Below are positions 1 to 64,000 of a stretch of DNA of 64,000 bases, one piece after another. How positions within the stretch are numbered: position 1 is the stretch's first letter; the number at the start of each line of letters is the position of its first letter. The position numbers and the translations under genes are program-made. The notes under the pieces are model-generated. The model was not told the origin of the DNA. It was given only the letters and a program-made list of their open reading frames with translations, and searched no databases. This DNA is from Gammaproteobacteria bacterium (GTDB taxonomy: Bacteria > Pseudomonadota > Gammaproteobacteria > CAJXQU01), in the NCBI GenBank assembly GCA_965238175.1, contig CBDEGZ010000003.1, forward strand, positions 1,920,001 through 1,984,000, read 5' to 3'.

Positions 1-55
1 CTAGGCTCGTTCTGCCTTGCTGAGACAAAAAATGAGCACCGGCAGAAATGACGAA

Positions 56-790
56 CTAATTGAGAACACCCCCTAGCGACCATTGACCATTAATAAAATG
101 TTCTTGTGGTTGATAATCCTTTTTATAACTCATTTTTTGACATGTTTTTATCCAGTAACCCAAATACAGCCATTCCAGATTGTTCTGATGAGCATAGTCG
201 ATTTCATACAGAATCGCATAGCGCCCCAAACTACGCTGACTCAAATCGGGATTAAAAAAAGTATAAACAGCGGATAATGCATTATCTAGCTTGTCGACAA
301 CGGCAACAGCTGCAAGTTTATGATCAAGACGAAATTCAAAGAAATTTGTTTCAGACCATTCCGAACTTAAAAATTGCATATAACTTTCAGTCGTCGGATT
401 GTCCATTCCGCCGCCAGCGTGTCTGCTTGCGAGATAGCGTTTGTATAGATCAAAATGGGTCTGATCAAACTCCGCTGGTTTAATTTCAATTATCAGATCT
501 TGATTTTGATTCCAGGTTCGTTTTTGATTGCGTGAACGCTTGAAATGTTTGATCGGAATCCGTGTTGCTAAACAAGCACTGCAATGTTGACAGTGGGGTC
601 GATAGATAAATTCGCCAGAACGGCGAAAACCTTGTTCAGATAACCAGGTTTGTATTGTTTTTGTCTTGGGTAAATCTGGTTCAGCAAAAACCGAGGTGGA
701 TTTTTGATCAGGCAAGTAACTGCAAGGGCTTTCAGGGCCAGCATATAAATCCATTTTCTTTGGTAATTCAGTCATAATGTTGCCATGCAT
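56..790 (-). CDS. bpt: Arginyl-tRNA-protein transferase family (Asp/Glu leucyltransferase, N-degron pathway)
   Basis: CSYLP, GFRRSG..YRPHC..C..C and YLGYWI..C.KMSYK motifs; directly downstream of aat; start may be the ATG at 775. Confidence 0.92.
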   Translation of the reverse strand: MHGNIMTELPKKMDLYAGPESPCSYLPDQKSTSVFAEPDLPKTKTIQTWLSEQGFRRSGEFIYRPHCQHCSACLATRIPIKHFKRSRNQKRTWNQNQDLIIEIKPAEFDQTHFDLYKRYLASRHAGGGMDNPTTESYMQFLSSEWSETNFFEFRLDHKLAAVAVVDKLDNALSAVYTFFNPDLSQRSLGRYAILYEIDYAHQNNLEWLYLGYWIKTCQKMSYKKDYQPQEHFINGQWSLGGVLN

Positions 791-1475
791 CTACCGAAGC
801 TGCTTTGACACAAATTTGATCAAGCAGCTGAGTGAATTGTTGTCTCGAAATTTGTACGGCTCCCATACTCTGAAGATGCTCACTGTCAACCTGACAATCG
901 ATCAATCTATAATTCCAGTTTTGCAATAACTCACCCAGTTTAATTAAACAGATCTTTGACGCATTGGAAACACAGCTAAACATCGATTCCCCAAAAAACA
1001 CTTGACCAATTGTGACACCATAAATACCGCCCACCAATTCGTCATCCAGCCAACATTCTACAGAATGAGCAGACTGATTATGATGTAGTTTGATATAGGC
1101 CGCTTGCATTTCTGAGGTTATCCACGTGCCATTTCCATCAGCCCGAGAAGCAGCACATGCGTGTATCACCTGTTCAAAAGCACGATCATATGTAATGTTA
1201 AATTGTTGACGTTTGATTGTTTTTTTTAAACTACGGGAAAGGTGGATCTGATCAGGATATAACACGGTACGAGGATTAGGGGACCACCATAAGATAGGTT
1301 GTTCTATATCATACCAAGGGAAAATGCCATTTCGATAAGCTTCTATTAGCCTTGAGGAACTGAGATCGCCACCCGCAGCAAGAAGGCCGTCAGGATCAGT
1401 TAACGCTTCCTCAACGGGTGGAAACCCATTTTTATATTTATTTGTTCTAATCCAGAGTAGTTTTGTTTCATCCAT
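768..1475 (-). CDS. aat: Leucyl/phenylalanyl-tRNA-protein transferase
   Basis: GLLAAGGDL, AYRNGIFPW, WWSPNPR and FFGESMFS motifs; start moved from 1517 to the ATG at 1475 (MDETK) to avoid overlap with the divergent gene. Confidence 0.95.
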   Translation of the reverse strand: MDETKLLWIRTNKYKNGFPPVEEALTDPDGLLAAGGDLSSSRLIEAYRNGIFPWYDIEQPILWWSPNPRTVLYPDQIHLSRSLKKTIKRQQFNITYDRAFEQVIHACAASRADGNGTWITSEMQAAYIKLHHNQSAHSVECWLDDELVGGIYGVTIGQVFFGESMFSCVSNASKICLIKLGELLQNWNYRLIDCQVDSEHLQSMGAVQISRQQFTQLLDQICVKAASVDAWQHYD

Positions 1476-1502
1476 ATGAAAAAGATCGTAGCATATTGAA
1501 TT

Positions 1503-2489
1503 ATGAAACGACGGCAATTTTTAGACTATGCAGTCAACGCTGCAATATTAATAGGGTCAGGCATTAACACTGTAAAGATAATGGCCAATGAGATAAAAAC
1601 CGGACTGGTACTTGAGGATGATTTTAAACATCATTTGATTGATCCGACTCATCCCGAGTCTCCTGGCAGATACCATGCGATCAAGCAAGTTTTTACTGAG
1701 CAAGATTTAATCTCTCAACTTATACGAATTGAACCTTTACGCGATATTGATCATTTACTGGAACTAAATCATACAAAAGAGCATATCCAATCGATCAAAA
1801 ATACTAGTCTTGATACACACAATAATGTCAGCTTGGCCACCGGCGGTGTGCTTGCGGCGGTTGATCAGGTGTGTTTGGGGAAATTAAAAAATGCTTTCTG
1901 TGCAAGTCGCCCTCCAGGGCATCATGCTCGCAATACAGGTCGAGAAGAAGGGTTCTGTTATTACAATCACGTGGCCATTGCAGCGCGCTATGCACAACAG
2001 AAATACAAATTGAAAAAGGTATTAATCGTAGACTGGGATTACCATCATGGCGATGGTACGGAACAAAGTTTTTATACTGATCCTGATGTACTATTTTTTT
2101 CTACGCATGATTATTTTGCCTATCCAGGTACCGGTGATCCTAATAAAAAGGGTGCTGGAGCCGGGGAGGGGTTGAACATCAACGTACATCTGGAATGTGG
2201 TTCAGGTGACGCTGAATTTATACAAGCTTTTGAACAAAAATTATTACCAGTGGCAGATCAATTTAAGCCAGATTTAATCTTAATCTCGTGCGGGTTTGAC
2301 AGCCGTGAAAATGATCTTCTAGGTTGTTTTAACGTTACTAATGATGGTTATAAACAATTGACAAAAATGGTCACAACAATCGCGGATAAGCATTGTCAGA
2401 GTAAATTAATTTCCGTATTGGAGGGTGGTTATAATCTCCGAGGAATAGCAGAAGCGGCGGCTGCACATGTAAAAGTGCTTATGGCTTAA
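1503..2489 (+). CDS. Histone deacetylase/acetylpolyamine amidohydrolase family protein with Tat-like N-terminus
   Basis: HPESP, RPPGHH, GFC, DWDYHHGDGT, SCGFD and LEGGY motifs; begins MKRRQFL. Confidence 0.9.
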   Translation: MKRRQFLDYAVNAAILIGSGINTVKIMANEIKTGLVLEDDFKHHLIDPTHPESPGRYHAIKQVFTEQDLISQLIRIEPLRDIDHLLELNHTKEHIQSIKNTSLDTHNNVSLATGGVLAAVDQVCLGKLKNAFCASRPPGHHARNTGREEGFCYYNHVAIAARYAQQKYKLKKVLIVDWDYHHGDGTEQSFYTDPDVLFFSTHDYFAYPGTGDPNKKGAGAGEGLNINVHLECGSGDAEFIQAFEQKLLPVADQFKPDLILISCGFDSRENDLLGCFNVTNDGYKQLTKMVTTIADKHCQSKLISVLEGGYNLRGIAEAAAAHVKVLMA

Positions 2490-2520
2490 AAAGACTTAAC
2501 TTGTTCCGTAGACATTAAAC

Positions 2521-3948
2521 TCAATTGTAGCTTTGAACCCAGGCAACGAGTTGCTCAAGTATTTTCTGATCTTTTTCTGACATTGTTTGTTGCGCTAATT
2601 CCTCCATACGTATTTGAAATTCATTGACGCTCAGGCTACAGCCATGTTCACCGTCGATAAGACGTTCATGACAAAATGCTTGCCAGTCCCCTTGTTCTTC
2701 TCCGTTTAATGTTTCTGGCCAGTTTCGAGCACGATAGCGGCCATAAAGTGTCTGCAAACGTTGATCAGAAAAGGGTGGTTGCCAGTCTGCTAGTTGTTCT
2801 GGGCTTGATTCCAGGATCTTGTCACAGTAGCGACGATCATTATTATTGATAAATCCCTCATAGAGTGCTGAATCTGCATCACTAGTTCCAAAGTCAGGTT
2901 TCATCAAATACAGTTCACGTAATTTGGCTGACAAGGTTTGATCAGATAATAACTTTTGTCGATTTTTTTCAACTTCTGGCCAGATTATTTCCCAACGTTC
3001 TGCCAACTCAGCAGGCAGGGTTTTTATCGGCGCAAGAGCAGGGGATTTGTTTAAATGAACTCCTTTTAGAGCGACTCGTTGCTGCTCTTCTTTCCGTTCA
3101 CTATTTGGAGTAAATAAATTAACTGAGATATCTTCAGCAGACATTTGTAATAATTGATCAGGAGCATGACGACAGTCATAAACAATAATTTCATTTTTGT
3201 TAATTGGATGTTGTAGCAGTGGAACAACGGGTGAAATACACCCTTGTGTGGCAGGGAACATTCCTGAGATATGCAGCACGATTTCTTGCGTGCGTAGATT
3301 CAATAATTCAGCAACTTTATCTTTGCGTCTTAGCTCATAATAAAAATCAAACAAACGCGGTTTTAATTTTTTGATCAAACGTGCGATCTCAATAGTTGCC
3401 CGAACATCAACCAGGGCATCATGGGCACCTACTTGTTCGATTTCATTCGCCGCAGTCAGATGCTCAAGACGAAAGCTTGGGATCCCGGGTTCACGTTCAG
3501 GCCAATTAATATCTTCAGGACGTAATGCATACGTCATTCTGACAAGATCGAGTATATCCCATCGACTATTACCATTTTGCCACTCGCGCGCATAGGGATC
3601 GATAAAGTTTCGATAAAAACCAAATCGACTCACTTCGTCATCAAAACGAATACTGTTATAGCCGACACCACACGTTCCAGGCACGGAAAATTCGTCGTTG
3701 ATCATTTTAAAGAAGGTCGCTTCGTTAACCCCTTTTGCTGCAGCTTCTTGTGGTGTGATCCCGGTTACTAAAGCGGCATCTGGTGAAGGTAAAAAATCAT
3801 GTGTTGGTTGGTTGTACATCATAATCGGTTCACCGATCACTTCCAATTCTGTATTAGTACGAATGGCGGCGAATTGACTGGCACGATCACGACGAGGATC
3901 GATCCCCCAGGTTTCGTAGTCATGCCATAAGAATGTGGAATTAGACAA
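2521..3948 (-). CDS. sbcB: Exodeoxyribonuclease I
   Basis: WHDYET, QFAAIRT, GYNSIRFDDE, AHDAL.DV motifs; 475 aa. Confidence 0.95.
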   Translation of the reverse strand: MSNSTFLWHDYETWGIDPRRDRASQFAAIRTNTELEVIGEPIMMYNQPTHDFLPSPDAALVTGITPQEAAAKGVNEATFFKMINDEFSVPGTCGVGYNSIRFDDEVSRFGFYRNFIDPYAREWQNGNSRWDILDLVRMTYALRPEDINWPEREPGIPSFRLEHLTAANEIEQVGAHDALVDVRATIEIARLIKKLKPRLFDFYYELRRKDKVAELLNLRTQEIVLHISGMFPATQGCISPVVPLLQHPINKNEIIVYDCRHAPDQLLQMSAEDISVNLFTPNSERKEEQQRVALKGVHLNKSPALAPIKTLPAELAERWEIIWPEVEKNRQKLLSDQTLSAKLRELYLMKPDFGTSDADSALYEGFINNNDRRYCDKILESSPEQLADWQPPFSDQRLQTLYGRYRARNWPETLNGEEQGDWQAFCHERLIDGEHGCSLSVNEFQIRMEELAQQTMSEKDQKILEQLVAWVQSYN

Positions 3949-4106
3949 GATTATTTCCTATTGATTGGATTATTAAATATTACCGTGGAGCATATCTGAT
4001 ATGCATTTTTTATGGTAGTCACAATTTATCTTCATTTCTCTTTAAGAATTTACTAACTCGGCCGAAAACCTAGATGTGTATTTTTTAAAAATTCAACTGG
4101 TGAATT

Positions 4107-5147
4107 GTGAGATTTAACATCCTTGATTTAATTAGATTTATCGCGGCACTTTGTGTTGTGTTATATCACTATACTGCAGGTGAATTTTATACCTCCTATG
4201 GTTTCCTCACCGAAGTTACCAAGTTTGGTTACTTAGGAGTCCCTTTGTTTTTTATGCTGAGTGGTTTTGTTATCAGCGCTTCTGCACTTAATCGGACGCC
4301 AGCTGAGTTTGCAATCTCAAGACTCACTCGATTGTACCCGACTATTTTTGTTTGCTTGAGTATTACGACTGCAATAGTTCTACTATTTGGAAGTTCTGAG
4401 GATCAGCTTTCCGTTAAACAATTCATAAGTAATCTGACATTGTTGAACACATATGTTGGTGAGGAGTATATCGATGGTGTTTATTGGACCTTACTTGCTG
4501 AACTAAAATTTTACTGCTGTGTGTTTATATTATTAACGTTAGGTTTATTTGAAAAGTTTAAAATTTGGCTTAGTTGTTGGATGATAATGACTGTTATATT
4601 TTTGCTATATGGTCAGCCATTTTTTATGGGTTGGTTTATAAGCCCGGAATACTCTGCCTTTTTTATCGCCGGTGTTACTTTTTATCTTGCAGCGAAGAAT
4701 GGTTATAACAAGTTTTATATAAGTCTTTTAGCTTCATCGTTCATCGTCGGCAGTATTTTAGCGAATCAACAGGCTGAAGGATTTATGGAAAAATATGTCC
4801 CTGGTCAAATAGATCATCTTATTGTATTTGCATTTATTTGTTCTTTTTACATTCTGTTTTATCTGATTTCAAAAGATAGAATCCAGATTGGAAAGAGTCA
4901 GTTTTTATTAACGCTTGGAGGGATGACATATCCACTTTATCTACTCCATGGACGGATAGGAAATATAGCTTATAAGAATATGACAGGTTTTGATCCGCTA
5001 ATACTTCTAATTTTACTGATTGGATTAATGCTATTTTTGTCCTATCAAGTTCATACTCACATGGAAAAAAGAATCGCAAATTCGATCAAGAATTATCTTT
5101 TTGACAAGTTGCAGCTGTACAAGAGCGAAAGAAAGATAGTCAATTGA
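4107..5147 (+). CDS. Membrane acyltransferase (OafA/acyltransferase 3 family)
   Basis: LD.IRFIAA..VVLYH, GVPLFFMLSGF, R..RLYP, YWTL..E, YPLYLLH motifs; multiple hydrophobic segments. Confidence 0.88.
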   Translation: MRFNILDLIRFIAALCVVLYHYTAGEFYTSYGFLTEVTKFGYLGVPLFFMLSGFVISASALNRTPAEFAISRLTRLYPTIFVCLSITTAIVLLFGSSEDQLSVKQFISNLTLLNTYVGEEYIDGVYWTLLAELKFYCCVFILLTLGLFEKFKIWLSCWMIMTVIFLLYGQPFFMGWFISPEYSAFFIAGVTFYLAAKNGYNKFYISLLASSFIVGSILANQQAEGFMEKYVPGQIDHLIVFAFICSFYILFYLISKDRIQIGKSQFLLTLGGMTYPLYLLHGRIGNIAYKNMTGFDPLILLILLIGLMLFLSYQVHTHMEKRIANSIKNYLFDKLQLYKSERKIVN

Positions 5148-5217
5148 GTAAGGATGAACAAGATCTGATCAAAAATAGTTAATAGATTTAACCAGATCTT
5201 AATTTTTCAAAAAAAAC

Positions 5218-5388
5218 TTAAAGTGCTTCTGCACCGGCTTTAGCCATCTGCCCATCTTGAGATGACAGCACACCACTGATCCCAATAGCACCAACAATTT
5301 CACCATTACTTTTTATAGTGATCCCTCCTTCTATCGGCAACATTCCATCAAGTGATAAATAACCCTGACGACCATAATAGTTCATCAT
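5218..5388 (-). pseudogene. C-terminal remnant of a GlcG/HbpS heme-binding protein
   Basis: Hand translation MMNYYGRQGYLSLDGMLPIEGGITIKSNGEIVGAIGISGVLSSQDGQMAKAGAEAL (56 aa) matches the family's C-terminal GG..I...G..VGAIG.SG...D..A.AG pattern; N-terminal half missing. Confidence 0.7.
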
Positions 5389-5441
5389 GGTTGAGCTATC
5401 TCACGATTTATTTTTATACTTTGATAAACAATACCTTTAAC

Positions 5442-5984
5442 TTACCAATGTAAGTCATCTGGAATTTGAAAATCTGCGTAGGGATCACTTTCATCCTCAC
5501 CAGCGTCTTTTTTATCATTCAGAAGAATAAATACACGCGGATTCTTTTGAGCAACTTTTTCAGCGACTTCGGATGGAACGACACTATACTGATTTTTGAA
5601 TTTAACGATGGCTAGTCTTCCGTTACTGATTTTATCTCTAACAGAACTTGAAATGTATATGGTTTTAATCTTTTTCTGATCAGTAAAGTTAAATGATTCA
5701 CCCTCTTTCTCATCTGCAAGGCGATGAGTGTTGATCAATTGTTGAATTTGAGCGTTAACGGCTTGTTGATTAGCTTTCTCTTTTTGTTGCAGGTTGAGTT
5801 TTCTATCTTCTTCTTTCTTCTTTAACAAAGCCTTTTGCGCATTTATTTTATTTTGATCTTGAACGGGCTGTTTCGTATTGCGCTGTTGCTTATTATTTTT
5901 AGACTTTTCTTTTTGTAATTTCTGGGCTCGTTGTTTATCAACCAAACCCATTTTGAGCATTTGTTCTTGTAGTGATTTTGCCAT
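5442..5984 (-). CDS. DUF2058 (YaiL-like) protein
   Basis: Starts SLQEQ.LK.GL and ends DPYADFQIPDDL.W; start placed at the ATG at 5984. Confidence 0.85.
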   Translation of the reverse strand: MAKSLQEQMLKMGLVDKQRAQKLQKEKSKNNKQQRNTKQPVQDQNKINAQKALLKKKEEDRKLNLQQKEKANQQAVNAQIQQLINTHRLADEKEGESFNFTDQKKIKTIYISSSVRDKISNGRLAIVKFKNQYSVVPSEVAEKVAQKNPRVFILLNDKKDAGEDESDPYADFQIPDDLHW

Positions 5985-6179
5985 TTTTTTCAGTTCAACT
6001 ATATTTTGTTTAATTTTATAGTATCTGGTCAAAATAGAATACTTATTTTTGATTTCATCAGTATGAAATAATTATTGACTATCCTAACTAACTTATTCAG
6101 AAAATAAATTTTGGAATCAATATGTTACCGTTTAAGAAAATGATATTGTTTGTAGCAGTGGTCTTTCATTTAATATTAA

Positions 6180-6299
6180 TGTCCAATTGACGCAAAACAT
6201 AGTCCTAATCGTAAACCACTACTTGTGGTTACTAACGAAGTAAGTGGCACAACAGCAATTTACAAAATCAAAGTCCGATCAAAACATAAACATCATTAA
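6180..6299 (+). pseudogene. C-terminal remnant of a choice-of-anchor I / alkaline-phosphatase-associated protein
   Basis: Hand translation PIDAKHSPNRKPLLVVTNEVSGTTAIYKIK; SP..KPLL.V.NEVSGTT..Y is the family's typical C-terminus; in-frame TAA at 6177-6179 and no start codon. Confidence 0.6.
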
Positions 6300-6340
6300 T
6301 GGTTTAACGACCTTAAGAACTAATTTGATGCAAGTAAAAT

Positions 6341-6361
6341 CAGGGTAACTCGCTTACCCTG
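6341..6361 (+). terminator. Hairpin, possible terminator of the remnant gene
   Basis: CAGGGTAA-ctcgc-TTACCCTG 8-bp perfect stem; weak U tail. Confidence 0.4.
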
Positions 6362-6544
6362 GCTTGTATAATATTTTTAATTCACATTAATACCCTTAGT
6401 CTGGAGAGACCTCGTGAAATAATACCTGCTTTACATGAACGCTATTTCTTAACAAACTAAGCTAAAACAAAAACCATATTCATTTCTTAAATAGAAACGG
6501 AAGTTAGCTGGTTTGAAACTTCTGCCTCATAATAAGGATAAAGC

Positions 6545-8407
6545 TTGAGTAAACTTACCAGATCCTTCTATATTGCATTCATTGCTGCCTTGACGGGATG
6601 TCTTCTGCTGACGAGTACTTTAGGTGAGCGTCTGGAAGAAAACCTGGGTGAAATTTTTCTGTATAAGTTACGAGGAACTGTTTCGCCACCACCTGATGTG
6701 GCGATGGTTTATATTGATGGTAATACGGCTACTCAACTGGGTTTATCAGAAGAGTTAAAAAAATGGCCGCGTTCTGTTCATGCTTGTATTTTGAAGAAAC
6801 TTAAAGCCGCTGGTGCAAGTGTTGTTGTCTTTGACATTGCTTTCCTCGAGCCTGAAGTGACAATGACACACCCAGAGGAGATCTGTTCCGAAATACCTGC
6901 AGGAAACCATGCGGATGATGCCTTTGTTGATGCTGTTAAAGACTTTGGTAACGTTATACTTCTGGAAAAGCTGGAACAAGTGAACTATCGGACACCTGAT
7001 CAAACGCTTTCTACCTCTCAATCGATCAAACCGTTTGAAAAGTTAGCTGAAGCAGCCGTAGCCACAGGGCCATTTGTCTTGCCAGATGAAACATTGCGAC
7101 TTGCTACATTTTGGGCTTATCTTTGTGATCAACAATTGCTCAATAGAGTTGGTGGCTGTGCTAATAAAATAGCAACTCTTCCTATGTTAGCCCTACAGCA
7201 CTCTGAGGTTGAAAATAAACCAATAGATCTTCAACTTAATAAAAGTACTGACAGCATGAGGCTGAATTTTTATGGTCCGCCACGAACAATTCCTTGTCGT
7301 TCTTATCAGTCAATACTTGATCCAATGTTGCGAGATGAAGCGTGTGGCGATGTGGACTTTTCGGGGAAAGTGGTTTTTATTGGTATAGCAGAATACGATC
7401 GGCCTGCTCAGACTGATAGTTACTATACGGTTTTTTCAGGAAATGATGGTATTGATCTTGTCGGCGTTGAAGTGATGGCAACGGCATTTGCAAATCTTTT
7501 GACGGAGACCACGCTCAATAAACCCAACACAATTTATAGCCTGCTGATTATTGTTCTTGTGGCTATTATTCTAGGGATTCTTGTCTCTTTCTTTTCGTTA
7601 CTAACGGCTCTCGGTATTGGATCAGTCATTTTTATAACTTATCTGGCAATTGCTTATGTCGCTTTTACAAAATACTATCTGATACTGCCTGTCATGACTC
7701 CAATACTAATCCAGTCAACAGTAGCAATCATAATAGCCAGTTTCATACATTACCGTTATGAGAAAATTCGTCGAGAAGCGTTGCAACAGATCACCGGATA
7801 CTACATTTCAGAAAATGAGACTGATCAATCAACTTATGTATTGCCACCAACGGGACTAGTTTATGGTGTCTGTATGGCAACAGATATGGAGAATTCAACC
7901 GTACTTGTGGAAATGCTTGGGCCATCGAGATTTGCAGAGCTGATGGATTTATACTATTCCGAGTTGGCTTTAATAATAAAAAAACATGACGGCATATTAT
8001 TAGATATCGCCGGGGATGGAACAATGTCCGCCTGGCTCTTTAATAAAGAAGAATTTCCTAACGTTCAGACAAAAGCATGCAATGCTGCTTTAGAAATTAT
8101 CGCTGTGCAGGAACATTTGACAGTTAGTTTGAATAGTCCAATCCAAACACGGATCGGTTTGCATGCAGGGGAATTTACTTTGAATTTTGTCCGCATTGGC
8201 ATGCGTTACTTTTATAAAGGTACTGGCAATACGCTACATATCGCTTCACGAATTGAACAACTGAATAAAAAGTTGAACACAAAAATACTTCTGTCAGAGT
8301 CTATAGAAAAGAGCGTGGATAAAATCGCGCTGCAGCCTCATGGTTTATTTACGATTAAAGGGTTAAGCAAAAAAGTTAAAATATTTGAAATGTCAGAAAC
8401 AAAATAA
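6545..8407 (+). CDS. CHASE2-domain class III nucleotide (adenylate/guanylate) cyclase
   Basis: N-terminal TM, CHASE2 motifs (V.ID, WPRS.HA, V..FDI.F, GK.VFIG, GVEV.A), 3 TM helices, cyclase domain (TD...GD, RIGLHAG, ASRIE). Confidence 0.9.
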   Translation: MSKLTRSFYIAFIAALTGCLLLTSTLGERLEENLGEIFLYKLRGTVSPPPDVAMVYIDGNTATQLGLSEELKKWPRSVHACILKKLKAAGASVVVFDIAFLEPEVTMTHPEEICSEIPAGNHADDAFVDAVKDFGNVILLEKLEQVNYRTPDQTLSTSQSIKPFEKLAEAAVATGPFVLPDETLRLATFWAYLCDQQLLNRVGGCANKIATLPMLALQHSEVENKPIDLQLNKSTDSMRLNFYGPPRTIPCRSYQSILDPMLRDEACGDVDFSGKVVFIGIAEYDRPAQTDSYYTVFSGNDGIDLVGVEVMATAFANLLTETTLNKPNTIYSLLIIVLVAIILGILVSFFSLLTALGIGSVIFITYLAIAYVAFTKYYLILPVMTPILIQSTVAIIIASFIHYRYEKIRREALQQITGYYISENETDQSTYVLPPTGLVYGVCMATDMENSTVLVEMLGPSRFAELMDLYYSELALIIKKHDGILLDIAGDGTMSAWLFNKEEFPNVQTKACNAALEIIAVQEHLTVSLNSPIQTRIGLHAGEFTLNFVRIGMRYFYKGTGNTLHIASRIEQLNKKLNTKILLSESIEKSVDKIALQPHGLFTIKGLSKKVKIFEMSETK

Positions 8408-8589
8408 ATGTAAATCTATCTAATACCCTTAGGCAGCTTGCGTGAAAATAGGATACTATTTAAGGTTCCGGAGACACTCGTGAGAAACTGTAAAACAACG
8501 TTTTAATAATACTAACAATAAATACTCATTAGAAAGTGTACCGCTGTTATAAGCAAGTCTAAGGTAACCGGATAAATAAAGGGGATGGC

Positions 8590-11500
8590 ATGAAATGTAA
8601 ATATGGGTGGAGTGTTTCTACAATTCTGCTTGTTTTTTATTCGTGTATTTTCTCGCAAACAGTTGTTGCACAAACTAATTGCCCACGAGATCGAGCTCCC
8701 ATTGCCGAAGTTATATCTGTTCAAGGTATGCTTACACTAAATGGTGAGCAACTTTCAGTAAATGATCTGATCTGCCCAGGTCAAATAGTGCTTAATACCG
8801 AATCAAATAGTCGAGCTGCAATTCGCATTATAGCGACCGGCGTGAAAATCCGGCTTGATCAAAATACTGAACTACGTATGGATGCGTCGATTAGTTCAAC
8901 TTCAAGTAAAAATGCGGCAGACGATAACCAGAAATCATTTGTTGAACTTGTAACAGGTGCTATTAAAGCATTCACTCGCAAGCCTTATAAACTTGATGTA
9001 AGAACGCCTTACGTAACAGCGGGTGTAGAAGGGACAGAATTTATAGTTGAAGCTTTTGATGATGGCAGAGAAATTACCGTACATGTGTTTGAAGGGCATG
9101 TGCGTATGCTCTATGCATATAATGACCAACGTGCCGATCTGGATATTTTGGCTAATGAAGCCGGTTATGCAAGAAAAAATCAACCACCAGAGAAAGTTGA
9201 AAAACTCAAAATAAAGTCACGCGATCAAGTTGACTGGGCACTCTACTATCCAGCATTTTCAGGAATGCCAGCTCTAAATAAGGTAAATCAGCTACTGGCT
9301 GCAGGGCGGGTTGATGCAGCTAAAAAGCATCTCGATGCTTCTAACCTGCAAGATCAGAAATTAATATTGGATACAATAGTCAAAATTTCCAAAGGAAAAA
9401 GTCATCAAATAATCAATCAAGCCTCCTGGGTTAAAAAATTAGAAGCCACGTCTATAACACGACTGCTGCTTTCTTATGCCTACCAGGCAGATTTGCAACT
9501 GAACAAAGCGCTTGAAACACTGGAGAACACTAAAATCAAGGACGCGCTGATCTGGGCAAGAATAGCCGAACTGCGTCTTGCTAAAGGGGAGATAGAAGGA
9601 TCTGTTGATGCCGCACAACAAACTCCCATTAATTTTCAATTAAACAATTGCCTTTCTGAGGCTATCAGCAACCCGCCCAATTATATTGCTAGAACGCTCA
9701 CGGTCAGAGGTTTTACGAAACTTGCGCAAAGAGATGTGGAAAATGCAAAGGTGGAATTTGAATGCGCTATCCTGTTTGCCTCAGAGGATCCACTGCCCAG
9801 ATTTGGGCTTGGTTTAGCAAAGATCCGACAAGGACACACGCAACAAGGACGACATGATATTGAAACGGCGGCCTTACTTGATCCGACCAATGCACTTATT
9901 CGTAGTTATTTAGGCAAGGCATTTTTTGAAGAGAATAGGGGAATGCGTAATACCACATCAACAGATGAATGTGCCCAACAAACAGGGAATGATGCTGATC
10001 TGGCCGATCAACAATTGTGTATCGCTAAACAATTAGATCCCAACGATCCAACGCCGTGGTTCTATCATGCAATAAAAAAACAAACTGAAAATAAACCGGT
10101 GGAAGCCTTAAAAGATCTGCAAAAAGCCATCGACAAAAATCACAATCGAGCCGTTTATCGATCGGGATTTTTATTGGACAGCGATCTGGCTTCGCGCAGC
10201 GCCAGTCAGGGTCGGATCTACCGTGACTTAAAATTTGAACAGCTTGGACTGTTGCAAGGCTGGAAATCTGTTAATACCGATCATGGTGATTATTCGGGCC
10301 ACCGATTACTTGCAGATACCTATTCTGCATTACCGCGCCACGAAACTGCCCGTGTCAATGAACTCTACCAATCGCAATTATTACAGCCGCTAAATGTAAC
10401 GCCAGTGCAGTCGCAGCTAGCCGAAAAAAACCTGTCTATCTTGAATAATTCTGGTCCTTCAGAAGTATCATTTAACGAATTTAATCCTTTATTTACCCAA
10501 AATGGTTTGTCCATGCAGAGTTCCGCTGTGGTCGGTGGCAATAGTACTTGGGGTGAGGATATTACTATCGCTGGTCTGTATGACAACTGGTCAATTAACC
10601 TGGGCCAATTTCATTTTGAAACCGCTGGGTTTCATGACAATAATGGGTTGGAAAAAGATGTGTTAAGTGCAACGCTGCAATACAGCCCAGATCAAAACAC
10701 CTCGTTTTTAGCGGAACTAAGAACGAGCGAAAGGGAACAGGGCGATCTAGCGCTTTTATTTGATAGCAATAATTTTAGATCTAATGCCGCTCTAAAAGAA
10801 CAAATTCATTTACTTAAGACAGGTTTCCATCATCAATTTTCACCTCAATCTGAAATTATTGGTTCATTTATTTATCAAGTTGCAAAGATAAACGTACGGG
10901 ATGAACCTTTTTTTGAACTTGATGCGGATCTTGGCGGATACACTACTGAGTTACAGCATCTATACCAGGGGCAACACGGGCGTTTGACCAGCGGTGTTAG
11001 ATATTCTCATCGTGATCAGAAAGAGTCGGTGCAACTGTCTTTTTCGCTGCCTGTTCCTCCATTCAATGTTCAAAGTGATTTTACTAGAAAACATATCATT
11101 GAGCAGGCCAGTCTATACTTATATTCATATACTGATCTAAGTAAGAACGTAAGTATCACACTCGGTGGCAGCTTTGATTCTCTTAATGGACGCGCTACAA
11201 ACAAGGATTTATTCAATCCAAAGCTCGGATTAATTTGGGAACCCATATCAAGCACAACGTTTCGCGCTGCCGTATTCAAAACCTTGCAAGGGCCAGCCTT
11301 TTCACGCCAAGATCTCCAACCCTCTATAGAACCAACGCAAGTAGCCGGTTTTAATCAGTTCTTTTTTGATGACGTTGAAGGTGATGTTAATTGGCGATAT
11401 GCGATTGCCCTGGATCATGAGTTTTCCCCAAACTTATATTCAGGGTTAGAGCTTTCAAAAAGAACACGCGATAGACCTTTTCTCACATTAGGTGTCTCTG

Positions 11501-11961
11501 AACAACTTGAAACCATTGATTGGAAAGAATATTCTGCACGATTTTATACCTATTGGACTCCAGCTTCTGGTCTGACTTTAACTGCAACCTACCAATTTGA
11601 TAAAAGGGATAATGGAGATAATGGTTTAAATGAAGCTGCTTTGGAAATGCAAATTCATCGACTCCCACTGAAACTTAATTATTTTCATCCGAACGGTATT
11701 AGTAGTGGGATAACCGCAAGCTATGTTTATGAAAAAGGTATCTTTCAAGATGCAAATGCAAACACATTTTCTAGGGGTAAGGATAGCTTTTGGGTGGTAG
11801 ATGCGGCCTTAAGCTATCGACTGCCGAAACGTTATGGAATTATTTCATTGAGTGTCGATAATCTATTCGACCAGAAATTTCAGTTTCAGGATATTGATCC
11901 GGAAAATATAGAGCTAAAACCAGAGAGAATGAGCTTAATTAAATTTACACTTTCTTTCTAA
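8590..11961 (+). CDS. FecR-domain + TPR + beta-barrel outer-membrane receptor (NsrA-like)
   Basis: Signal peptide; FecR-like LDVRTP..TAGVEGTEF; TPR-like helices (A..LDP.N...RSYLGKA, LDPNDPTPWFY); TonB-receptor-like barrel ending in Phe. Confidence 0.82.
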   Translation: MKCKYGWSVSTILLVFYSCIFSQTVVAQTNCPRDRAPIAEVISVQGMLTLNGEQLSVNDLICPGQIVLNTESNSRAAIRIIATGVKIRLDQNTELRMDASISSTSSKNAADDNQKSFVELVTGAIKAFTRKPYKLDVRTPYVTAGVEGTEFIVEAFDDGREITVHVFEGHVRMLYAYNDQRADLDILANEAGYARKNQPPEKVEKLKIKSRDQVDWALYYPAFSGMPALNKVNQLLAAGRVDAAKKHLDASNLQDQKLILDTIVKISKGKSHQIINQASWVKKLEATSITRLLLSYAYQADLQLNKALETLENTKIKDALIWARIAELRLAKGEIEGSVDAAQQTPINFQLNNCLSEAISNPPNYIARTLTVRGFTKLAQRDVENAKVEFECAILFASEDPLPRFGLGLAKIRQGHTQQGRHDIETAALLDPTNALIRSYLGKAFFEENRGMRNTTSTDECAQQTGNDADLADQQLCIAKQLDPNDPTPWFYHAIKKQTENKPVEALKDLQKAIDKNHNRAVYRSGFLLDSDLASRSASQGRIYRDLKFEQLGLLQGWKSVNTDHGDYSGHRLLADTYSALPRHETARVNELYQSQLLQPLNVTPVQSQLAEKNLSILNNSGPSEVSFNEFNPLFTQNGLSMQSSAVVGGNSTWGEDITIAGLYDNWSINLGQFHFETAGFHDNNGLEKDVLSATLQYSPDQNTSFLAELRTSEREQGDLALLFDSNNFRSNAALKEQIHLLKTGFHHQFSPQSEIIGSFIYQVAKINVRDEPFFELDADLGGYTTELQHLYQGQHGRLTSGVRYSHRDQKESVQLSFSLPVPPFNVQSDFTRKHIIEQASLYLYSYTDLSKNVSITLGGSFDSLNGRATNKDLFNPKLGLIWEPISSTTFRAAVFKTLQGPAFSRQDLQPSIEPTQVAGFNQFFFDDVEGDVNWRYAIALDHEFSPNLYSGLELSKRTRDRPFLTLGVSEQLETIDWKEYSARFYTYWTPASGLTLTATYQFDKRDNGDNGLNEAALEMQIHRLPLKLNYFHPNGISSGITASYVYEKGIFQDANANTFSRGKDSFWVVDAALSYRLPKRYGIISLSVDNLFDQKFQFQDIDPENIELKPERMSLIKFTLSF

Positions 11962-12026
11962 ATTTAACGCTGATCGTAGCAAAACCAGTCTTACCCATCA
12001 GTTTTTTTAAACTAAATTGCACACAT

Positions 12027-12042
12027 TGTGTTTTTTCTCACA
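12027..12042. promoter_or_regulatory. CRP-type binding site upstream of small secreted protein
   Basis: TGTGT-N6-TCACA (9/10 to TGTGA-N6-TCACA); TAGTAT -10-like hexamer at 12064-12069, class II spacing. Confidence 0.75.
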
Positions 12043-12142
12043 TCTTTATTTTCATCAATCCTTTAGTATTTATTGGTGAGCCAGTTAATCGTTGCTCATC
12101 CCGATAAAAATCAATTTATTAAAATATAAAGGGGATAAACCT

Positions 12143-12388
12143 ATGTTAAATCGTAAACTTTTAGTATCAATCATCAGTTTTTCAGTTTTCTCACTCTGTA
12201 GTGTTATGCAAACTGCGTATGCATCTGCTGCTGATAGTTATAGTATTAATGACAATATAAATGTGGAGTTTGTGGAAAACCTCACGTCATCAGGGAGGCT
12301 GCAAAGTATGCAAGGAGATGTTATTTCTCACGGTAGACATTGCTACTTTATTATCTTCGGAAATGAGCTGTTTGTGTATCACTGTTGA
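12143..12388 (+). CDS. Small secreted protein (81 aa) with C-terminal Cys-x13-Cys loop
   Basis: RBS AAAGGGGA before the ATG at 12143; Sec signal ending AYA; ends CYFIIFGNELFVYHC. Confidence 0.7.
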   Translation: MLNRKLLVSIISFSVFSLCSVMQTAYASAADSYSINDNINVEFVENLTSSGRLQSMQGDVISHGRHCYFIIFGNELFVYHC

Positions 12389-12517
12389 TCTTTAGAATTT
12401 ACAGTGAGTGTTCGAATGTGCATATATAAATATTAATTAAATAGCTAGTAAGTATGCTTTTTACCAAAGAGTTAAGCTTTATCATTTACTGTGTGGTGTC
12501 AGGCTTACTCAGTTCAT

Positions 12518-12558
12518 AGCAGATAACCAGCATCACTTTTGGTTATCTGCTTGTTTTT
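12518..12558 (+). terminator. Rho-independent terminator
   Basis: AGCAGATAACCA / TGGTTATCTGCT 12-bp stem followed by TGTTTTTT. Confidence 0.8.
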
Positions 12559-12618
12559 TAAAAATCTTACTGGATAATCATTCACTATTTTTAGTGTAAT
12601 CAAGGAAGGATTTCTGTT

Positions 12619-13332
12619 TTGGATGACTTCAATTTCATTCCTGTTACTGCGGATTTATTATTAGGTATAGATTTGTTCCGAGATCTGCCCGCAGGTGATC
12701 GAAGTCTAATTGCACAGCATTGTGTCGGTAAGGAATATGCTGCACACAAATTAGTTTTAACCCAAAAAGATTTGTCCGGAGATGTTTATTTCGTTATCAG
12801 CGGAAGAGTGCGTGTTACTTATTTCTCTATATCGGGTAAAGAAGTTACTTTTCGTGAACAAAATGCGGGTGAGATGTTTGGTGAATTGTCGGCAATTGAT
12901 GCTAAACCACGTTCCACACAGGTAATAACAGGTTCAGATGCTATTCTTGCCTCAATGAGTTCTACTGATTTTCAGGCGCTGCTACAGGAGAATTCCAAAC
13001 TTGCCTGCAAAGTTATGCAGCATTTAACCAGCCTTGTTAGATTATTGTCAGAACGCATTGTCGAATTCTCAGCACTTGCTGTTAAAAATCGGATCCATGC
13101 GGAGTTATTGTGGATCGCCTTAAAAGGGAAGGTCGTCGATGGTCGTGTGATCATAAAACCGGTACCAACGCATGCAGATATATCAACCCGTATCAGTTCG
13201 CACCGTGAAGCCGTTACTCGTGAATTGAAAAGGCTTGAACAGAAGGGTCTGCTTGAGCGGCATCATGACAAATGGATTATCTTAGATCTTGAACGATTAC
13301 AAACTATGGTTCTGGATGTTTTGGGTGTTTAA
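12619..13332 (+). CDS. Crp/Fnr-family cNMP-binding transcriptional regulator
   Basis: cNMP pocket GEMFGELS....PRST; HTH THADI......REAVTREL. Confidence 0.93.
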   Translation: MDDFNFIPVTADLLLGIDLFRDLPAGDRSLIAQHCVGKEYAAHKLVLTQKDLSGDVYFVISGRVRVTYFSISGKEVTFREQNAGEMFGELSAIDAKPRSTQVITGSDAILASMSSTDFQALLQENSKLACKVMQHLTSLVRLLSERIVEFSALAVKNRIHAELLWIALKGKVVDGRVIIKPVPTHADISTRISSHREAVTRELKRLEQKGLLERHHDKWIILDLERLQTMVLDVLGV

Positions 13333-13425
13333 TTTATAAAGCCCCCAATAAAAATCAGCATTAATTGCTTTAAACAACTGTTTTACTTAATTCTTCTAAT
13401 ATTATTACAACTATTTTCCTCGAAT

Positions 13426-13441
13426 TGTGAGAAAAACCACA
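13426..13441. promoter_or_regulatory. CRP-type binding site upstream of subtilase
   Basis: TGTGA-GAAAAA-CCACA; 15/16 identical to the reverse complement of the 12027 site. Confidence 0.75.
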
Positions 13442-13519
13442 GCACAAATTCCTGGATCAGGTTTTAATTAGTCGTGTTAGAAAGAAACGTTATCTATTAA
13501 ACGACATGAGGAAAATCAA

Positions 13520-14629
13520 ATGAGTTTAAAGTCATTAAATAGAACAAAAACCAAACCTATTTTTACTCTACCGCCCTATAAAGTTGAACAAATTATTTCA
13601 TCTACTTCAGAAATAATAGATTGGGGTCTTGAAATGCTTTCGGTACCTGATAGTTGGAGAGATGCTCAAGGTGCAGGCGTTAAAGTTGCTGTTTTAGATA
13701 CAGGTGCGGATTTATACCATCCGGATTTAAGAAGTAGCGTTGTAAAAGCTGAAGATTTTACGAATAGCGCTGTCGGTGCGCAGGATATTGATGGGCATGG
13801 TACTCATGTGGCAGGAACCATAGCAGCTAAAAAGAATCGGCACGGTGTCGTTGGTGTTGCTCCAGAGGCCGAACTTCTTATCGCAAAGGTGTTAGGTGAT
13901 TTTGGATACGGGACAGAAGAGGCCGTTGCAAACGGCATAAACTGGGCGATAGAAAATGATGCAGATATTATTTCTATGAGTTTGGCCAGTAGCCTATATA
14001 GCAAAAAAGTTCATGCTGCAGTCAAAGCAGCATACAAAGTTAACAAGACAATTATATGTACTGCCAGTAACGAAGGTTCAAAACTGGAAACAATGACCTA
14101 TCCGGGAAAATTTGAAGAAACCATTGCCGTAGGTACCATTGATAGTTCTAAAAAGGTTTCCGGTTATTCAAAGCGAGAATCACAGGTAGACATCGTCGCG
14201 CCAGGTGATCAAGTTCTTTCAACCTATCCAACAGGGGGTTATGCTGAACTAAGCGGTTCCTCTATGACAACACCTCTTGTGTCAGGCATTATCGCTTTAA
14301 TGTTTTCTAAATTTCGACGATTTAGTGGGGCGAATCCTCTAGAAGATCGAGAAGAACTTATTCGGCATTTACGAGAAACAGCTACAAACTTAGGTCCGGA
14401 CAGATTTGATCCTGGTTACGGTTATGGATTAATCAACCCTGAAGATTTGCTCTCTGCGCAATCAAGATTCCTTTTGAATTTAATACCTTCAGATGATCTA
14501 ACAAAGTCAGGTAAGAAGAAACTTAGTAAATTTATGAACAGAGGAAAAACAAAGCCATCTGTCAATAATTCTGCACACCTACAAGATGGGTATGGAGAAA
14601 TAAGAGGTGGTGTCAGGATAAAGATATAA
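13520..14629 (+). CDS. S8 subtilisin-family serine protease, intracellular (ISP) type
   Basis: VAVLDTG, HGTHVAG, SGSSM.TP triad; no signal peptide; N-terminal LPPY motif. Confidence 0.9.
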   Translation: MSLKSLNRTKTKPIFTLPPYKVEQIISSTSEIIDWGLEMLSVPDSWRDAQGAGVKVAVLDTGADLYHPDLRSSVVKAEDFTNSAVGAQDIDGHGTHVAGTIAAKKNRHGVVGVAPEAELLIAKVLGDFGYGTEEAVANGINWAIENDADIISMSLASSLYSKKVHAAVKAAYKVNKTIICTASNEGSKLETMTYPGKFEETIAVGTIDSSKKVSGYSKRESQVDIVAPGDQVLSTYPTGGYAELSGSSMTTPLVSGIIALMFSKFRRFSGANPLEDREELIRHLRETATNLGPDRFDPGYGYGLINPEDLLSAQSRFLLNLIPSDDLTKSGKKKLSKFMNRGKTKPSVNNSAHLQDGYGEIRGGVRIKI

Positions 14630-14652
14630 CCAACCTGCGCTTGATGTATGGG

Positions 14653-14684
14653 CTCCACGACTACTACCGAGAAGTAGCGTGGAG
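14653..14684. terminator. Hairpin between convergent genes
   Basis: CTCCACG(A)CTACT-accgaga-AGTAGCGTGGAG stem with a one-base bulge. Confidence 0.45.
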
Positions 14685-14804
14685 TGACCAAGCTAAAGAT
14701 CATAAATAAGCGTAATGTGCTATATCTTTAGATCTTGCAAAACGTGTTATTCAAATAAGTAAAGTTAGTCCTGCTTTTTAAGCTCAGGCTCTAATGAAAT
14801 AGAT

Positions 14805-16355
14805 CTACTTGCTCTGAACAGCCCAGTTAAGATCAGATAATGTATTTACAGTTGATCCTCCAGCCTCTAATAGAATAGGGCCGCTCATAAGGTACATATG
14901 ATTTTGGCCAGTCACATTATTTCGCCAGAATATATCCTGTTTCCCATCGCCATTGTAATCACCAATAGCCCGAATATCCCAGGCTAGTGAGGTGAACTCA
15001 ACGTGTTGGCCAGGTGCACCTGCTGTGCTATTTGAAATATTGGGGCCATTCATAAGATACAACCAAACCCGACCATTAGTGCTATGCCTCCATAGAATAT
15101 CGCCTTTACCATCAGCATCAAAATCACCAACGCCTTGTATATTCCAGTTCTCACTGGTGAATGCGACATGCTCACCTGTGCCTGATCCATTAATGATATT
15201 ATTGCCATTCATCGAATAAAGCCACACACGTCGATTGACGTTATTGCGCCAGAGGACATCGTCTCTTCCATCGTTATTGAAATCTGCAATACCGGAAACT
15301 ACCCAATTTTTATCAGGAATGGTATTTACCTGGAGAGTTACATTCAGGTTAGTGCCGTTCAAAAAACTAATCCGGTTCTCACCATCATCGTGATGCCAAA
15401 AAATATCGTTATTTCCGTCGCCGTTAAAATCTCCTGTCCCAGCGATTTTCCATTTGGTGTCGGTAAAAGGAGGGATGGTCAGATCAATTCCTCTTATTAC
15501 GTTTACGCCGTTCATAATAGTTATCTGGTTTGAGCCATTATTGGTGTTTCGCCAGAGAAGGTCAGAGCTGCCATCTTTGTCGAAATCACTGTTTCCAACT
15601 ACTACCCAAGTGGATTCAGCAGAAAACAGGCTTACATCTGCACTTGATGCGACAACACTACTATTCATCAAATAAATCCTGTTATTGTTCGTAATAACAT
15701 TACGCCAGAAAATATCGGACTTTCCATCATTATTAAAATCATTTTTGTCTGCGAGATTGTTTATTCTTGGGGCATTGAGTTCAGGGTAGAGTACTTTAAT
15801 ACCTAGAAGATCATCGTTTTGGATACTTCGGATTTCATCGTTGTAAAATGACTGTAAGATAGAGTTCGTAGTATCTTCGTGATCCAAACCTAGAGTATGG
15901 CCTAGCTCATGTAATGCCACTCTGTAAAAATCTGTGGTTCCATTTGATGATGCTCCATCGAAAACACCCCATTGAACACTGGAATTATTAAAAACAATAT
16001 CTGTTTCTACTATTGAGCCATTTGACGAAAGCAATCCGGTAATGGCCAATGTACCGCGACCCCAATTTGCACCACAATAAGTGTTGGAAAACCCAACACC
16101 GTTTCTATTGTCGTCAGAACATGGGTTTTGATAAGTATTAATTGTTTGTAAATTAAAGCCAGCAGTATTATTCCAATTCGCCATCGCAGACTGGAAAGAA
16201 GAAGAAAACTGGCCGATATCTACATAGAATACGATATTAGTTGTAGCCCATTTAGCCGGTGGGCTAAAGATAAACGAATAAGCAAAAAGCGAGGAGTTAT
16301 ACGTAAGCATCAGTATGGTAATGAAAATGTTTTTTTTGATATTCATCACTACCAA
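14805..16355 (-). CDS. Secreted matrixin-like zinc metalloprotease with FG-GAP/VCBS repeats
   Basis: Signal peptide; HELGHTLGLDH; six D[FY]..DG..D repeats; start may be the ATG at 16346. Confidence 0.88.
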   Translation of the reverse strand: MVVMNIKKNIFITILMLTYNSSLFAYSFIFSPPAKWATTNIVFYVDIGQFSSSFQSAMANWNNTAGFNLQTINTYQNPCSDDNRNGVGFSNTYCGANWGRGTLAITGLLSSNGSIVETDIVFNNSSVQWGVFDGASSNGTTDFYRVALHELGHTLGLDHEDTTNSILQSFYNDEIRSIQNDDLLGIKVLYPELNAPRINNLADKNDFNNDGKSDIFWRNVITNNNRIYLMNSSVVASSADVSLFSAESTWVVVGNSDFDKDGSSDLLWRNTNNGSNQITIMNGVNVIRGIDLTIPPFTDTKWKIAGTGDFNGDGNNDIFWHHDDGENRISFLNGTNLNVTLQVNTIPDKNWVVSGIADFNNDGRDDVLWRNNVNRRVWLYSMNGNNIINGSGTGEHVAFTSENWNIQGVGDFDADGKGDILWRHSTNGRVWLYLMNGPNISNSTAGAPGQHVEFTSLAWDIRAIGDYNGDGKQDIFWRNNVTGQNHMYLMSGPILLEAGGSTVNTLSDLNWAVQSK

Positions 16356-16996
16356 CCTATTTCTTTAAGTTTTTGCTTGAACTCGCCTGGTGTCATGCCG
16401 TTTGGAGTAGCGTTATCTGTGGATGTCGGATTTGATGCAAGACTAGCGGCTTTAATAGTTCTAAGTCCAGCGGCGGTACCATCACTTATTAAGTCTTTAT
16501 TCGGTATATTAGATTCAACACTCTCTACTTGCTTGCCTTCCGCTGTATTGACTCGTTCTACCCCCTTTTGATCGGTTTTAATAATATAGTGACCTTGTGT
16601 CCAACCAAACAAGGGATTAATCAAATATTCATTCAGAGACTCTACGAAATAGATCCCCTTTTCACCGGGAGCTGGATATTTCATGTCGGGTATGTGAACC
16701 TTTTTACCATTATATTCGCCACCGACGAATCGTAGCTCTATTGTGTTACCTTGATCAGTACCTTTAACCACGTCATTTATCTGAAAGGTGATGTCTGTAA
16801 CAATCCAGTGGTTGTTAGCATCCATCCCCGTTTCGACGGCGATCACTTCACCTTCAAACACAAACTCTGCTTCGCTTAGAAGTTCGTTAACGTTGAATGA
16901 GCGAACAGTAGTAGCCTTTGAAGTACTAGCAAATAAGAGTGTGCACAGTAAAAAGAATAATTTTAAAAGTTTTGCTGGAGTTGTGATTTTGATCAT
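16349..16996 (-). CDS. Secreted hypothetical protein, probable OB/TIMP-like fold, partner of the matrixin
   Basis: Signal peptide (ASTSKA); L...A..VFEG.V.....V..V.KG pattern; stop codon abuts the matrixin start. Confidence 0.65.
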   Translation of the reverse strand: MIKITTPAKLLKLFFLLCTLLFASTSKATTVRSFNVNELLSEAEFVFEGEVIAVETGMDANNHWIVTDITFQINDVVKGTDQGNTIELRFVGGEYNGKKVHIPDMKYPAPGEKGIYFVESLNEYLINPLFGWTQGHYIIKTDQKGVERVNTAEGKQVESVESNIPNKDLISDGTAAGLRTIKAASLASNPTSTDNATPNGMTPGEFKQKLKEIGW

Positions 16997-17239
16997 ATCA
17001 ATTATTTCAATGCCCTTTTAATAATGAATCCATGCTTATGACTGCATGAATTATAATACATTTCCAGGGGACACGGGTATAGAATGTTTAAAACCTTGTC
17101 CCATATTAATAATTTAGGACTCGGGTTTCTTATAAAAGTTTTATGTGGTTTTGATAAATACATCATAAATCAGGTGAAATTCAATTTGAGACATAAGGGC
17201 ATGAGCAATTAATTTCATGATTTTAAAAGAGGATGTTTA

Positions 17240-18040
17240 TTGGTGAAAAAAGAGATAAGTATTCTAGGAGGTGGTTGGCTTGGGTTTCCACTTGCGGAAC
17301 ACTTTTTATCACAAGGACACAAGGTGAAAGTATCAACGAGAACAGAGGTTCATCTTGCAGATCTTAAATCCAACAATCTTGAACCTTACTTGATTGATAT
17401 AGCTCGTCTTGATACCCAAGTACAAAAGAATAAGCTTCAGGAATTTTTAAATGCAGAGATTTTAATTATAAATATTACATCAAAAAATCCTGATGATTTT
17501 CGAAGCTTGTTGGATGAAGTTGATCAATCAAAGATTGAAAATATTTTGTTTGTTAGTTCGACCTCCGTCTATGAAAATAATAACAAAGTTATAACTGAGG
17601 ATAGTAGTTTCGAGTCTGATAAAAGCCCTTTATTTGAGATCGAAAACCTAATAAAAAGTAATCAAAAGATCGAGTTCACAATAGTTAGATTTGGTGGCTT
17701 GATTGGTTACAGTCGAAAACCAGGTAATTTTTTTCGCAAAAGGGATCTTGTTGATTTTCCTGAGTCACCAATCAATTTGATCCATAGAGATGATTGTATA
17801 AATATTATCAGTCGAATTGTTGAACAAAATGTTTGGGGAGACGTTTTTAATTGTTGTGCTGACACGCATCCAACGAAAAAAGAATTTTATACCAAAGCAA
17901 CACAAACTATAGGACAAGCTGTCCCAAATTTTGTAATTGCAGAGTTTAACGAATTTAAGATCATTGATAATACAAAGGTGAAGCGAATTTTAAATTATGA
18001 ATTTATATATCCAGACTTAATGGAAATAGATCTTTCATAA
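17240..18040 (+). CDS. NAD(P)-dependent epimerase/dehydratase (YeeZ-like)
   Basis: ILGGGWLG Rossmann motif, SSTSVY, N.IHRDD. Confidence 0.85.
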   Translation: MVKKEISILGGGWLGFPLAEHFLSQGHKVKVSTRTEVHLADLKSNNLEPYLIDIARLDTQVQKNKLQEFLNAEILIINITSKNPDDFRSLLDEVDQSKIENILFVSSTSVYENNNKVITEDSSFESDKSPLFEIENLIKSNQKIEFTIVRFGGLIGYSRKPGNFFRKRDLVDFPESPINLIHRDDCINIISRIVEQNVWGDVFNCCADTHPTKKEFYTKATQTIGQAVPNFVIAEFNEFKIIDNTKVKRILNYEFIYPDLMEIDLS

Positions 18041-18350
18041 TTAATTTTTAGAAATACGGAACGAACTGCAGTAACAACATTGGGTTTTTCACCGGTACTA
18101 CGTAATGCATTAGTGAGTTAGTTATTTAATGTTGAATGTCCTTACCTGCTAATCCTTGATTACATATATTGTCTAGATACTGTCCAGGAAAATAATGATC
18201 TTCAACTTTCACCTTTCTGTTGTGATTATGTAATGAGCTAGTGATTTTATTTTTTACTTTTAGTATTACAGTGGTGAATTGCGACGACATTTTTTTGTAG
18301 TTAGTTCTGCAAATTCCAAGTATGATTTTTAAGGTGTTATTATAAAGTAG

Positions 18351-19079
18351 TTAAAAATTAATTTGTTTTAATAGCATTAAAATACCTGCAACAAACATCA
18401 TAATCATTGTATAGAAACGAAATCGATCTTTATCAACTTGATACAAATGGTTGCGTGCTAAATAAACACCAATAATTGCACCAGCACCTAATAGAATTCC
18501 ATAAAGTGCAATTTCAAAAGTTAAGACGCCAAAGATCGTGTAGGTAGTCAGTTTTGTTAATTGCATTGCAAGTGAATTGATCGATTTTGTAGCGACCAAT
18601 TGTTCTTTCTCAAGACCGTAGTTAAGCATAAAAGGGTTTAAAACAGGCCCCGTTGCACCGATCAGGCCGGAGAGAAAAGAGATCAAAACGCCTAAGGGAA
18701 AAAATAATAGTTTCTGCATTTTAAAGGTTAGCTTTGATTTTCCAAATTGATATTGAAAAACATAACTGATCAAAAATAGCGCGATAACAATTTGCATCCA
18801 TTTTGGATCAAGGAAACTAAATGACCATGCACCAAGAAATGCACCTATCAAGCTGCCAGGTAAAAGAAATTTGATCACGTTCCAATCCACATGTTCACGA
18901 AACATCCATGCACGTGCTGGATTGCTACAAATGGCCGCGAGTGAAATAATGGGAGCAACGTATTGAGCGCCAAGTAGAATTCCTATTACTGGAATTAGAA
19001 TAGTCGCTGCGCCGCCAGCAGCAATGGTACTTATAAACCAGGCAACTGCTCCGCAGAGAATAAGCAATAGATAAATCAT
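18351..19079 (-). CDS. Sulfite exporter TauE/SafE family membrane protein
   Basis: Internally repeated hydrophobic halves with G/P-rich motifs (AGGAATILIP; SGLIGATGP). Confidence 0.8.
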   Translation of the reverse strand: MIYLLLILCGAVAWFISTIAAGGAATILIPVIGILLGAQYVAPIISLAAICSNPARAWMFREHVDWNVIKFLLPGSLIGAFLGAWSFSFLDPKWMQIVIALFLISYVFQYQFGKSKLTFKMQKLLFFPLGVLISFLSGLIGATGPVLNPFMLNYGLEKEQLVATKSINSLAMQLTKLTTYTIFGVLTFEIALYGILLGAGAIIGVYLARNHLYQVDKDRFRFYTMIMMFVAGILMLLKQINF

Positions 19080-19092
19080 TGTTCAATATTTT

Positions 19093-19938
19093 CTAAATAT
19101 TCAATAATGACCAAACAGGCGTTATTGAACTCGACAAGGCAGGGAATCTTCCTGGTTGGTTGCTGTACTGTTTGTGACCATGGAAATCTGATCCTACAGA
19201 GCCCATTAGATCAAATTGCAAGGCATATCCCAGGCTGGTTTCAATCTCTGCAGGGGTGTAATAACCGCAAACGACTTCCATTGCCTGACCGCCATTTTCT
19301 TTAAAGCTGGTTAATAGACGTCTCATCCATGAGGCTGTTAATTTATAGCGTAAGGGGTGTGCAAGTATTGCGATTCCCCCAGCTTGATTTATAAGATTTA
19401 GAACCTTTTCCATTGAGGGCCACTCGGTTGAAACATAGGCCTTCTTATTGTTGCCGAGATAACGTTTAAAAGCATCTTGCGGATCTTTTGCGTAACCTTG
19501 TTGAACGAGGAATTGTGCAAAGTGAGGTCGAGTTAAAAGACCACCATTAGAAAACTTTTTTGCTCCTTCTAATGCTTCACTTATGCCTGCACCTTCGAGT
19601 TTTTTTGCGATCCGTTCTGCACGTTCCAGGCGTTGTTTCTTTATGCTTTCTAATGCTTCTTTTAATTGACTATTTTTTGGATCAATATTTAAGGCAATGA
19701 TGTGTAGAACTTTTTTATTCCAGGTCGCAGACATCTCGATACCATTGATAAATTTTATACCTTTTTGTTCTGCTATATTACGCGCTTCTTCCAAACCTTC
19801 GGTAGTGTCGTGATCGGTTAGTGACATTACATTTACTTTATTTTCATGAACCAGCTCAACGAGTTTCGTCGGTGACAGTAGGCCATCAGAAGCAGTCGAA
19901 TGCATATGTAGATCAATAATAAAGTTTTCTTCAGTCAT
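19093..19938 (-). CDS. PHP-domain phosphatase/nuclease (YciV/TrpH-like)
   Basis: DLHMHSTASDG, LTDHDT, RPHFA, AHP, GSDFHG motifs. Confidence 0.9.
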   Translation of the reverse strand: MTEENFIIDLHMHSTASDGLLSPTKLVELVHENKVNVMSLTDHDTTEGLEEARNIAEQKGIKFINGIEMSATWNKKVLHIIALNIDPKNSQLKEALESIKKQRLERAERIAKKLEGAGISEALEGAKKFSNGGLLTRPHFAQFLVQQGYAKDPQDAFKRYLGNNKKAYVSTEWPSMEKVLNLINQAGGIAILAHPLRYKLTASWMRRLLTSFKENGGQAMEVVCGYYTPAEIETSLGYALQFDLMGSVGSDFHGHKQYSNQPGRFPALSSSITPVWSLLNI

Positions 19939-19974
19939 ATGTTTATGATAATAATTTCTCTTCTAACTATTTTA

Positions 19975-21861
19975 TCAGTTTTGAATACTTTCAAGCTCTT
20001 CGTTTAATTCTAGCCAGCTTAATTCAAACTCTTCTAAGGATTGATCAATTTTACCTTGTTCGACCAATAACTGGCTTAACTTTTCTTTATTGGTGTCATC
20101 ATAAATATTCGGATCAGAAAGTGCTTGGTGAACCTGATTTTTTTGTGTTTGCACCTTTTCAATATCACGTTCAATATTTTTGATCTTATTTTTCAACGGC
20201 TGTAATTTTTTTCTCTGTTCAGCTTCAAGCCGTTTCTGATCTTTTTTCTCTATAGATTTACTATTGGATTTTTGATCTTTTTTATCATCTTGATCAGAAA
20301 GTTTGAGAGCAGATTTGTAGTTATCCAAATCACCATCGAATTCGATCATTTTACCTGCATTGATCAATAATAATTTATCGGTGGCTGTTCTGAGCAAATG
20401 TCGATCATGCGAAATGATCACCATTGCACCTTCATAACTTTGCAATGCCATAACAAGTGCATGACGCATTTCGATATCAAGATGATTTGTAGGCTCATCA
20501 AGCAATAGTAGAGAAGGGCGTTGATAGACAATGATAGACAAAACCAACCGTGCTTTTTCACCGCCAGAAAGTGGCCCGACCGGTTCCAGTGCTGAGTCAC
20601 CTTGAAAACCAAAACTGCCAAGATGACCGCGAAGATCTTTTTCTGTAGCGTATTTATCCAGACGTTGTAAATGAATAAGTGGTGAAACTGTATCATCCAA
20701 TTGTTCTAGCTGATGTTGTGCAAAGTAACCCAGTTTCAGATCCTTAGCTTCACGACGCACGCCGTGACGACTTTCAAGTTCACCGGCAAGTAATTTTATC
20801 AAGGTTGATTTACCCGCTCCATTGGGGCCGAGTAAACCAATCCGATCACCGGGAGTAAGATTCAGATCAATATCGGAAACGATGATCTTTTCACCATAAC
20901 CGACACTGGCATTTTCTAGTTTTAATAAACTGTCATAAATTTTTTCTGGCGGTTTAAAACTAAAATTAAATTGCGAGTCCACATGCGCAGGTGCAATGGT
21001 TGCCATCCTTTCCAGTGCCTTAATTCTACTTTGTGCTTGTCTGGCTTTGGTGGCTTGAGCACGAAATCGATCAACATAACTTTGAATATGAGCGATATCT
21101 CTTTGCTGTTTTTGAAACGCAAGTGATTGCTGCGCAAGTTGTTCGGCCCGGAGTGTTTCAAAACCCGAATAATTACCGGTGTAGAGTTTTATATGTTGAT
21201 GTTCAATATGCGCGATATGATCTGTTATTCGATCAAGAAAATCACGATCATGCGAGATCATTAACAACGTTCCGGGATAACTACGCAGCCAATCTTCCAG
21301 CCAGAAAACCGCATCAAGATCGAGATGGTTGGTTGGCTCATCGAGTAATAAAAGATCGGAACGACACATTAACGCCTGCGCCAGATTCAAACGCATCCGC
21401 CAGCCACCCGAAAATGACTCGACAGAATGATCATGTTGCGCTGTGGTAAAGCCAAGACCGTGGAGCAAACGTGCGGCACGACTGCTTGCGGTGTATCCAT
21501 CAATGCTAGAGAACTGTTCATGCAGATCCGCAATAAGCGTACCATCGACTTTTTGTTCGGCGATGGATAATTGCTGTTCAATCTGGCGTAATTCATTGTC
21601 GCCATCCAGCGTGTAGTCAATGGCGCTGGTTTTGAGCGCTGGTGTTTCTTGCGCGACGTGTGCAATAACCCATTGTGAAGGAATATTGAATTCACCAACG
21701 TCATTATGTAACTCATCAAGGATCAAGCTAAACAAGCTGGATTTTCCGGTGCCATTACTACCGGTTATGCCGGTTTTCCAGCCGGGATGGATCATAAAAT
21801 TCACATCCTCAAAGAGGATGCGTTTTCCACGACGCAGAGTCAGTTGCTTGAAGTTCAGCAT
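19975..21861 (-). CDS. yheS: ABC-F family ATPase (YheS-like)
   Basis: Two ABC cassettes (GSNGTGKS/FSGGW/LDEPTNHLD and GPNGAGKS/LSGGE/LDEPTNHLD), no TM; start at the ATG at 21861. Confidence 0.88.
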   Translation of the reverse strand: MLNFKQLTLRRGKRILFEDVNFMIHPGWKTGITGSNGTGKSSLFSLILDELHNDVGEFNIPSQWVIAHVAQETPALKTSAIDYTLDGDNELRQIEQQLSIAEQKVDGTLIADLHEQFSSIDGYTASSRAARLLHGLGFTTAQHDHSVESFSGGWRMRLNLAQALMCRSDLLLLDEPTNHLDLDAVFWLEDWLRSYPGTLLMISHDRDFLDRITDHIAHIEHQHIKLYTGNYSGFETLRAEQLAQQSLAFQKQQRDIAHIQSYVDRFRAQATKARQAQSRIKALERMATIAPAHVDSQFNFSFKPPEKIYDSLLKLENASVGYGEKIIVSDIDLNLTPGDRIGLLGPNGAGKSTLIKLLAGELESRHGVRREAKDLKLGYFAQHQLEQLDDTVSPLIHLQRLDKYATEKDLRGHLGSFGFQGDSALEPVGPLSGGEKARLVLSIIVYQRPSLLLLDEPTNHLDIEMRHALVMALQSYEGAMVIISHDRHLLRTATDKLLLINAGKMIEFDGDLDNYKSALKLSDQDDKKDQKSNSKSIEKKDQKRLEAEQRKKLQPLKNKIKNIERDIEKVQTQKNQVHQALSDPNIYDDTNKEKLSQLLVEQGKIDQSLEEFELSWLELNEELESIQN

Positions 21862-21972
21862 GATTATGAAGGCGGCAAATAAAGCGACAGAGTATATACC
21901 CAAATTACCTGAAAATGCCGGATTATAATCCTTCTGTTTTGATCCGAAGTGTGGTTGCCCCTTGCTGGATTG

Positions 21973-23151
21973 TTACTCGGTTTCTAGTTGCTCACTGTCG
22001 GGGTTGGCGAAAGTGATCAACTGTGTCACTTCGGCCGATTCTGGCGCCACCGCCATCGGTGCCAGCATACCGGGAAGAATTTCCAGATCGTATAACTCAG
22101 ATAACTTGCCATCAATGCGTAACCAGTCAACACAGGTGCCTGTCGACAACTGAATAACTTGAACACCACACCACGGATCTGAATCAACATCTTTAAGTTT
22201 TTGATCAAGCGGTAAACCTTCAAAGCGTTCATAGCGTGGTTTGGATAAGCCGACAAACGCAAAATCACCACAAAAAGCCAGTCCGCGTACAAAACCGGGG
22301 CAAAAAGCACGCGCTTCAAACTCACCTTCGGTATTGTCATCTTTGCGTTTCACCACACCTAATTCACCGGTGCCGGAGTTTAACAACCACAATTCGCCAT
22401 TATGTATGCGCGGGGAATGCGGCATGGACAGGCCACGGCAGATAATTTGATCATTTTCAATATCGATGACAATGCCGCCGCCGGAACGTCGGTCGCGCCA
22501 GCCATCAATTGTGTCAGAGGCTGAGACTGCGGTGGCGTATCGTGGCTGATCCCCCTCCATCGCCAGGCCATTGAGATGACAGCGATCTTCATTAACCAGG
22601 GCGGAAATAAAAGGTGGTTGCCATAACACTTCAAAACTGTGTTTATCAGACACCGTGGCAAGGCAGTTATAGCTTGTGTTGATAAACACCGCCCGGCCTT
22701 TTTTGTCTATTCCCACATCGTGTGCATCTAGTTGGCCGGTGTTGTGTATCACACGCGGTACATAGCAAGCATCATGATGGTGATTAATCCGTTGCTCGGC
22801 TTCTAATACATTTTGAAAACGCAAAATCTGATACGCACCGGACAAGGTCAAGCCGCCACTCTCATCCAGAAACAAACCCATCGGACGCGCAACTGCGGAC
22901 TGATGGATATGAAGACCACCCTGATTATTATGGCCGACTAAATACAGCAGATTAGATTCGTAAGAGGTAAACGCGAAGGAGGCATTCAGGCTTTTTAAAC
23001 GCGCTAATAATCCAGCTGAAGATGAAAACTTGATCGGCTCAGCCTCTGCTTGTTCAGGTTGTTTTTCCTGGTTAGCCGACTCATTCGATTCTGTTTGATC
23101 ATTCTTCGAATGATCTTTTGCGGTTTGAGTGTCTTCGCGTGTGCTGCTCAT
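21973..23151 (-). CDS. TIGR03032 (DUF4915) family protein
   Basis: DACYVPR..H.TG.LD.HD, EDRCHLNGLA, GLSMPHSPR, FCPGF.RGL, FVGLSKPR motifs. Confidence 0.85.
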   Translation of the reverse strand: MSSTREDTQTAKDHSKNDQTESNESANQEKQPEQAEAEPIKFSSSAGLLARLKSLNASFAFTSYESNLLYLVGHNNQGGLHIHQSAVARPMGLFLDESGGLTLSGAYQILRFQNVLEAEQRINHHHDACYVPRVIHNTGQLDAHDVGIDKKGRAVFINTSYNCLATVSDKHSFEVLWQPPFISALVNEDRCHLNGLAMEGDQPRYATAVSASDTIDGWRDRRSGGGIVIDIENDQIICRGLSMPHSPRIHNGELWLLNSGTGELGVVKRKDDNTEGEFEARAFCPGFVRGLAFCGDFAFVGLSKPRYERFEGLPLDQKLKDVDSDPWCGVQVIQLSTGTCVDWLRIDGKLSELYDLEILPGMLAPMAVAPESAEVTQLITFANPDSEQLETE

Positions 23152-23238
23152 GTGATTTGCCTCTTTATTAATATTGTGGATTTACTGTGCAGCAGACTAG
23201 AGGACGATTTAGACAAGCGCAAGCTTTACATTCACCAT

Positions 23239-23283
23239 AAAAAATAAAAAAAGCCAGCTTAAACAGATATCGCTTAAACTGGC
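23239..23283 (-). terminator. Rho-independent terminator after the VPLPA-CTERM gene
   Basis: On the minus strand GCCAGTTTAAG...TTTAAGCTGGC followed by a T-rich tail. Confidence 0.7.
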
Positions 23284-23312
23284 ATATATCATTGATCGTT
23301 AGCGTCTTAAGT

Positions 23313-25790
23313 TTAGGCCGCCGCTTCTTTACGTCGTCGTCGCATCATGGTCAAACTGATCAAGCCCGAACCAAACATCCAAACAGCGGCAGGGACTGGC
23401 ACAGCCGATGTTTGAATATCCGTTAACGTCAGCGCGACAGCTAGATCGCCGGCGCCTAAATTATGATCATAATTGATCATAAAACTCAACAGTGAACCAC
23501 CCGCCGTCAGGCTAAAGCTTGAGTCATCGGTTAATGTCGAAGTGGTGCCGTTGTCATCAAAGCGGAACAGGCCGGATTGCGAGGTATCGTAATCTACCAG
23601 GGTAAAAATTTGATTGACTGCCCAGGCGCTGGGGTCATCAATTTCGAGGTCAAGGAAAACACTATTTGCGCCCGTCAATGCGAAGGTATCGGCATTGAGT
23701 AAACTGGTGTCTGAACCATCGAGGAAAAGTGTCAAATGACCATCGCCAAGCAAGGAAATATTGCCCGCACTGACGGTATCAACAATGGCCAGGTTGGCAC
23801 CGGCATCAATCTCGACTTCAGTTGTACCGGAGATATCACCCACCTGTCGTTGCGTACCGCTGTCAATATTGACCTTGCTGACGTTGGTTAAGCCGTTAGA
23901 GACAAACGTATTACCGTTACCGACATTGACATTGACGATATCATTGACGATACCATTATTAACCTTACCGACAATACCACCTGATATCGTACCGCCAGTA
24001 ATGTTGACCGTATCGACGTTAGTACCGAGCAAAATATTGCCGTTTATTTGGCCTGCCTGTTGGTTGATGGTGTTTTGGCCTGTGGTCACATCGCTGACAT
24101 CAATTGCTACGCCATTACCACCTTGTATTGTACCGTTATTGGTGATGGTTAGACTACTTTCAGAACTGTCAATGTCTACAGCCGCGCTGCTATTTGATGT
24201 GATGGTGCCGTTATTAGTAATCGTGCCGTTGAATGAACTGGTAGGATTACTACCTCTATCTACAGACAAACCATTACGGGTGCCTCCACTCACGGTACCA
24301 CCGGCTGTCACCGTGACATTCAGAGTATTAGCGCCGTTGCTGTTGTTGCGAACCCTAATACCATTTCCACGGCCACTCACATTGGCCGTGGTGATGTTTA
24401 TGTTGCCAGAGGAGTCGGCATAAATCCCGGCAGAGTATGCACCTCTACTGCTTACCGCACCTGCGCTGCTGTCGATGGTCACAGCACCTGCGCTGCTCTC
24501 GGCGCGAATACCATGTCCACCGCTACTCACATTGGCCGTGGTGATGTTGAGGGTGCCAGAGGAGCGGGCATTAATCCCGTCAGAGTACATACTTGTACTG
24601 CTTACCGCACCTGCGCTGCTGTCGATGGTCACAGTACCTGCGCTGCTCTCGGCGCGAATACTATTTCCACCGGCACTCACACCGGCTGTGGTGATGTTGA
24701 GGTTGCCAGAGGAGGAGGCATAAATCCCGTTAGAGTATGTACCTCTACTGCTTACCGCACCTGCGCTGCTGTTAATGGTCACAGCACCACCTGCGCTGCT
24801 GTTGGCGCGAATACCATTTCCACCGGCACTCACACCGGTTGTGGTGATGTTTATGTTGCCAGAGGAGGTGGTGGCATCAATCCCGGCAGAGTTTGTACTG
24901 CTTATCACACCTGCGCTGCTGTTGATGGTCACAGCACCAGCATCGCTATCGGCGCGAATACCATTTCCACCGGCACTCACATTGGCCGTGGTGATGTTGA
25001 GGTTGCCAGAGGAGGTGGTGGCATCAATCCCGGAAGAGTATGCACCTGTACTACTTACCACACCTGCGTTGCTGTCGATGGTCACAGCACCAGCATCGCT
25101 ATCGGCGCGAATACCACTTCCACCGCCACTCACATTGGCCGTGGTGATGTTTATGTTGCCAGAGGAGTCGGCATTAATCCCGTCATAGCGTGTACCGCTC
25201 ACCACACCTGCGCTGCTGTTGATGGTCACAGCACCTGCGCTGCTCTCGGCGCGAATACCATTTCCACCGCCACTCACACCGGCCGTGGTGATGTTTATGT
25301 TGTTAGTAGAGTCGGCATTAATCCCGTCATAGGTTGTACCGACTACCTGGCTAACATTTGTGGTGTTAATGCTCAAATCATTAGTGGTATTACGATTACG
25401 GTTGTTCGCTGCAATACCATTTTCAGCACCTGCAATCAGTGCGACATTGCTGCTGGCGCTGAAGGTAATGCCACTGTTGCTTTCCAGAGCAAACGCATTA
25501 CGACCCGTGGTTCGTGTATCGAGCCCAAAACCGGCGCTGAGCGTGACCGACAAGAGGCTACCAGTGGCAGATAAGTTTTGAGTGGTGTCGCTGACACTAT
25601 TAGCCGCATTTGAACAAACAAAGTTAGGGCTTGGGCCGGTACAGGTGCCCGCGTAGGCTTGTCGTCCGCCATAACCGCCACCCAGCAGTGCAGTGGCTAC
25701 TGCTGAATGCAGTGCCAGTTGTCGCCAGGGTTTTGAGTTTGTTGTTTTAGTTGCGTGTTTTGGTTGCTGTTTTTTTACTGGTGATTTCAT
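23313..25790 (-). CDS. Repetitive Gly/Ser/Asn-rich beta-helical surface protein with VPLPA-CTERM-type (PEP-CTERM family) sorting signal
   Basis: Long signal region ending AYA; autotransporter-passenger-like repeats; C-terminus VPVPAAVWMFGSGLISL..RRRRK; no beta-barrel. Confidence 0.82.
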   Translation of the reverse strand: MKSPVKKQQPKHATKTTNSKPWRQLALHSAVATALLGGGYGGRQAYAGTCTGPSPNFVCSNAANSVSDTTQNLSATGSLLSVTLSAGFGLDTRTTGRNAFALESNSGITFSASSNVALIAGAENGIAANNRNRNTTNDLSINTTNVSQVVGTTYDGINADSTNNINITTAGVSGGGNGIRAESSAGAVTINSSAGVVSGTRYDGINADSSGNINITTANVSGGGSGIRADSDAGAVTIDSNAGVVSSTGAYSSGIDATTSSGNLNITTANVSAGGNGIRADSDAGAVTINSSAGVISSTNSAGIDATTSSGNINITTTGVSAGGNGIRANSSAGGAVTINSSAGAVSSRGTYSNGIYASSSGNLNITTAGVSAGGNSIRAESSAGTVTIDSSAGAVSSTSMYSDGINARSSGTLNITTANVSSGGHGIRAESSAGAVTIDSSAGAVSSRGAYSAGIYADSSGNINITTANVSGRGNGIRVRNNSNGANTLNVTVTAGGTVSGGTRNGLSVDRGSNPTSSFNGTITNNGTITSNSSAAVDIDSSESSLTITNNGTIQGGNGVAIDVSDVTTGQNTINQQAGQINGNILLGTNVDTVNITGGTISGGIVGKVNNGIVNDIVNVNVGNGNTFVSNGLTNVSKVNIDSGTQRQVGDISGTTEVEIDAGANLAIVDTVSAGNISLLGDGHLTLFLDGSDTSLLNADTFALTGANSVFLDLEIDDPSAWAVNQIFTLVDYDTSQSGLFRFDDNGTTSTLTDDSSFSLTAGGSLLSFMINYDHNLGAGDLAVALTLTDIQTSAVPVPAAVWMFGSGLISLTMMRRRRKEAAA
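24357..25335 (-). repeat. Intragenic tandem repeat, about 6.5 copies of ~150 bp (48-51 aa)
   Basis: GTGGTGATGTT anchor at 24388, 24538, 24688, 24841, 24988, 25141, 25285 (spacings 150,150,153,147,153,144). Confidence 0.9.
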
Positions 25791-25833
25791 TAGGTCTCCC
25801 GATTCATTTGTTGTTTATCTATTTTATTCTCCC

Positions 25834-25864
25834 TTCATGTCTAGCAATTCATGTCTAGCAATTC
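25834..25864. repeat. 14-bp perfect tandem duplication upstream of the surface-protein gene
   Basis: TTCATGTCTAGCAA x2 plus TTC. Confidence 0.85.
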
Positions 25865-26100
25865 TTATATTTATTCTTCAATATCATAAGGTTAGGTTTG
25901 TTGTGGTAATAGAGGTGGTATAAAAAGGCTGGAATGTGTTGCCTGCGAGCGACAGCAGGACATGTTTTTGGTGGGTTGATGTGAATGACACCAGAAAGGG
26001 GTTGTCGTCTGAATAGTTATTGCCTATACCCGTGCCATCTGGAAATGCAGGTGGCAGCTCGTAGGGCGCCGAATTTGAAATAGCACAAATTCGATTATGC

Positions 26101-26316
26101 ATGTACAAATGGACTATTGGACTATGGCAACGCCGATATTGGGAACATTTTATCCGAGATGAAGGTGATTTTCGTGCCCATATGGATTATGTTCATATTA
26201 ATCCAGTCAAACATGGTTTAGTTGAGCAAGTTAAAGATTGGCCATATTCGACTTTCCACCGTGGGGTTAATGAAGATGTTTATTTTGAAAGTTGGACAGG
26301 AGGTTTAAGAAGATAA
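26101..26316 (+). pseudogene. 5'-truncated REP-associated tyrosine transposase (RAYT)
   Basis: WQRRYWEH.IRDE.D...H.DY.H.NPVKHGLV....WPYS motif; N-terminal HUH motif absent. Confidence 0.85.
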
Positions 26317-26342
26317 AGTATCTTATCAGGATTAGTTTATAC

Positions 26343-26369
26343 GGCGCATTGCAAGCGAGTGCGTCCTAC
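26343..26369 (-). repeat. GTAG-family REP-like element
   Basis: Minus strand GTAG-GACGCACT-cgcttgc-AATGCGCC imperfect palindrome next to the RAYT remnant. Confidence 0.6.
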
Positions 26370-26485
26370 GGGCTAAGACGTTTTCTTATCCTCACAGTTA
26401 TTGTCCATAACTGAAAATCAACATTCCATAAGGATGAAAGTTTCAAGTATTCGTTCTAGAATGAAACTCAATATAACGTTCATGG

Positions 26486-26953
26486 GTGATGTTGAAAATG
26501 TCTAAACTGATTTTGTGGCTTGTGGTTATTATCAATAGTATTGGGCTTGGTTATTTGTTCTATTTTAATCAAGCTGGATCTGGCCAACTTCAATCAGATC
26601 AGCACGGAAATGTATCAGAAATTCCTGATTTAGTCGGCACATGGAGTGGTGAGAATGTCACGGTGTCGGATCTAAAAGGTTATAAAATCTGGGGTAATAA
26701 GGTCATCCATATTACTGAACAAAAAGATCGGCGTTTTCGCGGCACGTTTACATATCCAGATGGCACCAAAAACTTTTTCGGTGTGATCTACCCTGACAAT
26801 ATTTCGTTCACCTGGGTTGCTAGCAATAGTCGCGGCTATAACCATGGTCGAATTCTTGATCAAAATAAAATTGCGGCTTGTTACGTGGAAGCGTGGGAAG
26901 AGGCGACTACGGGTTGTGCGACGCTTGAAAGAGAAAAGGTTACAGAGCAATAA
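26486..26953 (+). CDS. Hypothetical exported/membrane-anchored protein
   Basis: N-terminal hydrophobic helix; beta-rich body (P.LVGTW.G) with two C-terminal Cys. Confidence 0.65.
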   Translation: MMLKMSKLILWLVVIINSIGLGYLFYFNQAGSGQLQSDQHGNVSEIPDLVGTWSGENVTVSDLKGYKIWGNKVIHITEQKDRRFRGTFTYPDGTKNFFGVIYPDNISFTWVASNSRGYNHGRILDQNKIAACYVEAWEEATTGCATLEREKVTEQ

Positions 26954-27299
26954 CGTCGATTTTTTTGATCACACCTTGGTCAGAGAATACGATATTTTCT
27001 AAACCTGATCGTTTAATCACTCCGTTAGTCTCGTTATTCGTCGTGGTCATCACAAAAGTGAAACTGACAGTTTGATCTTCTGGGGTTTGATAATTCTCGA
27101 CTTGCCAGTGAACATCGGGGAATCGACTGAAAAAGTCATTCATCATTTCTGCTACTGCTTTTTTACCGACAAACTCTCCGACACTTATCGAGCTGTAAAG
27201 AATATCATCGGCGAGTAAAGGTAAGATTAACTTGACTTTGTGTGCATTCGATAAAGCCACATAGGCTTTCGCTAGTTCTATCTGTTCTTTTTTATTCAT
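26940..27299 (-). CDS. SnoaL-like / NTF2-fold protein
   Basis: 119 aa; Y..A.N......L.DD..Y......G.F.G pattern. Confidence 0.75.
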   Translation of the reverse strand: MNKKEQIELAKAYVALSNAHKVKLILPLLADDILYSSISVGEFVGKKAVAEMMNDFFSRFPDVHWQVENYQTPEDQTVSFTFVMTTTNNETNGVIKRSGLENIVFSDQGVIKKIDVIAL

Positions 27300-27402
27300 T
27301 TTGCTAGTTTGTGAAGGAAAAAGCCCTTAAGGTGAGGACTATTTACCATATTGCTAGCCACTATTTTGCAGCAATAATTACTGAGAGGGGAATACCGAAA
27401 GC

Positions 27403-27537
27403 TTAGGCTTCAGGTTTATGTCTTCTTTGCCTTTTAGATTCAGATTGTTTTTGTCTTATTGCAATAATAGTCAAAACAGCACTTGTGCTTGCGCCGATAA
27501 TAACTAAGAGAGCTTCTGTATCTAAGATTGCTGGCAT
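27403..27537 (-). CDS. Small (44 aa) single-TM protein
   Basis: Hand translation MPAILDTEALLVIIGASTSAVLTIIAIRQKQSESKRQRRHKPEA; GGGGA RBS upstream of the ATG. Confidence 0.55.
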   Translation of the reverse strand: MPAILDTEALLVIIGASTSAVLTIIAIRQKQSESKRQRRHKPEA

Positions 27538-27591
27538 ATTATTTCCCCGGTATTATTATGTAGGTGTCAAAGACCCGTTGTTTATAAGGAT

Positions 27592-27609
27592 GTCTTCACA
27601 TGTGAAGAC
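27592..27609. promoter_or_regulatory. Perfect 18-bp palindrome, operator-like
   Basis: GTCTTCACA|TGTGAAGAC with no loop. Confidence 0.5.
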
Positions 27610-27864
27610 GGATGTTTGTCTGTAACCTTTTGATTTCCAAACTGAAAATATTTATAGCACATATTAAACAAAAAGACACATCTAATTTCCATCGTATTTT
27701 TAAATCAATTATCGGATGAAAACAGGTCTTTTCAAATAATTGTGCCGCCTTATATTTTTAGTTCAAAATAGTTCGATATATAACAATAACTTGAAAACTA
27801 TTTGAACCCTGATGTATTAACTTCTATTATCCCGCCACATAAAAATTTAAAAGGAATGTACTCA

Positions 27865-30726
27865 TTGGAGCAGTTGGAATTTATTATTGGACAACGTTGG
27901 ATTAGCAATACTGAATCTGAACTTGGGCTTGGCATGGTGGCTGAAAATAACGGGCGTTTAATCACGATTAGCTTCCCGGCAGCCGGAGAAAGGCGTACTT
28001 ATGCGATAGATAATGCGCCATTAAGTCGCGTTGAGTATTCCGTAGGTGATTTAATTTGTAGCGATGAGAAAATCCAAATGATCGTTTCGGAGCGAGCCAA
28101 TCATGATGGGATTTATATTTATTCCGGACAAGGTGAAGATGGTAACACGATCCAGATAGACGAGTTGGAACTTGATAGTTTTGTCCAATTCAGTAAACCA
28201 CAGGATCGTTTGTTTGCCGGGCAGGTGGATAAAAACAGTAGTTTTCAGTTGCGGGTAGAGACGCTGACATTAATGCGTAAACATCAGCAATCTTCAGCCT
28301 ACGGTTTGTTGGGGCCGAGGGTACAATTATTAGCTCATCAATTTTATATCGCGGATCAAGTCTCGCAGCGACATTCTCCTCGGGTTTTATTGGCAGATGA
28401 AGTTGGCCTTGGAAAAACCATTGAAGCAGGATTGATTCTCCATCATCAGATCGTTACTGGCAGCGCACGTCGTGTTTTGATCGTCGTTCCAGATTCTCTG
28501 GTACATCAATGGTTGGTTGAGATGCTGCGACGATTTAATCTTTATTTCACCATTTTAGATGATGAACGTTGTTTTGCGATTGCTGAATCAGAGGAGGGTA
28601 ACCCTTTCGAGAGTTCGCAACTGGTTTTATGTTGTTTAAGTTTCCTGGTCGATAACCCTGAGCGCCATGCGGAGGCGATGGCAGCGGATTGGGATTTGAT
28701 GATTGTTGATGAAGCACATCATCTACTTTGGAGCGAGCAAAGTGCGAGTCCTGAATATCAATGTATAGAATCCCTGGCTGCTAAAATTGCTAGTCTGTTG
28801 TTGTTAACCGCAACACCAGAGCAGTTAGGTCTGGAAAGTCATTTTGCACGCCTGCGGTTATTGGATCCTGATCGATATTACGATCTAAATAAATTTCGTG
28901 AAGAAGAGTCTGGCTATCAAGAGATCAGTCTTTTAATTGATCTATTGAGTCAGGCAGATCGGGCAGATATTAAAGATAAAATGCAAAATCAATCTGAAGA
29001 TTTGATCAATATCGAGAAATACCTTGATGATGATTTTGTGACAGGATTGTTGGCCGATGATGAACATTTTCAACAGAAAATAGATGTTGCGATTAATGAT
29101 CTGATTGATCGGCATGGAACAGGCCGGGTTTTATTTCGAAATACGCGCGAGGCAGTGAAGGGTTTTCCTAAGAGAAAACTGATTTCTTATCCTTTAGAGA
29201 GTCAAAAAGATCAGACAATACTAGAACCATTGACTATAGAACAAATAATTCATCCGGAATTGATTTTTGGTGAAGTATGGTTGTTCGATGATCCTCGTGT
29301 TGAATGGTTGTCTGCTTGGTTGCAGGAACATCGCGATCAAAAAATATTAGTGATCTGCTCGCTTGCACAAACGGCACAAGAACTCGAGGAATATTTAAGG
29401 ACACGTATTGGGATCCGTTCGGCCGTTTTTCATCAAGGAATGTCGCTCGTAAATCGAGATCGGGCTGCGGCATATTTTGCAGATGGTGAGGATGGTGCGC
29501 AGATTTTAATTTGTTCTGAGATTGGAAGTGAAGGACGCAATTTTCAATTTTCTCATCATCTCGTTATATTTGATCTGCCATTTAATCCAGATCTGCTGGA
29601 ACAGCGAATTGGTCGTTTAGATCGAATTGGTCAAACCGAAACAATCCAGATACATGTGCCTTATTACGAAGGGACTAGCATAGAAGGATTATTAAGGTGG
29701 TATCACGAAGGCTTAAATGCGATTGAGCGTGTTTGTCCTGTCAGCTCGAATATTTTTCAAACTGTTAGAGAGGCGTTAGAAAAAGTATTATTGGAAAATA
29801 ACCTTGATGCCTTAAATGGTTTGATCAAAACAACTCATGAGCAGACAGAATCATTATTAGCAAACTTACAAGGTGGACGAAATAAATTACTTGAGTTGAG
29901 TTCTTGTCACCCACAAGGTGCCGCAGAAGTGGTTGAAAATGTAACTGGTTCAACTAGCAGCCTTGAACTAGAAGGTTATATGGAGAAAATATTTGATCAG
30001 TTTGGTGTTGATCATCAGGTTCATAGCCAGCACGCAGTTGTTTTACATCCTGGTGATCATATGACGTGTCATACTTTTCCTGGTTTGTCTGAAGATGGAA
30101 TGACGGCAACTTACCAACGATCAATGGCAATAAGCCGTGAAGATATGCAGTTTCTTACCTGGGAACATCCGATGGTCAGTGGTGCGATCGATATGATCCT
30201 TGATGGTGATTTTGGAAATACGGCTTTTTGCACATTGAAATTAGCGGGGTTAAAAGCGGGGACACTCCTACTAGAAGCGATCTTTATCGTTCATTGTCCG
30301 GCGCCTAAAAATTTGCAATTGCATCGCTATTTACCAATGACGACGATCAGAATTGTTGTTGACAGTTTAGAGCGAGATTTAAGTGAAGCCTTACCGACAG
30401 AAAGACTTAATCGATTAGCAGAACGCGTGTCATTACAATCAGCCCATGAAGTGATCAAATATGCGCGTCCGCAAATAAATGAACTGATTATTGATGCTGA
30501 AAAACGTTCTGTCAGTCTTCGAGACAAGATTATTGAGGATGCGCTGCAGAAGATGATGGACAATCAAGACATGGAGATTAACCGGCTGCAAGCCTTATCA
30601 AAAGTAAATACAAGCATTCGGGCTGACGAAATTGAGTATATGAAAACTAACCGCGATCAATTAAAACAATATATGCAAAGTGCGAGCTTAAAGCTTGATG
30701 CAATACGAGTAGTCTTAGCTACTTAG
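27865..30726 (+). CDS. rapA: RNA polymerase-associated SNF2 ATPase RapA
   Basis: GQRWIS.TE.ELGLG, LLADEVGLGKTIEAG, DEAHHL, GSEGRNFQF, EQRIGRLDRIGQ; start likely TTG 27865 or ATG 27856. Confidence 0.95.
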   Translation: MEQLEFIIGQRWISNTESELGLGMVAENNGRLITISFPAAGERRTYAIDNAPLSRVEYSVGDLICSDEKIQMIVSERANHDGIYIYSGQGEDGNTIQIDELELDSFVQFSKPQDRLFAGQVDKNSSFQLRVETLTLMRKHQQSSAYGLLGPRVQLLAHQFYIADQVSQRHSPRVLLADEVGLGKTIEAGLILHHQIVTGSARRVLIVVPDSLVHQWLVEMLRRFNLYFTILDDERCFAIAESEEGNPFESSQLVLCCLSFLVDNPERHAEAMAADWDLMIVDEAHHLLWSEQSASPEYQCIESLAAKIASLLLLTATPEQLGLESHFARLRLLDPDRYYDLNKFREEESGYQEISLLIDLLSQADRADIKDKMQNQSEDLINIEKYLDDDFVTGLLADDEHFQQKIDVAINDLIDRHGTGRVLFRNTREAVKGFPKRKLISYPLESQKDQTILEPLTIEQIIHPELIFGEVWLFDDPRVEWLSAWLQEHRDQKILVICSLAQTAQELEEYLRTRIGIRSAVFHQGMSLVNRDRAAAYFADGEDGAQILICSEIGSEGRNFQFSHHLVIFDLPFNPDLLEQRIGRLDRIGQTETIQIHVPYYEGTSIEGLLRWYHEGLNAIERVCPVSSNIFQTVREALEKVLLENNLDALNGLIKTTHEQTESLLANLQGGRNKLLELSSCHPQGAAEVVENVTGSTSSLELEGYMEKIFDQFGVDHQVHSQHAVVLHPGDHMTCHTFPGLSEDGMTATYQRSMAISREDMQFLTWEHPMVSGAIDMILDGDFGNTAFCTLKLAGLKAGTLLLEAIFIVHCPAPKNLQLHRYLPMTTIRIVVDSLERDLSEALPTERLNRLAERVSLQSAHEVIKYARPQINELIIDAEKRSVSLRDKIIEDALQKMMDNQDMEINRLQALSKVNTSIRADEIEYMKTNRDQLKQYMQSASLKLDAIRVVLAT

Positions 30727-30809
30727 GGGCTATCTGGACTCAGAGAAAAATAAAGTAACAATTTTCTTATTTAAGAAAGTGACTACTTTAGCCGATAAAT
30801 AAGGTTGGT

Positions 30810-31793
30810 ATGACTATTTTAAATCGTCTCAGTTTAATTCCTTTAATTTTGATCTGTGTGATCAATTTATCTGCTTGTAATTCCGGATCAGGTTCTGACA
30901 AGACCTGGACACCAGAAACAGATGGAGTTCTAGCCGCAGGAGTTTCTAACACCGGGCGTTATGTTCTGTTGGGAACGGATGCGGGTAAAGCCAATCTTTG
31001 GGAATTAGGTAAAAAAAAGAAACCTTCATTACTACATTCATGGCAGCATCAGGAGGCCGGTAAGGGTGGTATTATCGCAGTCGCACTTTCTGAAGATGAT
31101 AAATTTGCGTTGACCGCTGAAGATGATTCTTTAGCCTGGTGGGATGTGAAAAGTGGTAAGATCCTCGGTTACTGGAAACTCAAAGGAATAAAGTCAATCG
31201 CACTTTCGAAAGATGGACAATATGCGATGATCGGCTTACGCGATTATGCGCAGTTTTTTTCGTTGAAAAAATCAAAAGCAGTTTTTACATTTGAACATCC
31301 TGATTTTGTAAAAGCCGTTGCGATTTCTGATGATAAGCGATATGCGATAACCGGATCGGATAATGCTGAAGCAAGACTTTGGTCTCTAGAATCTGGAAAA
31401 CTCAAACATACCTGGAAATATAAAACCAAACTTTATTCTGTTGCATTGTCATCCGATGGTAAGCTTGCAATGACAAATGCGGTGTTGGGTGAAACAAAAA
31501 TCTGGAAAACAAAAAGTGGCAAGATATTGCATAAAATACCGCCCAGAAGAGTGACCATTTCTGCGGCCGCTTTTGATTTAAAAGGTAAGAAGTTAGTTGC
31601 AGGAAGAGTGACGCAAGGGATCGATTTGTTAAGTATGAAATCCGGTGATAGTTTACAAAAGTGGCAACCTAAAAAAGCGGATGATTGGCGACCAAGTTCA
31701 GCGAATATTCTGGCGATCAATTTTGTCGATAAAGATAAAAAAATTCTTAGTGTTACATCCAATGGAATCGTACAACGTTGGAAAATAAAATAG
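30810..31793 (+). CDS. WD40-repeat lipoprotein
   Basis: Lipobox LSAC; repeated VAL/IS.DG...T......LW units. Confidence 0.82.
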   Translation: MTILNRLSLIPLILICVINLSACNSGSGSDKTWTPETDGVLAAGVSNTGRYVLLGTDAGKANLWELGKKKKPSLLHSWQHQEAGKGGIIAVALSEDDKFALTAEDDSLAWWDVKSGKILGYWKLKGIKSIALSKDGQYAMIGLRDYAQFFSLKKSKAVFTFEHPDFVKAVAISDDKRYAITGSDNAEARLWSLESGKLKHTWKYKTKLYSVALSSDGKLAMTNAVLGETKIWKTKSGKILHKIPPRRVTISAAAFDLKGKKLVAGRVTQGIDLLSMKSGDSLQKWQPKKADDWRPSSANILAINFVDKDKKILSVTSNGIVQRWKIK

Positions 31794-31865
31794 ATTCTAT
31801 AAAATCAGATAAAAACTCATTTTTGGTATTCGAAAAAATATAGCGAGAAAATACTTTTTCTTGAT

Positions 31866-32846
31866 TCAATAACGTTTATTTTCTTCCCATTCAAGCGATG
31901 TTTTTACGATCAACTTTAGGTCATCAAATTGCGGTTTCCAATTCAATATTTCTTGAATTCGATCAGCTTTGGCAATGAGCGTTGGAGGATCACCTGCTCG
32001 ACGAGGTTGTTCGATAATATTAAGATCGTTACCACTGATTTTTTGAACTGTATCTAATACTTCGCGGACACTATAACCATGACCGTAGCCGCAATTAAAT
32101 GTTGATGATTCGCCACCTTTTTCTAAATGTTCGAGTGCTTTAATGTGTGCATCAGCGAGATCTTCAACATGAATATAATCACGAACACCCGTGCCATCTT
32201 CAGTATCGTAATCGGTTCCAAAAACAGAAATGGAATCTCGTTTGCCCAGTGCGGTTTCGCAAGCGACTTTGATCAATAAAGTGGCCTTTTCGGTGGATTG
32301 ACCAATCTCACCATCAGGATTTGATCCTGCGACATTAAAGTAGCGCAAAATGACGTGTCTTAATGGTGTTGCGAAAGACAGATCTTTTAGCATCATCTCA
32401 CTCATCAGTTTAGACATGCCATAAGGGTTAATTGGTGCGGTAGGCGTATCTTCCGCTGTTATTGCTTGATCAGGAACACCATAAACGGCAGCTGTTGAGG
32501 AGAAAATAAAATGTTTTACATTGGCTTTAGAACAACATTCCAATAAATTCCGAGTACAGCAGGTGTTATTGCCATAGTATTTAAGTGGGTTAGAAACCGA
32601 TTCGGGGACGATGGTGTGTGCTGCAAAATGCATCACCGTGTCGATATTGTGATCTGCGAGTAATTTTTGAACGAGTTCTTTATCACCAGTATCACCGATA
32701 ATAAGCTCAGCACCGATAACAGCACCTTCAAACCCAGTACTAAGATTGTCTAATACAACAACCTTGCGACCCGCCATCGTTAATTGTCTTACGACATGAC
32801 TACCAATGTAACCGGCTCCGCCAGTGACGAGTATGGATGTAGACAT
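31866..32846 (-). CDS. galE: UDP-glucose 4-epimerase
   Basis: VTGGAGYIGSH, FSSTAAVYG, PYG.SK, LRYFN, RDYIHV motifs. Confidence 0.95.
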   Translation of the reverse strand: MSTSILVTGGAGYIGSHVVRQLTMAGRKVVVLDNLSTGFEGAVIGAELIIGDTGDKELVQKLLADHNIDTVMHFAAHTIVPESVSNPLKYYGNNTCCTRNLLECCSKANVKHFIFSSTAAVYGVPDQAITAEDTPTAPINPYGMSKLMSEMMLKDLSFATPLRHVILRYFNVAGSNPDGEIGQSTEKATLLIKVACETALGKRDSISVFGTDYDTEDGTGVRDYIHVEDLADAHIKALEHLEKGGESSTFNCGYGHGYSVREVLDTVQKISGNDLNIIEQPRRAGDPPTLIAKADRIQEILNWKPQFDDLKLIVKTSLEWEENKRY

Positions 32847-32992
32847 TGTATTTAATTCTCCCTGAGAAATAATTTTCTATAAAAGCAAACTAAAATGAAT
32901 AAGCTATTATGAATCAAATATAAGCAGCTATTGTTCCATATTTACTTTTCATTACAATAGCGGCACAAAAGTTTATAACTGGAGTAGGTAAA

Positions 32993-33595
32993 GTGCAGAA
33001 GAAAAGTAGTAATACCGTATGGCATGATGCCACTGTCGTAAGGGATGATCGACAAAAATTGAATAACCATAAAAGTGCGATCTTATGGTTTACCGGATTA
33101 TCAGGGGCAGGGAAGTCTAGCCTGGCCAACGCCGTTGAAGCGATGTTGTATGGAACAGGTAAACGTACTTATGTTCTTGATGGAGATAATGTTCGTCAGG
33201 GTTTGTGTGGCGATCTAGGATTTTCCGATGAAGATAGGATTGAAAATATTCGGCGGATTGGAGAAGTTGCTAAGATTCTGGTTGATGCAGGTTCAATTAC
33301 GCTGACTGCTTTTATTTCGCCTTTTAAAGCTGATCGACAACGTGCACGGGATCTGGTTCCGGAAGGTGATTTTATTGAGATTTATACCCGTTGTGATTTA
33401 AGTGTATGTGAAGAACGCGATGTTAAGGGTTTATACAAAAAAGCGCGCGCTGGTGAGATCCCCGCTTTTACGGGTATTTCTTCGCCTTATGAAGAACCGG
33501 AAAATGCCGAAGTGGTCGTCGATACTGATAAGCACAGTTTAGAAGCGTCTGCTCAACAAGTGATTGATTATTTAACTGAAAAAGGAATTGTCTAG
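32993..33595 (+). CDS. cysC: Adenylyl-sulfate kinase
   Basis: WFTGLSGAGKS, LDGDNVR, RDVKGLY, FTGISSPYE motifs. Confidence 0.95.
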   Translation: MQKKSSNTVWHDATVVRDDRQKLNNHKSAILWFTGLSGAGKSSLANAVEAMLYGTGKRTYVLDGDNVRQGLCGDLGFSDEDRIENIRRIGEVAKILVDAGSITLTAFISPFKADRQRARDLVPEGDFIEIYTRCDLSVCEERDVKGLYKKARAGEIPAFTGISSPYEEPENAEVVVDTDKHSLEASAQQVIDYLTEKGIV

Positions 33596-33601
33596 TTAAA
33601 A

Positions 33602-34252
33602 CTAGGCTTCTAGCAGCCCGTATCTTATCGCGATGCGGGCAAGCTCGGCTGCGGTAGTAACTTCCAGTTTATTTTTGATCTGAGTGCTGTAGTTAGCAAC
33701 GGTTTTATAACTTAAAGATAGCCGTTCTGCTATTGTCGCAACGTTAGCACCTTCTGCTAATAGACAAAAGATCTCAAATTCCCGAGTAGATAAATTTGCA
33801 AAAGGTGTGTTTTGCCCACGGGTTTTTTGGATTGCGAGTCTTTGCGCAATTTCCGGATCAAGGTGATCTTTACCATTAGCGACCATTCGCACCGCTTCAA
33901 CAAGTTCCTCTGCTGCACTGCTTTTGGTGATATAACCCTTAGCGCCAACTTGTAGAGCGCGTTCTACGAAAACAGCATCTTCATGCATACTGAAAACCAG
34001 TACTTTTGCTTCGGGTTCGCGCGCGATTATTCGGCGGATCGCTTCCAGCCCACCAATACCAGGTAAAGATAGATCCATGATGACGATATCAGGATCAGTT
34101 TCAAGGAAATATTTGCAAGCATCCTCGCCGCTGGAGGCTTCCGCGATAACCTCAATGTCCTGTTGATTTTCCAGCAGGTTTTTGTAACCTTCGCGGACAA
34201 CCGCATGATCATCTACAAGTAATACTGTGATATTGGAATTATCAATATTCAT
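33602..34252 (-). CDS. NarL/LuxR-family response regulator (MxcE/MxaB-like)
   Basis: REC domain (LVDDH, D.SLPG, GYITK) plus LuxR HTH (LSTREFEI, LSYKTVANY). Confidence 0.88.
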   Translation of the reverse strand: MNIDNSNITVLLVDDHAVVREGYKNLLENQQDIEVIAEASSGEDACKYFLETDPDIVIMDLSLPGIGGLEAIRRIIAREPEAKVLVFSMHEDAVFVERALQVGAKGYITKSSAAEELVEAVRMVANGKDHLDPEIAQRLAIQKTRGQNTPFANLSTREFEIFCLLAEGANVATIAERLSLSYKTVANYSTQIKNKLEVTTAAELARIAIRYGLLEA

Positions 34253-34261
34253 TAAAATCTA

Positions 34262-35593
34262 TTAAGTTTGGTTTTCCTTAGACTTAAGAGGCAATGTTAC
34301 CTGAATTTCGACACCATGTTGTACATCACTTTTGATCTTAAAGTTACCGTTTAGCGCTTCAACGCGTTCTTGCATACCCAATAAGCCTAAGCCTTGCGTT
34401 GCTTTGCTAATATCAAATCCGTTGCCGTTGTCTTTTATGGATAAATCAAGGATGTTTGGGTCTTTCTTATGCAGGTTGATATAAACATCAGTCGCGTTTG
34501 CATGTTTAGCAACATTATTAAGACATTCCTGGACGATCCGGTAAATAGTAATTGAAATATCTTGAGATAGATCTCCCAGATCCTTACCTGTTTTGAAGTG
34601 ACAAAAAGTATTTTCATGATATGTATTCCAGTTATCAGTAACATCATTGAGGGCGGGGATCAGGCCCAGCTCATCAAGAATAACCGGGTGTAAACGTTTC
34701 ATCATTCCTTTGACGACATTGTATATTCGAGTAGAGATATCCATTATTGTTGTAACACTGGATTTTATTTTCTCATCAATACTTTGCTGGCCAATTGATG
34801 CGGCAACGGCTTTGATTGCACTCACTGATTGCCCCATTTCATCATGAAGTTCTCTCGCCAGATGGCGTCTTTCGTCTTCTTGAATCGCCAGTGTTCGTTG
34901 TTTCAGATAGCGATTTTGATCTCGACTTTGCTCTAAGACACCTGCCATATGATTGAATTTTTGGGTTATTTTACGAAGCTCTGGCAATTTGACTGATTGT
35001 AAACGGGATTGGTAATCACCTTGCTCAATATCATCCAGACCTTTAATAATCGCATTTATTGGCTTGAATAAACGGCCAATAATGATGAAGAGAAGAATAT
35101 TTGCGATCAAAAAGAAAAACAGTAATACACTTAAAAATGATCGTGCTTCTTCCCAGGCTTCGGTGATCTCGTCTGCAGGATCAGGTCTGATCACAAGTTC
35201 ACTGCTTGGCATACCGGGAACCGGAATTGACTGCCGCAAGACCATACTGGTCGGTTGAACTAATTTCACAAACCAATCTGGCGCATCAGATTTATATTCA
35301 ACCTCAGTAGGAAAGGGATCTAGACCTTCTCCATGAATGATTTCAATATGTAAATGCCGTGTTTTTCCAAACTTTTTTATTTGCCGCATAAGTTTTGATT
35401 GATGGGTAAGCTGACTTTCAGGATTAGTTTGAATGAACGCTAACTCAAGTAATTGCAGAGTCAATTGAGCAGTGGATTGAGTTTCTTTTGCAAGTGCTTT
35501 GCGCGCATTATGAATCACTAAAGCCGAACCAATGAGCAATATTGCAACAAAGACCAGTGTGATCAGCAAGTTCAGGCGAAATCGAAGGCTCAT
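34262..35593 (-). CDS. Sensor histidine kinase, MoxY/MxcQ-like (HAMP + HisKA_3)
   Basis: Two TMs around a periplasmic domain with AP.WF motif; ERRHLARELHDE; DNGNGF, GLGL.GM.ERV. Confidence 0.85.
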   Translation of the reverse strand: MSLRFRLNLLITLVFVAILLIGSALVIHNARKALAKETQSTAQLTLQLLELAFIQTNPESQLTHQSKLMRQIKKFGKTRHLHIEIIHGEGLDPFPTEVEYKSDAPDWFVKLVQPTSMVLRQSIPVPGMPSSELVIRPDPADEITEAWEEARSFLSVLLFFFLIANILLFIIIGRLFKPINAIIKGLDDIEQGDYQSRLQSVKLPELRKITQKFNHMAGVLEQSRDQNRYLKQRTLAIQEDERRHLARELHDEMGQSVSAIKAVAASIGQQSIDEKIKSSVTTIMDISTRIYNVVKGMMKRLHPVILDELGLIPALNDVTDNWNTYHENTFCHFKTGKDLGDLSQDISITIYRIVQECLNNVAKHANATDVYINLHKKDPNILDLSIKDNGNGFDISKATQGLGLLGMQERVEALNGNFKIKSDVQHGVEIQVTLPLKSKENQT

Positions 35594-35717
35594 GGTTACT
35601 CCGGAAGTACTATAGCGATTGTGAATTGAAATAGATAAGTCTGCAATTAAATAACTTAATGTATTTTTTCATAAGATTATGCTAACTTAATGATATAAAA
35701 ATCAATATATTAATTTA

Positions 35718-35987
35718 ATGCTAAAAATTATCCGCCTCTTTTTATTACTACTGATCTGTTGTTGTTTAACAGCTTGTTCTAGTTTCAGCATAGCATCATT
35801 CTTTACCATGGTATTTACAGGTAAAGGATTTGGAGATCATGCTTTATCCACGGTGACAGGACAGGAGTGTGCCTTTTTTAATTTGGTTCATGGTGAAGAG
35901 GTCTGCATTAATGATGATTCTGCGGAAATGATCCTTTTGACCAGCGATCAATTTATCGATGATTCACTTATGATCGCTCAAGAATGA
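35718..35987 (+). CDS. Small hypothetical lipoprotein
   Basis: Lipobox LTAC; TGK...DHALS..TG.EC motif. Confidence 0.6.
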   Translation: MLKIIRLFLLLLICCCLTACSSFSIASFFTMVFTGKGFGDHALSTVTGQECAFFNLVHGEEVCINDDSAEMILLTSDQFIDDSLMIAQE

Positions 35988-36085
35988 ATCTTCAACTCTT
36001 TATTAAAGTGATAATCAATATTAATAGTACAGATCACTTCAATAATTGATTCATTATTAAGCATTCATTGTTGTAAAATACTCGA

Positions 36086-36586
36086 ATGATAACTCCCCGA
36101 CAGATTTTTCTATTTATATTCCTTACCTGTGCCGGCTTAATGGGTTTTGGTTTTTACTTACAGTATGTTCAAGGGCTAGAACCCTGTGTTCTATGTATGG
36201 TGCAGCGTTTATTTTTTGTACTGCTCGGCACCACAGCGTTATTTGCTTTTTTACATAATCCTGGTCGAACAGGTACGCGGTTTTATGCAATTTTAATCAG
36301 TCTATTCTCCGCATGCGGTGCTGCAATTGCCGGACGTCAGATCTGGTTACAACACTTACCGGCAGATCAGGTGCCTGAATGCGGTCCAGATCTGTTTTTT
36401 ATGTTGGAAGTCTATCCACTCACAGAAGCACTAATGACCGCCTTAAAAGGGACGGGGGATTGTGCAAAGATTGTCTGGACGTTTCTTGGGTTTTCAATCC
36501 CTGAATGGGCGATTGTGATTTTTATCGGAATATTTCTGGCTAGTCTTTATCTGGTTTTTAAGCCTTTAAACTATTCTGAAGAATAG
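36086..36586 (+). CDS. dsbB: Disulfide bond formation protein B
   Basis: PCVLC..QR, second Cys pair (ECG...GDC), 4 TMs. Confidence 0.93.
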   Translation: MITPRQIFLFIFLTCAGLMGFGFYLQYVQGLEPCVLCMVQRLFFVLLGTTALFAFLHNPGRTGTRFYAILISLFSACGAAIAGRQIWLQHLPADQVPECGPDLFFMLEVYPLTEALMTALKGTGDCAKIVWTFLGFSIPEWAIVIFIGIFLASLYLVFKPLNYSEE

Positions 36587-36638
36587 TTTAAAGCATGAAC
36601 TTATGAACGAATACAGGTTTGTAGAGAGGTTCTAAAGC

Positions 36639-37313
36639 TCACCAGGGCAATAAATCTCCATTGCTATGCCAAAATGAACCGGTGTTGCCCAAGTTAAGTT
36701 CTTCCATTCTTGCTATTAGGCCCAAAGCAGATTCATCAGTATCCATTAAACCATTATGATCTGTCATATCCGTACGAACATAACCCGGGTGAAGAATACC
36801 AACAGAGATACCTTTGGGTTTTAAGTCGATAGATAAGGATTTTCCTGCCGAATTGACAGCAGATTTAGACATACGATATGCATAACTACCACCTGAGTCA
36901 TTATCGGCGATGGAACCCATACGACTCGTGATAATCCCGACTTTTGATCCTTCTGCCAGGTTATTCAATAAGGTTTTGGTGGTCAGCAAAGGTCCAATAC
37001 TATTGACTGCAAACATATGCTTGAAACTTTCGATGGCCTCCGCATCAATATCACTCAAAGCAAATGCACCTGCGATGCCTGCATTATTGATCAGCCAATC
37101 TATTTTTCGATCATTTAATTTATCCGCAAGTGTCAACAGGCTTGCTGGATCGCATACTTCAACATCTTCGATAATTTCGATGTTTAAAGCTGTAAGTTCA
37201 CTTGATGCTTGCCGGCAGCTTGCAATCACATCATCGCCGCGTTGTTTTAACTGATTACATAGTTCTAAACCAATGCCTCGGTTACTGCCTGTGACTAATA
37301 CTGTTTTGCTCAT
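36639..37313 (-). CDS. Short-chain dehydrogenase (CsgA/C-factor-like)
   Basis: TGSNRGIG, NNAG, YRMSK, HPGYV.TDM. Confidence 0.9.
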   Translation of the reverse strand: MSKTVLVTGSNRGIGLELCNQLKQRGDDVIASCRQASSELTALNIEIIEDVEVCDPASLLTLADKLNDRKIDWLINNAGIAGAFALSDIDAEAIESFKHMFAVNSIGPLLTTKTLLNNLAEGSKVGIITSRMGSIADNDSGGSYAYRMSKSAVNSAGKSLSIDLKPKGISVGILHPGYVRTDMTDHNGLMDTDESALGLIARMEELNLGNTGSFWHSNGDLLPW

Positions 37314-37561
37314 ACATTACTCCTTCGTTCTGTATTTTGATTACGAAATTAAGACGTTTATAGAGGATCATTCATGACATCAGGATACCATCGATTTATT
37401 GAAAATTTTCTTCCTGTAAGATCAGCAATCATCTGCAAAGCGGGTGGTATGATGGAAGTCTCTGGAAGAGACTATAAATTCGCCAGCCTTAATTGTTTTG
37501 CTGGCGTACTTCTTTGAACTTGCTGGCTCATTGGAGGTCACTCTTACATCTGTACGATGGG

Positions 37562-37588
37562 ACGGCGCGGAGCACTAGCGTGTCCTAC
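37562..37588 (-). repeat. Second GTAG-family REP-like element
   Basis: ACGGCGC...GTCCTAC ends shared with the element at 26341-26369. Confidence 0.45.
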
Positions 37589-37801
37589 CGATGGAGGTAG
37601 TGGTTTACCTTGGGTTAATTAGTTGGTTCTATAGTTTAATGGAGTAATTTTAGCTATTAAACTTAACTAAAAACCGCCAGAGAAGTAGCCACAGGGGTGA
37701 GTTGATTTATAGGTAATACTTGGGAAAATCGAGTTTCAAACGTGTAAAATTAACAGAGTTTCTTGCAGTCTTTTAATTAAAAACAAACGAGGAGAATAAG
37801 T

Positions 37802-38182
37802 ATGTTTAGTCATATGATGGTCGGTGCAAACGATGTTCAAGAATCAAAAGTTTTTTATGATGCAATCTTAGGTGCATTAGGTTATGAACCTGGAACAATG
37901 GATGATATAGGTCGTTGTTTTTACATGACCGATAGTGGCATGTTCGCGATTACTCCGCCTATTAACGGAGAACCAGCTTCGCACGGAAATGGCTGTACTA
38001 TAGGTTTTGCTGCAAAGAATCCCGCAGAAGCTGATGCATGGCACGCTGCTGGTGTTTCAAATGGTGGTGCAACGTGTGAAGAGCCTCCTGGTGTACGAGA
38101 AGGTGGGCTAGGTAAGCTTTATTTAGCATATTTACGTGATCCATCCGGCAATAAGCTTTGTGCTCTGCATATGATGGGTTGA
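37802..38182 (+). CDS. VOC/glyoxalase family protein
   Basis: FSH..VG.ND...S..FYDA.L; AYLRDP.GNK. Confidence 0.88.
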   Translation: MFSHMMVGANDVQESKVFYDAILGALGYEPGTMDDIGRCFYMTDSGMFAITPPINGEPASHGNGCTIGFAAKNPAEADAWHAAGVSNGGATCEEPPGVREGGLGKLYLAYLRDPSGNKLCALHMMG

Positions 38183-38365
38183 TTTTCTAGATTTTATTAG
38201 GAAAGGCTTTGAAGGAATTAGGCCTTGTCTTTTACCCAATCTGATCCAGACATTGTTTTAAGATTGATCTGGATTACCTAAGGGTAAAAGGCAGGGTTCC
38301 AAAAGATAGCTACAGTTTTTTGTGTGTTACAGGTGTTATGAACTAATGCTATTTCAGGAGTAGAA

Positions 38366-38800
38366 ATGCATAGAATAATTTTAATGTTAGGCTTACTTTT
38401 TGTTCTTCTTGGGTGTGGACCTAAATACCAATTAGTTAATAACCCAAATGTAAATCCAGATGAAGCGGTTACGCTTTTCATCTATAGGCCTGATGGTTTT
38501 TTTCATAAGCATAATCCAGAGGAGCCTTTCGTGTACCTTAACGGAGAAAAAATTGGCACATTAGGCGTGGGGGAAACAATAGAAACTCAAGTTACATTTG
38601 GAAAAAATATAGTATTACTGAAAGGGAATATTTTATCCATTCCATCATTTGAAATAGGAACCGTTGAGTTTGATGTAACTAGTAATAACGATCACTATAT
38701 TCGTTACTCATATGATCTTGAATATGTCGTTGGAACAACACCTGTTGGAGATTCTGTCCTTCAACTAGTGGATGATAATATTGGGAAAACCAGACAATAA
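38366..38800 (+). CDS. DUF2846-like lipoprotein
   Basis: Lipobox LLGC; A.L.IYRP.....VYLNG.KIG.L. Confidence 0.65.
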   Translation: MHRIILMLGLLFVLLGCGPKYQLVNNPNVNPDEAVTLFIYRPDGFFHKHNPEEPFVYLNGEKIGTLGVGETIETQVTFGKNIVLLKGNILSIPSFEIGTVEFDVTSNNDHYIRYSYDLEYVVGTTPVGDSVLQLVDDNIGKTRQ

Positions 38801-38870
38801 TTCGCAACAAGTAGTCCAATTTCACTCAGCAGTGAGTAGTGTCACTAAAATGTGTTTAGTGATCTGTATT

Positions 38871-41273
38871 CTACAAAAACGAGGGCAAAAATAACGACAG
38901 TTTTATCGATTCAGGTGCGAGGCAAGCAGTTTGGTTACAGGCCTGGATTTGGATAACCATATCGACAGTTCTATCAAACATATTTATTTCTTTTGTTTTC
39001 AGTTTTTTATGATTAAAAATTGAACTAATTTCTATCTTTTCGGTATATAAAGCTAAGGGTTGGTCTTCAAAATCGACGGATTTTAAAAGTGGCGGCGGAT
39101 AATTTGTCGAGCTTATGCTTGACGTTTCTCCAGAATCTAATTTATCAGAATCTAAACTAATACTGGTTGGGATCAAGTTTTCGTGTAGAGGTTTTTCAGC
39201 ATTAATGTGCCAGCCGTCTGCAATGTCCAATGTGATAAGAACATCATATTGATTATTCTTCTCGCTTAAATGATTCATAATTTGACCGGTGATTTTGATC
39301 GCACCTCTTGCTGCAAATTGGGTGTCTCCTGATTCTCCGTTAAGTAGTTCATGCAATTGTCCTAACATATAAGCATACGATCCCGGATACTCGGCGATAT
39401 TGCCTGAGAAGGCTTGTAGAACTTCATGTGCTTTGTCATCATATTGAGGATCACCGATTCGCTTTGTCAGTCTGGACAGTATTCGTACCGCAACTGAATT
39501 TCCGGACGGTGTAGCGCCGTCATGGGTGCTTTTCGGTTGTGCGAATAAAATTTCATCATTGCCCATTAGAAATACGCCTGATTTATGATCCTGAAATTCG
39601 ATGATCATTTCATCGATAATTAACTTCGCGCGTTCTAACCATTTCCGATCACTTGTTACATCGTATAGCGCTAATAGTGCTTCAGAGTAATGTGCATAGT
39701 CATCTTGGCGAGCTGGAATAGATGGTTCGCCGTCCAAATTTACGCGCCATAGTTGATTGGTGGTGTAACGCTGTTTTTCCCATAAGCGTTCAGCAGCTTT
39801 TTCAGCGGCGTCTATATATTTTTTTTCATTAAGAATAGCGCCAGATTCTGCGAGTGCAGTGATCATCATGCCATTCCAAGCGAGGATGATCTTGTTGTCA
39901 GTTAGTGGAGGAATACGCTTTTGACGCGACTCGCGTAGCGTTGTATTGATACGGTCAATTCTAGCCAGTAAATTAGAGAGTGATAGATTTTCCTGGAGAG
40001 CGATATCATTCAGTGATTGCGACAAATGAAAGATGTTTTTACCTTCAAAATTGCCATCGTCTGTCACTCCATATAAGCGAATAATAAATTCAGTGTCTTT
40101 CTGATCAAATAATTTCTCGATTTCTTTTTTGGTCCAGATAAAGAAAGTACCTTCTTCACCCTCACTGTCTGCATCGGTCGCAGAATAAAAAACATCATCT
40201 TCTCGCGTCATTTCCCGGAGGACATAATCCAGTGTTTGACGAGCAACACGCGCATGCAGCGGATTTCCATTTTGCCGCCAGGCTTCTGCATATACACGCG
40301 AAAGGTAGGCTTGGTTGTAGAGCATCTTTTCAAAGTGTGGAACTAACCATTGATTATCAGTGGAATAGTGGTGAAAACCACCACCGATTTGATCATAAAT
40401 GCCACCTTGAGCCATAGCAGTTAAAGTATGTTCTAACGCTTTGTTTTTTTGTCTATTTTCTGGTGTTTTCAGTAGCAATAATAACGAAGATTCATTTGGA
40501 AATTTTGGAGCGCGACTAAAACCACCATCCTGCGGATCATAACGTTTTACAATGCTTTCAACCGCTTGTTGGATAACATTTTGGCCAAGTAATTTAACTT
40601 CGCTACGAGTGGACGTTGCTCTTTTGACGGCATCTGATAATTCTTCTGCTTGTTCAATTATGGCTGCATTTTTCTCTTTCCATGTGTGAGCTACTTTTTG
40701 CAGTAGTTCTGTGAAGTTAGCCGGTGAGAAATAAGTACCTCCAAAAAAAGGTCTACTATCGGGCAATAAGAATGACGACATTGGCCAGCCGCCGCTGCCA
40801 GTCATCATCATGACGGCTGTCATATAGGTTTCATCGATATCTGGATATTGTTCGCGATCAACTTTGATTGAAATAAAATTCTCGTTGAGAAATTTCGCAA
40901 TCGTTTCATCTTCAAAACTTTCTTCCTCCATGACGTGACACCAATGACAAGTGGCGTAACCAATTGAAAGAAACACAGGTTTGTTTTCTTTTTTGGCTTG
41001 ATCGAAGGCTTCTTTTCCCCATGCATACCAGTTCACCGGATTGTGGGCGTGTTGTAATAGATACGGTGAATCTTCGAAGATTAACCGATTTGTATATAGC
41101 GCCTGGTTATTCTCAAGATGACGCGTACGAGGTTTGTAATCAGCACCTTTTTCTCTCAGCCTTTCCGTTATTTTTAAAGTAAGTGTTTCAGAATAATCCA
41201 TAATTCCAGGGTGTGTTTTAGAGAGTGCCATGTGGCAGAAAAATAACAAAATAACGATCAATAAATTCTTCAT
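38871..41273 (-). CDS. DUF255/YyaL (SSP411-like) thioredoxin-domain protein with C-terminal DsbD-N-like domain
   Basis: [30 protein letters not shown]; signal peptide; C-terminal GWHINA...QAC....C..P. Confidence 0.88.
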
Positions 41274-41494
41274 TTATTTCCCTTATTTAATTCCTTTGTA
41301 TGAAGAGTCGCTTAAAAATTGATCAGTATTTTCGCTTGCATATTTTGCATTGTAACAAACTCGCCAACCCTACGGTCGAGAAGTTTTCATGACGCTATAA
41401 AGTTTTATTAATATACGCGCCATTTGCTTGACGCAGATGAGGAAAAGTTAGAGTATCTTCTTAGGCAAGCCAACAATAATATTCAATAAGTCTT

Positions 41495-42412
41495 GTGGGA
41501 GGGGAAGTGAATAGGTTCACATTTGATCTGACTAGTATTTTTCGGGAAGAGTCGGATCATGAAATTGATGATCATTTTCATCGACAGATACAGTTCTCAT
41601 TAGCGAATGGTATAACAGCAATTGTTATCGCCACTATTTTATGGTCTTTTGTCACCCCTAAATGGTTATTAACCTGGCTAAGTTTAGTTTTTTTGGTTTC
41701 TACCTTTCGCGTGTTACTCGTTTATTTTTATGAAGAAAAAGAACAACCCGTCAGGGATGTTGAAAGTTGGCACATTGCAGTATTAGTTTTAATACTTCTC
41801 ATGGGAATTATTTGGGGGAGTCTGGTTTATATATATGATCCCAATTGGCCGGTGCTGCAGCAAGCTTCGGTAGTTTGTGTACTGGCCGTTGTAGTATTTG
41901 GTGCGATCCCAGCTTATGCAGCCGTTATGCAGGTATATATCATTTCTCTTATTGCGATTTTGAGTCCTTTTGCTGCCGTTTATCTGTATTCAAATCATGA
42001 TGATTTTTTGTTCAATGGATCTGTTCTACTTATTTTGAGTACAGTGCTTGTGATTTTGGCAAAACTTTATCACCGACTGTTGGCTAATGGTGTCGCAGAA
42101 ACCCCTGACAACATATGTTTTATCGATGTAAATGGATCGATGGAAGATAAGGTAGTTCAGAATAACTCACAAGCATCTTTATTGAAAAGTGACGTTGATG
42201 AATTATTACCTGCACAAATAATGGCTATAGATGAGGGTTCTGACATTGTCGCTAAACTTAATATAGATCCGACAAATATAATGCAGGCTCGGATAAATCC
42301 TAAAGTAGGATCTGGCCGCCACTTTACATATACGGATATTGCACCAGACGGACAGACATCAATTTGCTTGGAATGTTTGCAGAATAGTGTCAGGAATCGA
42401 ACAGGGTCTTAG
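41495..42412 (+). CDS. Multi-TM sensor-like membrane protein without recognisable output domain
   Basis: About 6 TM helices resembling GGDEF/kinase N-terminal modules; 3' end overlaps ybgC by 54 bp. Confidence 0.55.
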   Translation: MGGEVNRFTFDLTSIFREESDHEIDDHFHRQIQFSLANGITAIVIATILWSFVTPKWLLTWLSLVFLVSTFRVLLVYFYEEKEQPVRDVESWHIAVLVLILLMGIIWGSLVYIYDPNWPVLQQASVVCVLAVVVFGAIPAYAAVMQVYIISLIAILSPFAAVYLYSNHDDFLFNGSVLLILSTVLVILAKLYHRLLANGVAETPDNICFIDVNGSMEDKVVQNNSQASLLKSDVDELLPAQIMAIDEGSDIVAKLNIDPTNIMQARINPKVGSGRHFTYTDIAPDGQTSICLECLQNSVRNRTGS

Positions 42413-42769
42413 GGTTTTTGTGTCCACACAAACAACCGTTACGGTCGCTTGATTAAGAGTGATCTCTTCTTCATTAGTACGATAAATTTTCTGAGCAAAA
42501 TGAAAGCTTGAACGTTTGAAAGATGTGGTTTCAGAGGTGATGGTTAACAGATCGCTATATTTTGCCGGTAATAAATAATCTAGCTTAACTGTTCTGACCA
42601 CGAACATGATGCCCAGCTCGTTCATTAAATCGTCTTGTTGAAAACCTGCTGCGCGTAGATGTTCGGTTCTTGCGCGTTCATAAAAACGCAGGTAATTCGC
42701 ATAATAAACAATGCCCATCGTATCAACATCTTCGTGATAGATCCTTACTGGCCAAGTAAATTTCCGCAT
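42359..42769 (-). CDS. ybgC: YbgC-family acyl-CoA thioesterase
   Basis: VRIY.ED.D..G.VYYANYL.F.ERARTE. Confidence 0.85.
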   Translation of the reverse strand: MRKFTWPVRIYHEDVDTMGIVYYANYLRFYERARTEHLRAAGFQQDDLMNELGIMFVVRTVKLDYLLPAKYSDLLTITSETTSFKRSSFHFAQKIYRTNEEEITLNQATVTVVCVDTKTLRPCSIPDTILQTFQAN

Positions 42770-42778
42770 GCTTTTTCC

Positions 42779-43795
42779 TCAGAGAATTGCCAGTTTGGAG
42801 CTGGCACCGGGTTTCTCCCAAACTAGCTTTGGAACCAGATAACCAGGTAATTGATCACGTATATTCCGCATTAATTCTATTGCATCTTCACGTTCGATAT
42901 TGAAATGAGCGGCTCCCTGAACAGGATCCAATAAATGAAGATAATAAGGCATCACATTAATTTCAAACAATTTATCACTCAAATCAACCAGTGATTTCAC
43001 CGTATCGTTTATGCCGCGTAATAAAACAGATTGGTTTAATAAGGTGACACCAGTTTGAGTCAGTTTATCCATTGCTATTTGAAGCTTATGATCAATCTCA
43101 TTGGCGTGGTTGGCATGGATCACCATGACTACTTTTTGTTTGGCAGAGTTGAGCATATCAAGGAAATGATCATCGATTCGTTCAGGTAAAACCACCGGCA
43201 TTCGTGTGTGTATGCGTAATCTTTTTACGTGTGGGATTTTATTGATCTCTGCAATCAAAACGGCCAGTTTTTTATCTGTAAGCGATAGAGGATCTCCACC
43301 ACTAAGTAACACTTCATTGATCGAACCCGTATTGGCAATATAGTCAATCGCTGCTTGCCATTGACCTGTTGAAGGATTTGACTCGCCATAGGGAAAATGT
43401 CGGCGGAAACAATATCTGCAATGAATTCCACATGCCCCGGTTGTGACTAAAAGTGCTCTTCCTTGATATTTATGTAAAACACCAGAGACCACTTCTGAAG
43501 CCAGATCACCAACAGGATCATTGATAAATCCAATCTTTTCGATATTTTCTTTTGCCAGCGGAAGCACTTGCAATAATAGCGGATCATTCGGATCACCTTT
43601 TTTCATCTTTTCAGCGAAACCAGCAGGTACGCGCAAACGAAAATCAGGTTGAATATCTAGCAGTTGGGCTAAAGGGGATTCATGTAAATCCAATTGATGA
43701 AGTAACTCTATCGGGCTGGAAATCGCGTTTGCCAGTAGTTTTTGCCATTTAGACTGAAAATCAGTGGCTGTTCGGGTTATTATAGCGTTCTTCAT
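42779..43795 (-). CDS. epmB: EF-P beta-lysylation lysine 2,3-aminomutase
   Basis: Radical SAM C...CRYCFRRHFPY, SGGDPL, NQSVLLRG; divergent from efp. Confidence 0.93.
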   Translation of the reverse strand: MKNAIITRTATDFQSKWQKLLANAISSPIELLHQLDLHESPLAQLLDIQPDFRLRVPAGFAEKMKKGDPNDPLLLQVLPLAKENIEKIGFINDPVGDLASEVVSGVLHKYQGRALLVTTGACGIHCRYCFRRHFPYGESNPSTGQWQAAIDYIANTGSINEVLLSGGDPLSLTDKKLAVLIAEINKIPHVKRLRIHTRMPVVLPERIDDHFLDMLNSAKQKVVMVIHANHANEIDHKLQIAMDKLTQTGVTLLNQSVLLRGINDTVKSLVDLSDKLFEINVMPYYLHLLDPVQGAAHFNIEREDAIELMRNIRDQLPGYLVPKLVWEKPGASSKLAIL

Positions 43796-43817
43796 TTGAA
43801 AGAGATTAACAAAAATA

Positions 43818-44387
43818 ATGGCTAAATACGCAACTAATCAGTTCAAATCAGGGCTAAAATTGATGATTGATGGCGATCCATACACGATTGTAGAAAATGA
43901 AATCGTAAAGCCAGGCAAAGGACAAGCATTCAATCGCATTAAGATCCGAAATCTGAAAACAGGTCGCGTTATCGAACGTACCTATAAATCAGGTGAATCA
44001 GTGGAAGGAGCGGATGTTATGGATGTTGAGCTGGAATATCTGTATTCAGATGGGGAATTCTGGCATTTTATGGATCCAAAAAGTTTCGAACAAATACAAG
44101 CCTCTGCAATGGCGATGGAAGATGCTAAGCAGTGGTTAAAAGGGCAGGAAACCTGTGAAGTAACTCTCTGGAATGGCGATCCTTTATCGGTAACAGCGCC
44201 AAACTTTGTTGAATTACAAATCACAGAAACTGATCCCGGGCTTCGAGGTGATACAGCTTCAGGAGGTAGTAAGCCAGCGACGTTGGAAACCGGTGCCATA
44301 GTTCGGGTACCTTTATTTGTAGATCAAGATGAGTTGATCAGGGTAGATACAAGAACGGGTGAATATGTTTCGCGAGTAAAAGAGTAA
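43818..44387 (+). CDS. efp: Elongation factor P
   Basis: [23 protein letters not shown] motifs. Confidence 0.97.
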
Positions 44388-44436
44388 AAGTATTAAATTA
44401 GTATATTGTCCTTCTGTGGAGTGAAAATTTTTCAAG

Positions 44437-45330
44437 TTGACTGATGTGCTGAAGGAACGGGCAACTCTGCTCACTCAAATAAGACGTTTTTTTGAAGAAA
44501 AAGATGTCCTCGAAGTGGAGACCCCACTTTTGGGGAAAACAGGTGTTTGTGATCCGCATTTGCATAATCTGTCTACGACAATAACTGATCAGAAATATTA
44601 CTTGCAAACTTCACCAGAATTTGCGATGAAACGATTATTGGCTTCAGGTTCTGGTTCTATCTATCAGATTTGTAAGGCCTTTCGTAACGACGAACAAGGC
44701 CGCTTACATAATCCTGAATTCACTCTGCTTGAATGGTATCGGGAAGGTTTCGATTACCTTCAACTAATGGATGAGATTGAAGAGTTGATTCTGGGACTTA
44801 CAGGCTTAAAGGAAATTAAGCGAATAACTTATCGAGATGCATTTTTAAAAACGACCAAAATTGATCCATTTATAGCGACGACTAAAGAGCTGGCGAAAAT
44901 TGCTGAAAGTGTCTCCGGAAATCTGACAAGAAATGATCTCCTGGATTTGATCCTGGTAGACAAAGTTCTTCTAAAATTAGATAAAGCATTTTTCCTTTAT
45001 GACTACCCAGAGGATCAGGCCGCCATGGCAAAACTACGAGGCAATGTTTCTGAGCGATTCGAATTGATCATAAATGGTATTGAGTTGGCTAATGGCTACA
45101 CAGAGTTGATCGATTCTGTCGAACAGGAAAAACGATTCGAAAATGAAAATAAACAAAGACAGAAACAGGGAATAGAACAGATGCAAATTGATCAAAAATT
45201 ACTATCAGCGATGGCTGATGGAATACCGAACTGCGCTGGTGTTGCACTGGGTCTTGATCGATTGTTAATGATTGTTCTTGAGAAAAATGCGTTAGCAGAG
45301 GTTTTACCATTTCCAATCGAGAATACTTAA
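44437..45330 (+). CDS. epmA: EF-P lysyl ligase
   Basis: LQTSPEFAMKRLL, HNPEFT.LEWY, GVALG.DRL; no anticodon-binding domain. Confidence 0.94.
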   Translation: MTDVLKERATLLTQIRRFFEEKDVLEVETPLLGKTGVCDPHLHNLSTTITDQKYYLQTSPEFAMKRLLASGSGSIYQICKAFRNDEQGRLHNPEFTLLEWYREGFDYLQLMDEIEELILGLTGLKEIKRITYRDAFLKTTKIDPFIATTKELAKIAESVSGNLTRNDLLDLILVDKVLLKLDKAFFLYDYPEDQAAMAKLRGNVSERFELIINGIELANGYTELIDSVEQEKRFENENKQRQKQGIEQMQIDQKLLSAMADGIPNCAGVALGLDRLLMIVLEKNALAEVLPFPIENT

Positions 45331-45331
45331 G

Positions 45332-47281
45332 ATGAAAACCCCATCAGAAGTACTCAGTAAAACAGGGCCTGTCGCAAACAGTATTGAAGGCTTTTCTCCT
45401 CGGTTGCAACAACAAGAAATGGCTGATCAGATCGGTGAAGTCTTAGCACAAAATGGCATTTTGATCGGTGAAGCAGGCACGGGCACGGGTAAGACCTTCG
45501 CTTATTTGGTACCTGCTCTTATGTCCGGTAAGAAAGTCATAATTTCAACCGGAACAAAACACCTTCAAGATCAACTTTATCATCGGGATCTTCCAGTCAT
45601 CAGAGATGCGTTGAAATTACCGATCAGTATTGCATTATTAAAAGGTCGCGCTAATTATCTGTGTCTGAACCGCCTGGGAGAAGCCGGTGGTCAAGGCAAC
45701 CCAATGACTTCCAAACTTTATGTGCAACTGACGAGCATCAAGGAGTGGGCAGAAAAAACCACCGTTGGGGATGTGTCAGAATTAAGTTCTGTACCTGAAG
45801 ACTCGATGATTTGGCCGATGGTTACCTCAAACGCCGATAATTGTCTTGGCCAAGAATGTCCGCAATTTAGCGATTGTCATGTCTATAAAGCACGCAAAGA
45901 GGCTAATGATGCTGATGTTTTAGTTGTCAACCATCATCTATTCATGGCAGATATGTCGTTACGTGAAGGTGGTTTTGGTGAAGTTCTACCCGGCGCTGAA
46001 GCTGTGATTTTTGACGAAGCGCATCAGTTGCACGATATTGCCTCTCAATTTTTTGGAAGCAGTGTAACCAGCCGACAGTTATTGGATCTCTCGAGAGATG
46101 TATTTGTTGCTTATCTACGAGAAGCATCGGATATGCCAGACATTGAGGACGCAGGAAATGATCTAGAAAAACTGGCAAAAGACTTTCGTTTAGCCCTGGG
46201 ACGAGCGAAGCAAAGGGCCCCCTGGCATGAGATAAAAAACAAACCGGATGTAAAACTTGGTTTAAATGACTTGATCGAGGGTTTGCAGATCTTAAGAGAC
46301 TGCCTGAAGCCGGCGGCAGAAAGAGGGCGGGCTATCGAAAATTGCTTAATACGAACGGAATCTTTACTTGGACGATTAAGATTATTTTCTGATCAGCAGC
46401 AGGCAGAAAAGACGAGTGATACGGATCAGCCAGGTTCAGAAGATACGATCCAATGGTTCGAAACCTATCAACGTGCTTTTGTTTTAAACATTACGCCACT
46501 AGAGATCTCGAGCGTTTTTCAAGCACGTCGGCAAAGTTATCAGTGTGCCTGGGTTTTCACTTCTGCAACTTTGGCTGTGGGAGAAAATTTTAAGTATTTC
46601 ACTCACCGGCTTGGTTTGGATGATGCCGTGACCAAGCTTTGGGACAGTCCTTTTGATTATCCTAACCAGGCCCTATTGTATCTCCCTAAACTGGGTGTAG
46701 AGCCTAATCATCCATCGTATACACAAGCCGTTGTCAATTTCTCAATTCCTGTTTTACAGGCGAGTCAGGGCAGGGCATTTGTGCTTTTCACTAGCCATCG
46801 GGCATTAAAAGAAGCTGCAGAATTATTTGCCGATAAGCTCGATTTTACTTTGCTAATTCAGGGTGAAGCTCCTAAAGCGGAGTTGCTCGAACGTTTCAGG
46901 AATACGCCTTCAGCTGTGCTGTTAGGCACAAGCAGTTTTTGGGAAGGCGTTGATGTTCGTGGTGAAGCCTTATCTTGTGTGATTATCGACAAGTTACCTT
47001 TCGCTTCAATGGGTGAACCGGTAATGCAAGCACGACTGGATGCAATGCGTAAACAAGGCAAAAATCCATTTATGGAATACCAATTGCCTGAAGCGGTAAT
47101 TACGCTTAAACAAGGTGTGGGACGTTTGATCCGGGATGTGAATGATTCGGGTGTGTTGATGATTTGTGATCCACGGATAGCAACTAAATCCTATGGTAAA
47201 ACTTTCTTGTCTTCATTACCTGCGATGCGTAGGGTGAATGATCAATCAGAGGTGGATTATTTTTTTAAAAGTAATAAATGA
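45332..47281 (+). CDS. yoaA: DinG/XPD-family ATP-dependent DNA helicase
   Basis: EAGTGTGKT, Fe-S Cys residues, DEAH, FWEGVDV, QGVGRLIR. Confidence 0.9.
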   Translation: MKTPSEVLSKTGPVANSIEGFSPRLQQQEMADQIGEVLAQNGILIGEAGTGTGKTFAYLVPALMSGKKVIISTGTKHLQDQLYHRDLPVIRDALKLPISIALLKGRANYLCLNRLGEAGGQGNPMTSKLYVQLTSIKEWAEKTTVGDVSELSSVPEDSMIWPMVTSNADNCLGQECPQFSDCHVYKARKEANDADVLVVNHHLFMADMSLREGGFGEVLPGAEAVIFDEAHQLHDIASQFFGSSVTSRQLLDLSRDVFVAYLREASDMPDIEDAGNDLEKLAKDFRLALGRAKQRAPWHEIKNKPDVKLGLNDLIEGLQILRDCLKPAAERGRAIENCLIRTESLLGRLRLFSDQQQAEKTSDTDQPGSEDTIQWFETYQRAFVLNITPLEISSVFQARRQSYQCAWVFTSATLAVGENFKYFTHRLGLDDAVTKLWDSPFDYPNQALLYLPKLGVEPNHPSYTQAVVNFSIPVLQASQGRAFVLFTSHRALKEAAELFADKLDFTLLIQGEAPKAELLERFRNTPSAVLLGTSSFWEGVDVRGEALSCVIIDKLPFASMGEPVMQARLDAMRKQGKNPFMEYQLPEAVITLKQGVGRLIRDVNDSGVLMICDPRIATKSYGKTFLSSLPAMRRVNDQSEVDYFFKSNK

Positions 47282-47425
47282 ATTAAGAGGATGCTTGAGC
47301 GTTATTTTGTTTACTATCAGTTGTTATTAATTTCAGGAAATAAAAGAATCGAATTTTTGATCGTAATTCTTCTTTATGAATATTACCTCAAGATTTACTC
47401 ACTTCATATTCCGAGAAATATAATA

Positions 47426-48367
47426 TTAGTGAATAAAGAATTTTGATTTTTTAAAAGAGTCTATTAAGTAAGTTCCAATAAATGCAAACAATGCCGCTAA
47501 TGCAAATAACCAGCGGATGTCTGTAGTATTCGTTTTTGGAATACTGAGAGCACTGGCTTTCATCTCATCGGATAAATCTTCTGCACTTCCAAGACGATGA
47601 TAAAGCAGGCCTGTTTTATCAGCTAACCCTTCCAGATAAGTTTCTCGTAATGAAGACAAATGCTCGGTGCCTGTGGTTATTGCATCAGCTCCAGCATTTG
47701 CTTGGGTATAAACGTCGGTATGTTGTACATCTTCTTGTTTCCAGAAGCCTTCTTCTTTACCGGTTTTCTTATTAAATTTTGGAATTGAGACGAGCTCATT
47801 TCCTCCGACGCCAACAATCAAACCATTAATGTCTCCTAGCTCACCAGTGAAACGTGGTGGAATTTCAGGGTTTATCGGCGGTGACTCATGGCCGTCGGTT
47901 ATGAATACGAGGCGAGTGGTTTGATCTAATTTTCCAAGCAACTTAATACTTTTAAATAGCCCTTTCGCAATTTCGCTACGTGCTTTCCATGTCATACGCC
48001 AATCGATGTTGTTAACCATAGCGGATAGTTCGCGATGGCTGTTACAAATTTCAATAGGGGTGATTAATAAAAATGCACGATGTCCGGTAAATAATGCCAG
48101 ACCAGCTTCGGTTCCACAGGGCATTTCCGATAGCGTCTCTAACGTCACTTTTTTTGCGTATTCCAGGCGGCTGATAGATTGATCAGTTTCTGGAACATCC
48201 ATGACATTCATGCTTTGTGATATATCAAAAACAAAAACATATCGATAGGCGGGGCGTTCTAACTCAAGGGAGGGTTTCGTGAAAGTTATAGCAAGTAGCA
48301 GTAATGCAATAAGCATTAATATTACTTGTGGTCTATGTAAAATTATAGGTAGCATATTCATAGACAA
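47426..48367 (-). CDS. mxaL: MxaL-like vWA protein
   Basis: DISQSMNV.D, PCG, ITDGHE.PP, EHLSSLRE.YL motifs; last gene of the mxaRSACKL array. Confidence 0.8.
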   Translation of the reverse strand: MSMNMLPIILHRPQVILMLIALLLLAITFTKPSLELERPAYRYVFVFDISQSMNVMDVPETDQSISRLEYAKKVTLETLSEMPCGTEAGLALFTGHRAFLLITPIEICNSHRELSAMVNNIDWRMTWKARSEIAKGLFKSIKLLGKLDQTTRLVFITDGHESPPINPEIPPRFTGELGDINGLIVGVGGNELVSIPKFNKKTGKEEGFWKQEDVQHTDVYTQANAGADAITTGTEHLSSLRETYLEGLADKTGLLYHRLGSAEDLSDEMKASALSIPKTNTTDIRWLFALAALFAFIGTYLIDSFKKSKFFIH

Positions 48368-48389
48368 TTATCGATTAATAGACTCACAC

Positions 48390-48941
48390 TCACGGTAAAT
48401 TATCCTCAGTATCCGAGGAGAGAACAGTACGTGCAGCTCTTCTTGCACCTTCAACTTTTTCGCTGACGAATTCACTGGCATCGGGGAGTATTTGTAGCGC
48501 GCGTTCGAGGTTGTATTTTGCTCCCCAATGTTGGCTATCTATCATAAGTAATTTACGGTAATTAGTTTTTGCCAGTTCAACTAAAGGCATTGCGCGATCA
48601 GCATCTTTTTTTAGATCTTCTGCTAATGCTTGTTGCAAATAAGTATTAGCCATATTAAACATGGCGTTTAAGCGTAATGTTTTGTCATTTTCAATATTTT
48701 CTAGTTTGGCGTAAGTAATGCGCGCTTCTTGATAAAAACCTTGTTGTTGTTGGCCATACGCTTTAGCAAATAATCCGTTAGAGCCTTTATAATTCTCACC
48801 AGCTTCAAGAAAATTATTTTCTTGAATTGCGCTGTTGTAGTTTTGGATTTGATTCCATTGCTCAAACTCATAGATCAATGCCGTGCCGGACAATAAGGCA
48901 ATCACAATACAAAAAATCATCAAAGGTTGTTTTAGCGCCAT
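48390..48941 (-). CDS. mxaK: MxaK-like TPR protein
   Basis: FN.AN.YL...PL.ELAK..YR......W.AKYNLERAL; start at the ATG at 48941. Confidence 0.8.
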   Translation of the reverse strand: MALKQPLMIFCIVIALLSGTALIYEFEQWNQIQNYNSAIQENNFLEAGENYKGSNGLFAKAYGQQQQGFYQEARITYAKLENIENDKTLRLNAMFNMANTYLQQALAEDLKKDADRAMPLVELAKTNYRKLLMIDSQHWGAKYNLERALQILPDASEFVSEKVEGARRAARTVLSSDTEDNLP

Positions 48942-49936
48942 CGTTGGATCTCGAATAATTTTGCAGCAGTTAATAAAAATAATAATGTAAAAGCTATCCC
49001 ATAACACCAGTTTGATAGATCGCGTTTTGGAATAATATCTTGATAATGGATCGGTAAATTTTGTAGCTTACCTACTTCAATTACAGCATCATTTAATGCA
49101 TCAGGGTTTTCTACTGAATATGCCCGGTAGGGTGACTTCATGTCAGAAAAAAACTTGTGTACAACTTGTTCAGGTGTGGATTTTTCTTTATTATCTATTT
49201 CTTCAAACAGATTTGGCCCATTATAGCCTCGTAAATAAAACCAGTATAAAGTGACTCGATGCTTTTCCATTAAGTATTTTATTTTTTCCTGAGCAACCAT
49301 TGAAAGTCGGGCAGCCCCATCTGAAACTAACATCAAAATACGCGAACCTGCGAATGGTTTGTCTTCAAAAAATTCCAAGGATCGAATTAAGCCTGCGGCA
49401 AGATCTGTTGAAGCAAGTCCTTTCTCAATGCTTCCTGCCGCTATTGCTGCTTGAACGAGGTCTTGTTTTTCTGTCAATGGTAATACTGCAATTGGGTTAC
49501 CGCTAAATACAAATAAAGAAAACATGTCTTGCTGTCGTTGTGATGCATAGTCAGCGAGTATACGACGTGCAGTTTGACCCTTAGATTCATAAGTCCCAAA
49601 TTTTGCCGCACTTTCAGCTGCCGTCTTATTCTTTTTTTTATCGTAAAAGGGTTTGTCCATACTGCCACTACTATCTAACAATAAAACAGTTTGCGCACCT
49701 TGACCAATTCGTTCAATCTTTTTTTCAGATTGAAAAAAACCAGAGATCCCAAAAACAAGCGCAGCAATACAAAGTGAGGCTAGCAGGCGTAGCAAAAGAT
49801 TGGCTAGATCAGAAGTACGATCCGTTGGGAGTAATGCTAAAGATGAGTATGCAACACTTTTTTGACCGTGAAATAAAAACGGTAATAAAGCTAGCGGTAA
49901 TAACATTAAACCTAAATGATGAGCAAAACCAAACAT
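48932..49936 (-). CDS. mxaC: MxaC-like vWA protein
   Basis: G.GA..VLL.D.S.SM, GSR...LVSDG; ATG at 49936 overlaps the mxaA stop (ATGA). Confidence 0.82.
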   Translation of the reverse strand: MFGFAHHLGLMLLPLALLPFLFHGQKSVAYSSLALLPTDRTSDLANLLLRLLASLCIAALVFGISGFFQSEKKIERIGQGAQTVLLLDSSGSMDKPFYDKKKNKTAAESAAKFGTYESKGQTARRILADYASQRQQDMFSLFVFSGNPIAVLPLTEKQDLVQAAIAAGSIEKGLASTDLAAGLIRSLEFFEDKPFAGSRILMLVSDGAARLSMVAQEKIKYLMEKHRVTLYWFYLRGYNGPNLFEEIDNKEKSTPEQVVHKFFSDMKSPYRAYSVENPDALNDAVIEVGKLQNLPIHYQDIIPKRDLSNWCYGIAFTLLFLLTAAKLFEIQRWR

Positions 49937-50841
49937 CAGACAATACCGCGTTCGATATCTCGACACTGCTCCATAAAGTCAATCAAATCAGATAAAGCAT
50001 ATTCAGTGTTTTCTTGATCATCTATACCTTCAAAAAAATATTTTCTTGAGTAGGTGAAATAATTTTCAATAGAAGACCTTAAGGGTATAAATTTTTTATG
50101 CTCATCAAAGAAAATATCTAGCCTTTCGATAAAGACAGTTCTCTGCGCTGTTTCATTAAAGGCTTTATGTATTTCTTCTAATGCCTGACGATGACGAACT
50201 TCATTCCACTTAATATGACGCTTATTGTTAAGTGTTTTATATGTGTTCGCAAAAGGATGTTTTTTTGATAATAACGGTAACCCCCACTTCAGATAGGCCA
50301 ATCCCAAAATACTAAGGAGAAATAATGATAAAAACACCATCATTTTGAAATTACTGAAGGGTAATAAAGAGGGAGCTTGATCCGCGTGTAAATTGTTATT
50401 TGAACGATCAGTTAGCGTTGAAATACCTATCCGTGTTGCTGGAATTAGAATATTAAACTTTTCATCACTGTCGGAATTTTTATATGCCAACAAATGTGAT
50501 GGGACAGGTATATCTTTAAGTTCAGGTTTTACATTGACGATGTGATAGATCAGTTTGATCGAGTATTGAGGAATGCCTTCTAATATTTGAAAATCAACTA
50601 TTGGGGTTTCTAACGTTAACCATTCAGATAGTCTACCTGCTGCAGGTAGTGATTTTTCGTCAAGCACAGATGGTAACTGTAATTTTAAATTGATCACACG
50701 TTCGAACTTGTCACCAATCTGATAACCAAAAGATCGAGGTTGTTGGATGTCGAGTTGTTCAATTTTGCTATTTGCATTAATAGAAAAGATCGCAAATAAA
50801 AAACCTATAAAAATTGATCGCGATAAGTTATTTACTCGAAT
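49936..50841 (-). CDS. mxaA: MxaA-like protein
   Basis: Position between mxaS and mxaC; the frame stays open upstream of GTG 50697 through PRSFGYQIGD and a signal-peptide-like stretch; start codon uncertain (ATT at 50841 assumed). Confidence 0.72.
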   Translation of the reverse strand: MRVNNLSRSIFIGFLFAIFSINANSKIEQLDIQQPRSFGYQIGDKFERVINLKLQLPSVLDEKSLPAAGRLSEWLTLETPIVDFQILEGIPQYSIKLIYHIVNVKPELKDIPVPSHLLAYKNSDSDEKFNILIPATRIGISTLTDRSNNNLHADQAPSLLPFSNFKMMVFLSLFLLSILGLAYLKWGLPLLSKKHPFANTYKTLNNKRHIKWNEVRHRQALEEIHKAFNETAQRTVFIERLDIFFDEHKKFIPLRSSIENYFTYSRKYFFEGIDDQENTEYALSDLIDFMEQCRDIERGIV

Positions 50842-50857
50842 GATAAATTGTTTTTTT

Positions 50858-51700
50858 CTAGCCGAAGAAATAATGTGTCACCTCATCTGAATTAAAACCA
50901 TTTTGTAACAATAATGGACTTCGCCCATATTCTTCAAAAAGATCAAAAAGTTTTTCGCGCCGCTCTGAAAAAGTTTGTTGAATACGTTTTTTTAAACTCG
51001 GTCGCATTAACAACATGCGGCTCTGGTTAGTTTCTGGATCCGTCACACGGGCAATACCAAAAACAGGTAAGTTTTCAAACTCATGTCGATCCCATAACAT
51101 CACAGGCACCACGTGGTGATAAGCCAGAGAAGCAAGTGTTTGTTCTAACAAGCTTTCGGGAAAGTGAAAGTCTGAAGCTAAAAATACTAATGCTCTACGA
51201 CCGCCTAATAGTTCTGCTGCGTGCGGTAATCCTCCTGAATTTTTTGCCTGTAATTTTTTTGTATACAGTTGTTGTGCTATCTCGTGTCCTGCGGCTCGAT
51301 TCAGAGTTGGTGGTGAAATCCAGGGAGCTGAATCTTTATCCGAACAGCCTACAAATCCGAATGTGTCACCCGTTCGATATGCAGAATAACTTAGACAAGA
51401 TACAAAATCCGCCAGCACATCTCGTTTCGAATTTTCACCTTGAAAATTCATGGATGCTGACAGATCTGCTATTACATAAACAGGGATCGAACTCGTCTGT
51501 TGATAGACTCTAACCCTTATCTGTTCAAAAGGATCTCTGAGACTTGCACGAATATCGAAGCGTCGTGGATCTGGCGCATCGATCAATGGCACATGATTAC
51601 GAAATTCTAAACCACCACCCTTTTGCAAACTTGCATGATGGCCAGGATAGCTACCACTCGCGCGCCATGGAACTCGATAATGTACCTCTCCGAGACTCAC
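50858..51700 (-). CDS. mxaS: MxaS-like DUF58 protein
   Basis: PG.H.S...G.G.EF, PDPRR.D.RAS, AD.SASM, FLASDFH. Confidence 0.82.
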   Translation of the reverse strand: MSLGEVHYRVPWRASGSYPGHHASLQKGGGLEFRNHVPLIDAPDPRRFDIRASLRDPFEQIRVRVYQQTSSIPVYVIADLSASMNFQGENSKRDVLADFVSCLSYSAYRTGDTFGFVGCSDKDSAPWISPPTLNRAAGHEIAQQLYTKKLQAKNSGGLPHAAELLGGRRALVFLASDFHFPESLLEQTLASLAYHHVVPVMLWDRHEFENLPVFGIARVTDPETNQSRMLLMRPSLKKRIQQTFSERREKLFDLFEEYGRSPLLLQNGFNSDEVTHYFFG

Positions 51701-51701
51701 G

Positions 51702-52727
51702 TTAAGGTGCTACAACTTGATTTACAATCTGCTCCATCAGAGCCGGCACTAGTTCAGACCGATGTAGTTCATAGATAGGCGTCAGGAAGACTCGATGGGC
51801 AATTGTTTCGTGTAAGATGGCATGAATATCTTCCGGCACTAAAGAATCACGTTCATGTAACCAGGCAGCCACTTTCGCTGCACGCATTAACATGCCCATT
51901 CCTCGTGGACTGACACCGGACATGACCATTTTATTCATATCTACACCGTCAAGTTTGATCCCGAATTCTGCTGGGTTGCGAGTCGCGCGACATAAATTGA
52001 GTGCGTAATTTTCAATCGTTGGCGTTGTTTGTATATGTTGTTGGATCATTGCGGAAATATCATTCAACTGATCGAAAGGTAAAATTCCAGATTTTAAACT
52101 TCCGATCAATTTATCCACGTCAAAAAAACGTGTGTCGAACATGAGTTGTCGCTGCAAATCCAGATCTGTTGGCATTGCAATATTCAATTCCATCAAGAAG
52201 CGATCGCGCGCCGCAGCCGGCAACTCAAATGTTTCTTCTTTTTCAACACGGTTACGATCCGCAAACACTTGCAGGTGAGGAAAATAATATTCGCGATTAA
52301 ACGCTGTCACACTTCGTTCGGCCATCACACGCAGTAATAGTGAATGTACTTGAGGGCGTGCGCGATTCACTTCATTGAAAAAGAAAGTGGCGAGTTTTTC
52401 TTCATATTTCAACAAGGGACCAGGATCAACGGCCGGACGACCTTCTTCATTAATATAAGTGTGGTAAACAAGATCATTAGGCATTAAATCGATAGTGCCT
52501 TCTATACGTTCATAGTCACCACCCAGCACCTGAGCCAAAGCGCGCAGTATCGTTGTTTTGCCTACGCCAACATCGCCTTCGAGTAGTACATGACCGCGGG
52601 CAAAAATAGCAATTGTCAGTAGTCTAATTGCATGATCTTGGCCAATGATGGCTTGTTTTATTTCTGTTTCTAGTTCAGAGGCACGAGCGTGCCATTCGCT
52701 AAGAGTAGAATCTGATGCTTTCGACAT
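51702..52727 (-). CDS. mxaR: MoxR-family AAA+ ATPase
   Basis: GHVLLEGDVGVGKT, NEVNRARPQ, ETFELP.AARDRF, SPRG. Confidence 0.88.
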   Translation of the reverse strand: MSKASDSTLSEWHARASELETEIKQAIIGQDHAIRLLTIAIFARGHVLLEGDVGVGKTTILRALAQVLGGDYERIEGTIDLMPNDLVYHTYINEEGRPAVDPGPLLKYEEKLATFFFNEVNRARPQVHSLLLRVMAERSVTAFNREYYFPHLQVFADRNRVEKEETFELPAAARDRFLMELNIAMPTDLDLQRQLMFDTRFFDVDKLIGSLKSGILPFDQLNDISAMIQQHIQTTPTIENYALNLCRATRNPAEFGIKLDGVDMNKMVMSGVSPRGMGMLMRAAKVAAWLHERDSLVPEDIHAILHETIAHRVFLTPIYELHRSELVPALMEQIVNQVVAP

Positions 52728-52841
52728 TAGTTTTATATTTACCTAAATTATTTTATTGTGGTTATTCAACGGATGATCAAACTAAACGCAGAATTATAGC
52801 AGATGTTTAGATCTCAACTATACCAATGTCGAGGACCTACG

Positions 52842-52865
52842 AAAAAGGATGTAAGCATCTTTTTT
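52842..52865 (-). terminator. Probable terminator between the Mo-oxidoreductase gene and mxaR
   Basis: AAAAAGGATG-taag-CATCTTTTTT hairpin with A/T tails. Confidence 0.5.
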
Positions 52866-52892
52866 AAGTTTTTAATCAATCATTTAATTTAT

Positions 52893-55016
52893 CTACACTA
52901 TCTCTACTTGTACCAGGTTGTCTGAAAATGATGGTGAATGACCCATATCACCAAATTCAGCAGAGCTGATCGAATTAACGGTACCATTATTCAATTGACG
53001 CCAATAACCTAAGGTGGCAACAACAATACCTGGATTCACATCATCGGTAATCTGCGCATCACCATCAAAGCCACCACGATCATTAAAGACACGAACCTTA
53101 TCGCCTTCTTTAATCCCCCTGGATTGTGCATCAGCTGCATTGATCAAAACAAACTGTTCCCCTTGGCCTTTGATTTTATGATCCATATTCGCATAACAGG
53201 AGTTCAAAAAACCATGGCTCTTTGGAGAGACAATATTCAACGGATATTTTTTGGCCAACTCAGGATTGGTTTCAGGTCGTTCTCTTGGCCCCAAATAATC
53301 CGGTAAGCTGTCTAAATCTTCACCGGGTTGAAAACCTTCGTACATTTGTCTAAAGGGAGGTGCAACAAAGTTCTTTGCTCCTACTACTTCAAATTCACAT
53401 TTCCCAGACGGTGTTGGAAAGTTACCTTCTTTATGCGGGCAACGGTCATCTTTGGTACCGACTGTTAAACGGGCAAATCCATTCTTACGTAGATACTCTA
53501 AATCAATCCCGTCACATGCAGGTGAATCCCAATCAACAAAGTTTTCTAAACATTCTGAATCAGACCATTTCAGTCTTTCATCGTCATAGCCCATAAGTAC
53601 GGATAAACGACGGAAGATTTCATTGTTAGGAATGGCTTCGCCTGGTGATTCGACACTCTTGGCATTGTAGGTCAGATACAAGTGCCCCCATGAAAGAATA
53701 ATGTCTTCTAACTCGGCCCCCATCGAAGCGGGTAAGACAATATCGGCGTACGAGGCGGTATCTGAAATAAAGTGTTCGGCTGACACCATAAACAAATCTT
53801 CATTCATTAAGCCTTCAACAATCTTGTCCGTCTCTGGTGCTTGCGTTACAGGATTAGAATTCCAACACATCATTGATTTAATGGGTACTTCTAAATCAAT
53901 TTCGCCGGTTAACGCACGACCGATTTGTAAATTACTAATCACCGGAGTGCCCTCTGGTATTAAGTCTGGTCGACAAATCACATCAAACTTGTATGGGTGT
54001 TCCCATACTGGGAACTGTGTAATGCCTCCACCAACATGTTTCCACGCACCGGTTAAAGCTGGAATACAGGTAACTGCGCGAATGGTTTGGCTGCCACCGT
54101 GATGTCGTTCTAAAGCCACACCAATGCGAATAGCTGCCGGTTGTGCTGTTGCTAATTCTTTTGCTAGTTGTTTAATGTCATCAGCCGCAACACCGGTAAT
54201 CTCTTCTGCCCATTCTGGCGTACGATCTTTGGCTCGTTCAGCTAATGCATCAAAGCCCAATGTGTGATTTGCAATATAGTCTTTATCTGTTAAGCCTTGT
54301 TCAATAATGCTGTTAATCACTGCCATAGCGAGTGCACCATCGGTCCCTGGTTTGGGCGCAATATGCCAATCGGCTTGTTTTGCTGTTTTTGATTTATACG
54401 TATCAATGACAACGACCTTCGCACCTTTTTGCTGTGCTTCTTTGACGATAGTCCAGTGATGAAGATTGGTACTGACACTATTACACGCCCAAATGACAAT
54501 ATATTTTGAGTGGATGTAACTTTCCGGATCAACTCCTGCCGTAGGACCAACGGTTAAAAGCCAGGCGGTACAGGAACCCTCACCACAAAAGGTGCGTTCC
54601 ATAACAGTGGCCCCCATCCGGTTAAAAAAAGCATCACCACCATTTAACCCATGAACTAAGCCTTGGTGGCCTAAATAGCTGTATGGCACAATCGCACGGG
54701 GACCGTACTCTGCAATAATGGCTTTCCACTTATCCGTGATTGTTGTTAGTGCTTCATCCCAACCGATACGTTCAAATTCTTTGCTCCCTTTTGGGCCGAC
54801 ACGGCGCATGGGGTAGAGCAAGCGATCAGGATGGTAGTGACGTTTTTCATAATCCTTGAGTTTCACACACAGACCGCCACGTGTCATAGGATGTTCTTTA
54901 TTGCCTCTAACGCCAATGACTTTGCCGTCTTCGATATCAAATACCATCGCACAGGTATCTGGACAATCGTGGGGACAACCTCCGAATGCGGTTTCTACTT
55001 TAGGATTTGCTGCCAT
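52893..55016 (-). CDS. Cytoplasmic bis-MGD molybdopterin oxidoreductase (YoaE/YyaE-like)
   Basis: CPHDCPDTC...GLC Fe-S motif, RLLYP, probable Cys ligand in RTFCG, TASYADIVLP, C-terminal binding domain; no Tat signal. Confidence 0.88.
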   Translation of the reverse strand: MAANPKVETAFGGCPHDCPDTCAMVFDIEDGKVIGVRGNKEHPMTRGGLCVKLKDYEKRHYHPDRLLYPMRRVGPKGSKEFERIGWDEALTTITDKWKAIIAEYGPRAIVPYSYLGHQGLVHGLNGGDAFFNRMGATVMERTFCGEGSCTAWLLTVGPTAGVDPESYIHSKYIVIWACNSVSTNLHHWTIVKEAQQKGAKVVVIDTYKSKTAKQADWHIAPKPGTDGALAMAVINSIIEQGLTDKDYIANHTLGFDALAERAKDRTPEWAEEITGVAADDIKQLAKELATAQPAAIRIGVALERHHGGSQTIRAVTCIPALTGAWKHVGGGITQFPVWEHPYKFDVICRPDLIPEGTPVISNLQIGRALTGEIDLEVPIKSMMCWNSNPVTQAPETDKIVEGLMNEDLFMVSAEHFISDTASYADIVLPASMGAELEDIILSWGHLYLTYNAKSVESPGEAIPNNEIFRRLSVLMGYDDERLKWSDSECLENFVDWDSPACDGIDLEYLRKNGFARLTVGTKDDRCPHKEGNFPTPSGKCEFEVVGAKNFVAPPFRQMYEGFQPGEDLDSLPDYLGPRERPETNPELAKKYPLNIVSPKSHGFLNSCYANMDHKIKGQGEQFVLINAADAQSRGIKEGDKVRVFNDRGGFDGDAQITDDVNPGIVVATLGYWRQLNNGTVNSISSAEFGDMGHSPSFSDNLVQVEIV

Positions 55017-55088
55017 AGATATTTGCCTCTTGCCTGACTGTATAAGTTATTTTCTATACGGATATTATGTCTCTTTAACAAAAGAAGA

Positions 55089-55125
55089 TTAGCACCAATT
55101 ATTAAAAATGATCTGGTACCAATTT
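55089..55125. promoter_or_regulatory. Putative MocR operator, copy 1
   Basis: TTAGCACCAATTATTAAAAATGATCTGGTACCAATTT; 32/37 identical to copy 2. Confidence 0.72.
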
Positions 55126-55163
55126 CTTATATAAAATATCTTCTCAATAACGATAAATCATAT

Positions 55164-55526
55164 TTATGTATGCGTATGAAATACTTTATTCATGATCTTC
55201 CATTTACCATCGACTTTTAGTAGAGAAAAGAGATCGGTAAAATTATTACCTGTCCAATTTTCAAGTTCGAGACGTGCTGTTGCAACAGTGCCGACAATAT
55301 CAATGTTGGATATATTTGCTTTTAAATCAGTCGCCGGTCCATTTTCATCATTCCAATCAAACAATGCTTGCACTGGAGCAGCAAATAAATCATCACCCAT
55401 ATAACCAAATACCGAAGCATCGGGGTGAAACCCTGCTTTCATTGTCTGGCCACTTCCTGAAATAGCGCCATCGATATAATGTTGTATTGTGCTTTCGATC
55501 AATTCTTTATCGTTCATTAAAATCAC
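55164..55526 (-). CDS. NTF2-like (lumazine-binding type) protein
   Basis: Y.DG..G......FHP.A...G and FTD.F.LLK.DG.WKI..KVF pattern. Confidence 0.82.
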   Translation of the reverse strand: MILMNDKELIESTIQHYIDGAISGSGQTMKAGFHPDASVFGYMGDDLFAAPVQALFDWNDENGPATDLKANISNIDIVGTVATARLELENWTGNNFTDLFSLLKVDGKWKIMNKVFHTHT

Positions 55527-55575
55527 CTTAAATATGTAAGTTCTGATGATAGTAATTGAATTGATAATGCTAATG

Positions 55576-55612
55576 TTAGTACCAATTTTTAAAAATGATT
55601 CGGTACCACTTT
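55576..55612. promoter_or_regulatory. Putative MocR operator, copy 2
   Basis: TTAGTACCAATTTTTAAAAATGATTCGGTACCACTTT. Confidence 0.72.
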
Positions 55613-55652
55613 TATAGTCTTGATTATTGTAAGAGTAGCAGCATATTGAAAT

Positions 55653-57122
55653 TTATTCAATTGAACTGGCAATACGAGAAATACCTTTTCGTATATTGTC
55701 TTTTGTCATAGCTGCATAGCCTAACAAAACAATTCGATTATTATTTTTAAATGATCGCCAATTATAAATGGTGTGATGTTGTAGCGTATAAACACCTACT
55801 TGCTTTTGACGGATCTTTTTTTGTAAATCTTCTGCATCAGGTGATTCTGGTGGTAGATTCCAAACAACATGAGTACCACATTCAAGTCCCATTAAAGTGA
55901 TCTCGCCAAATGAATTTTGTAATGATTCAAGTAAACAATTTCGACGACCCATATAAGTTTGTCTGAGTCGCTTAATGTGATTTTCGAAACCACCACTACT
56001 AATAAAATCAGTTAAAATGACTTGATCTAGCCAAGGTAAGCCATAATCAAGCAATACTTTACTGCTCTTTGCATGTTCAATAAGTGAGGGAGGCACAACC
56101 ATGTAACCTATTCGTAAGCCTGGTCCAATTGATTTTGCAAAAGAGCTTAAATAAATAACCCGCTGATCTTTGTCAAAAGATCTAATCGCATGTAATGGTG
56201 AACCTTCATATCTAAAATCACTATCGTAATCAACTTCGAGAATATATGAATCCGTATTAACTGACCATTCAATCAATTGCTTTCTTCGTTTAATCGGAAG
56301 CGTTGCACATAAAGGAAATTGTCGAGATGGCGTTATCATTGCCACATCAATTTTTTTGTCAGGTAATTTGTTAATAATTACGCCATCTTCATCAACCGGC
56401 ACGGGAATTATTTTCGCACCATAATTTTCAAATAAATAACTGGCGCCTTTATACCCTGGTGATTCCAGGACAACCTTCGAACCTTTTCTAATTAACAAAT
56501 GAGAAACAATATTTAGACCTTGTTGAATCCCGGTCAACATAATTACTTGTTCTGGATCTACTTTCATTCCACGTGTTGAACCAAGACGCGTAGCAATAGC
56601 TTTTCTCAACTCCAATAATCCAGTAGGCTCACTGTATTTAGTCATGTTGGATCTTGCTGAATCAAGACGATTGTTAATAATTCGCCGCCACGTTTTTGTT
56701 GGGAATGACTTAGGATCAGTCCTCTCTATTTGAAAATCGTATAAAAGATCACCTGTTTCACGAAGGTATAATTTTTCTTCATTATTCTTGGTTTTAGATG
56801 TTAGCTCTACTGGGAGTTTACTTTTGATAATGTTATTGCCGGGCACAACCGTATCAATTTTTATGGTTGTATCAGGCAGCACATCACATACGTATGTACC
56901 CGAACCAATAATTGAATCTATATACCCCTGTTCAATTAGTTTGTCATAAGCCCCTTTAATGGTATTACGAGAAACATTAAGTTGCGTACTGAGAGCTCTG
57001 CTTGAAGGAAGGCGTTCATTCGGTTGTATACGCCCTGTCTTTATTAACTCTATTAACTGTTCAGAAATTTGTGTTTGATATGGAGAACGATTTTCTAAGT
57101 TAATGTGAATAGGTAATTCCAT
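55653..57122 (-). CDS. MocR/GabR-family PLP-dependent GntR regulator
   Basis: wHTH RLPSSR.L...L.VSRNT; aminotransferase-like domain with DYDSDFRY and SFAK...PGLRIG (PLP Lys). Confidence 0.92.
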   Translation of the reverse strand: MELPIHINLENRSPYQTQISEQLIELIKTGRIQPNERLPSSRALSTQLNVSRNTIKGAYDKLIEQGYIDSIIGSGTYVCDVLPDTTIKIDTVVPGNNIIKSKLPVELTSKTKNNEEKLYLRETGDLLYDFQIERTDPKSFPTKTWRRIINNRLDSARSNMTKYSEPTGLLELRKAIATRLGSTRGMKVDPEQVIMLTGIQQGLNIVSHLLIRKGSKVVLESPGYKGASYLFENYGAKIIPVPVDEDGVIINKLPDKKIDVAMITPSRQFPLCATLPIKRRKQLIEWSVNTDSYILEVDYDSDFRYEGSPLHAIRSFDKDQRVIYLSSFAKSIGPGLRIGYMVVPPSLIEHAKSSKVLLDYGLPWLDQVILTDFISSGGFENHIKRLRQTYMGRRNCLLESLQNSFGEITLMGLECGTHVVWNLPPESPDAEDLQKKIRQKQVGVYTLQHHTIYNWRSFKNNNRIVLLGYAAMTKDNIRKGISRIASSIE

Positions 57123-57440
57123 TGTGAATTTTAAAACCAGATTTTATTTGATAGCTAAACTTTTAGAATTGATCGTAAATGAGCGATCATATTTCATGAG
57201 CTCTACGGCTTTTGGTTGGTTAATTTGCCATAAAAGTTTTCTAATAGATAGAGCATTACGTCTATTATTAAGAGACCTCAGCATAACCATCAATTTTAAC
57301 CAAAATCATTGCTCCTGGCATTTTCGCGCAAACCGATAAGTATCGCAGGTGATTTAACCCTACGCCATTCTTATCGTTATATCGTGATGCTTGCCTTCTG
57401 TTACCGGCAGCTAAGCCTATTTGTAGCAGGTGGCTGCTGA

Positions 57441-58202
57441 TTATCCTCTCAACCGATAACCGGTTTTAAATATCCACCAGATAATGATCAAACAAACCGA
57501 CATAAATAAAAATGTCATTGTGACACTGATCAGAATATTAACATCTGCAACATCATAAAAGCTCCAACGAAAACCACTGATCAAATAAACAACGGGATTA
57601 AATAAGGTAATTTTTTGCCATAGTTCGGGTAACATTTTGATCGAATAAAAACTGCCGCCGAGAAAGGTCAGTGGTGTGATGATCATCATTGGAATGATTT
57701 GTAACTTTTCAAAACTATTTGCCCATATGCCAATAATGAATCCGAACAAACTGAACGTAACGGAAGTTAAAAAAAGGAAACCAAACATCCAGAAGGGATG
57801 GGCGATCTGGTAATCAACAAATAATTTTGCGGTGAGTAAAATTAATAAACCAAGTATGACAGACTTGGTTGTCGCGGCACCGACGAAGCCGATCAAAATT
57901 TCGACAAAAGAAATTGGGGCAGAAAGGATCTCATAAATCGTACCGGAAAATTTAGGCATATATATTCCAAATGATGCGTTTGAAATACTCTCGTTCAAGA
58001 GTGATAACATGATCAATCCGGGAATGATAAATGCGCCGTAACTCACGCCATCTATCTCGCCCATGCGTGAGCCTATTGCTGCGCCAAAAACCACAAAATA
58101 AAGTGAGGTTGAAAGAACCGGGGATGCGATACTTTGCATTAATGTTCGAGCGGTTCTTGCCATTTCAAATTTGTATATTGCGTAGATGGCGTAAAAATTC
58201 AT
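57441..58202 (-). CDS. ABC-2 type permease (YadH-like)
   Basis: [28 protein letters not shown]. Confidence 0.88.
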
Positions 58203-59125
58203 TTCTTTGTCCTGACTAAATTAACAAAAATTTCTTCTAACGAACTTTCGTTGGTATGAAGATCTTTAAAATTGATTCCTTGTTTGTGTAATGCTTTGAT
58301 CAGATTTGCAATCTCATTTTGTTCATCTTGAGTGTCAAAGGTGTAAACCAGTTGGTTTCCATCATCGAACAATTCTAGTGAGTATTTGGAGAGGTTTTGT
58401 GGAATGACACTTAATGCATTATTCAAATGTAAGGTTAATTGTTTTTTACCCAGTTTTTCCATCAGTACTTTTTTATTTTCTACAAGGATGATCTTTCCTT
58501 GATCAATGATACCAATTCGATCAGCCATTTCTTCAGCTTCTTCAATGTAGTGCGTGGTTAAAATGATCGTTACACCATTTTCACGTAAGCTTCTCACCAT
58601 GTTCCACATATCACGACGTAGTTCTACATCAACGCCTGCTGTGGGTTCGTCTAAAAACAAAACAGTAGGTTCGTGTGATAATGCTTTGGCGATCATTACT
58701 CGCCGTTTCATACCACCTGAAAGAGCCATGGTTTTTACATCTTTTTTATCCCAAAGTGAAAGATCGCGTAATATTTTTTCAATATGGTTTGGGTTAGAAG
58801 ATTTGCCGAATAATCCACGGCTGTATGTGACAGTACTCCAGACTGTTTCAAACATATCTGTTGAAATTTCTTGTGGAACTAAACCGATTTTGGATCGCGC
58901 TTTCCTGTAATCTGAAAGAATATTGTGACCATCAACAATAACACTGCCAGCGCTTGGATTCACCAGTCCACATATGATGCTGATCAAAGTTGTTTTGCCT
59001 GCCCCATTTGGCCCGAGTAAAGCGAAGATTTCGCCTTGTGCAATTTCAAGGTTGACCTTATTCAGCGCCCAAAAACCAGAGTCGTAAATTTTATCTAGTG
59101 AGTTGATTGAAATTATTGATTTCAT
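58199..59125 (-). CDS. ABC transporter ATP-binding protein (YadG-like)
   Basis: [30 protein letters not shown]. Confidence 0.9.
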
Positions 59126-59198
59126 TCCGTTTCCAAAGTGTTTTTATAGGGTGGTTTAGTTTTGATCAAACAGAAACAGATCTATTTGATCAGATAAG

Positions 59199-60848
59199 TC
59201 ATGAAAGTTCGATAACCTGATCCATTTTTTCTAAGCCTACTTTTTTATGTGTGATCAATAAAATGCTGCGCTCCGAATACTCATTAATAATTGCGTTGAG
59301 TAATTTGGTTTCCGTTTCGATATCCAAACCCTCTCCGGGTTCATCCAAAATCAAAATGGGTGAGTCTTTAAGTAATGCGCGAGCTATGATAATCCGACGA
59401 GCCTGGCCGCCAGAAAGCCTTAATCCTGCCTCACCAACCCAAGTCTCGTAACCTTCGGGGAGCGTAGAAATAAATTTATCGATTTGTGCTAGTTTGCAAA
59501 CGTGATCTATCTCCTGATCACTTGCATCTGAGTTTGCCAGTAATAAGTTTGCGCGAATTGTACTATTAAATAAAACCGATTGCTGAGAGACGACAGAAAA
59601 ATATTGACGCAGATCATTACTATGAAAATTTTCAATTGGAAAATCACCAAATATAATTTGACCTTGCTGATGAGGCCAAAACCTCAGTAATAAATTGACG
59701 ATACTGGTTTTTCCACAACCACTTTTTCCAACGATGCCTAAATTATTTCCTGCTGGAAGGTTAAAGCTAAGATTGTGAAGAACCTGATTTTGATGATAAG
59801 AAAAATTAACTTGAGCAAATTTGATGTCCATATTTTTCGGTGATGGAGAAGTTTGTTCAGGTTCTGAAATAATTGGTTTGGAATCAACAATACTAAAGAT
59901 GCGCCTTGTAGCGGTTAATGTTTCTGGTAGAAGTTGGAAAGCAAGTGGTAATGGGAGAATCGCTTCAAATGTTGCGAGTATAAAAAGCGCTAACATTGGT
60001 AGCTGTGCGGGTTGCAATTTTTGATCGGTGATTAACGGAATACAAATAAAGAGCGTTGATAACATGGCAAGATTTGCAAAAAGACTGATCATGGATTGAG
60101 AAAAGGCTGAGAATTTTCTCTGCGATAATTGATCCTTATTAAGTTGATTGGTTAATAGGGATAATTTATTTTGCTGAATATCTCCAACTCCATAGATCAA
60201 AATCTCTCCCATTCCTTGTACGCTATCGATTGCGATCATGCGCATTTCGGATTTTGTTTTAACCAGTCTCTCACCCGAAGGTTTTGCATAATAATTAATA
60301 ATAAGAGGAATAATAAAACCAGCGACTAAAACAAGGAATATTTCTACATAGAGTAATTTAGAATCGTAGCGATTAAGAAATAAGCAGAAAAGTAGGGTGG
60401 CGATTATTGCAACAATAAGCGGTAATAAAATTCGCAAATAGAAATTTTCTAAATGATCAATATCTGCACGCATTCGGCTGAGTAAATCACCGCTGTGATA
60501 GTTTTGTAGAATGGCAGGAGCGAGCGGTTCGAGGTGATCATAAAACCAACTGCGCAGGTTTGATAAGATACGAAAAGTAGCTTCATGCGTCACCAGGCGT
60601 TCTGCATAACGACCAGCGGTGCGTACAATTGCAAAACCACGAATAGAAGCGGCTGGTGTGAAATAATTAACTTGCGTAATTCCTGCCGCACCAGCCATTC
60701 CCATAGTCGTGATAAACCAGCCAGCCAGCGCAAGTAAACCCACATTGGCAATAATGGTAACCAAAGATAATAGAACCCCAAATAGCATCCAACCCCAACA
60801 AGGACGAAACAGTAGTAATAGGCGAGAGAATAGTTTTATTGATTCCAT
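59199..60848 (-). CDS. cydC: Thiol reductant ABC exporter CydC
   Basis: R...RYAERLVTH.ATFR.L; ABC cassette; follows cydD. Confidence 0.92.
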   Translation of the reverse strand: MESIKLFSRLLLLFRPCWGWMLFGVLLSLVTIIANVGLLALAGWFITTMGMAGAAGITQVNYFTPAASIRGFAIVRTAGRYAERLVTHEATFRILSNLRSWFYDHLEPLAPAILQNYHSGDLLSRMRADIDHLENFYLRILLPLIVAIIATLLFCLFLNRYDSKLLYVEIFLVLVAGFIIPLIINYYAKPSGERLVKTKSEMRMIAIDSVQGMGEILIYGVGDIQQNKLSLLTNQLNKDQLSQRKFSAFSQSMISLFANLAMLSTLFICIPLITDQKLQPAQLPMLALFILATFEAILPLPLAFQLLPETLTATRRIFSIVDSKPIISEPEQTSPSPKNMDIKFAQVNFSYHQNQVLHNLSFNLPAGNNLGIVGKSGCGKTSIVNLLLRFWPHQQGQIIFGDFPIENFHSNDLRQYFSVVSQQSVLFNSTIRANLLLANSDASDQEIDHVCKLAQIDKFISTLPEGYETWVGEAGLRLSGGQARRIIIARALLKDSPILILDEPGEGLDIETETKLLNAIINEYSERSILLITHKKVGLEKMDQVIELS

Positions 60849-62593
60849 GCTTGATTATTTGTCTGAGTACTTATGGAATATTGTTTGATAAGAGCAGAAT
60901 ATTCACCTTGCTTGTTTAGTAAGGTTTGATGAGTCCCAGATTCAACAATTACACCTTGCTTCATAACAAAAATTTGATCTGCTTTTTCTACTGTTTTCAA
61001 TCGGTGTGCGATCATAATTACCGTTTTATTTTTTCTGAGTTCATTGAGACTTTGTTGAATTAATTTTTCACTCTCCTCATCCAAATTTGCGGTAGCTTCA
61101 TCCAGTAAAATAATCGGCGAATCTTTTAGAAAAGCACGTGCAAGTGCCAGACGTTGGATCTGGCCTCCTGATAATCCTTGTCCGCGTTCACTAATAATTG
61201 TGTCGTATTGATCAGGCAAAGATTCAATATAGTTATGAATATTGGAAAGACGTGCTGCGGTTATTATTTGATCGTCATTGGCATTGTTCATTCCTAATGA
61301 AATATTTTCTCGAAGTGTTGCATGAAAAATATGTGGGTTTTGTGGAATCCATGAAATTTGTTTGCGCCAGGTTTTTATGTCGATATTATTCAATGAAACA
61401 TCATTTATTTTTATCTGACCTTGTTGAGTTTGAATAAACCCGGCGAGTAGTTTAATGATAGTACTTTTGCCTGCACCGCTTTCACCAACCAATGCGATAA
61501 GTTTTTTTTGTGGGATTACAAAGCTTATATTTTGTAATGTGGCTTCTCTTTTTTCATAAGAATAACTTACTTGATCAAATTCAACATTAAATGCATTTTC
61601 ACTTTTTGAAAGTAAAAATTGCTCATTCGATTGTTGCTGCAATGGCTTTTCAAGGATATTGACAATTTTTTCCGCTGCACCAATCGCTTCAAGTCTCGCG
61701 TGATAGTGCGTACCCATATTACGAAGAGGCAGATAAAATTCTGGTGCTAATAACAGCACAAAGAAACCAAAGAAGAAATCAATTTCACCATAGAAAAGCC
61801 GAAATCCGATGAGTACCGCAACAATGGCAATACTAATACTGGCAAGAAATTCCAATACAAGGGAAGAAAGAAAAGCAACGCGTAAGACAGATAGGGTTGT
61901 TTTACGATAATCTTCTGAAACTCTGCTGATCGTAGCGGCTTCGCGTCGGCTGGCATTAAAAATTTTAAGCGTAGTAATTCCTTGGATCATATCGAGGAAA
62001 TGTGCGCTCATGCGGGCAAGTTTCTGCCACTGTTTTTTGTTGAGTCGTTCTGTGCCTTTTCCGATCAAAATCATAAAGAAAGGAATAAGTGGAGCAGTTA
62101 CTAAAAGCACAATTCCAGAGATCCAGTCGATCGGGAAAACAAAAACTAATATAGATAAAGGGATCAGTGCGACCAATGCCATCGTTGGCAAGTAGCGAGC
62201 GTAATAATTTTCTAAAGCTTCAACCGCATCAATCATGGTGTTGATTATTTCACCGCTATGCCGATCAGAAATAGCATTTGGGCCAAGCGCAAAAATCTGT
62301 TTGTGAATTTGATCGCGCAGTTCAAATTTCACTTTTGCTGCAGCTTTAAAAGCGCTTATTTCTGAACCCCAGTTTAGCAATGCTCTTAATAAGAAAATGA
62401 ATAACATACAAACAAGCCAATGTTGTACATCAACAAGCGTTGATTGCTCAAAAATAACGGCAGTAATAATTTTAGCCAGAAACCAGGCTTGCAGGATCAA
62501 TAACAGTCCGGAGCTTAACCCTAGACCAATCGCAAAGGAGAGATAGTTTTCGGTATGTTTTTTTTGTGACTTAAGAAAGTCAGGAATTCTCAT
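60836..62593 (-). CDS. cydD: Thiol reductant ABC exporter CydD
   Basis: Y.ARYLP, T.PLIP.FM, LR.AFLSS.VLE, LAPEFY.PLR; ABC cassette. Confidence 0.93.
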   Translation of the reverse strand: MRIPDFLKSQKKHTENYLSFAIGLGLSSGLLLILQAWFLAKIITAVIFEQSTLVDVQHWLVCMLFIFLLRALLNWGSEISAFKAAAKVKFELRDQIHKQIFALGPNAISDRHSGEIINTMIDAVEALENYYARYLPTMALVALIPLSILVFVFPIDWISGIVLLVTAPLIPFFMILIGKGTERLNKKQWQKLARMSAHFLDMIQGITTLKIFNASRREAATISRVSEDYRKTTLSVLRVAFLSSLVLEFLASISIAIVAVLIGFRLFYGEIDFFFGFFVLLLAPEFYLPLRNMGTHYHARLEAIGAAEKIVNILEKPLQQQSNEQFLLSKSENAFNVEFDQVSYSYEKREATLQNISFVIPQKKLIALVGESGAGKSTIIKLLAGFIQTQQGQIKINDVSLNNIDIKTWRKQISWIPQNPHIFHATLRENISLGMNNANDDQIITAARLSNIHNYIESLPDQYDTIISERGQGLSGGQIQRLALARAFLKDSPIILLDEATANLDEESEKLIQQSLNELRKNKTVIMIAHRLKTVEKADQIFVMKQGVIVESGTHQTLLNKQGEYSALIKQYSISTQTNNQAWNQ

Positions 62594-62692
62594 GAATAAA
62601 AATGCATGCAGAATATAAGATGATCAATAAAATAATTTTTATTAGTGCTCGTTGTTGTGATAGAACATAACGTTTATAAAAATGATCCGTTT

Positions 62693-62794
62693 TTATTCAT
62701 CATCCTCAAGGCCATTTAGTTCCAGCCACATAACATTAATAATTCCAAAAGCACAGGCGAGTAGCACACCAAGAATCCATGCGAAATACCACAT
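62693..62794 (-). CDS. cydX: Cytochrome bd oxidase small subunit CydX
   Basis: Hand translation MWYFAWILGVLLACAFGIINVMWLELNGLEDDE; AGGAG RBS; immediately after cydB. Confidence 0.93.
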   Translation of the reverse strand: MWYFAWILGVLLACAFGIINVMWLELNGLEDDE

Positions 62795-62805
62795 ATAAAT
62801 ACTCC

Positions 62806-63951
62806 TTAATAAAGTGAATGATCATTCTGCCGAATCGTTTCGACAGTATGTTTTCCCCACATGGTTTTATAACACCATGCCGTGTACATAAGAATGATGG
62901 GTAAAAAGAAAACGCTAACCCAGAACATAATACTTAATGTCAGATGGCTAGAGGTTGCATCCCAGATTGTCAGACTATGATCAGGATTTAAATTCGATGG
63001 GAAAATAAATGGGAATAACGAAAAGCCTGCAGTCAAAATTATTCCAATTAAGCTTGCACAAGAGCAAATAAATGTACGTTTTGGTTTTAGTGCTTTAGCT
63101 CTATTGAAGGCTCCAAAAGCACCACTAAAGCCAAGCAGAGGAGCGACCAGAAACCCAGGGTATTCCAGATAATTATGTAACCAGCTTACTTCGCTTACGC
63201 TGACAGTCTTATTGGTTGGATTGCCTACGCTATTTAAAGCTAAATTACTTGTAACAGAATAACCATCAATAAATAACCACAGCCATAAACCTTCTATGGC
63301 AAATAATATCATTACTACTAGTGCGGCTTTATGTAGAAAAACTTCCGAACGTTGATAGACTACACCCTCAGAACGCATCATCAAATAACTGGCACCTTGC
63401 ATGACGAACATTGCGATAGCGAGTAAGCCTGCGAGTAAAGCAAAAGGATGGAGTAACTGAAAAAAACCATCGCTTAATGTTGAGCGCATAGTGTCGTCAA
63501 ATTCAAAACCAATGCCAAGGAACAGGTTTCCCATGCCAATGCCAAGGATCAGCGGTGGAACAAAACCAGGAATAAATAAGGCCCAGTCCCAACAATTTCG
63601 CCAGGTTTTATTTTCTAGTTTTGATCGATAATCAAAACCAACTGGACGCAAAAATAAGGTAAATAATAAGATCAGCAGGGCTAAATACATCGCTGAAAAT
63701 GCGGTTGCATAAAGCGTCGGCCAAGCGGCAAATAAAGCACCTGCGGCGAGGATTAACCAGACTTGATTTCCATCCCAATGTGGTGCAATTGCGTTAATTG
63801 CAATACGTCGTTCTGCGTCTGTTTTACCAACAAAAGGCAATAGCATCGCAACACCCATATCAAAACCTTCGGTTAGCGCAAAACCAATCCAGAGTACGCC
63901 GATGAGTATCCACCAGATTAACTTAAAAAATTCATAGCTAAATAGTTCCAT
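62806..63951 (-). CDS. cydB: Cytochrome bd ubiquinol oxidase subunit II
   Basis: GFD.G, PHWDGNQVW, RPVGFDYRSK, SLTIWDATSS motifs. Confidence 0.95.
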   Translation of the reverse strand: MELFSYEFFKLIWWILIGVLWIGFALTEGFDMGVAMLLPFVGKTDAERRIAINAIAPHWDGNQVWLILAAGALFAAWPTLYATAFSAMYLALLILLFTLFLRPVGFDYRSKLENKTWRNCWDWALFIPGFVPPLILGIGMGNLFLGIGFEFDDTMRSTLSDGFFQLLHPFALLAGLLAIAMFVMQGASYLMMRSEGVVYQRSEVFLHKAALVVMILFAIEGLWLWLFIDGYSVTSNLALNSVGNPTNKTVSVSEVSWLHNYLEYPGFLVAPLLGFSGAFGAFNRAKALKPKRTFICSCASLIGIILTAGFSLFPFIFPSNLNPDHSLTIWDATSSHLTLSIMFWVSVFFLPIILMYTAWCYKTMWGKHTVETIRQNDHSLY

Positions 63952-64000
63952 GATATTGTCCTATGCTCTGGCCTCCTATAATAAATGTTGTGTTTGGTTA

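Follow-up and report, generated by a model that had tools for sequence, protein, structure and literature searches.

Within the window (the whole 64-kb stretch of gammaproteobacterial DNA that was analyzed), we distinguished a five-gene cassette that is predicted from its sequence to be a gammaproteobacterial relative of a rhizobial pathway, NsrA–CyaK–Clr, in which a signal passes from the outer membrane to a gene switch dependent on a cyclic nucleotide. The apparent targets of this local switch are a tiny exported protein and an intracellular protease, both encoded beside it (Table 1). We give a probability of about 0.6 to the locus being a trans-envelope signalling module of the NsrA/CyaK/Clr type that controls a small regulon on the spot, its wiring being predicted.

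The five co-oriented genes of the original prediction were all recovered as plus-strand ORFs, and its domain assignments for the cyclase, the FecR-barrel receptor, the Crp and the S8 protease were matched by Pfam. Both flanking genes lie on the other strand, so the cassette is bounded, and the terminator 3' of the peptide gene makes the latter a transcription unit of its own. In the proposed mechanism, a surface or periplasmic cue would change the receptor, whose FecR/TPR arm would act on the CHASE2 domain, and the cyclase would make a cyclic nucleotide, perhaps not cAMP. Nucleotide-bound Crp would then occupy both promoters at about -41.5 and switch on an intracellular, auto-inhibited subtilisin as well as the 81-aa exported peptide, which is most likely the local form of the small protein encoded after the receptor in many related loci.

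Table 1. Features of the cassette and its flanks (window positions)
Feature	Position	Strand	Description
Flanking gene DUF2058	5442-6032	opposite to cassette	
CHASE2 cyclase	6545-8407	+	620 aa; Pfam CHASE2 3.2e-26, Guanylate_cyc 6.7e-10
NsrA-type receptor	8590-11961	+	1123 aa; Pfam FecR 3e-15, TonB_dep_Rec_b-barrel 3.4e-14
CRP-type box 1 (predicted)	12027-12042		TGTGT-N6-TCACA, 108 bp 5' of peptide ATG
Exported pre-peptide (predicted)	12143-12388	+	81 aa from ATG; 98 aa from upstream TTG
Intrinsic terminator	12518-12560	+	13-bp stem then T run, 3' of peptide gene
Crp/Clr-like regulator	12619-13332	+	237 aa; Pfam cNMP_binding 2.6e-17, HTH_Crp_2 1.7e-11
CRP-type box 2 (predicted)	13426-13441		TGTGA-N6-CCACA, 86 bp 5' of protease ATG
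Intracellular subtilisin-type S8 protease	13520-14629	+	369 aa; Pfam Peptidase_S8 9.9e-54
Flanking M10/FG-GAP protease	14805-16355	opposite to cassette	

Receptor, cyclase and Crp regulator

The receptor is composed of (i) a signal peptide (residues 1-27), (ii) a FecR beta domain (39-203), (iii) a TPR-like helical region (227-621), whose TPR matches in Pfam are below the cut-offs, and (iv) a 22-strand barrel (639-1122). Its AlphaFold2 model (pLDDT 84.8, pTM 0.85; 22 strands) gave TonB-dependent transporters as the best Foldseek matches in the PDB (E about 1e-16). The Pfam search found no plug domain (PF07715) in the receptor; a true TonB receptor neighbouring one related locus (L058) does carry it. 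On the model, the protein is predicted to place a FecR domain and a TPR arm in the periplasm, both carried by an outer-membrane barrel of 22 strands without a plug. It has the 22-strand barrel fold and the FecR domain signalling across the periplasm in common with FecA/FecR/FecI systems and TonB-dependent transporters, but here the barrel protein itself contains the FecR domain, and plug, ECF sigma factor (none among the ORFs at 4000-18000) and separate anti-sigma are lacking. With plug domain and ECF sigma partner missing, the locus does not fit a TonB-dependent transducer of the FecA/FecR/FecI type.

Among 8000 candidates scored, 2868 relatives of the receptor were found at E<=1e-5. NsrA of Sinorhizobium meliloti (pSymB; 1197 aa) is likewise a FecR+TPR+barrel protein and is encoded beside cyaK. 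BLASTP aligned the two receptors in three collinear stretches corresponding to the FecR (29% over 170 aa, E 3e-6), TPR and barrel (25% over 248 aa, E 6e-6) parts, the similarity of 25-29% being confined to these local stretches; tblastn gave no match at 1e-5. Among solved structures, only one eukaryotic protein is closer to the window Crp than Clr (7pza, E 2.1e-14), while E. coli CRP matches at E about 1e-12. The likeness to NsrA/CyaK/Clr that had been proposed for this locus is upheld by this collinearity, by the position of cyaK beside NsrA and by Clr being the best bacterial PDB match, and the core is a predicted distant but collinear relative of the S. meliloti system.

The cyclase, with a periplasmic CHASE2 domain (~28-328) followed by membrane helices and a catalytic domain (~440-615), is predicted to join an inner-membrane CHASE2 sensor to a class III nucleotidyl cyclase. 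Both metal-binding Asp residues and the catalytic Arg are kept, the position of the adenine-specifying Lys is occupied by Asp, and the catalytic Asn is replaced by His. The adenylate-cyclase signature, i.e., the adenine-specifying Lys, is present in CyaK but absent from the window cyclase and from all 56 cyclases of related loci (D 36, N 9, E 8, G 2, H 1, K 0). The change of Asn to His, which may lower cyclase activity, is shared with just one of these 56, that of the closest fetched locus (L001). Since the window Crp also holds Leu at the position of the base-contacting Thr (CAP T127, Clr T140), the messenger may be a nucleotide other than cAMP, and a cAMP-type reading is doubtful.

The window Crp keeps the R-E-x-V-x-R recognition helix and the G-E...R-S phosphate cassette. 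The R-E...R residues of the CRP recognition helix read TGTGA. Compared with the 12 Crps encoded 3' of receptors in Nitrosomonas-type loci, the window protein shows 37-41% identity to 11 and 34% to the twelfth; five Nitrosomonas-type Crps have the same helix motif, and their loci carry the same box type. We regard this protein as the predicted reader of the cyclic nucleotide and a dedicated Crp-family regulator of the module.

Pycsar anti-phage systems combine a cytosolic pyrimidine cyclase with an effector that joins a TM or TIR killing domain to its cNMP-binding domain. PADLOC gave weak, domain-level matches only, of PycC to the cyclase fold (33 bits) and of PycTIR to the cNMP domain of Crp alone (49.5 bits, E 8.9e-14). 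The locus does not fit a Pycsar system, since the cNMP-binding protein is here a DNA-binding regulator, with no TM/TIR killing-domain fusion.

The exported peptide and the small genes following the receptor

Read from the sequence, the peptide combines a basic N-terminus with a hydrophobic stretch and an A-x-A site, consistent with a Sec-type signal cleaved after A-Y-A at residue 27; the label "secreted" is thus a prediction. The remaining mature part of 54 aa is acidic (6 D/E vs 2 R). The ATG is preceded by AGGGGA at 7 nt and lies 181 bp 3' of the receptor stop codon, on the same strand. No family was found for the peptide in Pfam or NCBIfam, and among about 1.8 billion representatives its relatives occur only in L001, in the same slot, where two copies each stand behind TGTGAGTTTTCTCACA with the spacing of the window; box 1 and its flanks are conserved in both. 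The peptide is a fast-diverging orphan with 2-3 known copies. A low-confidence model of its mature part (pLDDT 51.9) shows strands at 32-36, 39-45 and 49-53, the last two of which are flanked by its two Cys residues.

The comparison covered 79 related loci. A cyclase homologue stands directly 5' of the receptor in 47 of the 65 with enough upstream sequence (in three further loci, not counted among the 47, the maximal ORF calls of cyclase and receptor overlap). A Crp at E<1e-15 was found in 21 of 79 (16 of 48 with full flanks), and the order cyclase-receptor-small gene-Crp holds in 10 of the 11 loci with a downstream Crp. The module is widespread, occurring in free-living nitrifiers, sulfate reducers, Nitrospirota and Gammaproteobacteria. 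In the receptor tree, the window groups with L001 (support 1.0) as sister to the locus L002 (0.945), and lies outside the Nitrosomonas-type clade, whose Crps its own Crp most resembles; the module's history may therefore be mosaic.

In 25 of 68 loci the gene following the receptor ends in a Cys-hairpin-Cys motif, and its product is usually membrane-anchored. Adjacent ORFs show the C-terminal pattern that defines this class (C-x4-7-[GN]-x3-7-C-x0-5-end) in 25 of 82 cases, compared with 134 of 9399 control ORFs (background 1.4%; odds ratio 30, p 2e-25). The start positions of class members range from 25 bp upstream to 137 bp downstream of the receptor stop codon, apart from one second copy 633 bp downstream. 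A small gene fills this slot in both major clades of the family, often 7-43 bp from the receptor gene, a spacing that suggests co-translation. The gene for a small Cys-hairpin protein is a third member that the module often has and that had gone unremarked. The peptides of the window and L001 both fit the pattern, and in L002 an HMM-positive gene of the class occupies the slot corresponding to that of the window peptide. The class HMM left the window peptide unscored and gave E 610 for its L001 relative, and hhalign of the window peptide against the class returned a probability of 0.3%; the peptide is accordingly matched to the class by pattern only, without detectable homology.

Tentatively, we consider the peptide to be a periplasmic accessory or modulator of the receptor-cyclase complex, whose control by Crp would create a feedback loop. 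Among class members, a lipobox, signal peptide or membrane anchor was found in 18 of 26; the usual anchoring of same-slot proteins favours a receptor accessory over a diffusible autoinducer, whereas the 8 of 26 with no export signal fit a purely periplasmic role poorly.

Somewhat less probably, the peptide and protease are plain outputs without sensing feedback, the peptide being a surface, antimicrobial, or host- or neighbour-directed effector comparable to smc02178 of S. meliloti. The Clr targets smc02177, smc02178 and smb20495 are reported, in the available text of PMC5498481, to be dispensable for signal perception in S. meliloti, and an orphan that diverges rapidly, with no homology to the receptor-coupled class by HMM or hhalign, would suit such a role. 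It accords less well with the recurrence of a small gene in the post-receptor slot of both clades, or with the lack of immunity or export genes near the peptide gene (ORFs and Pfam).

It is quite unlikely that the peptide is the receptor's own ligand and closes an autoinduction or contact-sensing loop through a cyclic nucleotide. Behind a Crp box its level would rise with pathway activity, the predicted signal is cleavable and leaves no anchor, the gene evolves fast and is duplicated in L001, and the S. meliloti receptor answers to a proteinaceous signal (PMC7529298, available text). However, no exporter across the outer membrane or peptide-processing gene was found at the locus (ORFs and Pfam), and those same-slot proteins that are lipoproteins or anchored could not diffuse; furthermore, the known NsrA signal is basic and is proposed in the same text to meet acidic barrel loops (PMC7529298), while the mature peptide is acidic.

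CRP-type boxes and the protease

Matching CRP boxes had been claimed in front of the peptide and protease genes, and two near-identical TGTG-N8-CACA boxes are indeed located there, 15/16 identical as reverse complements. The 64 kb contain three TGTG-N8-CACA sites where 0.80 would be expected, a count reached by 5 of 100 shuffles; the third site (46915) lies inside a helicase gene. At <=2 mismatches to their common pattern, the locus boxes are the sole matches in the window (0.20 expected; 1 of 100 shuffles reaches 2); a relaxed box scan of the 64-kb window showed no enrichment (34 found vs 35.5 expected). The centres of boxes 1 and 2 lie 29.5 bp 5' of the hexamers TAGTAT (12064-12069) and TTTAAT (13463-13468), respectively, both picked by eye; neither -10 hexamer was listed by the promoter scan. 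With the hexamers so chosen, our own reading places the predicted boxes at about -41.5, the class II CRP geometry.

In the related loci, 36 of 50 TGTG-N8-CACA sites fall outside gene calls, and such a site is found 100-260 bp 5' of the receptor gene in 24 of 73 loci. In 20 of 22 loci with a box before the receptor, a small gene begins no more than 40 bp after the receptor, so that there, too, it stands behind a box. These sites suggest that such modules are often coupled, via canonical boxes, to a Crp of their own. The canonical site of CRP is TGTGA-N6-TCACA; this, together with the assignment of the organism to the gammaproteobacteria by its housekeeping genes and the divergent-type Crps of other loci, which keep the R-E...R helix yet have few or no boxes at their loci, could mean that both boxes are served by a global CRP reporting carbon status, the local Crp acting elsewhere and the neighbourhood being coincidental; we find this improbable given the recurrence of the box type at related loci and before both L001 peptide copies, the two window boxes being more alike than the consensus requires, and no wider scatter of sites in the window.

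The protease is a predicted generic intracellular subtilisin. Its best PDB matches are the intracellular serine proteases 7xr8 (3.5e-58), 7y6m, 6f9m and 2x8j, aligned from residue 16, and no hydrophobic N-terminus or signal peptide can be read from its sequence. As in the Bacillus and Planococcus ISPs, it has an N-terminal pro-peptide, which aligns over the LIPY/F region. This motif is given as [LVI]-[IFLV]-P-[YFH] in the available text of PMC6220982; the window protein has L-P-P-Y (residues 17-20), aligned with the motif of 7xr8 and fitting 3 of 4 positions. In contrast to those ISPs, it carries an additional basic C-terminal tail of roughly 60 aa, comes from a gammaproteobacterium and is encoded behind a CRP-type box. 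Its nearest relative shares 55% identity with it, and homologues occur across several phyla.

The original prediction had offered co-occurrence of peptide and protease genes with the core elsewhere as one of its tests. The peptide gene does recur, with boxes, in L001, where no Crp or S8 gene was found within 10 kb. The protease does not: just one of the 79 related loci has an S8 gene, which lies 7 kb off on the opposite strand and belongs to an unrelated, secreted multi-domain type. The protease would be a lineage-specific recruit to the regulon.

Comparison with described signalling systems

To our knowledge, the sole studied pathway from the outer membrane to a cyclase comes from rhizobial symbiosis; the present locus and its 79 relatives would extend the module well outside that setting. 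CHASE2 is a very common bacterial sensor domain. Its ligands are described as unknown in the available text of PMC5192318. The window offers an unusually clean test bed, with a single cyclase, receptor and regulator, two short promoters whose boxes nearly match, and a soluble candidate partner peptide, and it poses a checkable question, namely which nucleotide such cyclases make. A bolder proposal, which we hold to be unlikely as a whole, is that NsrA-type receptors are three-part sensors with a non-cAMP messenger and, in the window, a freed soluble partner under the pathway's Crp, forming a self-tuning or self-recognising loop. If so, a hypervariable, disulfide-stapled beta-hairpin protein would attach to the receptor or CHASE2 and determine the cue that is sensed or the strength of sensing, the messenger would be cGMP or another cNMP, and the boldest form would be peptide autoinduction.

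The S. meliloti cascade runs from NsrA through CyaK/CyaD1/CyaD2 to Clr (available text of PMC5498481 and PMC7529298). In common with the window it has (i) a FecR+TPR+barrel protein beside a CHASE2 class III cyclase, (ii) a Crp-family regulator, and (iii) a palindromic box before a gene for a small exported protein, in S. meliloti smc02178, which is periplasmic and has a Clr box; the FecR-domain protein is encoded by smc02177 (PMC5498481). That the window locus carries its own outputs, as had been inferred earlier, does not set it apart, as clr, cyaD1, smc02177 and smc02178 lie side by side in the S. meliloti chromosome, a cluster in which regulator, cyclase, FecR protein and target gene adjoin as in the window (PMC5498481). 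The two systems differ in gene order (cyclase then receptor in the window, receptor then cyclase on pSymB), in box type (TGTGA-N6-TCACA type in the window, TGTT-N8-AACA for Clr; PMC5498481), in the adenine-specifying Lys, in Clr T140 and in the intracellular subtilisin added to the predicted regulon.

CHASE2 adenylate cyclase clusters of Campylobacterota are viewed by their authors as one pathway spread by horizontal transfer (PMC9239204). These clusters encode the TPR part as a protein of its own and include a phosphodiesterase, whereas no phosphodiesterase was found at the window locus; Crp boxes, a small partner gene and a protease, as seen in the window, are not described in the available text of PMC9239204. 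The Burkholderia "BiofilmReg" operon resembles the window in its genetic coupling of a CHASE2 sensor with a periplasmic protein bearing a FecR domain, but its output is a histidine kinase and response regulator in place of a cyclase and Crp, and the FecR protein carries LysM and no barrel (PMC5192318, available text).

Cassette genes and relatives of the receptor

The five genes of the cassette lie on the plus strand, are flanked on both sides by opposite-strand genes, and encode (i) a CHASE2 cyclase, (ii) a receptor with FecR, TPR and barrel regions, (iii) a small exported peptide, (iv) a Crp-family regulator and (v) an S8 protease. NCBIfam provided nothing specific beyond Pfam for these proteins, and an Rfam scan of the window yielded no RNA family. 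The housekeeping equivalogs of the window are gammaproteobacterial; its receptor, peptide and S8 protease are singletons in the protein collections searched. A Pycsar or other defense-system reading was considered and dropped, because the matches are at the domain level only.

Features of the cassette and of the adjoining regions of the window
Feature	Position	Strand	Domain matches or remarks
Region upstream of cyclase gene	6370-6430		carries TAATACCCTTAG
CHASE2 + class III cyclase, 620 aa	6545-8407	+	Pfam CHASE2 3.2e-26, cyclase domain 6.7e-10
Region upstream of receptor gene	8403-8485		carries TAATACCCTTAG
Receptor, 1123 aa	8590-11961	+	Pfam FecR 3e-15, TonB-receptor-type barrel 3.4e-14, TPR sub-threshold
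Box 1, before peptide gene	12027-12042		TGTG-N8-CACA
Plausible -10 of peptide gene	12064		TAGTAT, read by eye
81-aa peptide ORF	12143-12388	+	no family
Terminator after peptide gene	12518-12551		13-bp stem
Crp-family regulator	12619-13332	+	cNMP_binding 2.6e-17, HTH_Crp_2 1.7e-11
Box 2, before protease gene	13426-13441		TGTG-N8-CACA
Plausible -10 of protease gene	13463		TTTAAT, read by eye
S8 peptidase	13520-14629	+	Pfam 9.9e-54
Two-gene unit convergent with protease gene	14805-16996	-	exported proteins of 215 and 516 aa
CRP-like site	16982-16997		one mismatch

The regions upstream of the cyclase and receptor genes also have GGAGAnACnTCGTGA in common, located slightly beyond TAATACCCTTAG and ending in a CRP-like half-site; the receptor-side copy has a ~35-bp insertion between the two blocks. 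This repeat may represent a promoter or operator common to both genes. The minus-strand unit encodes a 215-aa protein without a family and an M10 matrixin-type metalloprotease with six FG-GAP repeats (516 aa), and the CRP-like site overlaps the start codon of its first gene.

In the confident structure model of the receptor (pLDDT 84.8, pTM 0.85), the signal peptide is followed by a FecR domain rich in beta structure (39-203), then by a TPR-like arm of helices (227-621) and a 22-strand barrel (639-1122). The Foldseek neighbors of the barrel are the TonB-dependent transporters PqqU, FpvA, FecA and BtuB (E ~1e-16); no plug domain was detected in the receptor with Pfam. Among 8000 candidates scored, 2868 proteins were related to the receptor at E<=1e-5, most of them with ~40% identity along their whole length and the closest showing 72% (P0002), 54% (P0003) and 51% identity. 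In a scan that took one genome per species, 592 relatives were confirmed. The best 80 were retained, as 79 loci with flanks of up to 10 kb, whose ORFs were called for this analysis and searched with the proteins of the window. One of these loci (L018), a contig of 2.3 kb assigned to a Hadesarchaea archaeon, encodes a receptor fragment (41% identity); the archaeal assignment is most likely a binning error.

A tblastn search of plasmids with the window receptor returned no match at 1e-5; plasmid pSymB of Sinorhizobium meliloti was reached through the cyclase. Here, cyaK is preceded, with stop and start overlapping, by the gene of a 1197-aa "FecR domain-containing protein" (nsrA). NsrA has FecR and TPR domains, and its alignment with the window receptor falls into three stretches in the same order: the FecR domain (170 aa, 29% identity, E 3e-6), the TPR region and the barrel (248 aa, 25% identity, E 6e-6). 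Published accounts describe (i) a proteinaceous plant signal transduced by NsrA, the cyclases CyaK/CyaD1/CyaD2 and the Crp-family regulator Clr (PMC7529298, PMC13001267), (ii) a Clr site, TGTT-N8-AACA, upstream of smc02178, encoding a periplasmic protein without an assigned function, and the adjacency of clr, cyaD1, smc02177 (FecR domain) and smc02178 (PMC5498481), (iii) clusters of a CHASE2 cyclase with a FecR outer-membrane protein, a TPR protein and a phosphodiesterase in Campylobacterota (PMC9239204), and (iv) a LysM-FecR protein alongside a CHASE2 histidine kinase in Burkholderia (PMC5192318). Systems of this kind, and even one compact locus that includes its target gene, have thus been described before. 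On pSymB (L080, 3498-4043), the neighbor transcribed divergently from nsrA has a match to PycTM, the Pfam domain of a Pycsar effector (9.4e-12); thus, a second kind of cyclic-nucleotide-linked protein adjoins the known pathway.

Small genes following the receptor gene

Several features suggest that the 81-aa ORF is a genuine gene: the AGGGGA motif 7 nt upstream of its ATG, a leader with a basic N-terminus, hydrophobic core and A-Y-A cleavage site (as read from the sequence), the terminator that follows it and the presence of a relative elsewhere. A word-indexed search of 5.8 billion proteins recovered only the window peptide and its relative from locus L001 (2/2 candidates), while full HMMER over 1.84 billion representatives added a 605-aa protein matching the hydrophobic leader alone. 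The best score in the ESM Atlas (0.83) was under the usable level, and neither Pfam nor NCBIfam has a family for the peptide. Its fold model (pLDDT 51.9) is too low in confidence for use or for a structure search, and the placement of its last two strands between both Cys was not counted as evidence.

Locus L001, from a gammaproteobacterial MAG, is the closest of the 79 loci (receptor 51% identical). An 82-aa ORF found by eye downstream of its receptor gene begins with a Sec-type leader and ends like the window peptide (27-30% identity); a second copy (14149-14455) has its own perfect box and a frameshift between the N- and C-terminal halves. The L001 ORFs were the sole matches of a mature-peptide HMM among 781 downstream ORFs. 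The original prediction had the peptide travel with the receptor-cyclase core: this holds for L001, where the peptide copies lie behind a box, and does not extend to the loci at large, since phmmer found peptide homologs in 0/79, missing even those of L001. No Crp or S8 gene is present within 10 kb in L001, and its first peptide copy carries a GC-rich inverted-repeat insertion in the leader region (~13490-13570).

Clustering of ORFs downstream of the receptor genes distinguished a class of small proteins, here called the Cys-hairpin class, whose genes start just past the receptor stop and many of which end in C-x4-7-[G/N]-x3-7-C near the C-terminus, with a strand-like stretch and, in many cases, N-P ahead of this motif. 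The Cys pattern occurs in 25/82 receptor-adjacent ORFs (25/68 loci; adjacent ORFs start from 30 bp before to 150 bp after the receptor stop) compared with 134/9399 control ORFs (odds ratio 30, p 2e-25). A profile built from 25 seeds gave 26 matches at E<0.01 over 10,137 ORFs, of which 25 were adjacent, one was within 1 kb downstream and none was elsewhere; the seeds match by construction, and the new matches are likewise confined to the slot. A lipobox, signal peptide or membrane anchor is present in 18/26 members, and the remaining 8/26 have none of these. The two major clades of the receptor tree both contain profile-positive genes, and related loci as a rule carry a small gene behind the receptor gene. 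In three Nitrospirota loci (L012, L013 and L045), the 71-aa hairpin gene is followed, ~460-510 bp past the receptor stop, by a 110-aa Cys-rich ORF without an export signal.

The window peptide occupies the same slot and has the same C-terminal pattern, although the latter has a background of 1.4% of ORFs (13/959 frames in the window). In the receptor tree, window and L001 (support 1.0) are sister to L002 (0.945), whose slot gene is profile-positive. Against this, the class HMM left the window peptide unscored and gave the L001 relative E 610, and hhalign of the window peptide with the class gave a probability of 0.3%. Weighing slot, pattern and tree against these negative results, we regard the peptide as equivalent to the class by position and as, at most, a putative homolog. 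The Cys-hairpin class and its wiring to Crp boxes, a side finding, may outweigh the locus itself.

CRP-type boxes and the messenger nucleotide

The palindrome TGTG-N8-CACA occurs three times in 64 kb, compared with 0.80 expected (at least three in 5/100 shuffles): as boxes 1 and 2 and, third, within a helicase gene. Compared as reverse complements, boxes 1 and 2 are identical at 15/16 positions, and their joint pattern with up to two mismatches has no further match in the window (0.20 expected). Each box centre lies 29.5 bp upstream of a plausible -10 hexamer and hence near -41.5, where class II CRP sites typically lie. These two putative -10 sites were not listed by a consensus promoter scan, which requires a -35 hexamer, and a relaxed scan of the window for CRP-like sites revealed no enrichment (34 found, 35.5 expected). 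TGTGAGTTTTCTCACA is located upstream of each L001 peptide copy, with conserved flanks, and the L001 -10-like hexamer is 1 base farther from the box than in the window.

Across the family loci, 50 TGTG-N8-CACA sites were found in 1.41 Mb, 36 of them outside gene calls. In 24/73 loci, the site is 100-260 bp upstream of the receptor start; all of these loci belong to a Nitrosomonas/Burkholderiales-type clade, except L021, the nearest branch of that clade. In 20 of the 22 box loci whose downstream sequence is long enough, the receptor and its small partner stand jointly behind the box, as a gene encoding 60 aa or more begins <=40 bp past the receptor stop. In the window and L001, the box is directly upstream of the small gene. 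Other 5+6+5 palindromes before small genes of non-Nitrosomonas loci showed nothing consistent. Some Nitrosomonas/Burkholderiales loci (L017, L020 and L022) contain a pair of receptor genes separated by a few kb and resemble twin cassettes, in that a separate box precedes each receptor gene and a different small gene follows each.

The catalytic domain of the window cyclase (7805-8404) retains both metal-binding Asp residues and the catalytic Arg. The adenine-specifying position, Lys in CyaK and in the Pseudomonas aeruginosa CyaB chain, is Asp in the window and D (36), N (9), E (8), G (2), H (1) or K (0) in 56 locus cyclases; the second specificity position is K in the window and R in 42/56 locus cyclases, and the catalytic Asn is replaced by His only in the window and L001. 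In Crp, the residue aligned with CAP T127 and Clr T140 contacts the base, according to a published study (PMC10127613). This position is Leu in the window Crp and in 20/23 locus Crps. Leu at CAP position 127 alters the cGMP response, which serves as a lead. In view of the replacements in both proteins, cAMP would be an unsafe assumption as the messenger of the cassette.

Gene linkage and the proposed signaling route

A cyclase homolog is present in 59/79 loci, and in 47/65 loci with at least 2.6 kb upstream it is on the same strand and ends <=700 bp from the receptor gene (a further three were masked by overlaps between maximal ORF calls). Full-length Crp (E<1e-15) was found in 21/79 loci (16/48 with full flanks), with 10 genes divergent upstream of the cyclase and 12 on the same strand downstream of the receptor. 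The order cyclase-receptor-small gene-Crp, which is that of the window, occurs in 10/11 loci with a downstream Crp; the small genes of these 10 loci encode 83-160 aa and start 7-43 bp past the receptor. Among the 12 downstream-type Crps, 11 show 37-41% identity to the window Crp and the twelfth 34%, and five have exactly its recognition-helix motif; the divergent-type Crps show 22-30% identity. The recognition helix of the window Crp retains the R-E...R residues of an E. coli-type CRP chain aligned with it.

From the observed domains, fold, linkage, boxes and conservation we infer the functional steps as follows. Most likely, an external or periplasmic cue would act on the receptor, whose FecR/TPR arm would modulate the CHASE2 cyclase; nucleotide-bound Crp would then activate two class II promoters. 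The first would yield a soluble exported peptide feeding back on the receptor-cyclase complex, a feedback step to which we assign a probability of about 0.35, and the second an auto-inhibited intracellular protease.

It is possible, though less likely than not, that peptide and protease are plain outputs. The protease had been expected to accompany the core, and this expectation was not borne out: an S8 gene was found in just 1/79 loci, 7 kb off and on the opposite strand, and is unrelated in kind to that of the window, as it encodes a fervidolysin-type pro-domain and Ig-like domains. Among solved structures, the window S8 is closest to the intracellular serine proteases 7xr8 (3.5e-58), 7y6m, 6f9m and 2x8j; the alignment starts at residue 16 and spans the pro-peptide motif, L-P-P-Y in the window S8 (published motif: [LVI]-[IFLV]-P-[YFH]; PMC6220982). 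Among 8000 candidates scored, 3716 relatives were found at E<=1e-20, the nearest 55% identical and the named ones from cyanobacteria, Bacteroidota, Planctomycetota and Desulfobacterales. The S8 protease is a generic enzyme recruited locally by its box, outside the module proper. That the exported peptide acts as an autoinducer, as the original prediction had envisaged, is disfavored and improbable. Equally improbable is service of the boxes by a global CRP.

A conserved cytoplasmic family of ~250 aa without a Pfam match or a counterpart in the window has 26 members in 18 loci (including L011, L017, L024, L025, L032, L034, L037, L039, L051, L054, L058, L059, L063, L066, L071 and L072). Its genes lie on the opposite strand just past the small gene, often in tandem, and in some loci are preceded by a TGTG-N8-CACA box.

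Follow-up and report, generated by a model that had tools for sequence, protein, structure and literature searches.

The ORF at positions 12143-12388 of the window (the whole stretch of DNA that was analysed, 64,000 nucleotides) is probably a real gene for a small protein with predicted export and a C-terminal pair of cysteines, and related loci are enriched for small ORFs with comparable tails immediately behind the receptor gene. Our preferred explanation, to which we give a probability of roughly 0.55, is that the product is exported, carries a disulfide staple and serves an NsrA/CHASE2-cyclase/Crp-type cyclic-nucleotide module as an accessory or output protein, a reading in which we infer the export, the disulfide, the regulation and the contact. 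The earlier note on this DNA had read the ORF as a pre-pro-peptide whose terminal hairpin is released as a signal or antimicrobial peptide, and that interpretation as a whole is partly supported. The features on which the analysis rests are collected in Table 1.

Table 1. Features of the small ORF, its expression signals and the neighbouring genes in the window.
Feature	Position	Strand	Details and basis
Small ORF with Cys tail	12143-12388	+	81 aa; ATG 12143, TGA 12386-12388
Predicted signal peptide, residues 1-27	12143..12223	+	predicted cut after A-Y-A; visual reading and hydrophobicity
Predicted mature protein, 54 aa, acidic, beta-rich	12224..12385	+	translation, AF2 model
C-terminal Cys67-x13-Cys81 hairpin (putative)	12341..12385	+	translation; His before each Cys, e.g. 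H66-C67
Shine-Dalgarno AAGGGGA	12129..12135	+	7 nt upstream of ATG
CRP-like palindrome TGTGTTTTTTCTCACA	12027..12042		centre 108.5 nt before ATG; predicted from sequence
-10-like hexamer TAGTAT	12064..12069	+	starts 29.5 nt from box centre, class II geometry; visual reading
Predicted intrinsic terminator	about 12518..12561	+	13-bp stem, 8-nt loop, T run; hairpin 12518-12551
Second CRP-like box TGTGAGAAAAACCACA	13426..13441		86.5 nt upstream of S8 peptidase ATG
CHASE2-domain class III nucleotide cyclase, first module gene	6545..8407	+	620 aa; Pfam CHASE2 3.2e-26, Guanylate_cyc 6.7e-10
NsrA-like outer-membrane receptor	8590..11961	+	1123 aa; Pfam FecR, TPR, TonB_dep_Rec_b-barrel; signal peptide
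Crp/Fnr-family regulator	12619..13332	+	237 aa; Pfam cNMP_binding 2.6e-17, HTH_Crp_2 1.7e-11
S8 subtilase	13520..14629	+	369 aa; Pfam Peptidase_S8 9.9e-54

The Sec-type signal peptide, the polar spacer and the Cys-x13-Cys-stop tail that had been described for this ORF are all present in its translation. By visual reading, residues 1-27 open with a basic n-region, MLNRK, continue with a hydrophobic core of 17 residues and end in A-Y-A before S28, and the KD hydrophobicity of the 81-aa protein peaks at 2.28 at residue 6. A polar acidic stretch lies between the signal peptide and the Cys tail, and the predicted mature protein contains 6 D+E, 2 K+R and 3 H. The 13 residues between C67 and C81 are YFIIFGNELFVYH, with G73-N74 at the center and the stop codon right after C81; this loop is hydrophobic and contains one basic and one acidic residue. 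The AF2 model of the small protein, made from a 30-row alignment, has a low mean pLDDT of 54.9 and places strands at mature residues 30-35, 41-45 and 48-53. The window also encodes DsbB (36086-36586). A crude Cys-loop pattern is satisfied by 10 of the 273 window ORFs of 40-300 aa, so the tail by itself is not rare, and it is the combination of the tail and the expression signals with the position in the locus that lifts this ORF above chance. Its codon-usage score of 0.017 is the highest of the six frames, the other five lying at least 0.45 lower, while the score is below that of 99.4% of real-gene windows and is exceeded by 38% of shadow ORFs. GC content is 0.32 in 12000-12499 versus 0.37-0.41 in the flanks.

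The genes of the locus run in the order CHASE2 cyclase, FecR-TPR-barrel receptor, small ORF and Crp-family gene, and the small ORF starts 181 nt past the receptor stop codon on the same strand. The best plasmid match of the cyclase is S. meliloti cyaK, at 22% identity with 88% of the query covered. The receptor is of NsrA type in its build, its FecR and TPR parts being followed by a C-terminal barrel of some 500 aa, and its gene neighbors that of a CHASE2 cyclase. Its AF2 model (pLDDT 84.9) consists of a sandwich at 39-203, helices at 227-598 forming a TPR superhelix and strands at 639-1122, which make up a barrel of about 22 strands without a plug; a Pfam scan of the receptor likewise found no Plug domain, and the top Foldseek matches of the model are TonB-dependent transporters. 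The nearest relative found, receptor P0003, is 69% identical and lies on a 3830-base contig. Against the NCBIfam CRP model the regulator scores 65.5 bits, under the cut-off of 266. Elsewhere, the window encodes RapA, EpmA/EpmB with EF-P, and a UvrY/GacA-type regulator, genes of a gammaproteobacterial kind.

The expression signals that had been proposed, a CRP-like box, a ribosome-binding site and a terminator, are present as well, the box with one mismatch to TGTGA-N6-TCACA. A consensus promoter scan listed no + strand promoter at the TAGTAT hexamer. The terminator starts 129 nt after the ORF stop and is the sole terminator-like site in 11800-12750, where 0.4 would be expected. The same scan found no terminator between the receptor gene and the small ORF, and read-through from the cyclase-receptor transcript is therefore possible. 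The idea that the ORF is monocistronic is thus correct only in part. CRP-like boxes are not enriched across the window (5 versus 2.69 expected, with 15 of 100 shuffles reaching 5). Three of the five (12027, 13426 and 16982) surround the Crp-family gene. By visual reading, the box at 13426, ahead of the S8 gene, has a -10-like TTTAAT at 13463 at a spacing equal to that of the 12027 box. In the best 80 of 464 related loci the small ORFs have no CRP-type box nearby (0 of 27 sites), and no Rfam match was found within 11700-12900.

We compared the position after the receptor gene across the best 80 of the 464 related loci, 65 of which extend at least 400 nt past that gene. An ORF was counted as in position if it lay on the same strand and started at most 450 nt after the FecR-TPR-barrel gene. 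Of these 80 loci, 63 have a relative of the CHASE2 cyclase next to the receptor gene. Nearly all of the 65 loci (63) have an ORF of 60-300 aa in position; such an ORF has at least two Cys within its last 40 residues in 52 loci and a hydrophobic N-segment in 41. The Cys and the hydrophobic N-segment occur together in 34/94 such ORFs versus 268/4695 elsewhere (p 3.8e-18). We also defined a strict Cys-loop, i.e., a C-terminal Cys-x(8-16)-Cys that is rich in hydrophobic and aromatic residues, has a central G, N, D or P and ends at most 14 residues from the stop. It is present in 31/120 ORFs in position versus 226/8486 elsewhere (p 4.2e-21), in 30 of the 65 loci, and the window ORF satisfies both the position criterion and this pattern. 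The earlier expectation that receptor/cyclase loci would hold small ORFs ending in Cys-loops is thus borne out, and the Cys pair does recur in the equivalent ORFs, with both Cys kept in 25 of 30 aligned tails by manual count. According to record titles, the carriers belong to proteobacterial classes, Nitrospirota and Desulfobacterota-type lineages. In one rhizobial locus (L082) the order is receptor then cyclase, with no space after the receptor gene for a small ORF.

The receptor tree agrees with this picture. Among 75 receptors, that of the window forms a clade with those of loci L007, L015 and L026 (SH-like support 0.986), whose neighboring ORFs all end in C-x14-C with a central G; the window tail is C-x13-C. 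A hydrophobic N-segment like that of the window ORF was found in L007 by script and in L026 by visual reading, where the script gave 1.68 against a cut-off of 1.8.

The small ORFs in position are nevertheless best described as a loose set, because profile similarity fails for many of them, including the window ORF. Profile comparison connects only subgroups A, D, E and F with one another (hhalign P 8.8e-6 to 7.8e-3), and for a Cys-less lipoprotein group and the L039 type no profile link to other subgroups was found. Within the related core of the group, similarity spans up to 58 columns and extends beyond the tail. At least 11 of 37 of these small proteins carry lipoprotein boxes, which suggests that they are anchored and not diffusible, and 13 of the 37 have no export signal, so a uniform periplasmic role fits the set badly.

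Searches with the window protein itself returned no credible sequence relative among about 15 billion proteins. In a word-indexed search of 5.8 billion clusters the sole match was the ORF itself, tblastn against plasmids and phages gave no match at E<=1, and no Pfam or NCBIfam family was assigned. Beyond that, a full HMMER scan of 1.84 billion representatives hit three repeat proteins, each in 3-4 stretches, and we judged these hits spurious. Phmmer against the small ORFs of the best 80 of 464 loci gave no significant match, and for 22 counterparts in related loci Pfam and NCBIfam gave nothing relevant at E<=1. An HMM from 29 equivalent tails ranked the window ORF top of 497 window ORFs, at 6.0 bits and E 7.4, from an alignment that had been built with the window sequence included. 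In the 29 leave-one-out rebuilds of this HMM the window ORF received an E of 34-950 or was unlisted; 12 of the 29 left-out members were recovered at E<0.01, i.e., 17 of the 29 accepted members fail too. With hhalign, the window ORF matched the 29 equivalent tails over exactly the 17 hairpin columns (P 0.0065, probability 5.8%), and its best match to the subgroups was not significant (P 0.076). A profile of 30 of these proteins gave nothing under E 0.056 against PDB sequences and 23 hits against the 5.8 billion clusters, mainly near relatives of the Cys-less lipoprotein subgroup and all unnamed or "hypothetical". An iterative HMM seeded with five core members gained none beyond those five, and the top ESM Atlas scores, 0.83 and 0.89, are below lead level.

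In the explanation that we prefer, Sec would export the 81-aa precursor, which would be cut after A27, and the Dsb system would join both Cys into a staple across the C-terminal beta-hairpin. The resulting 54-aa acidic protein would be active at the outer membrane or in the periplasm, serving as accessory or output part of a module made up of a plug-less, TonB-dependent-transporter-like receptor with FecR and TPR parts, an inner-membrane CHASE2 cyclase and a Crp-family regulator. The local Crp protein would regulate it, and it may contact the receptor or the CHASE2 domain. Its gene would probably be transcribed in two ways, by continuation of the cyclase-receptor transcript and from a cNMP-Crp-dependent class II promoter of its own, and with both routes in place the level of the small protein would track the output of the module. 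In favor of this explanation are the gene signals, the make-up of the locus, the enrichment of Cys-loop ORFs in position, the Cys pairs kept in the aligned tails, the receptor clade, the DsbB gene, the equal spacing at the two CRP-like boxes and the S. meliloti precedents described below. Against it weigh the non-significant profile similarity, the poor codon usage, the counterparts without an export signal and the lack of CRP-type boxes near the small ORFs of the related loci.

The pre-pro-peptide of the earlier note would instead have a disulfide-cyclised hairpin of about 17 residues cut off, perhaps by the S8 subtilase, to serve either as an antimicrobial or as a diffusible signal that the NsrA-like receptor and the CHASE2 cyclase pick up. 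Several observations point this way. The similarity of the window protein to its counterparts is limited to the hairpin columns, the S8 gene has a CRP-like box of the same geometry as that of the small ORF and is possibly co-regulated with it, and in L015, of the same receptor clade, an S8 gene lies 21 nt past a small ORF whose tail runs HC to HC. The S. meliloti NsrA/CyaK pathway, moreover, answers a proteinaceous signal (PMC7529298). Release by proteolysis is nevertheless unsupported. Of 81 loci (the best 80 of 464 plus the window), only the window and L015 pair the small ORF with an S8 peptidase, so this peptidase is not a conserved partner; in 48 related loci with 124 downstream ORFs, no peptidase is seen repeatedly, and these loci include a single radical SAM gene (L078) and two C39-like genes (L024 and L028). 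By visual reading the window S8 subtilase has no N-terminal signal peptide, and no maturase or dedicated peptidase-exporter gene was found among the genes scanned with Pfam in 2521-21903, and none within 5 kb. The reach of similarity beyond the tail in the related core and the lipoprotein boxes also speak against a freed hairpin, and we regard this reading as unlikely. Its antimicrobial version has a further difficulty. Disulfide-stapled beta-hairpin antimicrobial peptides are cationic and amphipathic. The window protein shares with them the closure by a Cys pair, but its loop is hydrophobic with its two charges balanced and its mature form is acidic, which makes an antimicrobial hairpin unlikely. 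The amyloid-like role that had also been suggested is unsupported.

A bolder proposal, which we hold to be decidedly unlikely, makes the small Cys-loop proteins the fourth part of a widespread trans-envelope cNMP pathway. Encoded by the cell itself, they would serve the plug-less NsrA barrel as ligand, plug or co-receptor, and the CHASE2 cyclase would be activated once they are released or handed over; versions without an export signal and with a basic N-terminus would act only after lysis, as a "damage" signal from kin. Such a post-lysis signal would echo the response of NsrA/CyaK to basic protein in extracts (PMC7529298). If true, the proposal would provide CHASE2 with the first protein input to which it is linked genetically.

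We give little credence to the insertion here of a genuine gene for a secreted small protein (for instance a lineage-specific effector or a bacteriocin-like product) with no functional tie to the cyclase module. The orphan status of the ORF by sequence, its low GC and its own promoter-like box and terminator would suit such an origin, as would the place of the crp-like gene. A Crp-family relative is present in 27 of the best 80 of 464 loci and precedes the cyclase in 25 of those 27 by manual count; here the crp-like gene follows the small ORF instead, which indicates that the locus was rearranged. The tail pattern and position, however, match those of the nearest receptor relatives, and no mobile-element gene was found by Pfam or NCBIfam among the scanned ORFs of at least 100 aa in 1-30000. 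Least probable of all is that the ORF arose by chance in the AT-rich DNA that separates the receptor and crp-like genes, with the terminator belonging to the receptor operon and the box to other regulation: the lack of matches beyond itself and the repeat proteins, the codon score within the shadow-ORF range, the low GC and the non-significant profile scores would all allow it, but an AXA signal peptide, a well-spaced RBS and a Cys-loop coincide exactly where related loci have such ORFs, the reading frame stands out from the other five, and the region gave no Rfam match.

CHASE2 is a sensor domain that is common outside the cytoplasm, and the factors that it recognises are described as unknown (PMC5192318). 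The one studied cyclase system of this kind is NsrA/CyaK/Clr of S. meliloti, where the transfer of the signal from receptor to cyclase is still open, and a small protein that recurs right behind the receptor gene is a testable candidate for a missing component. Full-text searches of open-access papers found no mention of such a small protein after the receptor gene. Where sequence searches give nothing, position and tail pattern can still reveal short ORFs that follow receptor genes, as this case shows.

Small envelope proteins that sit inside or against a large barrel are familiar from RcsF with OmpA/C/F and LptE with LptD. The likeness lies in a small, disulfide-bearing, often lipidated protein combined with a barrel and an inner-membrane sensor, and the plug-less barrel of the window receptor recalls such a partnership; it is a resemblance of working mode only, with no sequence or fold link shown. 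A Burkholderia operon encodes a response regulator, a LysM-FecR protein, a CHASE2 kinase and a DUF4136 protein (PMC5192318), and so pairs a CHASE2 sensor with a FecR-domain protein and has a small uncharacterised protein as its last gene. Its output, as described there, is a histidine kinase and not a cyclase, and DUF4136 was matched by none of 22 relatives at E<=1 and not by the window protein at E<=0.01. In Campylobacterota, a CHASE2 adenylate cyclase and an outer-membrane protein with a FecR domain belong to a conserved gene cluster and have been proposed to form one pathway (PMC9239204); the other cluster members, as listed in that description, are a phosphodiesterase and a TPR protein, with a small protein not listed.

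In its parts list the NsrA/CyaK/Clr system comes closest, combining, as the window does, a FecR-TPR-barrel protein (about 1200 aa) with a CHASE2 cyclase and a Crp-like regulator (PMC7529298, PMC13001267). In S. meliloti, NsrA and CyaK are reported to be required for sensing a proteinaceous signal and respond to basic protein in extracts of E. coli, S. meliloti, yeast and plant nodules (PMC7529298). The window receptor has collinear BLASTP matches, at best with E 3e-6, to a 1197-aa FecR-domain protein encoded beside cyaK on pSymB, which we took as NsrA from its size and that position; tblastn of the receptor against plasmids gave no match at 1e-5. On pSymB the receptor gene is followed by the cyclase gene 145 nt after it, and no small ORF is present there. 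A second S. meliloti cluster holds clr, cyaD1 (with CHASE2), smc02177 (with a FecR domain) and smc02178 (PMC5498481, PMC4222275). SMc02178 is described as a periplasmic protein, experimentally located there, with a cleavable signal peptide and outside known families, and its gene is directly activated by cAMP-Clr through a palindromic box (PMC5498481, PMC4222275). The window protein may be likened to it by description, in its predicted signal peptide, its FecR-domain, CHASE2-cyclase and Crp-family neighbors and its candidate palindromic Crp-type box. The two differ in that SMc02177 is a separate FecR protein, whereas the window has a 1123-aa receptor with a barrel, and in that the smc02178 box is TGTT-N8-AACA at a class I distance of 61.5 bp, while here it is TGTG-N8-CACA with an apparent class II placement. 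In S. meliloti, smc02178 is reported to be dispensable for signal perception (PMC5498481), which favors an output protein over a receptor subunit for the window protein as well.

We think that the small ORF of the window is a real gene, and that its product would be a small exported protein, stapled by a disulfide, that belongs to a module of CHASE2 cyclase, NsrA-like receptor and Crp-family regulator. An earlier note had proposed a pre-pro-peptide with a terminal disulfide hairpin, possibly a signal or antimicrobial peptide, and the elements it listed are all present, i.e., a predicted signal peptide, a Cys tail, a ribosome-binding site, a CRP-like box and a terminator-like hairpin. The ORF runs from an ATG at 12143 to a TGA at 12386-12388 and encodes 81 aa. 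Starting upstream, at a TTG (12092), would lengthen the protein by 17 residues, but the Shine-Dalgarno sequence AAGGGGA (12129-12135) fits the ATG, from which it is 7 nt away. Residues 1-27 read as a putative Sec signal peptide, in which MLNRK precedes a hydrophobic core of 17 residues and A-Y-A lies before S28; the sole computed backing for this is a hydrophobicity peak of 2.28 at residue 6. The mature protein would have 54 residues and be acidic (D+E 6, K+R 2, H 3), with a tail composed of H-C, 13 residues with G-N in the middle, H-C and the stop. Codon usage does not help in deciding whether the ORF is a gene: its frame 0 score of 0.017 bits per codon tops the six frames by at least 0.45, is lower than that of 99.4% of 81-codon windows from real genes and is exceeded by 38% of shadow ORFs. 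The GC content is 0.32 at the ORF versus 0.37-0.41 in its flanks, and the structure model of the protein has low confidence (pLDDT 54.9).

Features of the cyclase module and other features of the window mentioned in the text
Feature	Position	Strand	Remark
CHASE2-domain class III cyclase	6545-8407	+	
Receptor, 1123 aa	8590-11961	+	FecR domain, TPR repeats, TonB-dependent-receptor-type barrel, no Plug domain
CRP-like palindrome TGTGTTTTTTCTCACA	12027-12042		Upstream of small ORF
Small ORF	12143-12388	+	
Terminator-like hairpin	12518-12551		13 pairs and a T run; sole such site in 11800-12750
Crp/Fnr-family regulator	12619-13332	+	
Second CRP-like box TGTGAGAAAAACCACA	13426-13441		86.5 nt before S8 subtilase gene
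S8 subtilase	13520-14629	+	No N-terminal signal peptide by reading of sequence
Exported M10 metallopeptidase	14805-16355	-	FG-GAP repeats
Exported 215-aa protein of no known family	16349-16996	-	Upstream of M10 metallopeptidase gene
Third CRP-like box	16982-16997		Overlaps annotated start of 215-aa protein gene
DsbB gene	36086-36586		

By sequence, the window ORF is an orphan. A word-indexed search across 5.8 billion clusters found the window protein alone, neither Pfam nor NCBIfam matched it, tblastn against plasmids and phages gave no match at E<=1, and Rfam found no family in 11700-12900. Three other proteins were matched when 1.84 billion representatives were scanned in full with HMMER; we rejected them as spurious, each being internally repetitive and aligned in three to four stretches.

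Related loci were collected by scanning one genome per species with a receptor alignment, which matched 596 stretches; 464 of these code for a relative, and from the 464 the 80 best (33-42% identity) were kept. A CHASE2 cyclase gene neighbors the receptor gene in 63 of these 80 loci, a Crp-family gene in 27 and an S8 peptidase gene in one (L015); phmmer matched the window peptide near the receptor gene in none of the 80. In many loci the DNA 3′ of the receptor gene holds a same-strand small ORF whose final 15-20 residues form a hydrophobic loop that is bounded by two Cys and has a central Gly (for example, L008, L017, L061, L064 and L076; in L015 the tail is HC...HC). Among the 65 of the 80 loci with at least 400 nt beyond the receptor gene, 63 have a same-strand ORF of 60-300 aa starting within 450 nt of it; an ORF starting within this distance has at least two Cys in its last 40 residues in 52 loci, a hydrophobic N-segment in 41 and a stricter Cys-loop pattern in 30. 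The combination of two tail Cys and a hydrophobic N-segment is seen in 34 of 94 ORFs at the post-receptor position versus 268 of 4695 elsewhere (p 3.8e-18), and the stricter pattern in 31 of 120 versus 226 of 8486 (p 4.2e-21). Counted by eye, 25 of 30 aligned tails keep both Cys; the other five (L045, L049, L053, L054 and L056) keep the hairpin pattern, with His-Tyr replacing the first Cys. No relevant Pfam or NCBIfam family was found for the 22 related small proteins checked.

The post-receptor small ORFs appear to be only partly a single family. Leave-one-out HMMs recovered 12 of 29 members at E<0.01. In profile-profile comparisons, subgroups A and F of these ORFs are linked at P 8.8e-6 (83% probability), with further links for A-E (P 1.1e-3), A-D (6.2e-3) and D-F (7.8e-3), and neither the Cys-less lipoprotein group nor the L039 type is linked to the other subgroups. 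The window protein has no significant profile-profile similarity to the subgroups (best P 0.076); in hhalign against all 29 tails, exactly the 17 hairpin columns align (P 0.0065, probability 5.8%). An HMM of the 29 tails, built from an alignment that had included the window sequence, ranks the window protein first of 497 window ORFs, yet with 6.0 bits and E 7.4, and in the rebuilt leave-one-out HMMs it scored E 34-950 or was unlisted. Its membership therefore rests on position, pattern and the receptor tree.

That tree (FastTree, LG+gamma, 1112 columns) comprises 75 receptors, i.e., the window's and those of 74 loci, six loci with a split receptor ORF or one shorter than 900 aa having been excluded. 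The window receptor forms a clade with those of L007, L015 and L026 (SH-like support 0.986), and in each of these three loci a neighboring ORF terminates in Cys-x14-Cys around a central G. An N-terminal signal-like segment resembling that of the window protein is found in L007 (by the hydrophobicity script) and L026 (by reading of the sequence), and the L015 ORF has the His-Cys ... His-Cys ends of the window protein, with the S8 peptidase gene 21 nt downstream. The best evidence for the window ORF being the counterpart of the small ORFs in these loci is that the nearest receptor relatives have the same tail type at the same position. L015 and L026 are sister loci in the tree (support 0.994), and their small proteins (L015 13297-13590, L026 8741-9061) differ in export signals, the L026 protein having a signal peptide and the L015 protein a lysine/arginine-rich N-terminus lacking a hydrophobic segment.

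Across 37 post-receptor small proteins, 11 have a lipoprotein box, 13 another hydrophobic N-segment (counting the window protein and, by reading of the sequence, L026) and 13 neither (counting L059, in which the hydrophobic stretch lies away from the N-terminus); these last 13 do not fit a uniform periplasmic role. Pfam searches of ORFs lying 3′ of the receptor gene (124 ORFs from 48 loci) revealed no recurring partner: peptidases are represented by S8 once, C39-like twice, and M48, M15 and Lon-like once each. Several of the ORFs are cyclic-nucleotide genes, which encode phosphodiesterase-like proteins (L005, L034 and L075) or cNMP-binding ones (L005, L010, L026 and L075). Receptor-family genes occur as tandem pairs in L014, L016, L018, L045 and L065, and L016 has another small ORF (13903-14493), following the first, that likewise hits the tail profile at E 0.006. 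CHASE2 proteins with other outputs also occur as partners of the receptor family: the one in L009 (4974-7187) carries a SpoIIE phosphatase domain, and the one in L042 (16545-18377) has no recognized output domain.

In related loci the small ORF usually starts 16-180 nt past the receptor gene, so the two look co-transcribed, and a CRP-type box was found beside none of these ORFs in the 80 loci (0 of 27 sites). In the window, the scan of 11800-12750 found no terminator-like site between the receptor stop (11961) and the small ORF, making read-through possible. CRP-like boxes are not enriched window-wide (5 observed versus 2.69 expected; at least 5 in 15 of 100 shuffles); three of the five (12027, 13426 and 16982) lie around the Crp-family gene. 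At the first two, -10-like hexamers (TAGTAT at 12064 and TTTAAT at 13463) start 29.5 nt from the box center, as in class II CRP promoter geometry, which, read from AT-rich DNA, is weak on its own; a consensus scan found no + strand promoter near the 12027 box. The shared spacing suggests that the small ORF and the S8 subtilase gene may be co-regulated. Candidate targets of the third box are the minus-strand operon of the 215-aa protein and M10 metallopeptidase genes or a + strand gene at 17240. Elsewhere in the window, several large ORFs have no NCBIfam family at 1e-10 (within 38871-41273, 47426-52727 and others), for example one of 799 aa at 38871-41270 and four in a row at 48932-52724.

The receptor was modeled with AlphaFold2 from a 98-row alignment (pLDDT 84.9) as a beta-sandwich (39-203), a helical superhelix (227-598) and about 22 strands (639-1122). 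Its top structural matches are TonB-dependent transporters, e.g., FpvA, PqqU, FecA and BtuB, whose strand number the modeled barrel shares, yet it has no plug domain. The plug-less barrel, the close coupling to the receptor gene elsewhere and the lipoprotein versions allow for a possible physical partnership between the small protein and the receptor.

The module itself is already known. According to PMC7529298 and PMC13001267, a Sinorhizobium meliloti cAMP cascade of the CHASE2 cyclases CyaD1, CyaD2 and CyaK, outer-membrane NsrA and Crp-like Clr answers a proteinaceous signal, and PMC9239204 describes a similar Campylobacterota cluster, in which the genes for a CHASE2 cyclase and a FecR-domain outer-membrane protein are joined by those for a phosphodiesterase and a TPR protein. 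Directly upstream of cyaK on pSymB is encoded a 1197-aa FecR-domain protein, whose size and position led us to take it as NsrA. It shares the Pfam layout of the window receptor, and collinear BLASTP matches between the two cover the FecR, TPR and C-terminal barrel regions (best E 3e-6). Divergent from the FecR-domain gene and cyaK, a DUF5706-annotated gene (2498-3043 of the pSymB locus, L081) encodes a match to the Pfam Pycsar effector transmembrane family PycTM (9.4e-12) and looks like a putative cyclic-nucleotide-activated effector beside the cyclase. We found no mention in the open-access literature of a small protein within the NsrA/CHASE2-cyclase module. By analogy, the closest described counterpart of the window protein would be SMc02178, a protein of no family with a signal peptide, shown to be periplasmic, whose gene has clr, cyaD1 and a gene for a FecR-domain protein as neighbors and is directly activated by cAMP-Clr via a palindromic box (PMC5498481; PMC4222275); smc02178 is reported to be dispensable for signal perception (PMC5498481). 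This precedent, together with the window's own CRP-like box, favors a role for the window protein as an output or feedback-controlled accessory of the cyclase module.
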